Positions 1-64,000 of a stretch of DNA of 64,000 bases are shown here, piece by piece. The notes beneath the pieces are model-generated. The model saw only the letters and a list, made by a program, of their open reading frames with translations. It did not search any database and was not told where the DNA came from. Source of the stretch: Sphagnum compactum (taxonomy: Eukaryota); assembly GCA_965153455.1 (NCBI GenBank), contig OZ234493.1, positions 25,162,213 to 25,226,212 on the forward strand. Reading direction: 5' to 3'. The translations under genes and the position numbers were made by a program. How positions within the stretch are numbered: position 1 is the stretch's first letter; the number at the start of each line of letters is the position of its first letter.

Positions 1-1568
1 ACCTTTGTAATCACACCATCATGATCAATGTTAGTGGTTAGTAGTCACAAGCAAGATTGGCTATTATAATTACTGTTAAATGTAATAAATGTAAATGTTA
101 AATGGTATGGAGTTAGACCCCACAATCAAGAGTGTGTTATGTAACATTGATTTAAAGTTTTTTTATTTCTTTACATAACATTAAGTTAAAACATCAAAAC
201 TGAGATTTTAGGTTAGGTTTGGATGTTAAGAGCCACTTTAAATGACAGTCCAAGATTCAAAATCCCAATGATCAATTTGAAGCTAATTAAACTTTTGAAT
301 TGCACCCTTCTTCATATTAATTTTATTATTTATAAAGTATAGTGAGTGCGTCCAATGACATAGGGTCAAATTTGAAAATTTTGAGATTCACAAATGAGAA
401 AATGAGATTGAAATTTTCTTTTTATTTTCCCTTTCTCTTCATTCTTTTCATGTTTTTTTTTTCAGTTCTTACTACACACAATAGCATAGGCACACGATAT
501 TGATAAACCTAGTTTTTATTATGGTCATCCATTGAATCATTGCATTATTACTCTCATTGCAATGAGTAACTATTGCACAACATTGAAGTATGAGGAATGT
601 ATTACTATTTTTTTCGAAGTTTGTTGACATGTCACCAAAGGTTCATTTCATATGAAGTATGAGAAGGCGATTGATATATAAAAAATCCAACCATGTCAAC
701 ATTATATGTGCTTAAAAACGGATTAATGGGCATGCATTCAATAATGTTTTCAATTCTCAAAATGTCTTTCATTCTTGCACAATTTCAACTTCAAAAAATT
801 AGAAAATAAACAATGAAAAACATGAAAAAAACAACCTTGAACCCTAACTTAAATCTTGATTCTCCAAACCTTGAGCTCCATTTTTGCATCTAGCCCAATT
901 GAATTTTCCTCCAAAATAATGACATGTAAGTTCCACCTCAAATTGACTTCATCAATCTTGATCCTCATCTAAAAGCCTTGGGTCCAACTTCCGTTTTTTG
1001 ATCAACAAAATAGAACTATTTTGTTGGACCCTCCCCTTTGGACTCTCATCTAAAGTAACCCTAACTATCATAAATGCTAACACCAAGTTAACACCACATA
1101 CCAACAAGGATGCCACATCATCAACAATGCTACCTTACATTACATATGTGAATGCACCTGAAATCAAGAAAATCAAACATCAACTTAGCACTAAATGTGA
1201 ATGGTGCTTAAGCCCATATTGTATGTTTTTTTACATGATTTTTCCAGTGATAACAATATATATATATATATACTGCCACAGACTCCAAGTAAACTTCACC
1301 ACCATTTGAAATATTTTGCAAATTTGCCAGATTTTGACCTAAGGTACTAAAAACATAGAAGGATACTTGAAATGATGTATAATGTCTACCAATATGACCA
1401 ATTAATGCTATACTGTTTTTTGAATGCTTGTCATTGATGCAAGATCAGAAAGTAGAGAATGAAAATCTTAATTCACACTGAGTTTCACACTATTTGAAGC
1501 CTAAACTCCATCAAAATAATAATTGTTTACATAACATTATCCTCCTGCTAGTGAACCTATTCTTCATA

Positions 1569-3294
1569 CTGAAAAGCCGCAACTCATTTACTTAATGACT
1601 CCCAGTTTTTATGACAAGTTCAAACAAAAATCATGAAAGATGATGAAAGATGAATATACTTACCTAACCATATTACATGATGATAAGAATGCAGTTTCAT
1701 TGCAGCCTGAGAGTGAGACATAAAAAATGTGTTGTTCTAAGACTGCATAAACCACTCCCTGAAGTTTTGAATTGTATTTGGAGGGCACCTTGTATATGTG
1801 AATTTCCCTGTAAGAAAAATGGGGAGTGATCATACACATACTCTTTTAAGTGTAAGTGTAGGGTAATGCTTGAGGAGCAGGGAGTTCCTCAAATAAGTGC
1901 CTGCCAGACATGGAGCCAAGGAGCACTTATTTCAGAATCACCCTGCTCCTCAGGCATATGATACTAACAGCAGGTATCTTACCAGGTATCTTAAAAAAAA
2001 ACATGAACCACCCTCTCCTTCAACCTTATGCCAAGAAGAAATTCCACTAGATCAGAAGCAGTCTTTCTGGGAAACCTGTCTGATCACCAAAAGCACACAG
2101 GTATCCCAGAAAGACTGCTGAATTCAATGCTGCATTAGCATCCCACCAGCATTAGCTTCTCACCAAATGCAAAAAAGGAGACATGAAAGCTGCACTGTTG
2201 AGTAATACTTGCAATAACACAGCTAGACACAGACAGCAAAGAAGAAATGATTCACAAGCCTCTTACTTACGAGAACTCACTACCATGACAGAACCAACAA
2301 ATGCATCTAACTCTATTACCATGCCAATCCCCTCAAACTGATTAGATAAGTCCTGTAACTGCAACAAAGTTAGTGATTCTTCTTCCATATTCAATCAGCC
2401 ACTGTTGTGGCATCAAGGGATCTGCACAAATAACTTATGCAGCAGATACAGCACCATAGGGCATATCCCACATTCTAAAGCTGCTGCAGGAGGAAACAGA
2501 AACCTCCTCCGATCACGCATTCTAAATCCTCTGGAGGAGAAAACAGAAGCCTCATACAACAACAACATCCCATTCAAAAAACACAAAGTTCAGGAAAGAA
2601 AACACACAGCTTTTAAGAAGAGAACTATCATGGAATTACTTACATGGGAGACCCAAATCCATAGCATAATGTCAAAGATTCCCCCTCTCCTTCTCTGTAC
2701 ATCCAGAATACAAAGACAATCCCACACACATTTCATCCAAGTCACAATGCTTCTTGATGCTGCAAAAATCTAACAATCCTTGCAAAAGAAAGAAACCCTG
2801 CAGAAACACCTAGGGTTTCTAGGGTTTCTGGACATCAAGCAGAACTTGTTAACCTAGAAGAAAAGACACAGAAAAGAAAGATCCAAGCATTTGGGTGGCA
2901 CCATCTGACTGAAAGATTTAACCAGCACGGATTGAAGGATACCATAAAAAAATTAATTATTCCCAACAAGAAATTATGCAGAGGACAAAAGACCATAGCA
3001 GAAAATGGAGCTTCTCACCACCACCACCACTTCTACACACCACAGTCCTCCATGACTCTCTACATCCCTACTACCACAACACCTTCAGAATCTCAACAAT
3101 TGAGGGTGAGAAAACCAAAAAACCTATGGAAGTGCTGCACTTCTTGACTCCCTTCCTTGTGATGACAATTTCTTCTTTCCAACACCCCTTGGATCTGCCT
3201 GCCTGCCTGTGTAATCTTCTTATATCCTGTGCCTGTACCTGTTTGTTGTTGTTGTTACGGTTTTTTTTGCTTGTTGTTGCAGATAAACTCTGAC
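1569..3294 (-). other. Putative spliced 3'-UTR of the LSD1-like gene (4 predicted introns: 3294-2798, 2643-2359, 2270-1808, 1663-1569)
   Basis: Minus-strand donors CAG|GTCAGA (3294), GTAAGT (2643, 2270) and AG|GTAAGT (1663) alternate with acceptors TTTCTGCAG (2798), TTTGTTGCAG (2359), TTTTTCTTACAG (1808) and CTTTTCAG (1569). Confidence 0.55.
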
Positions 3295-3444
3295 CTGTCT
3301 GCTGCTGTTGCTGTCTTGAGCATCACATAGAAGAAGTTTCAAGGGTTCAGTTGGAAAGCACACAGAGGGCCAGTAAAAGCATACAAGATGATAGAGATAA
3401 GTAGGGTTGTTGTTGTTGTCATTGTTGTTGGCAGATTTCCCAGC

Positions 3445-4059
3445 TCAATTTGCATCCATGGTCACGCCCACAGCCACATTGCTGACCAGCTTGCCGCTCT
3501 CATCCAAAGTCATAGGATTCTCCACAACAACTGTCTGTGTGTGGTGAGACTGAGTGTTGGATGCGACAGAGACTGGAGGAGGAAGAAGAAGCTGTTGTGG
3601 TGGTGTTGGTACTATAGGTCTCAGCTGCTGCTGCTGTTGTTGGGTGGGAGGCAATGGCATCCGCATGTTAGGAGGCATGGCAATGGAAGTCACATACTGA
3701 CACAAAGCACACTTGACAGACTGAGCCCCGTATGCATACATGAGTGTCATACCACAACCACCACAATTGATATGCGCCACAGCAGCAGCCGCAGGAGGAG
3801 GAGCTAATTCCATCGCCAGATTCACCGTGTGACAACAGGAGCACTGCACACTAGTGGCTCCTCGCATGTACATCAACAAAGTCCGACATCCCCCACATAC
3901 CAACTGTGCCATCTCTGCTGCCCCGTGTGGTGGCACCGTCGTCACCGAGCTGCACAGCGCACATCGCACATTACTGGCTCCTTGTGGATACACCAACAAC
4001 GTGCGACATCCGCCGCAGATCAGCTGTCCTTGTGTTCCTTGCATAAGCTGATACGGCAT
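3445..4059 (-). CDS. LSD1: LSD1-type zinc-finger protein (LSD1/LOL family), ~204 aa, single coding exon
   Basis: Three zf-LSD1 motifs ([66 protein letters not shown]) and the LSD1 C-terminal motif [25 protein letters not shown]. First in-frame ATG is at 4059 (alternative 4044); the ORF-track start at 4116 is not an ATG. Confidence 0.93.
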
Positions 4060-4859
4060 CACCACGACCAAAACTTCCCCCCCGCCCCCCCCCCAAACCC
4101 CTTCTTTCACTCTCACTCACTCTTCTCCACCTCCTCTCCTCCCCCTAAAACAACCCCCCCCCCCCCCCCCCACTCTTTCTCTCTCCTCCTGAAAGCTTAA
4201 CAACCAAAACCCACAACTTTCTTTCCCTCTCCTGCTCCTCCCTCTCTTGCTCCTTCTCTTTTTTCTTCTTCTTGTTCTTCAATACTTAACCCGTCAATCG
4301 CAATGCACACAACAAACAAATAAAGAAAGAAACCCAATAAAAACACAACAATTTTTTCTCTTTACACAAATGTTACACAACTTGTGCAAACCCAAATTGG
4401 ATTTGCAAGTTTTAATCTATAGACTGTACACAGACAGACAGTCCACTTCACAGATATGGTACAGACAGAAGAAGAGAGCTAGAAGGGCAAGCATGCACAG
4501 AAAGGAGAGATACAAAATAGCAGAAAAAAAAAGAAACAAAGTAAGCACGGCAATAGCAACAGCAAAACCAAGCCAAGCCAAGCAGAGCAGCCAGCGAGCG
4601 TGAGAAGGAGCGAGCGTGGAAAAACCAAATCCTTGCGCGTGGTAAGAACAGAACTCTGTCAGCTCTAAATCCAAAGGTCCTTCGCAACGACTGACAGACG
4701 CTCCTCTTGTTCCGTTGTCGTGTTCCTTCGTCCCTGTGCGGGCACGCGGACAAGTAATTCGGGCAGATCTGGGCAGGTCGATCCGGGCAGTTCAGGCCAA
4801 GCTCGGGCAGAATATCATGTAGTCAGTCAGGGCCAGGGTCGGACAGACCGACCTTTCTT

Positions 4860-6120
4860 TTTTGGCTGGTTACCTATATAAGATATAGTAGCCTTTTTTC
4901 TCTGCTGGCTATAGGTATATAGCCAACAAGCTATTTCAAATTTCATATTTGTGTTTTAGTCAGATTTGGCTAAATCTTCCTGTGGATCATCCCCATTTTG
5001 GCTACAACACAACATTGATAAAAAAAAAACATTGGTACATAGCCACCAAAAAATGGAATTAAAATTTTGAATTGCTATTTCTTTTTAATTTTTGAGATTT
5101 TCAATATCCATAATTCATCCAAATTTTAAGAAAATTTGCCAAATTTCTATACATGGTTCAAGTAGGTAGCCAAAAAATAGAAGGAGGTTTTTAAACTTTA
5201 CTTTTATATTTAGCTTGTAGCGAAATTTGGCTAAATCTTCCTGTGGATGATGATCTCCCAGGCTGGAGTCCCAACCTCTTTTTTATTGGCTAGCTATATA
5301 TAGCAGGAAAGGAAATTAAAAATCAAAAGTGCAAGAATCAAAACTTTTTTGAGATTTTCCATAGCCAGAATCTAACCAAAATCTAAGAAAAATCACTAGA
5401 TTTCTATACATGGTTCAAGTAGGGTAGCCAAAAATATAGAAGGATGTTTAATTTTTTGAAAACTTTATATTAGCTTTTAGCCAAATTTGGCTAAATCTCC
5501 TTGTGGATAATCCTTGCTTTGGCTACCTGATGAAATTGACCCCCAAAATAAAATTCTCCAACCATTTTTTTCTAGACAAAAAGCGGAACTGGAACTCAAA
5601 AGTGCTAAAATCAAGTGTTTTTTAAAGATTTTCTTTTGCCAAAATTAGAAAAAAAAATTAAATAAAAATCACCAGATTCGAAACATGGTTCGGTTGGTAA
5701 CCCAAAATATGGAAGGATGTTTTTTTTTCCTTAATCATATGTATCTTGTAGCCAAATTTGGTTAAATCTTCTTGTGGATGATCACACTTCAGCTACATCA
5801 CAAAATTGACCGCAAGAAAAAGAAAAACTTATCCAACCTTGTTTTTTCTGCCTATATATATATACACCAATAATCAAAATTTAAAATCAAAAGAGGTAAG
5901 AAAATCAAGAGCTTTTGGAATTTCTCAATAGCTGAAAATTCATCAAAAATAAAGAACAATCACCAGATTTCTGTAAGTAGGTAGCCAAAAGTATAGAAGG
6001 ATTTTTTTTTTTCCCTACTTTCATATTTAGCTTGTAGCCAAATTTGGCTAAAAACTTCCTGTAGATGATCACCACTTTGGCCACATCACAAAATTGACCC
6101 AAGCAAAAAAAACCAAAAAA
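4860..6120. repeat. Tandem array of ~5 diverged ~260-285 bp units of a dispersed repeat family
   Basis: Motif A-TTTGGCTAAATCTTCCTGTGGATGAT...CACTTTGGCTACA recurs near 4966, 5226, 5486, 5757 and 6043, mostly preceded by GTAGCCAAAA-TA-AGAAGGA. Related single copies lie near 47090 and (inverted) 50680-50790. Confidence 0.8.
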
Positions 6121-6534
6121 CATTTACTGTCAGGCAGGCAAAGGAAGGAACTGAGACAAATAACAAATAACTTAGCAGCTGCCCGTTCTTGTTCTTAGCG
6201 GTCTGCACTGACGGGAAATTTTTATTTTTAAAAAAAAATAATAATCTATGGGAAACGACTTCAACGAATGACTTTCTTGTTTTAAAATATTAAACAAAAC
6301 AATTCCACGTTTATTATAGGAGAGGATTATGGCGCATTTAAAATGGACGGGTACGTACTTTTACGCCGCGGAATAAGTTAGGGCCGGCGTTTTGAGAATA
6401 AATGGTACCTGCCCGCCTGCCTGCCTGCCTTCCGTACCCCTAATTGGAAGGTTCTGCTTCTGTAATGATTCTGGTAATCATAATTGTTTTTTTAAGGTAC
6501 GAATTTGTTTTTTAATTCAATTCTTTTATGTACT

Positions 6535-6739
6535 TAGAGAACCCGCCTTAGCGGACGCATTCTGCGTTTTAATTCGTCACTAGAGTTATAAGGGGCTTTT
6601 TCTGACCCCTAGTTAGTTTAACATTAGGGTTAGTGAAGCAGGGCTTGGCCATGACCTAGTGACAAACTAAGAGGCATTTCAGGCTAAGCCCGAATGACGA
6701 ATTAGGAGACGGAATGCATCCCATAAAGTGTGTTTTCTA
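6535..6739. mobile_element. MITE (~200 bp, imperfect ~55-bp TIRs, TA at both ends; Tc1/mariner-Stowaway-like)
   Basis: Left TAGAGAACCCGCCTTAGCGGACGCATTCTGCGTTTTAATTCGTCA matches the reverse complement of the right end, TAGAAAACACACTTTATGGGATGCATTCCGTCTCCTAATTCGTCA. Confidence 0.7.
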
Positions 6740-7884
6740 GCCTAAAGGTCCTCATATAGCTCTTAACCTAGCATGGTTAGGGTAGTGTATCACCAAGCAA
6801 AGGGGTGTTCCCAAAATTAAGTGACTGCCCGAAACTGAGCCCAAGGGCCGAAATAATTATTTCCGGGATGCCCCATTCCAATGGCATTACCTTGAAGTAA
6901 AGCATTCACTTTCCTTTTTTGGCCCCAAAAATTTAAAAAAATCTTGTGATACCTGGTGGGTATACCACCGGATATCACCAGGAAAATTTAATAATTTCAA
7001 TTTCAAAAATCATGTCATGTGGGTTTTTGAAATTAAAATTATTAAAATTTCAAGAACTGGTGGATTTTCATATAATACCGGCAAAGAAATTGACAGTTTT
7101 ATATAGAAGGTTATTTGATCGGTTCTTAAATATTTGAGAACCATGGTTGTATATCACAACCGGTGATTTTCATATTATTTGAGAACCGTGTTATGCACCT
7201 TTAATAACTTCGTTGATAACCTCCGGTTATTTTAAGCCATTTCTAATGACCGCCCAAGACTGGTCATAAGCTAGAGTGGGTGGGTAGGAATTGATGAAAT
7301 TGGCCTTGGTGACCTAATTTTGGAGTGCATGAGAGCCTTAGAACCAATCTACAGAATATTTAAGTGTAGGGTCTAAAGTCCTAAGATAGGGGGATTTACA
7401 AGAATAACCGACCCATTGAGGCAGTTTAGACATACTAAACTATTCCATAACAATAATAGTAGTTTATTTATTCTTTTGTATAACCATTACCTCCCAAAAT
7501 TTTAAAATTTTAAAAACCAAGTGCTGAAGTTAAGATTTCAAATTTAATTGATTATTCGGCAATCTATTGCCGAAATGGTAAAAGGTATTACGATATTTTA
7601 TCCTAGGATCAATTTCATCATTAAATAATTCTTAATTATTTTTAATGGATCTTTGGGAAAATATGAAATTGAAATGTGAAAAGCCTTAATAATTATTGTG
7701 GGATATTATTTAAAGAATTTCACTACTAGTATGACAATATCATGGCACATTATTGTAAATCATGAAATTATTTTGGATATATAATAATGATTCATTTTGA
7801 AAAAAAAAAAATCAATGTGGAAGTTGACCTTAGATTATATGAAAGTTCAACTATGACAAAGTCATATGAAATAAAAGTGTGTTG

Positions 7885-8480
7885 TTATAAATGTGTGGAA
7901 AAGCATGTAGTTGCAAGTTCAACAATTTTTTTCATAATGCACGGCGTGTTTGGGTTTGTGCATCATTTAGTGGACATGTCCCTCATTTGCAATACCTACC
8001 AATCACGGGGTTTGAATACCAATGGAACTAGGATTTTATTGGGCCATTAAGTTTAATTGTTCGTCATAACCAATATGTGTTGGTCACGATTGAACATTTT
8101 TTTAAATGAATTGAGTTGGCACCATTCTAAGATGTCAAAAGTAATGAAGGGGTTGCTTATGCATTTTTAGACCAAATTTTAAGTAGATTTGGTGCTTTAT
8201 AAGTATTCATGGATTAAGGTAGGGAATTTTGAGGAGAATTTCAAGAGTTGTGTGAATTGATTTTGATTGACCATAAGTCTATTTCTTGTGATTGTCCTAA
8301 AGCTGATGGGTGGGTTAAAATAATGGTACAAACAATGAAGAAAGGTTTCTGAAAAGATGGATTATGAAAGGAACATATATGTGATTGGGACATACAAGTA
8401 CCATTGTTGGCCATGGGATATCAATTTAGCAAACAAATGTCCCTTGCATCATCCCCCGCCTTCCCTTTTTTTTGGCAATG
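7885..8480 (+). mobile_element. Degenerate Ty3/gypsy LTR-retrotransposon integrase core (5' part of a split element)
   Basis: Manual translation across stops and frameshifts: HLQYLPITGFEYQWN*DFIGPL..QYVLVTIEHF.K*IELAP..D*GREF*GEFQELC..IDHKSISCDCPKADG..MVQTMKKG..WDIQVPLLAMGYQFS, an rve-type D,D(35)E core. Confidence 0.85.
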
Positions 8481-9619
8481 AAAACACATTATGATGAAAA
8501 CAAAAAATTATCACAGTTTGATAGTTTTTGATACCTATGGAACTTTGATATATCATGGTGCATGTTTGGAAAAATATTTGAAAATAAAATTTTCAATTAA
8601 TGGTGATTTACATCTTAATATATCATTGTATCATGAAATTGGAGCAAATATGAACAAATTAATAATTGGAATACATTTTCACTTTGTATCAATCTTGTCA
8701 CAATGCTACAATTGTACAAAAGGATTATGAAAGACTAGATTTAAAGGTAGTTTATCCATGAAATTGTGCACATGTAAAAAAACAACCATGAAAAATAATC
8801 TTCTTTTCTAAAATTCTCAATTTCTTTTCAAGTTGTGAAGTTCATATTAGATGTTTAAAAAACAATTGGTAGTACATTATGATGTTATAATGATGAAATT
8901 TTTGATCTTTTGAAGTTGTAAAAAGTTCTTCCATTGAAGATGTAGATGGACTAAGTGTTGTTTTTACCAATTTAAATTTAAAAATGGATTTTCAAAATTC
9001 AAAGAAAATGGGTAATCTATTGTAAAATAGGGGCTCTAAATCAATGTTTATAAAATTATTAGTGTATTTTTAGACAATGATACAACTACCAATCAATTGC
9101 ATATTGATGGGTTTAATAACTTATTTTATGTTTAAAGCTCAAACTACATGTGATTTCTAAAAAAATTCAAAGTGAGTGAAATCTTACATGTTACTATTTT
9201 TTATACTATATGTAGTCCTAATTTTCCCTAAAATTGTCTACATTGTAGTGTGTTTTCACCCTTGGGACATGAGCCCCATTATTGACACCCATTCATATGG
9301 ATGTGGTCCATGTGGTTAATTTGGATAATCCCAATGCAGTAAAAGGAATTATGTCCTTTGCAACAAGAAATCTATGTTTACAAGTCTTAAATGACCATAT
9401 TATTTTGAATCCTATGTGTAAAAGTCATAATCATATATTAGTGGGGCATGTGATTAATAGATGATGAAGTGGTAACAAGATGGAGGGTGTTAATTTCATC
9501 ATTTTTATTTCAGCTATATTGCATACATGATTGTTGACAAAGTGATGTGGATGTCCAATTGTTGTTATAATGATTAAAAAATGACTACAAGTCATTTCAT
9601 ATGAACATAGACAACCTTT

Positions 9620-10045
9620 CCCCCCCACTACCTACGTACCCACCTATTTACCTACCCACCCACCTACCTACTTACCCACCACCAACCCACCCATTTACAT
9701 ACCTACCCACCATCCACCCACCTACCTACCTATTTATTTACCCATCCACCCACCCACCCACCTATATTTACCTAAGTATACCTATCTACCTTCTCATGCA
9801 CACACCCACCCACTTACCTACCTACATGTGATTTAGCCACCCACATACCCACCTACCCACTTACCCACGCCTAAATGCCAACCCACCCACATATGGCTCC
9901 CCCACCTATTTACCCACTCACCCACCCACTTATTTACCTACCCACTCACCCACCCACCTATTTACCTACCTACATTTTATTATTTTTATCCTATAACCTA
10001 CCTACCTCCTACCCATCATCCTACAACTTGTTACCTACCTCATAG
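9620..10045. repeat. Degenerate (CCTA/CCCA)n microsatellite-like tract
   Basis: Runs of CCTACCTA/CCCACCCA; the ORF at 9601-9831 is a by-product. Related tracts lie at 11525-11640 (opposite strand) and 11945-12050. Confidence 0.85.
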
Positions 10046-10629
10046 TCTTGTACTGAAATGAAATAAACATGTGAAATAAAGAACTTGACCAAAATCGAAC
10101 ACCTTTTGATGTTGTAGTCCATTGGTAACGACTTGGTTTATCATTGTGAAGATGAAAGGTTTAATTCCTTATACTTGCAACCTATGTCCATTCCTAAAGA
10201 GCTAAAGTAAGTAGGCTAAACTAAGGTAGTTAAGTAGGTAGGTTACATACATTACATAAGTTAAATAGGCTAAGCTACTACCTACCTACCTACCTATTAA
10301 AATTTATTATTTTGTAATAATCTAGAAAAATAATTTTAATCTAGGTATAAATGGAGTAATCAATTGGTCTAGTGTTTGTCAGTCATGTTTTACTCGTTCA
10401 TTATATGACACCTCAACATTATATATGGATTGTCTTTTATGATTTATCCTTAATGACTATGGGATGAAAAAGGCCATGTTGAACATTTAATGACCACTTG
10501 TCCTTTGCTATTTTGTTCATTACAACTAAAGGCCATTAGTCATATAATGTCTAGTATGACTACAAAAGATCAATCATATATGGAATCATAAATATAAAAA
10601 GTTCTTCTAGTGATGTGTAGACTCATTTT

Positions 10630-11137
10630 AGGAAAAATGTGCAACCTTGTTCAAAAGAGTCATGCCCATAGTAATGGAAAACTTGGCCATTACACAACAT
10701 CGAGATACATTACAATATGTCACCATCCATGAAGGTGGATATTGACCCAAGGCTTGGAGGTTTGAAATTGAGGGTTATATTTATTTGTGGCAAACAACAC
10801 CTATCACATTGGATGTGACAATTAGACATGTCATTTTTCTTGTGAAGAAGGCTTTACCTTTCGGGGTTTTGTTGTTGGAAGGTTGAAACAATTAAGTATC
10901 GAAAGATCATGAGCATAATTATACACCATGTCACCTTTCACATGTGAATGGCTAGGTGAATCCATCATTGGCCATAGTTTGAACATGTTTAGGATGTATG
11001 TTATGCGAAGAATCACGAGGTGTATCAACCATGTTGGTTTGTGATCGTTGTTTTAAAGGATAGCATAAAGGATGTTTGACACCACCTCTATGGAAGTTCC
11101 AAATAGAAATTGGGTGTGTCCATGATGCACCAAATAG
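10630..11137 (+). mobile_element. Degenerate Ty3/gypsy integrase C-terminus ending in a PHD finger (3' part of the split element)
   Basis: LFKRVMPIVMENLAITQHRDTLQY..RFEIEGYIYLWQTTPITLDVT..GVLLLEG followed by CMLCEESRGVSTMLVCDRCFKG*HKGCLTPPL.EVPNRNWVCP*CTK* (C4HC3 pattern). A G7 tract at 11411-11417 followed by TG (11418) is a candidate PPT/3'-LTR start. Confidence 0.85.
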
Positions 11138-12094
11138 ACACGTGATTTGTTCATTCGTGTTGAGCCTTAGTACTTAAATAGATGCATGTTCTTGATTGGG
11201 ATAATGGATGATACTTGAAAGAAGGTTGTCCAGTTTGGCCGAACATAAAAAGATTGCAACTAAATGATTAATGATGGGGCTCACCCTGCACATGGCCTAC
11301 TAATCTCATAATATATGGAACCAAATTCCTTTCGTGGACTCCCTTAGCACATTATGTCCTATTTGATCATAGATTTGTCTATTTAGTACAAGAAGACCTT
11401 TACACTAGTTGGGGGGGTGATTTGTGTGCATGTTTTCATGTGTGTGGCTTTGGTGGTTTTGATAGTGTTGGGCACCAATCTAATAACGCACATGTGGCAT
11501 TAAAAATAAAAAAAATTCAATTCATGTAGGTAGGTATGTAGGTGGGTGGTTGGGTAGGTAGGTAAATAGTTAGATAGATAAATAAATTTGTAAGTAAGTA
11601 GATAGGTAAATACATTGATAGGTAAGGAATAAGTAGATAATTTATTTTATGTTTAGCCTTTAGGGTTAAGCCTTTTTATTGACTCATCCCAAATGACATG
11701 TTATTTTTAATGTTGTTTGTGCATTTTCAAGGTTTCAAATGCACCTCTTTATATAGTTTACAAGATTGAAATGAAGGACAAAACATATGCGATAAATTTG
11801 GTGATCGCAATGTAGTTGCAAATTAATTTGCAATTAAATAAACATTCCATATCTTCTTTTCCCTATGTTGCAAAGTATATAACTAAATGTGCATAATAAA
11901 TTCTTTAATCCCAAATTAAAATAAGTTCCTCAAAAGAACAAATCTAGCCTACTTACATACATACCTACCTACTTAAATACCTACATACCCACTTAACCTA
12001 CTACCTATTAACTCGAATTACTATCTACTAATTAACTTAACCTATTAAGTAAAATACCCTATGTCACACCTAGGTTAGGCCCACATGGCATTTA

Positions 12095-14810
12095 TGCCGA
12101 AACCTAAACTAAACCTTGGGTAAACATTAGTTAAACTAAAATTTGGCTAAAGGTTGATTAGACATTGGCTAAATTAAAATTTGGCTAAAGGTCAAGGCCA
12201 AACATTGGCTAAAGGTTGGCTAAGCATTGGCTAAATTAAAACTTGAATTAAAGGTTGGTTAAACTGGGTACAAGTAAAACTTTGTTATATATTGGCTAAA
12301 CATTTAAAAATTTAAATTTGGCTACACATTACTTAAACTAATATTGGGATGCACATTAATTGAAACAAAATTTTGGCTACACAAATTAGCTAAATTAAAA
12401 CTTGTCTAAACATTGCCTAAAAATTAATTAAACTAAAACTAGGTTACACATTGGCTAACTTAAAACTTGGTTAAACATTGTTTGAACTAAAACTTGGCTA
12501 CACATTGGCTAAACATTAGCTAAAAATTATTTTGGCAAAAATTTGCCTAAACATTGGTTAAACTAAAAGTTAATTAAATATTGGATAAATGTTGGCTAAA
12601 GAAAATTTTGGCTAAAACTTAGGTAGAATTTGGTTAAAATTTGGTTAAACGTTGATTAAATTAAAAGTTGGTTAAACCTTGGTTAAAGATTGGTTAAAAA
12701 AGAATTTGGTTAAAATTTGGTTAAACATTGGTAAACAAAAAGTTAATTAAACCTTGGTTAAACATTGACTAAATTAACATTTGGTTAAAACTTGGTTGAA
12801 CATTGGCTAAACATTGGCTAAACAAAAATTTGGTTAAACCTTGACTAAACATTTATTAAATTAACATTTGGTTGAAATTTGACTAAACATTAATTAAATA
12901 AAAAGTTGGTTAAACCTTGGTTAAACCATTATGAAAAATTGCGTCTATCGAAACCACATTACCCTACAACTGAAACTCAAAAAACAACAAATATACAATT
13001 ATTGTGCAACTATTCCATAGGTATTACAATTGTTGTGCAATTATCCCCCTAGAAATATGATGTATTAATAAATAAATTATCACGTTAGAAAACTAGTCAA
13101 TTGTATTATGATTGCAAGTAAGTTGAAAATGGGTATTTTATATGGTAATTTATACACATCGTACATACATACATAGTCAACCATGTTTGATTTTTTAAGG
13201 AGTTGCATTGTAATTACATGTGACAACTATTTTGAAACTATTGTAAATGTCACTAAAGTATGTTGCAATTAATGTACAATGTCTATACATGCAATCATGC
13301 CACATGTCCACATTTTCACCACTCATTATGGGATACATTTGCAACTAGTTTTCAATTATGATTCCCCACTAGTGCACCATACTAAAGTATTATTATTCAA
13401 CTATGTTATGATTATAATACAACTACTTATAACTTAATAAGGATACATATTCATCAATTATTTATATCTTCATCATATGTGTTTCATTTTGAATAATTTA
13501 AAATGTTATGGGACCGTTACTTTAAGCTCTAGAAATCATCTTGGAAATGTAAATGAAAAGGAGTAATGAAAAAATAATGAGAAAAGAAATAAACTTTCCA
13601 AGTTACAAAACACATTTTATTTTTCTTTGAACCCCTCTTATTTTCAAACCTCATAACTTTCTTAATTATTATTCATTTTAAACAATTTAAAATGTTATAG
13701 GAATTCCACTTGAAATTCTACAAATCATCTTTGAACTCTAATAACAACAAAACCTATAAGGAATTTTTGGGTGTTCAAGAACCAACCTTTGTAACATTTG
13801 ATGGTTTCTTTTTTTGAGTTTTTGACCCCCTCTATTTTGGGGTGCCATAATTTTCTTAATTCTATTATTTTTTGATGATTTTAGTGCACTAGATGCGTCA
13901 ATAGGAGGGGTTCAAGTTTTGTTTGCACACTAAACATCAAGCCTTCCCCTTGGATTAGGCTTGCTTTTGAGTGTTTAATTGTTATAGTTGCAATTCAATT
14001 ATAGCTCAAATTGCAACTAAGAAACAATTAAAATATTTAACCCATATGTTTTCTCTTTGAATCCCATGTTTCAAACTATATAAAAAAGGCTTGTTCCTTT
14101 ATGTTTTCACATTAAAATATATTTTCCATTTTGGGACGAGTTAAAAAAAACTTAACTTAAAGGCAAAAAAAATAAATTCATGTCTATTCTTTAATTCATT
14201 CATACATCTTATGTTTTCCTACCTACCTTACCTAGGTAGGTAAGTAGGTTTTATCTTTCTACCTACTTATGGTTATGTATGACTTATATATATATTATTA
14301 TTATTCAAAATACAATTAATATGCCATGTGGAATTTTTTTTGTTGTGCCATATGTCACAATTTTGAACCATCATAAATAATCATAATGGACGATGGAGAT
14401 CAATATTTTGAAAAATAATAATTTTTATGTCCAAAAAATTTCATAGTGTCATGTGTTAAATCTTAATAAATGGATGACAATTAATGATGTTAGCATGACA
14501 TCACGGGTGTAGTTATAATGGAGTTGCATTGTAGTTGAAAATGAATTGTTTTGATAGAATTACAATTGAGTTGTAGTGAGTTACACTGTATGTACAGTGA
14601 ATTACAAGTTTGCAATTCATGTAACTTGTTCGTTAACACTCACGGTGTATAAATACAGTGAGTTGCAAGGCCAATTGCAAAACACCCATTTTTTTCATTA
14701 TGAACATTTATTGTACAAACATTTGGTTAAATTTTGACAAAACATTGGTTAAACTAAAAGTTAATTAAACTTCGACACAACTAAAAGTTGTTTAATTTTT
14801 GGCAAATTTA
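12095..14810. repeat. TTGG(C/T)TAAA-core satellite (10-11/20-21 bp periodicity), split by an insertion at 12927-14702
   Basis: Dozens of TTGGCTAAA/TTGGTTAAA cores at 12095-12926, resuming at 14703-14810. Confidence 0.85.
12927..14702. mobile_element. Non-autonomous CACTA-like DNA transposon (~1.78 kb)
   Basis: Termini CATTATGAAAAA / TTTTTCATTATG (11/12 inverted match), 3-bp TSD AAC at 12924-12926 and 14703-14705, subterminal TTGCAACT-type repeats; cleanly interrupts the satellite. Confidence 0.7.
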
Positions 14811-17800
14811 AAATATGGAAAAATAAATTATTTTAAAGCTTAGCAAAATTAAAATGTGAATAAATAATATTTAATGTCAAATTATTATAAATTACCCATT
14901 ATCAAATAATTAATAATGAAATAACTAACTTATGATTTATACGTGATTAATTATTGTTAATGATTATTTGAATAAATAATTAAATAAATATTAATCAATA
15001 AATTAGTAACCATAAATATTCACCATTAGTTATCAACTAATTATTAATTATTAATTAGATTAAAATGTCATTAATAGTAATTATTACCTATTAAATATTA
15101 TATATAGTTAATATCGAATCACTTTATTTTTTATTTACTTAATTTTTGTTATTGAATAATTGAACCTAATTTAATTGCTTACTTACATACCTACCTCACT
15201 ATCCATTCATCTATCAATTTATTAATTATTTTCTTAGTTTACTTAGCCCATCCACAATATATAAAATATTGATATTTAACACGCCTTCAATATAACATAA
15301 TTTATAAATATACCTTTGTATATTTCAAATCTTGTATTGTATAGTAAATGTGTAAGTATGTTATATAGAAGTAACCAAGTTACAACTTCTTTCGCAACTA
15401 ATTTAATATAAAGGTTTTTTTTTTAATGACAAGCCCAAAAATTTAGTCAACATGGAAAAATGAAAAACTTAATAGTCACAAATTAATTGCACCATAGTCA
15501 CAATAATTGTAATAGATTGAAAAGGATGGTGATTGGTTGTAAAAATAACAAAACATAGTTGCAAATGATAATTAAATGCAAATAGTCACAAATTGCATGG
15601 TTGCATAATACAAGATTTCTTTTAATGTTTGTTGCTTTTGTTATAGGTAGGCTCAAAGTTTTAAGAGCAAAAAGAAATCTACCTTGCATATTCATACGAA
15701 CCTTTTGCATCATAGATTTGAACACAACCCCTCCTTGCCCAAATAATCCATCATGTTAAAAGTCTTGGCAAGCTTTCATGTGTTATGCCAAAAAGTGAGA
15801 TATATGATTAAGGAAACAATTACATTGGAAATATGTGTCTATGTGGCTAAGTTGGTACTTTCCACTATCACTATTGTACCTATGATTGATGTTTGACATT
15901 AAACAATTCTTAAAAAGGTGAGACGAAAAAAATGAAATATTGACCTCACATTATTAAATTTCCTAGAAATCAAATCTTACAACTAATAAGCATAATGAAT
16001 AATCAATTCCCTTTAATGCACCATAGTACATTCAAAGTTATACGGGAATCCTTATATATGTGTATTGATAAACTATTGAAAATTTGCAATACGCAAATTG
16101 GAGTTGTTGGATCCATTTTTGTAAATGATTAAAGATTTAGCAAATTTTCATTATTATTAATGGTGTGTACAATAATAAATTTTGACACATATGTTGCAAA
16201 GGGAACAATGTTTGAGGTTTTTATTGATGAAGGTTATAACATAATGGTGTCTTCATGCATATATAAAAATATCTATGTTTTTTAAAGGGTTATGAACGAA
16301 GCAATTCATGCCTAACAATTTATTTAAACGAAAATGTGAATTTCTAGCCTAGTTTTTGCTCAAAACAACACAAACCATTTTTTTGGTATGTTTGTGTAGT
16401 GGATGTGATTGATAAATGCATGTGAAATGTATCTTAGTTATCCCAAAATTCTAACACCCCTATACCAATTGTAAGAAATTAGCTTAAACATGTTCCTAAG
16501 TTTGTAAACATTTAATGTTGTAGAATAAGGAGTTTTACCACCTATGTACTAATCAATGAGCCTAGGCCAACATTAACTAAATGTTATCACAAATGAAAAT
16601 ATCATGAATGTAGAAAAATAATGACTTTAAATTTTGGGGCTACATATTAAAGCTTCAAAACTTGAATTTTAGGCCCAACTTTTCCATTTAAACATCATTT
16701 ATAATATTATGATACCTAAGTTGATGGTGGTCAAAGCACAATATCCAATTTGAACCATTGTTGATTGTATTATACTTGTTGGTATGTTATATTTACCCTT
16801 CCCAACAACCATAAATCCTTAACATACAAAATAATCCCAAATTTTCCCCCACAAGATAAGACAAGTTATCTTCTCATATGGTAGTGTTTGGTTTAATGTT
16901 AATTATAATTATACATATATCATTAGTTTAATGTTACCCTGGCTTATAAAGGCAAAAAAACCTAATTTATATTCCTCTTAAACCTTCACTTTATAATTTA
17001 TAGACTCATTTGTAACTACAAAATCTCATTACAATTTGATGTTTCTTTTGAAAGGAAATTTTGTTTCATTACAAATGAAACAAAACCATGCAAAGGTGTT
17101 TGTTAATATCATTCAAAGGTTTATCATTGTTGAATATTATTGGAATATGCAAAATGCCCATAAAAGGTATCAAAATTGTTGACATTCACAATCATTATTT
17201 GGCTTCCCTCCCCCGACCTTTTTGCCCTTGTAGGTAGACTAGTTTAAATTTGAGTGAGATTATTTAACCAACTTGCCATTTTTCCAATAGTCATTTTTCT
17301 AATTTTCAAGCCTACTAGTGGGCTTGTTTTTTGAACTTTTATTTTATAATTCATTTTCCCCCCCTACTTGGTTTGCTTTTCTTTTTAGTTTGACTTACAT
17401 CTTCATTAAGTTGTAATCTTGCTCGACATATAAACACATTAGATTTTTAATCAATTGATTACATTTGATTTAGATTTTATTGATTATATTGACATGTTTA
17501 TCAAAATTCAATTCAACTAAATGCACATAAAAACATCTTATGGACCATTATTCAATTGAACATTAGTTTTTAAAAATCACAATAATATGATTCCCATAAT
17601 GATCACATATGAACAATGCCCCCACTAAATAATAAATATCGAGAGTTAATGAAGCTTATTATTTTGATCACAAATATATATGTTTTGCATTCAAACTCCC
17701 AAATTGTGTTCCACAATATCATCATATACATTTTTAAAAAAAACCTTTCTTCTAAATCATTAAAAGAAATTACAAGTCAAACTAGTGATGACAAGTTGAA

Positions 17801-18369
17801 CTCATAATGTTATCCAAAAAAACCTAATCTACCATAACAATTGCACAGACATTCATACATGCTAATGAAAAGACATTACAAGGCTAGTTGTTTGTTTCCT
17901 TTTGAGGACATTGATCTTATTAAAATACCCAACTTCTTCCTTTGTTGGCATAAATGTTTTTTCACAAGCAACTCAAAACAAACCTAACAACCAAGAAATT
18001 TAGGGTGTCAACTTCAAATTCAGGTGGCTTAAAATCTTGTTGTTGAGGAGGTGTACCTAGCAATAACCCTTGGCATGTGGGCCTATTCAAAACTTTCCTC
18101 ATTACTTCACTATCTAGAGTACACTTGGTGAGTGAAGTTTCTCACACATCACCATACCTTTTGTTGCCCCCAACAATTTCCATATTGGGAAGTTTTTGTC
18201 TTTGTAACCTATTTATAATTTGGAAATCTATTTGATTTATGACATTTAAAGGCAATATTGTGAAAATGATCAAATAGGTAGGCCAAAGAGGATGCCAATG
18301 TGATGGGCCCTAAAAGAGAAATGTTTTATGTGGTGTAAGGATCATTTGGGAAAGTTTGGGGTAGGTCAT

Positions 18370-18650
18370 AACAAATTTGCCATCTCACGATTTAATAATA
18401 AAAATTATACAAAAATTATTTTTTTCATGAGTTCATATTTTTGACACATGTATATTTTGCATGTAAACATATACGATGCATGTTTAAGTAGAATGGAATA
18501 TTTTCAACCACTTGAAAATAATTCTACTTATACATGCATCATATGTATTCTTACATGCACAATATCATTTGTGTGCAAAAAACATGAACTCATAAAATAA
18601 TATATTTTGTGCAAATTTCAAACAAACCTATGAAAATAGGAAGCTTGTAA
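18370..18650. mobile_element. Foldback element/MITE (long imperfect hairpin)
   Basis: Centre TTTTCAA-CCAC-TTGAAAA; arms pair over ~110 bp (ATGAGTTCAT/ATGAACTCAT, GATGCATGT/ACATGCATC, AAGTAGAAT/ATTCTACTT). Confidence 0.75.
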
Positions 18651-21600
18651 TGGTTGCTTGTGGCCTTCATAAGTGCCTCATTAAAATAGGGGTGGAGTGG
18701 GAATGTTGGGCATGCTCTAAGCAATCAATATTTCACACAAAAATACAAAACATTAATTTAATGAATAACACATGGCAAAGTTAGTGTTGCAAGTTCCATG
18801 TTTTGAAGATAACCTTTGGTGTCAATTCTAGCTAATGATTTGATTTGATGGAATTTATAGTAGAGTTGAATAACCTTCTTCAAGATGTGAATTCCATATG
18901 TTTAATTCCAAAACTTCCAAGTCATATTTCAGTTTCTTTCGTTAAAAAAAAACCCCAAACTGGGTCTAGTTCAAAAACTGGGTCTAGGTCCACCTGCTTG
19001 ATACTATACCAAATACTAAAGATTGTGCAAACACTACAACTATATAACAAATAAAAAATGACCACCTAATTAAAATGTACAACATGCATGTTACCTTTTG
19101 AAAACTAAAATGTATAGCATGACCACTTACACTTAATAAATAATAACACGTGTAAGTAAACAACCTTCGCAATGTGTAAGAATGTTTCCTAATAATATGA
19201 AGAACGCCTTGAGTAAATCGAGAGAGATTTGTAAAAACTTCAAATTCTTATCAAAAGCTCTTTTGGAATTTGCATGTCATTTGCATGCAACCTATAAGTA
19301 CTAGTTCATTAAGGTAATTTAATTAAAAAATTTAAAGCAATTATTTCAAAAAAATCATTAGTTGCAATTTTTTTCTTTACACCTAAGAACAATGCTTATG
19401 ATATTATTACAACATTTAAATGATAATTTACTAAAGTTAAATTCTGAAAACAATTCAAAGCTTCAAATTCCAACAATTTGATTGGCCATATAGGTGTTTT
19501 TTCATCCCTATGCACAAGCCTATTCCATAGATCCTACATATTTGCGTATATTTTTTACACTAATCCTATAACCCTCTTCTATACCTAGAGGGTTTAAAAG
19601 GATTGCAACAAGGTCCCATTTCAACAAGAGACCAATGTCATAGTTGCATAAAACACTCCAAGGTATTTCACTTTGTATTTGAATACACATTCACACATGG
19701 ATGTTCATTTGCCAATTGAAGGAGCCTTTCACCAATCACATGCATACATTCCGCAACTTGAATTTAAAAACATTTTGTGCTTTACATTGGGGAAGGCCTA
19801 TTCCTAGGCCTTCCCCTAATTTTTGGGCCACGCCTTTAAGCTATTGCCCTTGAGGTTATGACCAATGTTGTCAAGTTGTTACTTTTCAAAAAAACCTTTG
19901 GTCATAGTTCCAACCTTTTAAAAAATTTGAGAGAACCCGTAATTTCACTTCAAGGATTTTTTTTGGTTTGCTAGAATCTCTGATTTAATGGTGGACCCAA
20001 ATTTTCACATATTATAAGTTTGGGTTCCTAATTCTTTAAAAAATTCCTAGGCAAGTCTATTTTCAAACTAGATCTGGTTCTATCTACTTATGCATAGCCC
20101 AAATTTCAATTTTTAACAAATTACTAGCCCTCCAACATGAATAAGAAATTGACAACTTGTATTAATTATGTGCTTAAACCAAAAGAAAAAGGAAAAAAAT
20201 GCATACTTGAGCCATTTTCCAAAGGTAAAGCCTACGTTCTTAATCCCGCCCCCCCCCCCCCATCCCCAAATTTATTATTAAAAATTGTATACTAAATTAT
20301 TTTTCACACTAACAACATCTCTAACCTTAGCAAAGAAGAAGAAGAAGAAAAAGACTTTAAAACATTATTAAAAAAATAAAAAGAAAAACTAAACTCTACA
20401 TAAACCAATCTAAAAGCCAGTTTTTGTTTTAACTAGAGGCTAGTTCTCAGTTTTGGGTTTAATTTTGAGGCCAGTTGTAGGGAAAGTTCTCGTTTTTTTT
20501 TTTTTTTTTCTTCCAAACTTTGAAGTGATGATCCAGGTACATAATTGAGAATCAAAAATCAAAATCATCAATTCTTTCACGTGTAAGCTAAGAACCGGTT
20601 ATGACCAATGTTGGGTGGTTCTCAAGTTTTTTTAAAGACTTGTTGAGTTTGGGTTTTTAAATAGTTTACAAGAACCTTGGTTCTTGAAGCTTTAATTATT
20701 ATTTTTCCCCCAAGAAACATGAGCATGGTTTTAAAAATTTGAAAAAAAATATTTTCATTTGAGTTTTAAGGTGTCGAGTTTCACACATTTCAAACCCGCC
20801 GATATTCAAAAGGCGACTTTCAGATTCCAGTTTTCAGATAGTTGTTTTAAACATGTAACTTTCATTTTTTGAAGAATGAAAAAAAATACACAAAAATGTG
20901 GAAAAACGAAAAAAATTCTTCTAACATTTTATATGTTCACAATTTCAGCCTATTCAAATGGTTGGCCCTGCACACAACCAACTTAGAAAAAAAACTTAAA
21001 ACAAAATTTTATAAACAAAGAAACATTTTGAACTAAATGAAACTTGAAAAGGAGTTATTTAAAAATTGAAATTGAAACTTGAAAAAGCTTCCAATTCTCC
21101 CACACTTGTGCAAAGCCAAAGAAGGGGGGCAAATACCAATTTGAAAAGCAAGGCAAAACCATGAAAAGTGCCAATGAGTAGGGGCACAAAAAACAAAGAG
21201 AAGCACTGACAAGCATAAATAGGAGGAAGAACAACAAAAGCCAACCATAAAGCACAATGCACAAAACCCCTCAAAATATAAAATATAATTTAAAAATAAA
21301 ATGTAACTAGTTTTGAAGGAAAAACCTTACTTGAAACCCTACCCAATTTTCAACCATTTTTTTTATACCCGCCCAACATCGGGTATGACCTTGGCTAATA
21401 ATACATGGAAATATATTCAACTTGAAACTCGACTTAAACCCTACTTGATTTTCGATCATTTTTTTCATACCCGCCCGCCCAACACTGGTTATGACCCTCA
21501 ACTTAGGGAAAGCCCTAGGGAGAATAATGCCTTGTCAACAAAACACCCAGTTATCAATAAGGTTATTATTAATAACCTATTTAGAAATTATTGATTATTT

Positions 21601-22636
21601 TCAAAATCAGGTAAAGAATAATTACCTTCCTCGTGTGTAACATCCAAAGAACCAAAAAGACCCATCTCTTGGGTTGAGTATTGAATTTTCAAAAGTTAAA
21701 ACAAATTTACTTGGTTATTTGAAATTTCTAATTATCAATCCTAAAACTTTAAACATGTTTATGACAGAAAAACATAAATTATACATACCCATATAAAAAT
21801 TTAAATTTTAAAAAAAACTCATAAAACCTGCCTTACACCTATGAAACATAACCGGCGGTTTTCAAACCAGATATTTGAGAACCAACCCTTATGCATACCA
21901 GGTGGCCGGTCATATTCGTAAAATGAACCAAGTAAATTGAATATAACTGAGGGTTTTACTTTAGACAGCAAAATTGATAATCAATGAGCTCTTTAAAAAA
22001 AAAAAATTATTTTTTGAACTTTGATACCATATATGATCCAAAATTTATAAAAAAAAAAAAAACCCCGGCCTATTTTCTTGAAAAAGAAAAAGAATACCTA
22101 CAAACAAAAAAATTACAACTTTTTTTTTTCTTTGTATTTTTGGGTCACTCTATTATGGTAAGAAAACCTGTTTCATGGACAGCCTAAAGGAGAAACTTGC
22201 TACAGGTGAAAGTTAGTACTCCAAGCTTTCCACAACTTGGAGGTTACTCACCAGGCTATCATCTTTTTTAAAAATATTAATTTGAAATTTTAAAAAAATT
22301 GCTGTGCTTTAACTATACAAAAATTCCTTTAAAAATATAATTTATAAAATTTAAAAATTTAAAAAATTTAAAATTTAAATAAATTAAAAAAAAGAAAAAA
22401 AAACCGTGATGCACACCTTCTAAGTTCTATGCATGGTTAAATGTTCTGGGTTCCCTTAACCAAATCCAAGCCGAAACCAGAACCGACCCAAACCCCCAAA
22501 ACTAACCACCACATGTCAGGACATAACAGCAGACAGACGTCAGTAGTTAAGAGTCAGGAGTCAGGACCTCAGGACATGAAAATGAAGCACGAAGGCCCAC
22601 CCCAGTTAGCACAAGATCCTGATTAGGGAGGACAAA

Positions 22637-23010
22637 GTAACCTAAGGATGGATGATAAATTCACTATTTGGATGACATCCCCACCAATGGTATTGTAAAA
22701 GTTGGATAGAAGGAACCAACCACAAATAGATACCAGGGAGGGGATCAGAAGAAGTGCAAGTAACCTAAGGATGGATGACAATTTGCCTATTTGGATGACA
22801 TCCCCAACAATAGTATTGTAAAAGTTGGATAGAAGGAACCACAGAAAATAGGTGGGGGGGACGGGGATCAGAAGATGTGCAAGTAAACTAAGGATGGATG
22901 ATAATTGACTATTTGGATGACAACCCCAACGATGTTAGTGTAAAAGTTGGATAGAAGGTGTCATCCAACAATGGTATTGTAAACGTTGGATAGAAGGAAC
23001 GACAGAAATA
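22637..23010. repeat. Tandem repeat, ~122-bp unit x3 plus a partial unit, upstream of OR
   Basis: AGTAACCTAAGGATGGATGA...TATTTGGATGACA-CCCC...GTAAAAGTTGGATAGAAGG at ~22637, 22759 and 22882. Confidence 0.85.
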
Positions 23011-23465
23011 GGTAAGGGGGAGGTAGGGGGGTTAGGGGGGTGGGAGGGGATCACATAAAGTGGGATATGGATTTCAAAAAAGATTCAATCAAAGGCTTCC
23101 CAAATCTGGCCCAATTATCCAACACACCACCAAGCTCAAGAAACAAAGAAGAAGAAGAACAACTACTACTACTACCCAACCCAAAAAAATTCCCTAAAAA
23201 ACACTAAAACCATTTCCAAACTCTCTGTTTTTTCATCAAACCCAAGCTCGTAGCAAAAACATTTTGTCAAGAATTTTTTGTTGTTCACATACCTAGAAGT
23301 GATCAAGATCTCATTCAGTTCTGGTACTTGAGCTCCTCCTCCTCCTCCTCCTCCTCCTCTTCTTCCAAGTGGGTGAAGAAACAGGGAGAGAATTGTATGT
23401 GTTTCAGACAGACTGACAGACTGACAGACAGATAGATAGATAGACACAGAAGAGATAGAGTTGCC

Positions 23466-25998
23466 ATGTTGCTCTCATCTTTGAATGGAGGCCAACTTAT
23501 GCAGCAGCAGAGATTCAAGGCTTTTCAGGTGAGGATGTGTGATGGGTGCAACCTGACAGGAGGGATGAGAACATGGCAAGGGAGAGTGGGGTGGAGGTTC
23601 AAAGAAGCAGATCATCATGTGGAGTGTAGGGTTATGAATGGAGGTGGTGGTGGTGGTGGTGGTACCTTCAGTGGGAGCAATGAAGACAGGAAACAGAGTG
23701 AAGGGATCTCTACTACTAACCTATCTTCTTCCAAGTGAGTTTTTTTTTTTGGTTCCCCCCTTAGAGTTTTGATCCCAAGTTCTGATCTTAGCTTTAAAAG
23801 GATGATCAAAGAAAAGCTGGCTGTCTTTTTTTCTCCGTGAAAGCTTTAATTTGGAAAAAACTGGAAGCAGACAGCTGAAAAAACAGCGGTGCACTCACAC
23901 TGCCATATGAGAAAGGCAAAAAAAGGAGTTTAGACTGATAATGGAATATGGGTGTGGGAGAACATGCCAGGACAGAGATTGACACAGATGCATTTTGTAT
24001 AATAGAAGGGCGTGAAACAGTGCTGGATTTTGCCCAAATGCAGCTTCAGGAGATTCGGGATAATATCACCAAACGAAGAAACAAAATTTTCCTCCTGATG
24101 GAAGAGGTTTACCAAATTCCCTGCTGAAAATGGTAGATGTCCTTTGTTATCAAGGGCTTGAATGCAGCAGGTGGGCGATGTGGTTTTGAAAACACCCATT
24201 TTGATGGACAGGCGTTTTCCTTCAAGCTTGAGCAGCGATTCTTCAAGAGGGTCTGATAAGTGAAATTTTTCTTTGAGTTTTCTTGCAGGTACGAAGACTG
24301 CGAATCCAGCAGCGAATCAAGGGCCAAGAGCAAGGAGTGAATATAACTGAGCAGGATGAAGCAATGCCTGAATACCCATCCTCCATACCTTTCCTTCCAC
24401 CTTTGGTATGATTCCCTCCAACATAAATTTGTCTTCAGCATTTGCATGCCACTCACCTGACTCCCACTGCAGACATTGCTCACATTAGGGTTGTTGAATT
24501 CTCTGTTGCTTTTATCAAAATGTTGTCAATTGTTTATTTCTGTCTATGTTTGCAGACTACAGATTCACTGAAGCAATATTATGCAACCTGCTTTGCACTG
24601 GTGGGGGCAATCATCTTATTTGGAGGTTTAATTGCTCCTGTTGTGAGTAACTGGAGCTTCTTCCCATGCCCCTCATAATCTTGCAACATCTGTGATAAAA
24701 TAAGTAGGGTTTACCACCAGCCATTTTTAACCAAGTCTTGCCCTCTGATGAAAGCCCAGAGCACCAAACCTTGTTCTGTTTCTAGGTTTTTAGGCGTTTT
24801 AGTTTTGAGTTGAGTGTGCTTGGCTTGGTGAAACAGCTGGAGCTAAAACTCGGGATGGGAGGTACTTCATATGCGGATTTCATTCGAAGCATGCACTTGC
24901 CACTCCAACTAAGGTAATTTTTGTCCAAGTTTCCCACTACAATGCTTCAATGAAATAATGCTAGATCTGTGGCTCATCTCTGCCGTTTTATTCTTTGCTC
25001 CCCAAGCATGCAAGCGAGTACTAGTCAGAACTCCACCACCAATCATGCAGGATATGAAACTAGTGTCCAGCTTACAATGGGAAACTACCACGCCCTATAA
25101 TCCTGGGGAAGGAAATCATCGTTCTTCAGGCATACCTTCAGATGTCATTCATAGTGAGCAATAAGCATGTTGAGTGGGACCTAGAGGATAGAGTAGCCTT
25201 AGGTGCAGCACTACTACTTTCTGTCAGATCTACATGGTAAATCTAGTTACTGTGTACTATGTGGGGGATGGGTTGAATATTGGGGGCAGTGAGGTGGATC
25301 CAATAGTGGCATCATTTTCCGGGGGTGCAGTGGGAGTCATATCTTCTCTTATGGTAGTAGAGATAAACAATGTGAAGCAGCAAGAGCGCAAACGTTGCCG
25401 GTATTGTCATGGAACTGGTATCCTTTCTGTCCACTATAGCCCTAATTGCAGATCCAGTTGCTTTAGAGGTTTCTTGTCCCTCAACGATGCAATTTAGTGA
25501 GCAGAAAGTGGTAGTTTCCCCATACCTTTGCAGTATGCTGACCTCTTCTAATCACAGGATTTTTCTGTCTCTCTCATTTGATAGGTGTGTTTCTATCCTA
25601 AAACTCTTTGATTGAACTTCCTCTCAACTGTGTATTTATCGGAAATATAGGCTACTTAGCATGCGCACGATGTGCGGGTTCTGGAGCATTGATAGATGTT
25701 GAGCCAGTGGCTATAGTAGGGGACAATGATTCACCCCTTTCACCACCCAAAGCTCAACGGTGCCCTACCTGTTCAGGAGCTGCCAAGGTATCTATCTATA
25801 TACACACCAACTTCATGTTTTTCTGGTTGTATTGTTCTACATAGCTTTGAAGTCAGCACCTGCCCTCTGAAACATTTGCCCAAGTTTAAGGTGATGATGA
25901 ATTCCCTGGATATGGTGCAGGTGATGTGCCCAACTTGTTTGTGTACAGGGATGGCTCTGGCAAGTGAGCATGACCCTCGAATCGATCCCTTCCAGTGA
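23466..25998 (+). CDS. OR: ORANGE (OR) plastid DnaJ-type cysteine-rich zinc-finger chaperone, ~342 aa; exons 23466-23734, 23971-24106, 24289-24405, 24556-24642, 24837-24913, 25290-25417, 25651-25787, 25921-25998
   Basis: Phase-consistent GT-AG splicing gives 1029 nt with OR hallmarks FCIIEGRETVLDFAQMQLQEIRDNITKRRNKIFLLMEEVRRLRIQQRIK, PSSIPFLPPL, FGGLIAPVLELKLGMGGTSYADFI, VDPIVASFSGGAVGVIS, CxxCxGxG motifs and C-terminal MALASEHDPRIDPF. The exon-2 acceptor is the least certain boundary. Confidence 0.93.
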
Positions 25999-27104
25999 CA
26001 TTGTCAATGAATGTGCATCTTGTCATGAAGGCATGAATGTCACACTCCAAATAACTGTTCTTTGGAACAATGATTGTGAGTAATGGTGTTTGGATTATTC
26101 ATCACTGTCAAGGGTTTCAGTGTTCATGTGAGTCTATACTGTACCATTTGGTTTCTTTAGAAATTGATTTGAGGTGTAGGATTTTTGCATGCAGAGAGAC
26201 TGTAGCATGATGTTCTCAAGACTTGTATAGCCACATTTGTCTACTAGGAGTTGATGAACAGTTTTTCCAAACCATAGGCCAAAAGATGTGTTTCCATGGT
26301 GAGCGAACCGTTTGTTAAATTTTCAAGACTCAACAAATTTAGTGCTATGATATATGATTATTATATAATAAAGTGAGCATCGGGATGTTGCTATCCTGCT
26401 GCACAGGAAGAAGGCCTTTCAGTCACCCAAGCTTCAGCTGGCAGCTGCCATGTACTATACAGGACTTTTACATGTGCATAAATCTCTGGAAAAAGTCTTA
26501 TGTTTGAAGCAAGGGTGTGATTGAGACTCAAAAAAGAGAATAATACCCTGTGAGGCTTGATAGGAAATTTCTTCTTGTTCCTGAAGCCTCAATTCAATGG
26601 ATGAGCAAAAAAGGCACAATTGGTTTTGGGGAATGTCTTAAGATGGGTAACATTACCAATGTGTGGTTCTGTAGCTCTGTGCAAATATACCTGAAGATCG
26701 TAGCAGCAAATTGGGTGGAATTAGATCTGCACTAGTGATGAGATCTTAAGATGAAAGACAACTCTAACACCAAAGTGCTAATGGAAAAAGTGATGACACA
26801 GTGATGACAGTGTGCTCCTGTGTCTGAGCTCAAAGAATGCACTTTGCATTCAGAATTTGATCAAAACTTAGTCCAATGATGTCAATAAGGGGTTGACCTC
26901 ATCTTGCCTGCATTCTATTGAAATGAAAATAACAATTCACATACTCATGAGGGCATTCAATTGGATACATAAACAAAAACCAAAGTCTATCTACAATTAT
27001 ATGTTGTCCATTGTGAAGTTTGTTATATCAAAATTCCCAACTTCTCAAACCTTCTGAATACTATATATGTGCTTTGGTTGCCAACTTCAGGACGCCCATG
27101 AAAT

Positions 27105-27290
27105 CCATAAATTTCATATCATCAGATCTGGTGAGAAATAAATCCATGAATTTCATATCATCAAATCCGGTGAGAACAAGTCCATGAATTTCATATCATT
27201 GGATCTGGTGAGAACAAGTCCATGAATTTCATATCATTGGATTTGGTGAGAACAAGTCCATGAATTTCATATCATTGGATTTGGTGGGAA
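27105..27290. repeat. 38-bp minisatellite, ~5 copies
   Basis: CCATGAATTTCATATCATTGGATCTGGTGAGAACAAGT repeated at ~27105, 27144, 27182, 27220 and 27258. Confidence 0.9.
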
Positions 27291-27403
27291 TCGGATGGAA
27301 AAATGTGTTGGGCAGGTTTACAATTCCCAATCAAGTCCCAAATTGGGAGATTTTATTAATACCTGTTTTGGTACATGCAATGCCAAGAAGGGTTGGTTCT
27401 TTC

Positions 27404-27883
27404 TTATTGTTTCATGGGGAAGAAAGCTTGAAGAGGGAAAGATTGCACAAACCCTTTGCAATCCTTGAAATGAATTTTGCCAAATGTTGTATCATTATCT
27501 ACCCACAACTCTCTATAATTTACAGATAAATATAGAGTTTTGTGGACAATGGGTTTCATTTTCCAACCATTCAAATCCAAAATCTTGCCTTTCTGAATCC
27601 TGCCTGACATTTGCTCCCCACAAAACACCATTGAGTTTGCACTTTGAAACTCTTGTTCACATCGGGTTTTCAACTGCAACCACCACCTGCCTGAGCTCCT
27701 ATCAAAACCAAATTCTTCAACACACCGTAGTGGAAACATACCTGGAGGAAAGCCAAATTCCTCTAACAGTAACAAGAATTTTGGAAGTGCTGCAGGCCCC
27801 TTGATCACATCCTGCTCTTGTATAATACCATTTGCAAGCTCTGATGTAGGAGGAGGAGGAGGAGACCCTAAGTCGTCTGCCAT
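27404..27883 (-). CDS. DUF538-family protein (~159 aa; start could lie further upstream at 28093)
   Basis: LLEEFGFPPGMFPLRCVEEFGFDRSSGRWWLQLKTRCEQEF..SGRIQKGKILDLNGWKMK..ELWVD..GKIHFK..SFPLQAF matches the DUF538 pattern (LLxExGLPxGLLP..G+I..L.G+K.K..SFP..AF). Confidence 0.8.
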   Translation of the reverse strand: MADDLGSPPPPPTSELANGIIQEQDVIKGPAALPKFLLLLEEFGFPPGMFPLRCVEEFGFDRSSGRWWLQLKTRCEQEFQSANSMVFCGEQMSGRIQKGKILDLNGWKMKPIVHKTLYLSVNYRELWVDNDTTFGKIHFKDCKGFVQSFPLQAFFPMKQ

Positions 27884-28362
27884 TATTGTCTCATGTGGTC
27901 TTCCTGTACTACCTTGAAGAATACATTGAGGCTGAAGAGGCCACAATGATTTGCAACTTGTATGACTGGAAAATTTTGCAATGTCTGTTGCTTGTGTTAT
28001 ATTGTGATTGTTGCACCAATTTGGGTGCAACAGGGAGATGCAATGGAAATCATTGCAACATCTTTTCTCTTTGTTACTTGCAACTGTATCCATGTGTGAT
28101 CCCACTCTCCTTGTGCAAGGAAGGCAACAAATCAACCGACTTGACAACAAAGAAGCTTTGGTGCTGCACCCAAAACCATGTTTTGCTACCACCTCTCAGC
28201 ACCAGTACCCATATACATTTGTCCCCACAATAGTCACACTGTCACCAGATCTACAAGGACTCTAGATCTAGAACCAACAACAGCTTTTATGATCTCCAGT
28301 TTGCCTAAACCCTAATGGTGCATGCCACCATCTGATCTTCTCCCAAGTGCTCCTGCTTGCAC

Positions 28363-28690
28363 TTCCATGCATCCTTGAACAATAGCTTGATGGAACAACT
28401 TAGTCTTAGTGCAGGTCTAGAATTCTTGTAATAATTTTTTTCCATTTCCAGCTTGATGATGTACTTGTTTCCATGCATCCTTGGACAATAGCTTGATGGA
28501 TCAAAGTCTCGGTGCAGATCTAGAATTCTTTGAATAATTTTTTTTTCCATTTCCAGCTTGATGATGCACTTACTTGTTTCCATGCATCCTCTGACAATAG
28601 CTTGATGGATCAAAGTCTTGGTGCAGGTCTAGAATTCTTGTAATAAATTTTGTCCATTTCCAGCTTAACAATGCACCGTTTCCATGCATC
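28363..28690. repeat. Tandem repeat, ~105-bp unit x3 plus a partial unit
   Basis: TTCCATGCATCC..ACAATAGCTTGATGGA..TCTAGAATTCTT..TCCATTTCCAGCTT at ~28363, 28469, 28578 and 28680. Confidence 0.88.
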
Positions 28691-31270
28691 TTTGCCTTCC
28701 TTGTACTCAGGTTTCTTGCTATATGGATCTCAAAATCTCAAGCAAAGCTTATAGAAGGTGAGAAAAAAATTGCTTAAAACACCAACGGTGCAATTCTGTA
28801 TTGTAATTTGGTTGGTATTGTAGTGCAATTGCATTGTAATTTGGTGTATATGCTTCACTCAACATGTTTGTCAACACTTTTTTCTTTTTTTTTGGTGTGC
28901 TTTATGCCCCATTCTTCAGTTTCAAATTCTCTTTTGGACTTTCCATCCAGAGAATAATTGTGTTGTCTTCATGGATTGATTCAAGTTGGTGGTATCAAAT
29001 TTGATAGAGACACAAAGATCACTTTACTTCTTGTTCATCATTTGGTACCTGCCTCTGTGTTTTTGTTTCATAGCTCCAGATCTTCCCAATTTTCTATCTT
29101 GCTGTCTTTCCATTCTTGGAAAATTTGGCAGAATTCAATTATTAGGAAATCCAGATGAAAACAACTTTGTTTTTTTCCCCCCAACTCGCCATCTTGAGAA
29201 TTATTTAGCATCAAACATGTGTGACAGGTATGATAATCCAGATTAAGAGACCATAACAACAACAAACAAAAGGTGCATTGCTCTTGAGTTCAACCCTTGC
29301 AAGCTTCAATATGTAATCTGGTATGATTTTTGATCGTGGGTCATGGAAATATCAAGCTCATCTTGAAGTGGTTGGAGCTGATGATAAAATGCCACTTTCT
29401 GATTTTCTTCCTCAGTAAATGGAGCCAGATCTGATGCAGGTATGGGGAAAGACATGAAACAACAATGTTAACTTAGAGCTACAAGTTGAAATATATGAAT
29501 GACTCAAGTCTTGTGATGGCAATAGAATATGTTGCAACTTGAAACCAGTGTGTTGGAAGGTCCTTGACTTTTAAGGATAAACTCTGGTTCCAGTTTTCCC
29601 ATTCAACACAGAGAATGCTTCCAGGTCCAGTTGGGTTTTTTGAAAATGTAAAAGACTTGGTTGGATGGCGTTTCCATTTTATAACCAAACTCAGGGCCAG
29701 TTCCAAATCTGGTTTGGTTATTTCAAAAGGTCAAAGTGCCATCTGGTTTGGGTCTGGGTTCTCAATTGTGGGGTGTGGATCCAGATCCATTTGTTTGAAG
29801 AAACTTTGCCCAATTCCTAGTGAACAATTTGAATAGGTTATGGTTAGTTCTTGGTTAGGTTGGAATTGGGTAAACTAGATTAATTTTGCCTTTGCAGAAT
29901 CAAACATGCCCAAAAGAAAAGGGGATGATTTTATTGCCAGAAAGCGTTGCAATGTAAACAATATGTAGATTGACACCTGAAGGCTAGGATGAGAGCCAAC
30001 ACTCAACATTTGAAAAATACTATAGTTGAAGAATACAATGAGAAGTAGCACCAATTCAATAGTAAAATGGTCTTGGATCTTGAACACCAACTTTTCCAAG
30101 GTCCAAGTCCGAGCAACAAATCTTCAAGATTAGAGTTGAATCTACAATCATCACATGCTTTTCAAAATCCAAAACCCACCAAAAATCCAAATTTGAGTAG
30201 GTCATCTTGGATTAGACCATCCTTCACTTAGCAAAATTTGTTTTCACACTCATTTTTCTCTTTCATGATATTTCTTCTATATCAATGTATTTGAACTTTG
30301 AACCATTCATTCCCTTTCTCTTGTGAATTTCAAAAAACTACACAACTTAAGACTTTGACTAACATTTATATCCATTCAACAATAAATGACAACTTGATGC
30401 ATTTTACTTTCAATCTTTCAATTTGCAATCTCTTGGCTTTCAAGTTTTGTGACAACACTTAGCACTAATGTGACAAACTCTACATTTCCTCAATTGTCTC
30501 ATCATTTCTAGATGCTCAACTTCAACTAATGTACAACTTAACAACAAAGAATCACAATCTTCCTTGTAACTACATGCCCTCACATCATAGAGTCCCATTG
30601 TTTTGCCAACAATGACCATAGCCCACCACTAATTGATATGGAAGATAAATATGGCTTCAAAGGACTAGGAACACAACCAACAAAGGTTGATGCGATGGTA
30701 GAAACACAACAATCTAAGTCTATTAATTTGATGGTAATGCTAACCATTGCATGGACTTAGGGGTTTCAAGAACTTCAACATGATGAACATCCTCCATCTC
30801 TTAAAAAATTACAAAAATAAACATAAACAAGACCTCCTAATAACGTAACAAAAGAAAACGCAAAGACAAAGCAAACAAAAACGACAAGCACAAAACAAAA
30901 TAAACATAGAGAGAAAATATATCTTAGGTTTGAAGCACAACGGGCCTTTGTTGTGCTTGGTGAGCCAAAATGTGATGAACAAGGTGAGCAACAAAACATT
31001 GAAAGGTCACACACATAAAAAAACACATGTTGCAAACCCAAAATGAAAAAAACACACAATAAACAAAACACAATGGAGCAAAAAGATGAAACACATGGTG
31101 GTACTGATGGAGTTGTTACATAGCCAACAAAATGTGATGTGACAAAGTTGTTAAAATAATGAACTGATGATGGTGGAATCATTGAACAACATACACAAAA
31201 CAATTGAACAAAAAAATGAAGCTAAAAAGTGATGATGACAAAGCCTCTACGTAATAAATACAACACATAA

Positions 31271-31571
31271 TATCATAAACTTAGCATCTCACGATTTAGT
31301 AATGGAATCCATCAAAAAAAATTCATTCATAATTTGTACATTTCACACACTAAATTTGTGCATTGAAAACACATTTGAAACAAGAATTTATTGGAAGATG
31401 CAAAATTCGTGTGACATTCATTCATTCACAAGGTCATACTTCATTCATCAACACATTTATCTATGTGTCAAACACATTTTCAACATATGATATTCGTGCA
31501 TAAAATGTACACACCTATGAATGAACGAATTTCAAAAGATTTTTATGTGACAACATGCTAAATTTGTGATG
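31271..31571. mobile_element. Foldback element/MITE with long degenerate TIRs
   Basis: ATCATAAACTTAGCAT pairs with ATGCTAAATTTGTGAT, and TTCATTCATA..TGTACATTT pairs with AAATGTACA..TATGAATGAA. Shares CATCTCACGATTTA-TAAT with the 18.4-kb foldback. Confidence 0.6.
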
Positions 31572-34500
31572 AATACATTGTTAAAAATTTGATTGAAGAC
31601 ATTTTTGAATTCAAATTTACAAAAATTATAAGTCAATTTAAACAAAAAGAGGTTTTTTGATTTATTCATAACATATTTCTAATTAATTTTTTAAAACCCT
31701 TTAAATTAATTATTTCTGAAATTATAATTATTTGATGAATACATTATTGAATAAACTTCAAGATCATGTTTTCATTTATAACATTTGAATAAATTTTGAA
31801 AAACAAAATGTATGTTGAAATTTGAATTTTTTAAGCAATTTCATGCTAAACACAATCAACAATATTATATATATATATATATATATTGAAGTTTTGAAAT
31901 GATTTGGTGGTTAAGACCTTGGTGTATTTCTATGAAGTCTTGGGTTTAAACCTCAATGAATGTGTGCATTAATGTACATAATGTATATATACATTGATGT
32001 ATCATGTATAAATGTAATATACATGTACATATGGTGGTAATGAATGGTGCCAAAACATTTTGTTAAAAAAATCCAAATTTTTTAAAATATATATTTTATT
32101 TTTCAAGGTTTTTTTTCATAGCATGCCATGAAAAATAAATGCATGACTCCATGACCCAAAAAATCATTTGTATGATGACATGGCACTATGGTCCATGTCA
32201 TATTATCTTGGGACTTCATAATATCCTTATTAGAAACTTTTAATTAGAATTTACATAATGCAACCTGTGGCAATCCAAAATAATTAAATTCATTAAAAAT
32301 GTTATAATCAATTAGTCCTTTCTTCCCAAAACCAAACAAGTTACATATTAGTCAATTTTTATCCCATTTCATGAAAAACCTAATGAATTTGAATAGTTAC
32401 AAAACTTATGATTCCTTCTTGTGTCAATAGGAATTATAATGTGGAGTTATAAATCTTATGTATCAAATGTGATAACAACCATTTTAAGACCCAAATTTAT
32501 AATTATATACATTTTGATTTTTACAAAGTGATAATGGATAAACATATGTAAAGGCCAAAAATGGTGGATGAAGCTATGAAATGTCATCATAAACCTTAAA
32601 CTAGAATTTGATATTTGGAAAAATGTTACTATCATTTTATGACCTAGATTTCATAGAACTAAAACATGTAAATGTCACAAGTGGCCTACATCTTTTCTTT
32701 TTGTACATGTATGGTTTTTTTTCATGGTCCACATCGTCTTCCCCTTCTTGCTAGTTGTTATGTGTGTTCATGTGTGCAAGTTTGTGCATATAAATATTAA
32801 AAACATCTCCACTGCATAACATTAAAATGAGCCTTTAAAGTTTACGTAAATTAATTTAATGTTTAGTGTTCACTCATCCCTATCCATTTATACATGGAAA
32901 AATCTATTATAAAAACTAAGAGATTATTTAGATATCTCTAGTTGGGCCAATCATAATCACCAATCAATCCACAATAATCAATTAAACTTGAAGGTGTTCT
33001 TTTTTTGTGACATTATCATGACATTATATGTTGCACAACAATGGGTTTCACACTATTGTATTGCATGTTTCATCCAAATTGTAGTATAAAGGCATGTTTT
33101 TTACAATGTGATGGAGATGTTATAAGGTTTTACTGTTTTGTTGCATATTTGTCAACTTGTTTGGTATATCATGTCTTTGCATTGCTCTTTTTTACTTTGA
33201 ATCCCCACCTTATGATCACTTTTTTGGTTCCTCATTTTTTGTGTCAATTTTGTTTTGACCCCATTGCCTCTCACCCCCGCCCCGACCCCCTTGACCTTAT
33301 TTACTTTTGTTACATAGTTACATATTATATGTGTGTGCAAATTAATTAATTATGTTACAATGTTTGTGAAAATTCACCTCAATTAACAATTTTGTTGTGT
33401 GTGGTTGGAGCAAAGGCCATTTTCCCCTTGTCATGGCATCCTTTTGCTTACTATATTATTTTCAAATTGATATTTGTTCTAAACCTTACTTATGGCCTTG
33501 TTGGAAACTACACAAACCTCATCCCCACCCCCATGCCCACTTTTTCAAAGTTATGTTCCATAATGCACGATGTCTTTTATTCCTCTTCATTGCCAATGTA
33601 ATGTATTCATTGAGTTCAATGTTCTTAGACCTTGTTAGTTTTACAAATGACACAATTACATGTTATATCATGTTTTTCCTTGATGATTCATCTTGCTTAA
33701 CAAGGTTATCTAAAATATATGTCCTATTTTTCTCCCCTTTCTTAATCACATGCTCTTTTTGATTGTTTTGTTGCACCTTTGGTACTTTCTTCCTTAAATT
33801 TTGAATGGATGCAATCATAATCAAATGAACGAAAATAGATACTGAATGAAATGAAAGGTTTACAATACAATTAGATTTAAGTGTACATGTTTCTTTATAT
33901 TTGTGCACATTTTATATGGTATCTTCTTTTTAAAAATTCTATATTAATGTGTAATTGACTTAGAATAAACTTTCTTTTAAGTTTAATTCTACTTAAGTAT
34001 AATGTACTACTTACCTAGATCAAGTTTTCTAATAAACACATTGAACTAATGTATTTCAAACAAAAATTGGGTTTTTTACAATGTGGGTATTAACTTGGAA
34101 ATAATGAAAAACACCCATCTTAATATTTTGTGGACTAGATTTTTCATTAAAAAACATAATTTCTCATTGAATATTTTTTCAAACATGATTTTTGATATGA
34201 TAATCAGCTTTGATGTTTGCAATGTATGAAGAAGAAATGTCATCTTTAATGTATACAAAGGCATTTGCATATTGTAAATGATAAGTAATGTTCCTACTTC
34301 CACAAGTATAAAAATGTCATTTAGTGACGTGTAATTAGATCATAGTATTTCAAATAGATGTAGGACTTTGTGGGGTTTTAAACCTTCAAATGTAAAAGAA
34401 ATCTATCCAATAATTTATATATATATTGCAAACTATGCATGTTCAAATGTTATGCTAGAATAAAACCATGCATGGAACAAAGTTGAAAGGTGAGAAAAAT

Positions 34501-37500
34501 GGTGTGAAATAATCCTCCCACCTTACACAAAGGATAGTTTACATTTCCAAATTGGATGGAGGATAGTTTGGGCATGCCATGTCACATTTTTGTATAGAAT
34601 TAAATAGGATTGAAAGGATTGGAATATTTAAAACCAAATAAAGTTCTGGTTTGTTTAATTTTAATTGCAATCATACATGTTGTCATAAGCGAACCAAACT
34701 ACGGATGTAATGTGTTTTAATTTTGCAAAACTAAAGCCTATAAACCTATTAAAACGGGCCAAAAAATGTGATGATGATTTGAATTGAAGTTGATCGAACA
34801 TTTTTTATTTTAAACCACATATTCTTGATGGCCTAACCATTTGATAAATGGGCTAAAAATGCTTGCAAAGGTAACAAAGACGGATAAATGGAACACAAAG
34901 GCATTGTTCAATGTCAATTACATGAATTATGTGAAATATTTTTTTGTCAAGAGCATGAAAATGACCATGACCAAAAGAATTTCAATCTGCACAAGGCATA
35001 CATGACAAACTACAACTATAGAAGTTTAAACTTAAATTCAACCATACACACAAGGGTGATCTTTCAAGCAAAGGCACATATTATAAGGAAATACACAAAC
35101 ATAATTTTATTAATTATTTAAAAAAAAAGAAACATGAAACAAGGTAAACAAGACTATGGTGCAAGGTCATATTTCAAATTGCTATTAATGGGATTGAAAG
35201 TAATTGTTGACATTACCTTTATGTATATCTATTTGGAAAGTTAGTTCAACAAAGTTTGTGTAAAATTTTACATAAGGTCCACCACTTAATGAAGTCATTT
35301 TTTTTAACTTTTTAAAATCATAGATAAATATGGACATTGGTAAATGCATTTCATCCATTAAATACCAAAAATTTTAAAAGTGAATGAATTCATCCATTCG
35401 TTAAAAATTAATGATGATGGATGGATTTTATCCATGAAACAATACTAAAGTCATCTATCCATTATGGATGAAAGAATAGTTGCAAGCTAGAGTGGACCTA
35501 TATGGACATAACATGACAATCACCATTAATGTTAGGGTTCCCCACTAATGTACCTATAACCTAGGATCTTAGTTAAAACCCTACTAGCACATAAGCAATT
35601 TGCACAAAAAATGTTGACACAACACCCATAGATTGTAAAAAACATTTGAATTATGCAATAGATGAAATTTACATGGTTCGAGTCTAGGATCACCCAAGTT
35701 TATTGCAACATAGGTTCATTGCATAAAAGGCTTATCTCAAGGTTTAACACAAAAGTAACAACATGAAATCACGAAAGGGAAAATGTGATTTTGAAACTCC
35801 ACTCACAACCCCTTATATACTTGCAAAGAATAATGGATGGAATTATCAACCCCATTCATTTACATTTACACGTGAGTGAAAAGACTTTCATTTGCAATCA
35901 ATCGTTTATAACTAAAACTATCGTTTGTGATTGTTATAGTTCCAAATGACAATTGCAAACGACATGTTTTAGTCACAAGTGATAGTTTTAATTGCAAACA
36001 ATTGGTTGCAAACAATAGTTTCCCCACAAGTGGTATTAGTTTTTGAAAATTATTATCCTTCATATGAAGAAGTCAACTCACAGAATTCACTTTCAATTAT
36101 GTTTAATGCACAATAATTAGTTAAATTATTCATGAATCCAAATCTATGTCCCTAATCAAAGATTCTCAAAATAAGATCTATAAGTCAAGTCATTTATTTC
36201 CATTTTTACTCATCCATCTATCCATATCCCACAATTTTTAACCCTAGGAACCCCTCTTGGTGTTATAAACCTACTTTAGAAATTGGGGGGGGGGGTACCC
36301 TAGTTGAAGTTGGGGGATGTCATTTGTAACATTTTTAAAAAAAAATTACAACTTGCCAACATCCCCATCTTTCATTGTCCTGCCTTGTTTGTATTATCAA
36401 CATGTGAAGCAAAATTTGCACTTGAATGATGCACATGCATTTTCACCATAAACATAATATGAATTTAACAATGATGTTTAAGCTATTAAGGACATGATTG
36501 AGTTACTAACATGAGGTGATGCTCAAAGTATATTTGATTTTATTATGATGATGCAATCATGTTGGATATGTAGCTCATATAATCAACCCTAAACATTTCA
36601 TAGGAAAATTGTAATCAATAATCAGTTCTAGATTGTTGTGGTTTTAAGATTTTTGAGGAGGAATTTTTTTTCCATACCACAATGACAAAGGGTTCATCCA
36701 AAAAATGCTGTTGGGTTCATCCAAAAAGTGATCTTAGTGGCCTTTTTCATTAGCCATTGGAGATGCTCTTATACATAATAGACTAAAGTAGCATTAATCA
36801 AAATCTACACATGCTTTTGTTTCCCTTGAAATCATTTTGAAGGCCTACCCGCCCCCCCTTTACAAAATCATTACAAAGTGCCTCTCCCTTTAAATGATCT
36901 CAATCAAGTACTTGTAGATAAGTGACAAGCAAGATAGAATATGATTTTCCAATAACCGTAATGCACTGCCAAAACTTGACAATGTATTTGGAGAGCGGAT
37001 TCTAAAGCAGAATTTGACAACCCCTACTTTGTTTGTCGGTGCCTTCCACTTTCAAGAGGGCCATTGAATAGTGTAAACCTAATTTTTTTGGACATCTGCA
37101 TTGTGTTCGGTTAAGCCCTTTGGTCGGTTGAAGGCATTACCAGAAGTGGGCCCATGCTCGGCTCCTGGCTTCTTGCATTAGCCCTTCTTCTTCTTCTCCT
37201 AATGCCCTCCTCACCTAGGGCCCCCTCGCATAGTAGGGCCTTACCCTACTCCTAAAAAGAATCAACTCAAAATTGTAGGGTCCCCTATCATCATCAGAGG
37301 CCTCTTTTTTGGGGGCCTCATTTAGGTGCAGGTATTTTAAAGGACAATTTGTAGACTTGGGTGAAAAATGGTGTTACAGACCCCCCCCCCAAAATCAACC
37401 TAGAAGATTCCAGAAGATTTTGTTCTCAAAGTTTGAAAGGAGGTTCCCAAAGTTAAACAGGAGGTTCCCAATGTTGAACAAGTTCAAATCTTGAGTTTTC

Positions 37501-38698
37501 AGCTGAAATAGCTAGTGCAGAATATTTTATTTATTTATTTATTTATTTTCTCCACAACTTTGGTGATTACCTTAGTCCCTTGGTTGGCCAGTTCGACACT
37601 AATTATATTATTTTCAGAAACGTTGAAAATTTCAAATTTTAATTTCTTCCAATGCACAAAATAATATTGTGAAGGAAAAATATTGTGGATATTTAGGAAT
37701 ATTCCACTTGTTGAAATGAATGTTTCAAAATTAATTAATTAATTAATTAATTAGTCGACGGACATGTGTTGAAATGGCCAAGGTACTACGTGGTATTTAT
37801 TGCCTAACCTTAGTCACTAGTATAATAGTATTTGGCATCATCCTTCAGACTATGTATGTATGTATCTTTTCCTTCTCTCCACCAATGGGCTTTCTCACCA
37901 TGATCAATCTTCAACACACACTTTCCTAAAAAACAAATTTAGGTTAGGTACATACCGAAAGGGGGGGTGTGTGTGGGGGGCGAGTACCCTTCACATTTTT
38001 AGCCACATTGCTATGAAACCCAATAGAGAAACCTGGCAATTTATTTATTTATTTATTTTGTAATTTTGGCAACTAGAAAACCTAAAATAAAATAAAATAA
38101 AATTAGCCACATATTTTGAGCCACTTTGAAAAAGAATTTAGCCACACACGAAAAAATAAAATAAAATTCTGACCTCTACTAGGTAGTACCATGGAAAAAG
38201 CTAGAATCCCCAAAGTTCAACCGATTAACCAACGGATATTACCCCTGGCCCACCCCCCCCCTGAGCCCCAACACTTTTGATTTCCCATTAAACACAAGAC
38301 AATCATCCAGAGGAACGTGTGGGTTCCGTTCCCATGTGACTTTCGATATACGTGGCTTCTTTTCCTTGGCCAAATGACTTTCGTTAATTGATTGATATCA
38401 ACCAATCGCGTGGCTGCAAATGACGTTATGGCCCATCATGGTGGCCACGGTGGGTCATGATGGGTTACCCCATCTAAATCACTAACTACTTTAGGTCATG
38501 ACGCAATAGAACCAAACTTATTTTATTGTACCCACCAATAATAATCCAGATTCCGCCATTTGTGTGGATTTCACTTTTTTTTTAATAACAAAAGGGGTCT
38601 GACCAGATTTTTAATTTTTTTAAAGCTCTTGTATTTTTAGTTTAGATGGATAGTATACATGTACCAAAATAATAATAATAATAATCTCGCTTATATTA

Positions 38699-39088
38699 GG
38701 GCCACAGTGAACCAGCCCCCACCAGTGCAGCACGAAGGATGGATGGTAAGTGGTCAGGAAGCAGTTTTCTGTTGGGTTCCAGATCCCTAGCTAACCATGG
38801 TGGTTAGCTTAGTTGCTTTTTTTTTTTCTACTACCTATCTACTAACAACCCACAAGCAGGCTTTTAGTTGGTAGGTAGTAAAAACAGCCCTTGCCTATGT
38901 ATAAACCATTTACTTACCTAGTAATTACCTATTTTCCACAGGTATTTTCCTATATATGGTACATATTTTTTACAAAATTGGTTACCAAGGTGAAACCAAA
39001 TATTAACTCAGTTGAGGGTCATCCATAACTGCGTAATAGCAAGCGTCCAGTGGATGGTGCGATGGTGGGCACTGGTTCATTGTGGCCA
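38699..39088. mobile_element. MITE (~390 bp, ~30-bp TIRs; PIF/Harbinger-Tourist-like)
   Basis: Left GGCCACAGTGAACCAGCCCCCACCA matches the reverse complement of the right end, GGCCACAATGAACCAGTGCCCACCA; TTA on the left flank and an AT-rich right flank. Confidence 0.8.
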
Positions 39089-40659
39089 TATATTAACAAT
39101 ATGGGGCTAAGGTTAAAATTTTGAGGTTGCACAAATATGCTAATAATGCTTACAATTTCAATAAATTTGGTTACAACATAATACTATAAAGAAGTTCAAA
39201 ACTGGCAAAAAGAACTTGAGTTGCAAAAACTTGTGTTGATTACATTCATCAAAATTACACAAACATTTGGCAAAAGGTCCTTCACGTTGAACAACATTCG
39301 TGGTACATAAATTAAAAAACGCTGAAGCAAATTTGTAACGTGTACATGGTCTCTTAAATTTTAGCCTTAGTGTTGTCAATCATTTTGTTCAAAAAGGATG
39401 CGACTTTGAAAAACACGACCCAAAACAATTTCTTCAACAACATATATAGTGGGCAATATGAACATCCAAACAAGTCTCAACTTTTAAGACATCAAGTTAC
39501 AAAAAAAATAAAAACAACTCGACATTTGTAAGTGATCCTAGATATTCAACATTTTTAACCATTCAATTACAATGTATGCATTTTTGAAACTACATGCTTG
39601 AGACATCAAAAGACCCAAGGTCCCCATAATCTTTCATAAACAGATATGCTATGAATGACCAACACAAAAGAGCCTTCCAAATCTTTAAAAAAATTAAGCA
39701 CACAAAAAAAGAAGAATAACTAACCCATAAAAAAAGCTTTCTACATCTGAAAAAAAAGTAATGCAAATGCTTGTGATGAAACATGGATGTGTGTATATTG
39801 AGGGCTAGTGATCCTCACTATCAAAAAGAAACAATCTAGCAATAAACTTAAATGTTTTGGTCCAAATGCAACCTTGTGACAAATGATAGATCTCATTAGT
39901 TTTACTTGGTTATAGACTCCATCTATCAAATAACATAACATAGAGGATATCATTGCCAACACCATTTGGTTTTGAAGTTAATTTTTTGTACTTAAACTTT
40001 CTTTTTACAATAGGTCTTTAGTTAGGCATGGATTTTTGGAGCAATTTGGTTTATTTAACCCATAAAAAAACCCTTGGTTTGACATCCCCAATTTTAATAT
40101 TTTACAAATTTGATACAATAATCAAGATAAGCGCAAAAGGTGCACAATTCCCTTATGTTTTGGTAATATAGTGTACACAATTTTGTAAATTTTCTATAAA
40201 AAATTCAAGGTCTCTCCTTCTCGTAATTTCAACAATGTTTAACATGTGTGCTTTTAGTTAAAGTTTTCTTAGGCTTTGCTCTTTGTTTTTTTTCTTGGGG
40301 CAATTATCATGTTGTTGGTTGTTTATGTTTTAGCACGGGTGGGGATTTTATGGTAATCTAGTGGCAAGGATAGTCAGTAGTTAACACAAGGTTGAAAGTT
40401 TGATTCTTTAGTTTTTCAAGAGTGCATAACTTTGGTTTTTGTGAATTGCTTCACACTACTAACAATAATGAAATGATGGCAAAAGTGAGTTGATTGTGTA
40501 GAAAATTAAGTTCCATTTGAATGAAAATATTGAATGACAATGCATGCAACTTGAACATTAACCCTACCAAATTTAGAAGAGAAAAATGTTGTGTTCAATT
40601 CAATTCAATTCAATTTAGAAATTTGAATTGAATTGAATCTAAATTCAATTCATGCTAAA

Positions 40660-41815
40660 GTTCTTGAATGGGGTTTTTGATGAAGAAGTGTACATGGCTC
40701 AACTTGATGGCTTGATGGCTTAGCAACTCCTGGCTTTGAACACCTTGTTTGTCAACTTCATCGTGCGTTATATGGTCTCAAACAAAGCCCCCATGCTTGG
40801 TATTCTACAATGGATTTTACCCTACTCCAAGCCAACTTGATCAAAAGTTGAGCCGATTCCAATATTTATTACCATTGAACTACAAATTTGATCATCATTT
40901 CCTTATAATGATGAACATGGAGTATAGTTCAACTCAAGTCTCAATTGATGGCACAATTTTGTATGACTAACTTGGGCCTAATGCAAAAGTATCTTGGTGT
41001 CGAATTCAAGTGCACCATGCATGGTTTCTTGTTTCACCAAACATCTTATGCCCGAAGTTTCCTTAATGAATTCCACATGGTTGATTCCGCACCAACTCGC
41101 ATTCCCATCCATGAAAGCACATGTATTTAACACGATATTGGCATTGAACCGATCAATGTTACTCTTTATTGGTGGATAGTAGGTAAACTTCATTATCTAA
41201 CCAAGACTCAACCTAACTTTCAATATGTCATCAACATTGTTAGTTGGCACATGCATGCATCTCAAATTGAACATCTTCATGTTGTTTGATTGATGTTTTG
41301 CTACATCCAAAAATACCCATCACTTGGCTTTTTCTTTGGAAAGGGGGAGGATACCCAACTCCAGGGATTTTCTAATGTAGATTATGCATCAATTTAGATG
41401 ACCAAACCTCCACAACAACTTACATTTTCTTCCTTGGTTCTACATCCATCTCATGGTGTTGTTGGAAACAAAATTTGGTTTCATGGTTATCATGTGAATC
41501 TAAGTATCGATCATTAGCAAATTGTTGTGAAGTTGAATTACATGAACTAGGACTAGACATGAGTGCCCCCACAACAATCATGTGTGACAATCACAGTGCC
41601 ATTAAACTCTCTACGAACCTCATTATTCATGATAAAACAAAGCATTTTGAAATAGATTGGCATTTTATACGAGAAAGTAGAAAAAAATAGTTCAGGTTGA
41701 TTTTATCAATACAACAAAGCAACCTGCTTATATGCTCACGAAGGCCTTAAGTCGAATCAAATTTGAAGCATGTAGAAGTAGATTCAATCAAAACAATGTT
41801 GAGTTTGAAAGTTAG
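40660..41815 (+). mobile_element. Degenerate Ty1/copia reverse transcriptase-RNase H (5'-truncated)
   Basis: FLNGVFDEEVYMAQ, LVCQLHRALYGLKQSPHAWY, MTNLGLMQKYLGVEF..HQTSY, SCESKYRSL, CDNHSAIKL..HDKTKHFEIDWHFIRE and QPAYMLTKAL, with stops and frameshifts. Candidate PPT+TGTTG LTR starts lie at 41946 and 42166. Confidence 0.92.
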
Positions 41816-44800
41816 ATAATGATCTAATGAGTCTATTCTTAAGTAGTTTCCTAAAAATTTGATTGGGATCAACAAAATTAAAGTGTGTGCAGGTGTGATT
41901 ACATTGCGAATGTAATTATGTCTTCTAATAAAGTGTGAAGGAGGATGTTGCTGACAATGTAAGAATGATGAAAAAGATGTTGTTAGATGACAAAAAAGAT
42001 GCTTAGATCATGCTAACAAAGACATTGGTGATCAAAAAGCATTGTTGACATCTTGCTAGGAGATATTGCAAAAGAAACATATCTATGGTGCCTTATTGTT
42101 TGATCTCCCGCATCCACCATATCTTGCTGATCAAAGGTGTTTGTGTATGATGAGCGTATGAGGGGTGTTGGAACCGATATACTCTTAGCTTAGTATCATT
42201 CATCCCTTGGATAGATTATGTAGGACTTTTAGTATGCATGTTATATTTAGAACGAGTCTAGGATATTTGTAGAGGCTTCTCTCTTTGTTTTGTGAACTGA
42301 TGTGTTCCTTTACGGTGACTTCCATCTGGGGTTAACATTAGTTCTTCATTCAAAATCTACTGAAATCCCTTGATGTACAAAGACGCCTTTTATTGTAGCT
42401 AAAATCTTCCTTTAAAGCAGCTCCACAGGTGCTCTGAGTATATGGCAATGGAACACAATATTTCCCAAAACCAGGATTAGTTTTTTTTTTTTTTTCTCCC
42501 AACCCCACACTAAAACTGACTACAAATGATCAGTAACCAATAATAACTATTAGCAACCCATTTGGACCAACCACCTGTCTAACAGTCTCTCCAACAATCA
42601 ACAACAAGTATTGTCCTTTGTTGGGTCTTTTCCTTGCCTTGATAATCTCGGGGAAAATGTCAAACCCAAAGGCATTGTGCTGAGCCAAAATTTATTGTCC
42701 AGGGCCATATACCTAGAACCTGTGGAGCTGCTCTTAAGCCCACTTTACACTAGGAGTTGAGGCTAATGTTCAACTCAAATCACTCATTCCTATTGGTGCA
42801 AAAGTTGAAACCTGCAACATATAGACACCAAATATATAATAATGAACTTTTGAAGAAGAAAAATATGGGCTTTTTTTTATGCTTTTATGTATATGCATTT
42901 CTATTTATGATTTTATTTGGGATATTTTGTAAGGATTCAATATATGATATATTAAAGCAAAAGGAACATAAACACAAAAATATTGATTGAAAAACATTAA
43001 CCAAAAAATAAATTATGGGCGTTTGAATGGCTTAAAATGAGTTCTATTTTCATAAGTTCATATGATAATCATTTTTGGGTGATTTAATACCAATGAAAAG
43101 GAAAAAGACATAATTCCAATGTCAACTAATGATAATATGTTCCAATACTTCATTTGCGCATACTTGTTGTTATGTAATCCCAAATCTACATAGGTGAAGA
43201 TTGAAATTTGAAATAACATTTTTTGGAACCATAATGAAAACATTGTTGTACTTTATTAACTATTACAAAATGCGTGAAAGGGAGTACACAATTAAAAGAA
43301 TATAGGGGAAAAAGAAAAATCAAAACCAACATCATGATTTAAAAAATTCATGCAAAAATGAAACGCTAAAATTAATTGACCAATATAGTATCTTTTATAT
43401 TGTTTAATTTTTTTTTAAAAGCAAGAGAATGATGATTCTTTAAGGTGACCAAAAAAATTGTTCTAAGTAATTTCTATAAATTTTTGGATTAAAAATATCA
43501 CAGGTAACAATTCTAAAACATGATTATAACATTTTTTTAATGGATTTTTAAAAAAATAACAATAAATGTTCATGATTTCAAAAGGCGAAACAAATGTAAT
43601 TAGTTTTGTATGGTATTTAATAGGTATTATATCTTTGTTCAAAACAACACACCTTCCTTTCACCACATGAAAATACTATGTTACATACATCACTTTGTGC
43701 ATAAAATTAAGCCACGGATAGGTAACACTTATGTGCATATTTTGATGTGTATTGGCTCTAATAGAATTAACAATAACCCATTAGGATGTTTGGAATTTGA
43801 TTGAATTGAAAAACATTATCCACCTTTTAAAATACCTTTTTTTTGGGGGTCTATGACTAGTGCCTTATAAAGTTTTCAAGTGGAAAAGTTAATGATCAAA
43901 TGACATAATGCCCAATTTTTTGGCTTTTGCATGGTATTTACCTTATTCCTTAGTGAATATTTTGGAATATTTGTTGGAAATAATAAAAGGCACCATGTGT
44001 CTAAGGTTTTGAATTGTGCATGTAGCTCTCCCTCAATTCATGATTGTATAAAATACAAGTTATGTGAACCCATCAATGTGACTTCTTTTTCAATTATGGC
44101 CTCCATTTTGCAACTAATCCATAGCCAATTTAAAAGAAACAAACCATTGAATTACTTTACTTCTTTTGTCCACCATAAATAATAGCACCCAAGAAATACA
44201 AAAGAAGATGACAAGAAAAGTCACAAGATTTTGTTATGGTGGCCATGGCTTCAATGGACATTGATCCATTTGTTAGAACCCTTGTTCCATCTACTCCTTG
44301 AAATATAAAAATCTTTTGGTGCTATCTCTTTGTGATACACCTCGAGTTTGTGTCAAGGCCTTCATAATGAATTTGATGAAAGTTCCTTCTCTTAGTTCAT
44401 TCAAATGAAAACAATATAAGCATGTATGCAAAATCTTCAACGATGTAGGTGTGGATCTTGATCCATGAATGATCATCAATGATCATGACTTCATACATAC
44501 AATGCCAAAAAAAATACAATGTCAATGACCTTTTCTTACCTTGTTTGTGACTTTGTGATGTAAAAATTCAACAATAGTCCATCACTAATGGTTTTCCAAT
44601 ATTTTTTAGACATTTTGGAGAACCCCAGTGTTGAGAAAAAGGGCCAAATCTCTTCATACTTTAGCATGGGTCATGCCTTGGTGAAAAATGAAACACAATA
44701 GTAAATGTTGATGTTTTTGCATTTTTTCCCCTATTTTGAGTGCCATTTGAACTTTCAAGATCAAGTGAAGACTTGCCCATCTACAATTCAAAAACCAAAA

Positions 44801-47800
44801 CCTTCAATAAAACACAATATATAATTTAATCAAAAATCAAAATAGGGTCCCAAAAGGAATATGCATTCGTTTTAAGTTAAAAAGACGATAAGAGCTTGCA
44901 TAAGTGTTATTCTCATTTTTATTATGCCCAAACATGGATTTGATGATTAAACCATCTTCTGACTGTTGTCATAATGTAAGCATGTAATTGTATTTCATCT
45001 CAAATCATGACATTTCTATAAACTAAAGTCAAAATATGACTACATGACTACAAATATGATTATAAATACTTATGACTATAAATACAATTAGTTGATTAAT
45101 AGATTAGTTCACCTAGCTTTATTTGATTAAACTCTAATTGCCACACGATAATTCATAAATGGTTAATAAATATTTTGAGTGTATCATGTGCTACCATGTG
45201 GGACCAAAAAATTACTAAAAATTTATATTTGTATTTTAAAGATTAAATCTCAACCATTAAATATGTTATCCATGAACGTGATAAATATGACTATAGTCAT
45301 GAAAGGACATAGTTGCAAATAATGATTATGGCTATGACCATAGATATGATTTGAGACATATATGGCACAAATATATTAAACTACATAATTATGTAATCAT
45401 ACCTAATTATATATGGTGGTTAAGACTACAATCATTTTTAATTCTATATGCCATGTTTTGGCGTAATGTTTTTACATGGACACAATGCTTATGAACATAC
45501 CATTCCCCCTTAGCTTAAATGGTAAACATATCCTTAGTGATTTTTTCTTACTTGCATATTTTTCCAAATTGTTAGGTTCTAGTGTGAGCAATACATCCTT
45601 CCCCTTCACAAATGGACAATAATTATAATTCACATTATGGACATGTCCATTTTTGCCATGTAAAATTACAACCCAAGCAAATTTGTGCAACTAACTTTCA
45701 TATCATTTTTTTAAAGATTATACATATATGGAAAGGCACAATAGGCAAGGCAACAATAGGGTTGTTCATGATAAATGTTATTCCTCCTATTGTTTTTCCT
45801 AAGAGCTTCATTTGTAGTTGTTGAACCCGAAGCACCTTTTGAAGACCTAAGGCTTTACGGATTGTAGAATTGGAGGAACATTGGCTCACAAAAGGAACTA
45901 TAACAATGTCATATAAGGGAACTTCAAGATTGTGACAAATATCAAAACAAGTTTGTGAGTTGATTTTGGTTTTCCATTGTGTTGCATTGCTCATATAACC
46001 TAGCCCCAAACCAATATATGGACAGTTAAAACACAAGGTAAGGTCAAAGAAAATAAAAACAACATAAGTTTGGCCAAAAAGAGAGGAACCAAAGAACGAT
46101 GAACTATATAGTTTGGACTCCCCATGTAGCTCTCTCAAAGAATACAAAGCAAACACATATTTGCATTAGGTGGCATTACATCCATGATCTCAACCTTAAG
46201 GTGTCTTAGCCATTCTTTCATTGCTTCCACCTTTGACAACAAATTCACAAACTCGCTCCTCAAAAATTGAAACAACACTATCCACTATCCCACTTCTTGA
46301 CATTATCATTCTTGGATGTTATAGCATGTTGAAACTTGCAACTAAGAGTGGACCACATACTTATGAATGTTATACGTGTGAGTGATGAGCTATAAGTGTT
46401 AGAGAATCCAAGGATAATTGTTGTTCAGTTGTGTAGATGGTAGCCCTAAGTGGCAATGTGTAACCTTTACCTAAAATATTTAAGGTGGTGATAGGACCTT
46501 CCCTAAAGTATCTAGACCTAGAGTATCTAAATGTAAATAACATGGCTAATGTATGAAAACACTTCTAGCAATGTTAGGCAATAGAGAAGGTAGTGGATGT
46601 AGCATTGTGCCTACTATTGTTGGGAGAACAAAATAATTCTGGTTAAGACTTAATTACAAACCTTCCATTTCACTTAATGCTTTTGCTTAAGTTAGTTTTT
46701 AAGAAAAAATTAGGCAAATTTTAGCCACCAAAAAAAGACCAAGTAGGATTGGAAGGCTCACTTGATGGCTGGTGGGTAAACCCCAACACTCAAAGTGTGC
46801 AAACTCAAGGTTGATCACCAAACTTTGGGTCAAGTGCATTTGCAATTAGTAAATTAGGAATGAGCTTTTAGGGGGAAATGACAACTTCCATAGTGAGCGG
46901 CCCTTTTCTAATGGTGAAATTTGGCCCGAAAATAGGAAATAGAGACGAAGAAATTGAAACTGAATTGATTCTTGTTGATTTCAATCATCAATTTTTCAAG
47001 AATAATGAAAGTCACCAAATTTGTGTATTTTTGTTCCAGTATGATTGAAAAATTTATGTGTGATTTTTCATACTTCATATCTGGTTCATAGCCAGATTTG
47101 CCTATGATTAATCACCACTTTGGCTACACCACAAAAATAATTAAAAAATCACTGGAGCCAACAAAGCATTTAATTCTGAAACTGAAGGTGGTGGCTAATA
47201 TCTTTTGTTTTCCTCAAAATTCAAAATAATGGGTGGGCAACAGTAATTGGGATTTTTAAAGAAGGAAGAAACATTAAACCTTCTGTTATTTTTCTTTTCC
47301 CCCCCAAAATAAATAAATAATTACTCCAAATCATACTACTAGCAGAACAACCACCATTGAAAGGGCATGACTGGTGTGTAATATTCCAAAGTGAAGATAT
47401 TCGGAACAACTTTCTGCTGCCATTGGTTGGAGTAGCATAACAACCAATCTTTAAAAAATAACAAAATCCTCTTTGTTGTATTGAAATGTCCAGGTAGCAA
47501 CTTTGGCTTGATGCTAGCTTTCGGTTAACATACTCCATGTTCTCTTTGTACTATAGGGCCCATTCCAGCATAGAACACATGGGGCCCAACATGGTGAGCC
47601 ATGGTTCCATTATGTGGTAATGGGTTCTTCCAAGGCATGTTCCAAAGCATAACCAATTTTCTCACTACCTATTTAAATTGCAGTTTTGTTCTCAATCATT
47701 GATTTGATTAAACCAAAGGTTGATATCTGACAAAGATTCGTAATGCATTTGGAGGATCACTTACTGAGTGTAAGAACCCATGGGCCATTTCGGAAGACAG

Positions 47801-48826
47801 ATTGCCCACACTTATGAGCATTTCATTTTCCAAAATGCCCCAAGTCATTTTTTTCCCCCCCATGATACCATAAGTGTTTCATGAGAGAACTTTTGCCTGA
47901 GAAGTAGATCCGGGCAAATTGGCTACTTATTGGCCAAATGATGTGCTTAAAGCTAATGCTCAAATCAAAAAGTTAGGTTTTGAATTCACAATGAATTTTT
48001 AAGGAAGCCAAATTCCAAATAATAATTCCTTTTGTAAATGAGTGATCTTTTCTTCTTCTTTTGTAAATTCAATGATCTTGGAACTTGTTGTATTGGATTG
48101 GAGGTTGTTGACGAACAAGTTGTACCTATATATCTATTTTTGTGACATGTTCCAAAGGTGGACGCAAGAGGGGATATATCATTTGCATATCACACCAACC
48201 TTTCTTTAAATAGATGACAACACTAAGAGCAATTGTAAGATGGATTCTTCTAAATTTGACAAACAACAAAAGCATTAGGCATCAATTGGAAATCAAAATC
48301 TGACTACCACAAAGTTGATGGCAGCATCTTGATCACAAAATGGACAAAAAAGTTAAGGAATCTCTTTCTTAGCCTTTTACATTTGAATGAAATTATCTCT
48401 GCAATTTAGCTATAAACATTCCTAAACAACACTTGATCATAGCCCATTTTGTGGACTTATTAAGCCTTTGCTTTCAGATTGGGGTTTGTGAGCCAATTGT
48501 CTAACAAACAGGAACATTTGGTCAAGTTTTGAGTTCCATGTCCCTAAGATCCATGCCTTTGCCATAGCCTTGGCCAAATATGATGATGATGAACATAGTT
48601 CCAAATGTAAATTGTTGATAGCCAATGAAGTGAGGCAAGCATGCACCCAACCAAGAGCCCCTAGTTTATTTTCTTTGGGGGTCGGGCGGGGGAGATGAAA
48701 ATTATTCTACTATTGGGATTATGCAAAGTGAATATTTTTGTTGGTGGTGGGTCAATCAGTGAGGCCCATCACCAAAAAAGAAATTTACCTTTGGATGTGA
48801 ATCACTTGGATGTATATCATTCTAAA

Positions 48827-49012
48827 GGTGCATTCACACTTAGTGTTAGGGACTCTAGTGTTGAGTCCCCTAACACCATGCTAGTCATTTAGAACTTACA
48901 CCTACTTACCATGAACATTTTATAGTTAACATTCACTTAACATTAAGCTGTCGACCATTTAACATTGGTTACCACCTAGGATGCCACCTAGATTTTCATT
49001 TAACACTGAGTT
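48827..49012. mobile_element. Small MITE-like element with an internal hairpin
   Basis: GTGTTAGGGACTC-TAGTGTT-GAGTCCCCTAACAC hairpin (48843-48876); ACTTAGTGTTA and TAACACTGAGT form inverted ends. Confidence 0.45.
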
Positions 49013-51410
49013 AACAAGAAAACCCTATAATTGCAATCCTTCATGCACAGCAAGACCCTACAATTGCACACCCTATAAGTTACTTAAGATTAGTAAGCAT
49101 TTCACTTACAAGAACCCAAGTGTTGTTATCCAAGATAGGAAACACAAGTGTGTGAAAGATAGGGTTTTTGTATGCAAGGAGAGAGAACAAGGGTGCATGG
49201 CAATAGGGGACCTGGTGTGTAATGGTAATAGGGGAATTGAAATGATAGAGGTCCCTTTACACATGGAAATGTAAGGAAATATATGCGAAACAACACAAAA
49301 TCATATGCCTGATAAACTTTCTATTTGCCAATTATGGGCAATATTTTCATTATATATGAGTTATTTAATTTTAATTTTTGGGGGTTAGTGGGTTGTCTCC
49401 CTTTGCTGAAAATTGATGCAGAAATTCAATAAATATGGATGAAAACATGGATGGACGTGTTGAGATATTTTCATCCAGTTCTAGGATCCCTGCAACCCTA
49501 TTATGCTAATAATCCATGCCAATCTCCTAAATGGCAAATGTAAAAAATATCAGGAAAACACTAAATATCACTTCTGTGCTAAGACTGTGCCTACCTTGTC
49601 ACGAAAATAGTAAGACAACAATACCCTAGTACCTTGGCCAATTTAACACTACTTATATTGTTTTCAGACATGTTGAAATTGGTCCAAAACAGGTGCCATA
49701 TTAGCCTCAATTTGCCACTTTTTGGTCTTGGACCCTTGTCTAAAGTCCTTGGGACCAATTTAAAGCTTTCGACTAGTAAGATTGCTTCAATCCATTTGTC
49801 TCTGGACCTTGGACCCTTGTCTAAAGTTGCCCTTAGTTTCACAACATGTTTTTCCATTATTTATTTACAGTGCACACAAATATACCTCTGTACCAGCGTT
49901 TTCTTTTTCTTTTTTTTCAATTTTGTGGTTTGTAAACTTTGTTGATTTTTTCCATTTTTTTCCATTTTTTTCTCAACTTCACACTAGTAAAACGGATTTT
50001 CCCAATTTCTTCAGAAAAAAAATTGTAGCCACAGTGCGACAATTCCCGAAGAAAAATCACTGCTCTGTACAGTGGTTTTTCCACTCTGGATTTATTTGCT
50101 ATGACCGTCCATGTAATTTTTCCTTCTGCCCCCAGGCTCCTCCAATCATAGCCACTGGCCAGGGCGAACCTAAACTGATACACTCGCCATCTTGAGTGAG
50201 GCCTCTTGAGTTTAGGGTTTGGGTTTGTAGATTCAGAGACCCTGATTTTGTCTAAGGACGCTACATATATCTAGAATGTTTTGAAGCTGACCCCAAAAAC
50301 TTTGGGATTTTCACCGTGGTTCTAATGTAGGCCAGGTTCACCCAACCAAGGCAAATTGACCCACCAAAGCCCATTTCAATTGCTCGTAAGTATTCTAAAT
50401 ATTTATAAATGTCATTACCATAGACTAAATCAGGGTCCCAAAGTCCAAATCTATAAATTTTGGGGCCTAATATGGCCATTTCAATGGGTTTTGGAGATTT
50501 TTACAGTGATCCTAATGTGAAGGTCAATTCACCCTGGCCGGTTCGCCCAAGGCCCAATGAATCATGCATTGCCTGCAACATGAGCTCTGGCAGAGCGCTT
50601 CAATAATGCACTGGCTGAAATCAGCCAACAGCAGGAAACGTGTGGATCACTAATTTGTTGGGTCAGTTTTGAGATATAGCCCAAGTGGCTATCATCGGTA
50701 GGAAGATTTAGTCAGATTTGGCTATGAGCTAAATATGGCATTCGAAATTTTTTAACATATTTCTCTTTTGTTGGCTACCTACTTGAAACCCATGTGTGGA
50801 ACTCTGACGATTTTTCTTTGAATTTGGTTGAATTTTGGCTATTGAGAATCTCAAAAAGCATTTGATTTTAACACTTTTTTAATTGATGACTTAGCTTTTT
50901 TTCAGCTCTGGTTTTTTAGTAAAAGAAAGGTCGGTGTGTGGATGTGAACAAAAGTCATGATGATAATCATGGGCCAAGAAATCGGTAAAGCGCAGATGCT
51001 ACAGTCTGAAGAGTCCTGGCAAAACCCTTCTAGAAGTTTCTGGGGGAGGAGAAAATGAAGAAGAAGAAGAAACATCCGGGAGAAAAGTCGAAAAAGGAGT
51101 AAGAAAAGAGAGTGGGAATTCCAGGGAGATCGTGAAGAGGAAAGGGGTTGATGTTTTTTGGGGAGATCTAGTGGAAAGATCAGCTTAGCTTGCGGGAATC
51201 TGTGATGTGAGGGACACCCATCATACCTTGGGTATGCTATTGGGATGGCAAAGGATTTGTAGCAGGTTTTATGAGAGCAAAAGGTTAAGAGAAAAATATT
51301 TTTGAGAGCAGTGAGCAAAAGGAATTTCAGTAGTGCGAAATATGGGAAATTCATATGGCCTCAAGGGAAAAGGAGTTGATCTTTCACAAGCGCCACCAAA
51401 AAGAAAGAGA

Positions 51411-51716
51411 GATGTTGGGCGGATCCCTGCTGTGACTGAGACACCTTCGGTCCCCACTGAAAATGCTCCTTCAAGCTTTGGATGGCACAGCAATGTGGTG
51501 CTTCTTCTTAATTTTATGATGAGCTTTCTTTGCACAGTTTTTTCTTGGGCTTTCCCATGTAAAGATATTGTGCAAATACCTGCTGCGATTGAGACACCTT
51601 TGGTCCCAGCTGAAAATGTTCCTTCAAGCTCTGGATGGCACAGCAATGTGGTGCTTCTTCTTACTCTTATGATGAGCTTTCTTTGCACACTTTTTTCTTC
51701 GGCTTTCCCAAGTTAC
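51411..51716 (+). repeat. 153-bp tandem duplication in the 5' region of the HNL gene
   Basis: GAT-TTG-GC..CCTGCTG..GAGACACCTT-GGTCCC..TGGATGGCACAGCAATGTGGTGCTTCTTCTTA..GCTTTCCCA at 51411 and 51564. Confidence 0.88.
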
Positions 51717-54700
51717 ATGTTGAAGTTTGATTTTTCTTTGCTTTTTAAATTTGTTTGGGTGTTGACAATTTTCCGTGACCCATACAACCACCATAGCTTA
51801 TTGTCCTCACAAAGCATCAAGAGAAGGAGGTCTAGTTCAGATTTGAACTCCCAGCCAACAGCTTCGCAACCATACCCTTTAGCCACTAGGGTACCTGAAT
51901 GTCCTAAATCATTTACAAGCTTCCTTGCCATACATTTTCACTTTGCCTACTTTCCAGTTTGTTTGTTTAGATAAAAACGATATGAAATGATGTTTTAAAC
52001 AGTAGGAAATTTAGTCATCATTATAGCCTCTTACATTAGGCCAGCGACTCACTTGCTAAAACAAGTAGAATTGGTGAAAGGGAAATTCGTCAATTGGCAC
52101 TGACTAAAAATATATTGAACTTGTAAGGATTGGAACTTTCCTTATAGATTTTGAGTTAGGTTCAATGTGTAGTCTTAATCCAACAACCTAAGGCAAATTA
52201 TTAAACTGCTCTTGGACATTCTTATTTGGGTTTGTGTCCCAATTCCTTAGAGGTCGGAGGCCTTAGTGGCCCAAATGTTGGGGAAAATGTCATGAAATAC
52301 AAATGAACCAAACTAGATGGCTTAGTCAATCGACCCAAACTTGAAAGAATCCAATTCTGAGAATTAACCTTTTATTGATCGACATATGTTCCACCTACTA
52401 TGTAAAAGTATTTACTTAATTGAACTATGTTTTGAAACTTTGACACATGTGAATGATCTTCATTTGTTAGTCATGCAAGAACTATAATTTGTATATTGCA
52501 TTTCTCCAATTTATTGTATAGTCAAATAATTTTCAAGAGATGTTTGAACAATTGTGTTGACTCTTTTTCATTTTCTTTGCAAAAATATATAGTGCATGAT
52601 TTAAATCCCACTTGCAATACCAATAATCCAAACTTGACCATCGTTTTTTTTCATTGGATTGCTTTTGGCACAAATGATGAATGGAAAGAAACATGGACAA
52701 CATGCCCCACCAACAATAGAGAAGAGTGCATATGTTGGCCAGAAAAGTGGCTACCCGAAGACTTGAACAACAATGTTCGAATTTTATCATTGTCTTATGA
52801 TTCTAAAATTGTGACAAGTGTTCACAATGATGTGATTGAAATTGGCAAAAACCTCATTCAAAGTTTGGTTACAAATTCAAGGTGTGACAATCTCTTCTAT
52901 TTAAGGACACATTAATTACTTCTCCTTATGTATATTAAAGAAAATTGTTTAGATCTTTAGAATTTCTTAAATGTTGTGCATGAGTTTATTGTTCATGTGT
53001 ACTAGTATTGTGATACACACCAACAAGTTTCAATTTATTTGAATTGTTAGATTAATGTAGGAGAACATAAAATGGGGCTTAGGTTCAAATGTTCTTGTTT
53101 GAAGATAATAACAAAGTCTATGTTCATATTATAAGTTCATGGTACAACTAGTTTGGTTTTGATGGCAAGTTTTAGGTCGAGCTTTTTGGAGCTTTATCTT
53201 TGGTAATGGAATTGAATTAAATTAAATTTTATTAATACATGTGTAGAAAATTTGCATCCATTTCATTGCAAAAAATAATTTCAAAAAGAATGTATCTTTT
53301 TTTTAAAAATTTCTTTTTGTTTCAACAATATTTCCAAGGTAACACAGAAGATGAATTGTGCATTAACACAAGAACGTAAACGCCTACATACTTGTACATT
53401 ATAATTGTTTTACCAAAACTTGGTTGTCACATTTTTTAGGTAAATTAATTCCAAATGACAAATGACAAACAAATCAATTACGAACTTATGGTTTAGGTCA
53501 TGTGTGAATTGGAAAATTGTCCCCAAGTATAATAGGACAAATTTGTACATGTTAATACAATGTTGATAATGGAATTTTATGCATTGTTGAATATTTTGTA
53601 GTTATCAATCGTTTTGGGATGGACCGGTGGCATTAATTGCTTATAGTTTTGGAGGTCTTATACTCAAAAGCTTGGTGGTTGAAGCTCACAAACATGTACA
53701 TCAAAGGTCAAAAAATAGTTTGGATGATGAAGTCCACAAATGTTGTAAGACATTTTTGAACAATGTTAAAGGTGTAATATTTTACGGTGTACCACATGTT
53801 GGCGGTACCCAATATTTATCAAATTATTTCATTTGGCAACATCAACAAATCAACACATTGAACAAGTGTGCAACCCAATCTGGTTTTTTAAAAAGTTTAA
53901 AATCTTTCAACCCACAAATGGAACACCTTTCAACAGATTTTAAAAATGTTATTCCTGAAGACGTCAACATTTATGCATTTGGTGAAGGATTACCACTCGA
54001 CAAAAATTAGGTAAGATTTTCATTTCACCACATCGAAAGTTATCCAACTAAGTTCATTAATTGAACATTTTTTTGTGTCGTCAAAATTCATGTGGGATCA
54101 TGTACTCAATACTTCTTAATACAATAATGTGGCGAATGGGTCATGTGTTTTATGAACTTTGTTTCATGAAATACTATTGATGGAAAGATAATTTGATTGA
54201 CTTCAAACATCATGAAATAGGTTTTAAATTTTTCCTTCATCAAATCACTTCCATATAAATATTTGTCATGAAAATCATATCATCATTAAAACATGTAAGA
54301 TTAATGAGATTAAAAACCAATAACTTTGTGATTTGCTTGCCAAAGGGTTGAAGGAAATTACTTTCACACAAAACATTTCATTGTTATTCAAACATCAATA
54401 GTTATTAAGCTATAGTTTCCACCACCATTTGGATTTACTATGTTACTTATAAGTTCAAGCATAGTTGAACAAACAAATCAATGAGTTCTATTAACTTAAT
54501 CTTTTGCTCATGCAGGGAATTTTAGTGCCATATGCCTCAGCTATTCAATTGTCAAACAACAACCATTATAGAATTGAAGATGCTAATCACTTGACAATTT
54601 GCAAGCCACCAAACAAAAATCATCCAAGCTATTAAAATGTTTGAGAATATGTATGGAGGTAAAAACATCAAATCTACGTCTTTTGACTTCATATATGTTC

Positions 54701-56309
54701 ACGTTATGTTATAAATTTTAGGTCATAACACACTTGATGTGTATCGCATATGCAATGTCATATATATTGGTTATCAAATAAGAAAAATAAAATATAAATG
54801 ACGTTTGTTTTGTGAATTTTGATAGAAAAATATATTACTTCCACCTTTGCCATGTCATGAGGTGGTGTTGATTGACAAAGCAAAAGATATAAACATCTTG
54901 TTACAAAAGGAAACTATTGTTGGTTTGGTTGGAATGGGGGGAATTGGGAAAACCACTTTGAGCAAAAAGTTCTATCATTTGTTCCACAACCAATATGACA
55001 AATCTAGCTTTTTGGAGGATGTGAATTCAAAGGACAATATCAATGATGTCATAAAACAACTCCTACATGATTTGTGTGACAAAAGAATATCCAAGGATGA
55101 AAATGTGAACAAAGAAGACTTTGAAAAAATTAGGCAATGTATGATATCAGAGAAAGTGTTAGTGGTGGTGGATGATGTTGGTAAAGTGGAGAACCTTACG
55201 TCCTTGCCAATTTTCATTGATAAGGCTGCTAGGAATGCAGCTTCTAAAAGTAGAATACTTGTGAATTGTCGAAATTGGCAAAGTCTAAAATCTCACGTAA
55301 GTGAAGATGGAAAAATGATCATGAAAACTTTGGAAGAAGAGCAAGCAATGGAACTTTTTATGTTCCATGCATTCGGTAATGCAAATCACCTTCCAACAAA
55401 ATATTTCAAAGATATATGTAACGAGATTATAAAAGCTTGTGGAGGGCTCCCTTTAAGTCTTAAAGTATTGGGTTCTTTTTTGTGCGATATTAAAGAATTC
55501 GAAATCTGGGAAGGCGCATTGAACAAATTGAAAAGTGGGCAAAGTTTCACCGGGGGCAATGATAATGAAAAACTTTGGAGTAAATTAAAGATTTCTTATG
55601 AGTATTTGGATAAGGAACATCAAAACATGTTTTTGGATATTGCTTGTTTATTTGGTGGTATGAAAATAAGGACAATTTGTCGAGCGTGGAATGGAGATTA
55701 TTTTCACCCAAAATTTGCATTGCAAAATTTAGAACATAGATCTTTAATCCAACGCGGAGAAGGTGGAATCTTGTACATACATGAACAATTCCGAGACATG
55801 GGTCAAAATATTGCAATGGAACTTCCAATTATGAATCGATTTATATGGAAAGCAAATGAGTCAAATTTCGTTTTACAAAACAATGAAGTTATCACCATAT
55901 TATTTCAATCTTATAATTTTATTTCGATTTCCTATGAATTTGTTTAATGTCCAAAAATAAATGTTTTAACTTTGAATCTTGATTTTATGAATAATGTTTG
56001 TAATAAAAATTAAGAATAAGATGATTTTTTTTTAATATATTAATAATCCTTTTGTTTTCATTTCATGTGATAGGTGGTGGAAATTTTAGAAGGCATCTCA
56101 TTGAAAAAATGTGTCAATTTGGCTACATTGTCCCAAATCGGCTCCAAGGGATTTTGCAAGCTTAGGTTGGTTGACTTAACAGAAGCTTCATCAACTATTG
56201 TGGAAAATTGCATTCGAGGGCGAAATTTGAATAATGTTAAGTGGTTGTGCCTCAAAAATTGCATGATTTGAAAGTTGCCAAGTAATTTGTTTGATTGTTT
56301 ACAATTACA

Positions 56310-59283
56310 AGTACTTGATTTGTTAGGGTGTTCCACCTTGAAAAAATTACCTTCATCTATTGGCCAATTGAATGCACTCGAAGAGCTTGATTTGTCAAGG
56401 TGTTCCAATTTGAAGGAACAACCTTCATCTATTGGCCAATTGAATGCACTCCAAGAGCTTCATTTGTCAGGGTGGTCCAAGTTGAAAAAACTACCTTCAT
56501 CTATTGGCCAATTGAATGCTCTCCAAGAGCTTCATTTAAAAGGGTGTTCCAACTTGAAAAAACTACCTTCATCTATTGGCCAATTGAATGCACTCCAAAA
56601 GCTTCATTTAAAATGGTGTTCCAACTTGAAAGAACTACCTTCATCTATTGGCCAATTGAATGCACTCCAAAAGCTTCATTTAAAATGGTGTTCCAACTTG
56701 AAAGAACTACCTTCATCTATTGGCCAATTGAATGCACTCGAAGAGCTTGATTTGTGGGGGTGTTCCAACTTGAAAGAACTACCTTCATCTATTGGCCAAT
56801 TGAATGCACTACAAGAGCTTGATTTGTGGGGGTGTTCCAACTTGAAAGAACTACCTTCATCTATTGGCCAATTGAATGCACTCCAAGAGCTTAATTTATA
56901 TGGGTGTTCCAACTTGAAAGAACTACCTTCATCTATTGGCCAATTGAGTGCACTTCAAGGGCTTTATTGTCAAGGTGTTCCAACTTGAAAGAACTACCTT
57001 CATCTATTAGCCAATTGAATGCACTCCAAGAGCTTTCTTTGTGCGAGTGTTCCAACTTGAAAGAACTACCTTCATCTATTGGCCAATTGAATGCACTCCA
57101 AGAGCTTAATTTGTCAAGGTCTTCCAACTTGAAAGAACTACCTTGATCTATTGGCCAATTAAGTGCACTCCGAGAGCTTAATTTGTGCGGGTGTTCCAAC
57201 TTGAAAGAACTACCTTCATCTATTGGCCAATTGAATGCACTCGAAGAGCTTGATTTGTGGGGGTGTTCCAACTTGAAAGAACTACCTTCATCTATTGGCC
57301 AATTGAATGCACTGCAAAAGCTTGATTTGTGGGAGTGTTCCAACTTGAAAGAACTACCTTCATCTATTGGTCAATTGAATGCACTCCGAGAGCTTTATTT
57401 GAAAGGGTGTTCCAACTTGAAAGAACTACCTTCATCTATTGGCCAATTGAGTGCACTCCAAGAGCTTTATTTGGGAGGGTGTTCCAACTTGAAAGAACTA
57501 CCTTCATCTATTGGCCAATTGAGTGCATTCCAAGAACTTTATTTGTCAGGGTGTTCCAACTTGAAAGAACTACCTTCATCTATTAGCCAATTGAGTGCAC
57601 TCCAAGTGCTTTATTTGTCAGGGTGTTCCAACTTGAAAGAACTACCTTCATCTATTGGCCAATTGAATGCACTTCGAGAGCTTAATTTGTCAAGGTGTTC
57701 CAACTTGAAAGAATTACCTTCATCTATTGGTCAATTGAGTGCACTCCAAAAGCTTTATTTGGGAGGGTGTTCCAACTTGAAAGAACTACCTTCATCTATT
57801 GGCCAATTGAGTGCACTCCAAGAACTTTATTTGGGAGGGTGTTCCAACTTGAAAGAACTACCTTCATCTATTGGCCAATTGAATGCACACCAAAAGCTTT
57901 ATTTAGATGGGTGTCCCAACTTGAAAGAACTACCTTCATCTATTGGTCAATTAAATGCACTCCAAAAGCTTTATTTGAAAGGGTGTTCCAACTTGAAAGA
58001 ACTACCTTCATCTATTGGCCAATTGAGTGCACTCCAAGAGCTTTATTTGAGAGGGTGTTCCAACTTGAAAGAACTACCTTCATCTATTGGCCAATTGAGT
58101 GCACTCCAAGAACTTTATTTGTCATGGTGTTCCAACTTGAAAGAACTACCTTCATCTATTGGCCAATTGAATGCACTCCAAAAGCTTTATTTAGATGGGT
58201 GTCCTAACTTGAAAGAACTACCTTCATATATTGGCCAATTGAATGCACTCCAAAAGCTTTATTTGTCAGGGTGTTCCAACTTGAAAGAACTACCTTCATC
58301 TATTGGCCAATTGAATGCACTCCAAGAGCTTGATTTGTGGGGGTGTTTCAACTTGAAAAAATTACCTTCATCTATTGGCCAATTGAATGCACTCCAAAAA
58401 CTTTATTTGGGAGGGTGTTCCAACTTGAAAGAATTACCTTCATCTATTGGCCAAATGAATGCACTCCAAGGGCTTTATTTGTGGAAGTGTTCCAACTTGA
58501 AAGAACTACGTTCATCTATTGGCCAATAGATGCACTCCAAAAGCTTTATTTAAAAGGGTGTTCGGATTTGAAAGAACTACCTTCATCTATTGGCTAATCG
58601 AATGCACTCTAAAAGCTTTATTTATATGGGTGTTCCGATTTGAAATAACTACCTTCATCTATTGGCCAATTGAATGCACTCCAAAAGCTTTATTTAAAAG
58701 GGTGTTTCAACTTGAAAGAATTACCTTCATATATTGGCCAATCGAATGCACTCTAAAAACTTTATTTATATGGGTGTTCCAACTTGAAAGAACTACCTTC
58801 ATCTATTGGCCAATTGAATGCACTCGAAGAGCTTTATTTAAAATGGTGTTCCGATTTGAAAGAACTACCTTCATCTATTAGCCAATTGAATGCACTTTAA
58901 GCGTTTTATTTAGAAGGGTGTTTCAACTTGAAAGAATTATCTTCAACTATTGGCGAATTGAATGCACTTTAAAAGCTTGATTTAAAAGGGTGTTCCAACT
59001 TGAAAGAACTACCTTCATTTATTGGCCAATTGAATGCAGTCGAAGAGCTTGATTTGTCAAGGTGTCCGACTTGAAACAAATACCTTCATCTATTGTCAAT
59101 TGAATGCACTCCAAAAGCTTTATTTGTGAAAGTGTTCCAACTTGAAAGAATTACCTTCATCTATTGGCCAATTGAATTCACTACAAGAGCTTTATTTAAA
59201 AGGGTGTTCCAACTTGAAAGAACTACTTTCATCTATTGGCAATCAAATGCACTCCAAAAGCTTTATTTATGAAAGTGTTCCAA
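56310..59283 (+). repeat. 72-bp (24-codon) LRR-coding tandem array, 41 units
   Basis: Core TGTTCCAACTTGAAAGAACTACCTTCATCTATTGGCCAATTGAATGCACTC every 72 bp (71 at frameshifts), from ~56352 to ~59228; consensus LxLxxCSNLKELPSSIGQLNALQE. Confidence 0.97.
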
Positions 59284-59409
59284 TTACTATATTGGTATAT
59301 GTCGAAAACATTTTTCAATTAGTTGGTCAATTACCGAATATTCTCAACATCAACAATGTCTCCAAGTTGAACACTCAACTATGTTGATAAACAATGTGAA
59401 ACATGTTTT

Positions 59410-60610
59410 CACAAAAGTTTTTTCTTTGGCTTTCCCAAGTTACATGTTGGAGTTTGATTTTCTTTACTTTTTAAATTTGTTTGGGTGTTGACAATTTTTC
59501 GTGACCCATACAACCACCATAGCTTATTGTCCTCACAAAGCATCAGGAGAAGGAGGTCTAGTTCAGATTTGAACTCCCAACCAACAGCTTCGCAACCATA
59601 CCCTTTAGCCACTAGGGTACCTGAATGTCCTCAATCATTCACAAGCTTCATTGTCATACATTTTCACTTTGCCTACTTTCCAGTTTGTTTGTTTAGATAA
59701 AAACAATGTGAAAAGATGTTTAAAACAATAGGAAATGGGAGTCATCATTATAGCCTCTTACATTAGGCCAACAATTCACTTGTTATAACAAGTAGAATTG
59801 GTGAAAGGGACATTTGTTAATCAGCATCGACTAAGAATATATTGAACTGTAAGGATTGGAACTTTCATATATAGATTATGAGTTAAGTTCAATGTGTAAT
59901 CCCCCAACAACCTAAGGCAAATTATTAAAATGCTCTTGGACATTCTTATTGGGTTTGTGTCCCAATTCCTTAGGGGTGAGAGGCCTTAGTGGCCCAAATG
60001 TCCGGGAAAATGTCATGAAATACAAATGAACCAAACTAAATGGCTTAGTTAATCAACCCAAACTTGAAAAAAACCAATTCTTAGAATTAACCTTTATTGA
60101 TTAGCATATGTTCCACCTACTATGTAACAATACTTACTTAATTGAACTATGTTTTGAAACTTTGAGGTCTATGACACATGTGAATGATCTTCATTTACTA
60201 GTCATGCAAGATTAAACCGGGCATTCTCCAATTCATCTATTATTGTTTTCTTGTTAAACTTAATATTTTTAGTTAATTATTATTTTTATCTAATTACTAT
60301 AATTTGTATATTACAATTCTCTAATTTAATGTATAGTGATAATTTTCAAGAGATGTTTGAAGCATTGAATGCACTCCAAGTGTTTGATTTGAACGGTTGT
60401 TCCAACTTGAAAAAACTACCTTGATCTATTGGCCAACTGAATGCACTCCAAAGCTTCATTTGTGAAAGTGTTCCAATTTTTATATTGGTATATAGTTCAA
60501 AACATTTTTCAACTCGGTGGTCAATTACCGAATATTCCCGACATCAACAATGTCTCCAAGTTGAACACCCAACTATGTTGATAAACAATGTGAAACATGT
60601 TTCAACAAAA
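59410..60610 (+). pseudogene. HNL copy 2, internally deleted: 5' exon/intron region fused directly to the last LRR units and tail
   Basis: 59410-60360 parallels 51690-52547 (same peptide LTIFRDPYNHHSLLSSQSI.RRRSSSDLNSQ); 60363-60610 parallels the last ~1.5 LRRs plus the 59288-59410 tail. Confidence 0.85.
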
Positions 60611-62009
60611 GAGCCATTTTCAAAACATTTTTGGCATCTAAGGTTCTTTAGTTGGCATATAGTCAAAACATTGACTAATGTTCAACCATTTTGGTGACAC
60701 CGTCAACACATATATGGATGATAAAATGTATTAAAAGACGAATGAAATGTAGTCTTATTTGCAACTTTGTTGCAATTATCTATTTCAACTAGGTTAAACA
60801 ACTAGTAGGCAACTTTAATTTTAATATTTATTTAAAATCATGATAACGTTAACTTACTTGTAAATTTTATTTATATAAATGAATGATTTTTTTGTGCATA
60901 TAAATATTAAACTTTAATTTCAAAATAAAATTTAAGGAAAATTTAAAATATATGTTAGTAATAATGTTTATATTCAATACACATATAATTTATTATTTTA
61001 TGTATATCATTACAACATATCAAGTAATGATACATAACTAATAATATTGTGCAACTCTAATGTTTATTCAATTTTATATACATGATATCTTAATATTTGT
61101 TTAAAATCATGATAAAAATTCATTAAACACTAATGTACCCTATGTCATTGGCCCAAGTTTGAATGCATTCAATTGAATTTTCCTTCCTAACCCCTTTTTG
61201 CAATTTGTTTGAATTTCTAACAACAATACCCAGTAATATTTCAATAATATAGTTCACATTTTAGGTCCCAAAATTATGGAATCAACATTATTAAATCAAA
61301 CTTGGTGAGGGCTTTCCAATAATAGCAAGAACGCCCCCATATTTCAACATAGTTGTCAATATTGGTTTTTGTAAAAATTCAATGATCGATAATCGATAAA
61401 TTCCACACCATAATTCTAAACATTTAAAACCAAGTTGGTGCACCCCTATTCATTGAAAACTTTATGATGATATGTCCCATAGCATAACTTAAAATGCTAT
61501 GGTTTGGGAGATATCATTATGACAAAACACATCAAACTACCTTCCTTCATGGATAAATAACGTAACATGTGTTGTTGGCCGCAAGTGTGAACACACTCAA
61601 CTTATTTTCCCTTCTAAACCCATTTTTTAGTAATTTGATTGAATTTTCAACAACAAAATTCATTCAAAATTCAATATTTTCCACACCTTAAATATGAAAA
61701 TTATTGAATAAAATTCATAAAATTCGGCTCAACAATTATTTTCCAATAACACCAAGTAAACCTTTGGATTCAAATACACTTTTTATTTATGATTTTATTA
61801 ATGTTTACTAAGAAAATGATTCCATAATCCATAACCTTTGCATCGTAACTCCAAAAAATTTCAACCCAAGTTAGTGCACCCTACTCATTGTTAGGTTTCA
61901 AAGATATTAATAGCATTGCTGAAGCAATTTAGTTTAGGAAATTTCAACATAATAAAACAAAACAAAACAAATTATCTACCTTCATAAATAGATTAAATTA
62001 CATGTAATC

Positions 62010-64000
62010 GGCATATGTTCCACCTCCTATGTAACAATATTTACTTAATTGAACTATGTTTTGAAACTTGGAGGTTTATGACACATGTGAATGATCTTCA
62101 TTTGTTAGTCATGCAAGATAGATTTGGCATTCTCCAATTCGTCTCTTATTGTCTTTTTGTGAAACTTAATATTTTCAATTAATTATTGCTTTTATCTAAC
62201 TACTATAATTTATATATTTCTTTAATTTAATGTATAGTCAAATAATTTTCAAGAGTTGTTTGAAGAATTGTGTTGACTCTTTTTCAATTTTTTTGCAGAA
62301 ATATCTAGTGCACGATTTAAATCCCACTTGTAATTCCAATAATCCAAACTTGACCATCGTTTTTTTTCATGGGATTGCTTTTGGCACGAATGATGAATGG
62401 AAGGAAACATGGACAACATGCCCCGCCAACAATAGAGAACAGTGCATATGTTGGCCTAAAAAGTGGCTACCCGAGGACTTGAACAACAATGTTCGAATTC
62501 TATCATTGTCTTATGACTCTAACATTGGTAAGAACCTCATTCAAAGTTTGGTTCCAAATTCCAGGTGTGACAATCTCCTCTATCGATGGACACATAAATT
62601 ACTTTTCCTTATGTACATTAAAAATTATTGTTTAGATCTTTAGAATTTCTTAAACATTTTGCAAGAATTAATTGTTCATGTGTGCTAGTATTGTGAAACA
62701 CACAAACAAGTTTCAATTTATTTGAATTGTTAGATTCATGTAAAAGAACATAAAACGGGGCTTAAATGCAAATGTTCTTGTTTGAGGATAATAACAAAGT
62801 CTATGTTCATATTATAAATTCATGGTACAACTAGTTTGGTTTTGATGGCAATGTTTTAGTTCCAACTTTTGGAACTTTATCTTTGGTAATGGAATTATAC
62901 TATATTATATTAATACATGTGTAGAAAATTTGCATCCATTTCATTGCAAAAGTTTTTTAAAAAAATAGTGTATCTTTTTTTAATTAAAATTTCTTTTTAT
63001 TTCAATGGTATTTCCAAGGTAACACATAGAAGATGAGTTGTGCATTAACACAAGAATGTACACACCTACATACTTGTACATTATAATTGTTTTATCAAAA
63101 CATGGTTGTCACATTTTTTAGGTAGATTAATGGAATCAATAAATGACAAATGACAAGCAAATCGATTAAGAACTTATGGTTTAGGTCATGTGTGAATTGA
63201 AAAATTGCCCCAAGTATAATAGGATAAATGTTTACATGTTTATACAATGTTGATAATGGAATTTTGGTGCATTGTTGAATATTTTGTAGTTATCGATCCC
63301 TTTGGGATGGACCGGTGGCATTAATTGCTTATAATTTTGGAGGTCTTATACTCAAAAGCTTGGTGGTTGAAGTTCACAAACATGTACATTAGAGGCCAAA
63401 AAATAGTTTAGATTATCAAATCCACAAATGTTGTCACACATTTTTGAACAATGTTAAAGGTGTAGTATTTTATGGTGTACCACATGCTGGTGGTACCCAA
63501 TATTTATCAAATTATTTCACTTGGCAACATCAAGAAATCAACACACTGAACAAGTGTGCAACCCAATTTGGTTTTTTAAAAAGTTTACAATCATTCAACC
63601 TACAAATGGAACACCTTTCAATAGATTTTAAAAATGTTATTCATGAAAACCGCGACATTTATGCATTTGGCGAAGGATTACCAATTGATGAGAATTGGGT
63701 CAAATTTTCATTTCACCACATTGAAAGTTATCCAACTAAGTTCAGTAGTTGAACATTTTTTGTATTGTCAAAACTTGTGTGGGATCATGTACTCAGTACT
63801 TTTGAATACATTAATGTGATGAATGGGTCATGTGTTTTATGAACCTTGTTTCCTAAATTACTATTGATGGAAAAAAAATTTGATTGACTTCAAACATCAG
63901 GAAATAGGGTTTAAATTTCCTTTCATCAAATTAATTCCATATAAATATTTGTGAGGAAAATCATATCATCATTAAAATATGTACGATTAATGAGAATAAA
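62010..64000 (+). pseudogene. HNL copy 3, 5'-truncated, running off the window; hydrolase exons ~62299-62564 and ~63289-63699
   Basis: Parallels 52382-54310 including introns: KYLVHDLNPTC..FFHGIAFG..WPKKWLPEDL, an in-frame 33-nt deletion, IAYNFGG and an in-frame TAG at ~63390. Confidence 0.88.

Follow-up and report, generated by a model that had tools for sequence, protein, structure and literature searches.

A 41-unit leucine-rich repeat array in a decaying copy of a putative Sphagnum hydrolase-NLR gene

Introduction

Fungal NLRs with HIC repeats, among them the Podospora WD40 receptors HET-E, HET-D and NWD and others built on ANK or TPR repeats, carry a sensor of near-identical tandem repeats; in the sections of two accounts that treat them, about four positions per repeat are hypervariable with diversifying selection on the binding face, repeat number varies, and shuffling is attributed to unequal crossover or conversion (PMC13449251, PMC4986451). 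According to a database survey HIC NLRs also occur in plants, no Sphagnum case being named in its section 12, and the same source cites Noel 1999 for repeat shuffling (PMC13449251). The array described here resembles the fungal receptors in NLR architecture, near-identical repeats and about four hypervariable positions, but it consists of LRRs rather than WD40, ANK or TPR repeats and is found in a plant behind a hydrolase N-terminus.

Bryophyte HNL (Xue et al. 2012) or Hyd-NLR (Chia et al. 2024) proteins are organized like the Sphagnum gene: an alpha/beta-hydrolase-like N-terminus is followed by NB-ARC and then LRR, with introns between the N-terminal part and NB-ARC and between NB-ARC and LRR (PMC3352924, PMC11218826). 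HNLs were considered liverwort-specific by Xue et al. (PMC3352924), Sphagnum hydrolase-NLRs are mentioned in PMC11218826, and the passages of the two papers on these receptors contain no description of the LRR array structure of HNLs. Nor were these arrays found described in the open literature on Sphagnum and moss NLRs and HNLs, a scope outside which most subscription journals lie; the supplements and figures of PMC11218826 and PMC13449251 may list such Sphagnum proteins.

Among solved structures, the best sequence relatives of the Sphagnum LRR are the TNLs RPP1 (7crb, E 4.4e-54) and Roq1 (7jlv, E 1.7e-41), and a Roq1-type winged helix after NB-ARC is shared. The LRRs of RPP1 and Roq1 contact effectors directly, lack regular repeats and precede a C-JID domain; the N-terminus of these receptors is a TIR domain, whereas the Sphagnum family proteins begin with a hydrolase-like domain and terminate directly behind the array. 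Near-identical LRR blocks and LRR-number variants also characterize tomato Cf-2/Cf-5 and Arabidopsis RPP5, in which intragenic LRR duplication and unequal exchange reportedly alter repeat number (work attributed to Dixon, 1996/1998, and Noel, 1999), but the repeated blocks are far shorter and less uniform, and the Cf proteins are extracellular receptor-like proteins. TAL effector repeats are likewise near-identical tandem units with variation confined to few residues, which form a small alphabet for reading DNA one base at a time.

We analysed a 64-kb stretch of Sphagnum compactum DNA (the window). The reading we favour, with a probability of roughly 0.8, is that it contains a Sphagnum HNL LRR exon with a high-internal-conservation array, shaped by ordinary forces acting on a young and large family, and that this copy is nonfunctional. 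Recent tandem amplification with unequal crossover or conversion would have altered unit number and order and yielded mosaic units, a structural scaffold would be held by purifying selection, and the concave, ligand-facing residues would be under diversifying selection.

Results

Gene identity and expression of the family

By sequence comparison, the region 56310..59283 is assigned to the LRR (sensor) exon of a Sphagnum hydrolase-NB-ARC-LRR (HNL) immune-receptor gene (Table 1); the reference for the exon-by-exon alignment was P0002, a Sphagnum protein of 1138 residues. Exons 2–4 are 88–100% identical to the N-terminus of Sphagnum proteins (tblastn). The hydrolase domain gives a weak match to Pfam DUF676 (E 0.0085; 16.1 bits, under the cut-off of 20.3), and PF05057 appears in the precomputed domain lists of some family members (P0013, P0060 and P0062). 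The match to NB-ARC is strong (PF00931, E 1.6e-33, 116.5 bits vs. a cut-off of 23.5) and is followed by WHD_ROQ1 (E 1e-10), and the C-terminal LRR domain is recognized by LRR_14 (E 5.4e-111) and the RPS4B-like LRR_13 (E 3.9e-39).

Table 1 Features of the putative HNL gene and its surroundings (window coordinates)
Feature	Position	Strand	Evidence
HNL exon 1, N-terminal region	51342..51647	+	tblastn of P0002 residues 1-102, 87% identity
153-bp x 1.9 internal duplication, exon 1	51426-51710		TRF
HNL exon 2, first part of alpha/beta-hydrolase-like N-terminal domain	52550..52894	+	tblastn, P0002 residues 92-206, 88% identity
HNL exon 3, hydrolase-like domain, AYSFGG nucleophile-elbow-like motif	53600..54007	+	tblastn, P0002 residues 202-337, 97% identity
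HNL exon 4, frame-shifting deletion directly after ...NHPSY (~54630)	54516..54658	+	tblastn and three-frame translation
HNL exon 5, NB-ARC and Roq1-like winged helix, frame open	54826..55902	+	Pfam; 93% identity to P0002
LRR exon start, irregular N-terminal LRRs and degenerate unit 0 (56272-56343)	56074..56343	+	tblastn, P0002 residues 743-800, 91% identity; unit split
Array units 1-30, scaffold well kept	56344..58502	+	unit split; lesions only in units 9 and 12
Array units 31-41, decayed tail, nine in-frame stops and four 1-bp deletions	58503..59290	+	unit split, lesion list
Start of second, tandem HNL paralogue (hydrolase exons), runs past window end	62263..63698	+	tblastn of P0002, 67% and 82% identity

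DNA and RNA runs were compared with the exons upstream of the array, and any one run contained at most 0.34 of the words sampled from that region. Most mapped reads are just 95–99% alike to the window (1988/2188 in RNA run X22, 293/360 in Hi-C run X21) and show near-fixed differences, such as 52655 T>G in 189/189 and 30/30 reads, which indicates that they come from relatives and are silent on the expression and lesions of this copy. They do show the HNL family to be transcribed from the + strand in a Sphagnum RNA run and to be spliced at 52879>53600 (GT..AG, 118 reads), at 54656>54824 and at about 55884>56072.

The copy in the window is disrupted as assembled

In the assembly, the coding sequence is interrupted at 15 places within the array and once in exon 4. 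Five of the array lesions are 1-bp deletions, in units 9 (about 56967), 31, 38, 39 and 41, and ten are in-frame stops, in units 12 (TGA, 57144-57146), 31, 32 (two), 33, 34, 36, 37, 39 and 41. Between P0002 residues 377 and 380, in exon 4, the tblastn alignment leaves frame 3 and continues in frame 2, and three-frame translation meets a stop immediately after HPSY. The array has no single open reading frame, a point missed in the initial annotation, and the longest open frames within it are 56272-56988 and 57147-58529. Units 31–41 are clearly more degenerate than units 1–30 (nucleotide identity 0.83 vs. 0.90), with a scaffold pN/pS of 0.66 vs. 0.33. As assembled, this HNL copy is a decaying pseudogene with an eroded 3' third, and the lesions do not lend support to the earlier proposal of a working diversification system at this locus. 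Open reading frames on the other strand and in other frames across the array are by-products of its periodicity.

An intact, functional gene whose lesions are assembly or sequencing errors in a difficult repeat is unlikely. Such errors would be in keeping with the single-base deletions, some of which lie within short T or G runs, with the isolated lesions in many related metagenome arrays, and with the transcription and splicing of the family; however, the other ten lesions are stop-creating base substitutions, nine of them in units 31–41, the very units with raised scaffold pN/pS and reduced identity. Furthermore, exon 4, which lies outside the repeat, has a multi-base frameshifting deletion, and the tandem neighbour at 62263 is broken too, by an in-frame stop ('*' in the P0002 tblastn alignment) and an 11-residue gap. 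Lesions are also present in 26 of 48 related metagenome-contig arrays with at least 10 units, which could mean that pseudogenes are common or that such repeats attract assembly errors. Stop-bearing units of the window array (32/34 and 39/41) are apparently duplicated, which suggests continuing rearrangement of the array as an ordinary minisatellite free of selection.

Structure of the array and position of its variable codons

Tandem Repeats Finder places the array at 56314-59283, with a period of 72, 41.3 copies and 88% matches, and a frame-aware split yields a degenerate unit 0 at 56272 followed by units 1–41 from 56344 to about 59290, in agreement with the 41 units of 72 bp first noticed; unit number, unit order and the 1-bp deletions are those of the assembly. 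The unit encodes the 24-residue TNL-type scaffold E-L-P-S-S-I-G-Q-L-N-A-L-Q-x-L-x-L-x-x-C-S-N-L-K. In units 1–30, 38 of the 72 nucleotide positions are invariant and 51 have an entropy below 0.3 bit, close to the earlier estimate of about 50 near-identical positions. The 10-bp palindrome ATTGGCCAAT pointed out in the initial annotation is indeed present: 30 of the 41 units contain it, and the rest of the 64-kb window does not.

Per-codon entropy in units 1–30 peaks at codons 14, 16, 18 and 19, with lesser maxima at 10 and 13. Codons 13, 14, 16, 18 and 19, here termed exposed, make up 15 of the 72 bases (21% of the unit) and carry 1917 of 3221 pairwise differences (59.5%) as well as 20 of 45 minimal mutation events (binomial p = 3e-4), so that the concentration of change in the xxLxLxx segment is borne out. 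In an AlphaFold2 model the LRR forms a solenoid (pLDDT 93.8) with a strand at unit positions 14–18 and a helix at 4–8; the four hypervariable residues (14, 16, 18 and 19) are thereby predicted to sit on and just after the beta-strand, in line with the exposed LRR face to which the initial annotation had assigned them. A structure search returned generic LRR horseshoes only (Leptospira LIC11098, SHOC2, RPP1). We infer that the variable face binds ligand.

Turnover of units

Cassettes recur at non-adjacent places, as had been noted: units 6 (56704) and 13 (57207) are identical across all 72 bases, and units 22 (57855) and 26 (58143), 288 bp apart, differ at 2 bases. Duplications extend over blocks of several units, units 15–17 resembling units 23–25 (3, 1 and 2 mismatches) and units 6–7 resembling units 13–14, and all four gametes are observed at 66 of 190 informative site pairs. 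Comparison with P0002, the closest protein, and with L007, the closest DNA locus, gives no diagonal of positional orthology, and there is no higher-order periodicity, mean mismatch being barely dependent on lag (6.5 at lag 1, 7.9 at lag 15). The duplicated blocks, the mosaic units and the loss of collinearity are consistent with unequal crossover or conversion among units, the mechanism that the initial annotation had put forward and that we infer as well.

Turnover does not appear to be extremely fast: of five pairs of near-identical contigs drawn from different metagenome data sets, four remain collinear across their arrays and one differs by a 33-bp duplication within a unit. When only scaffold positions are compared, the strictly nearest neighbour belongs to the same array for 163 of 1008 units, with 411 ties (1 of 30, with 17 ties, in the window array). 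Homogenisation within arrays therefore appears weak at most, and strong within-array concerted evolution was not seen.

Selection on exposed codons and scaffold

In the window array, exposed-codon pN is 0.303, three times the scaffold pS of 0.102, and scaffold pN is 0.036, all by pairwise counting between repeats, which, not being a codon model, disregards shared ancestry and recombination. Within the exposed codons alone pN/pS is just 1.23, and the case for selection therefore rests on the comparison with scaffold pS. Of 48 related arrays with at least 10 units, 47 have a higher exposed pN than scaffold pS, namely 21 of the 22 free of lesions (median ratio 2.0) and all 26 that carry lesions (median ratio 2.4), so that the nonsynonymous excess anticipated at these codons is found both here and across the family.

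The scaffold had been described as near-identical even at synonymous sites. Its near-invariance stands, but synonymous sites do vary, as is evident from a scaffold pS well above pN. Between loci, scaffold pS is 0.180 and that of the NB-ARC exon at the same loci 0.187; no special conservation of a DNA scaffold is therefore needed, and conservation beyond neutral expectation, as the initial annotation implied, was ruled out on this comparison. A young gene family and purifying selection are enough to explain the uniformity of the scaffold.

The same measurements bear on whether the array is a neutral minisatellite with mutational hot spots, its variable codons evolving without selection. Such behaviour would suit a pseudogene in which stop-bearing units seem to have been duplicated, but as an account of the variable codons it is highly improbable: scaffold pN/pS in units 1–30 is 0.25–0.33, which indicates constraint; the four positions fall on the modelled beta-strand face and are equally the hypervariable ones in 41 annotated proteins and 22 arrays free of lesions; and units with no more than 1–4 other base differences carry codon 18 alleles that are two or three bases apart.

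Family-wide pattern and the question of a code

The pattern recurs throughout the family, which was sampled as 421 units from 41 Sphagnum proteins and 1367 units in 101 metagenome array segments. In the protein units, positions 14, 16, 18 and 19 reach entropies of 2.5–3.1 bits, and the pattern holds again in 1332 gap-free DNA units. Array length ranges from 3 to 63 units between loci. The hypervariable quartets form 560 distinct combinations in 1280 units, and their joint entropy of 8.38 bits is close to the 8.88 bits of independently shuffled columns; residues thus assort nearly independently, which speaks against the code-like repertoire of cassettes envisaged in the initial annotation.

We give very little credence to programmed diversification, whether by somatic assembly of the lamprey VLR type, targeted mutagenesis of the DGR type or a TAL-like code of one repeat for one symbol. 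A constant scaffold with few hypervariable codons, identical units that recur and a palindromic core shared by 30 of the 41 units would all be expected of such a system. However, germline DNA contains the arrays in full and without interruption at more than 100 loci, and in place of the incomplete germline gene with donor cassettes that defines the VLR system, the array is contiguous with the NB-ARC exon both here and at 13 related loci. In contrast to the small di-residue alphabet of TAL effectors, the quartets are numerous and nearly independent, and they are carried on what is modelled as an LRR protein-binding fold. Variable codons differ at all three positions and with all base types, scaffold synonymous divergence equals that of the NB-ARC exon, the two open frames of at least 170 residues in 1-51300 encode no enzyme of this kind, and the collinear contig pairs likewise argue against programmed change.

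That array length or order is an artefact of collapse or expansion in the assembly is most improbable: the array is known from the assembly, and no run contains more than 0.34 of the words sampled upstream of it, but units only about 90% identical are mostly distinguishable, independent contigs carry comparable arrays of 63, 46, 44, 42, 38 and 35 units, and the array flanks join known exon sequence correctly.

Discussion

HIC repeats are 80–100% identical to each other (PMC13449251). Units 1–30 of the Sphagnum array have identities of 0.81 at the amino-acid level, 0.90 at scaffold positions and 0.90 over all nucleotides, and they possess a few hypervariable positions on the predicted binding face that appear to be under diversifying selection, as judged from pairwise counts rather than a codon model. 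The differences from fungal HIC NLRs are that within-array homogenisation appears weak in Sphagnum, that the repeat-number variation seen here is that between loci, and that the copy in the window is dead. As a pseudogene this copy performs no role itself, except that it may donate units. In relation to the fungal HIC NLRs, the array is best regarded as an analogue rather than a homologue.

A more far-reaching proposal, which we consider possible but doubtful, is that Sphagnum hydrolase-NLRs are a plant counterpart of fungal HIC NLRs, with LRR arrays of up to at least 63 units at more than 100 loci gaining, losing and exchanging units within and between loci. If this holds, each exchange of a unit would re-deal four binding-face residues, and new recognition surfaces would arise much faster than by point mutation. 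The palindromic core might help misalignment or exchange, and array changes could also arise somatically in a long-lived clonal peat moss. Dead copies such as this one could act as a reservoir of units.

Because plant NLR sensors are usually irregular, it is difficult to read their specificity or to engineer it. A near-constant LRR scaffold with four variable residues per 24-residue unit would amount to a natural 'repebody-like' design of an immune receptor. The many arrays, both intact and dead, would make turnover rates measurable with long reads, and the moss family permits direct comparison with fungal HIC NLRs on the question of whether repeat shuffling is a general route to new immune specificities.

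Anatomy of the repeat array

Tandem Repeats Finder reports a single array at 56314–59283 (period 72, 41.3 copies, 88% matches), and aligning the sequence with a reference unit of 72 bases yields a degenerate unit 0 at 56272, followed by 41 units that span 56344 to about 59290. Across units 1–30, 38 of the 72 nucleotide positions never vary and 51 have an entropy below 0.3 bit, with maxima at codons 14, 16, 18 and 19 and lesser peaks at codons 10 and 13. Codons 13, 14, 16, 18 and 19, which are the exposed ones of the xxLxLxx segment and make up 15 of the 72 bases, carry 1917 of 3221 pairwise differences between these units (59.5%); of 45 minimal mutation events, 20 fall there (binomial p = 3e-4). 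The motif ATTGGCCAAT, coding for I-G-Q-L, occurs in 30 of the 41 units and is absent from the rest of the 64-kb window; units 6 and 13 share every one of their 72 bases, and unit 22 differs from unit 26 at two. The initial annotation was therefore accurate in describing a near-invariant scaffold with variable exposed codons, this motif and recurring cassettes. Long open frames also cross the array at 56058–57370 on the minus strand (e.g., 56933–57370, 145 residues) and in other plus-strand frames; such opposite-strand and shifted frames are interpreted as a side effect of the 72-bp period.

A 460-residue open stretch of the array, modeled without an alignment, gives an LRR solenoid of regular form, with a mean pLDDT of 93.8; each unit contributes a strand at positions 14–18 and a short helix at positions 4–8. 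Positions 14, 16 and 18 interleave with leucines 15 and 17 of the core, position 19 lies just after the strand, and by established LRR geometry the variable positions are on the concave face. Among solved structures, the closest in sequence are the LRRs of two TNL receptors, RPP1 (E 4.4e-54) and Roq1, and Foldseek matches are generic LRR horseshoes.

Gene architecture

Upstream of the array, the same strand encodes an NB-ARC domain (E 1.6e-33) that is followed by a winged helix of the Roq1 type; an esterase-like match there is weak. By sequence, the gene is probably a hydrolase-NB-ARC-LRR (HNL) receptor, of a class first named in a liverwort and later noted in Sphagnum, according to passages of PMC3352924 and PMC11218826, respectively. 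A search with the NB-ARC exon recovers a large Sphagnum family, headed by a 1138-residue S. compactum protein (P0002, 93% identity), with dozens of S. fallax, S. jensenii, S. tenellum, S. balticum and S. troendelagicum proteins near 80%; angiosperm TNLs reach near 30%. Alignment of P0002 to the window yields six exons. Exon 1 holds a tandem duplication (153 bp x 1.9, 51426–51710, 91% matches), and this is a family feature, because the doubled N-terminal segment is also found in P0002 and in P0010, another family protein.

Features of the HNL cluster and of related arrays on metagenome contigs
Feature	Position	Strand	Remarks
Exon 1	51342–51647	+	P0002 alignment
Exon 2	52550–52894	+	P0002 alignment
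Exon 3	53600–54007	+	P0002 alignment
Exon 4	54516–54658	+	P0002 alignment; frame change after ...NHPSY
Exon 5	54826–55902	+	P0002 alignment
Exon 6	56074 onward	+	P0002 alignment
Second HNL paralogue, tandem	62263–63698, continues past window end	+	hydrolase exons 67% and 82% identical to P0002
Longest related array among the matches listed	L064:736–5269		63 units; single stop
Lesion-free array	L072		44 units
Lesion-free array	L079		42 units
Lesion-free array	L025		35 units

A 223-residue open frame at 3445–4116 (minus strand), some 47 kb away from the NLR cluster, encodes three zinc fingers of the LSD1 type (Pfam zf-LSD1, E 1.8e-36); LSD1-like proteins are regulators of plant cell death. The window also holds a 263-residue frame with a DUF538 domain (27404–28195, minus strand; E 1.5e-15), flanked by tandem repeats of 38 bp x 4.9 (27104–27290) and 109 bp x 3.1 (28363–28694), and, at 9650–9970 and 12383–12926, CCCACC-rich 27–39-bp repeats and an AT-rich 27/38/87-bp satellite-like block.

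The copy in the window is dead as assembled

The array is not a single reading frame, a point overlooked in the initial annotation. One-base deletions lie in units 9, 31, 38, 39 and 41 and in-frame stops in units 12, 31, 32 (two), 33, 34, 36, 37, 39 and 41, and the longest open stretches are 56272–56988 and 57147–58529. The frame switch in exon 4 occurs where relatives stay in frame, and the second HNL copy has an in-frame stop and an 11-residue gap; the window therefore carries a small tandem cluster of eroding HNL copies. In units 31–41 the scaffold pN/pS climbs to 0.66, against about 0.33 in units 1–30, as expected from decay. As assembled, the HNL copy in the window is a dead member of an interesting family.

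No public sequencing run contained more than 0.34 of the words sampled from the upstream 5 kb. Reads of a Sphagnum RNA run and a Hi-C run match 52400–56343 mostly at 95–99% with fixed differences, and therefore stem from relatives and are uninformative on this copy; they confirm the family's introns and plus-strand transcription.

Variation and selection across the family

The 421 units cut from 41 Sphagnum proteins have 2.5–3.1 bits of entropy at positions 14, 16, 18 and 19 and mostly less than 0.6 elsewhere, with scaffold identities of 0.87 within and 0.80 between proteins. Metagenome contigs, scanned with a pattern degenerate at every synonymous site, gave at least 134 stretches, from which 131 loci were taken, and at least 101 array segments with at least 1367 units after removal of overlaps. 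Among the matches listed, the longest arrays have 63, 46, 44, 42, 38 and 35 units, and of the 48 arrays with at least 10 units, 22 carry no lesion, among them the ones with 44, 42 and 35.

Nei-Gojobori counts between units 1–30 give a pN of 0.303 at exposed codons, and a pS of 0.102 and pN of 0.036 (pN/pS about 0.33) in the scaffold; exposed residues have therefore diverged threefold over scaffold synonymous sites, and the scaffold is constrained. Inside exposed codons pN/pS reaches only 1.23, as pS there is inflated by codon paths of several steps, and the selection argument compares exposed pN with scaffold pS. The former is the larger in 21 of 22 lesion-free and 26 of 26 lesion-bearing arrays among the matches listed (at least 10 units each).

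Scaffold codon choice is nearly fixed over the loci among the matches listed (CCT in 1281 of 1296 proline codons, GCA in 1251 of 1265 alanine codons). In 78 pairs drawn from the 13 loci that have an array as well as an NB-ARC exon, mean between-locus scaffold pS is 0.180 and mean NB-ARC pS 0.187, so scaffold synonymous sites evolve about like those of the adjoining domain. No special DNA-level constraint has to be invoked, given how young the family is as a whole. Between units of one array, scaffold pS is 0.10 in the window and 0.04–0.31 in other arrays, and some arrays, the window's included, coalesce later than their paralogues split.

Unit turnover and the code-like reading

Units 15–17 differ from units 23–25 by 3, 1 and 2 mismatches and units 6–7 match units 13–14; these blocks are multi-unit duplications of the kind that unequal exchange makes. 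All four gametes are present at 66 of 190 informative site pairs, so that units are mosaics or bear recurrent changes. Set against the window's units, neither the 12 units of P0002 nor the 18 units of the DNA locus closest to it among the matches listed show a diagonal. Within the decayed tail, the stop of unit 32 and the changes next to it recur in unit 34, and a TGA at codon 18 is common to units 39 and 41, which suggests that units were duplicated after inactivation.

Evidence against fast rearrangement comes from contig pairs 99.1–99.95% alike from different data sets, four of five being collinear (over 25, 18+5, 8+6 and 5 units) and the fifth differing solely by a 33-bp duplication inside one unit, and from the few within-array nearest neighbors (strictly in the own array for 163 of 1008 units, scaffold only, with 411 ties, among the matches listed). 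The 33-bp tandem duplication that distinguishes L108:780–900 from L128, contigs from different data sets about 99.6% identical, lies in frame within one LRR unit and contains the ATTGGCCAAT core. Unit turnover is visible between paralogues and species, and is not explosive.

Among the matches listed, 1280 clean units show 560 distinct combinations of the four variable residues, with a joint entropy of 8.38 bits versus 8.88 ± 0.03 for shuffled columns, and 14 of the window's 21 combinations are absent from every other array in this sample. The residues vary nearly independently and form no small alphabet. The initial annotation is confirmed in its observation of the array and partly supported in its interpretation; the code-like repertoire that it proposed is not borne out.

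Relation to known systems

The closest known system is that of fungal NLRs with high-internal-conservation repeats, for which parts of PMC13449251 and PMC4986451 describe near-identical repeats with four hypervariable positions under diversifying selection, and gain, loss and shuffling with suspected unequal crossover and conversion; section 12 of PMC13449251 gives a database survey in which such NLRs occur in plants too. The Sphagnum arrays are an analogue in LRR form, not a relative of those repeats. They form no TAL-like code and are very unlikely to be a VLR-like assembly system, and no description of these arrays was found in the text of the literature searched. The repeat and its site pattern are a property of the whole family, and it is the family, not the locus in the window, that is worth long-read follow-up.
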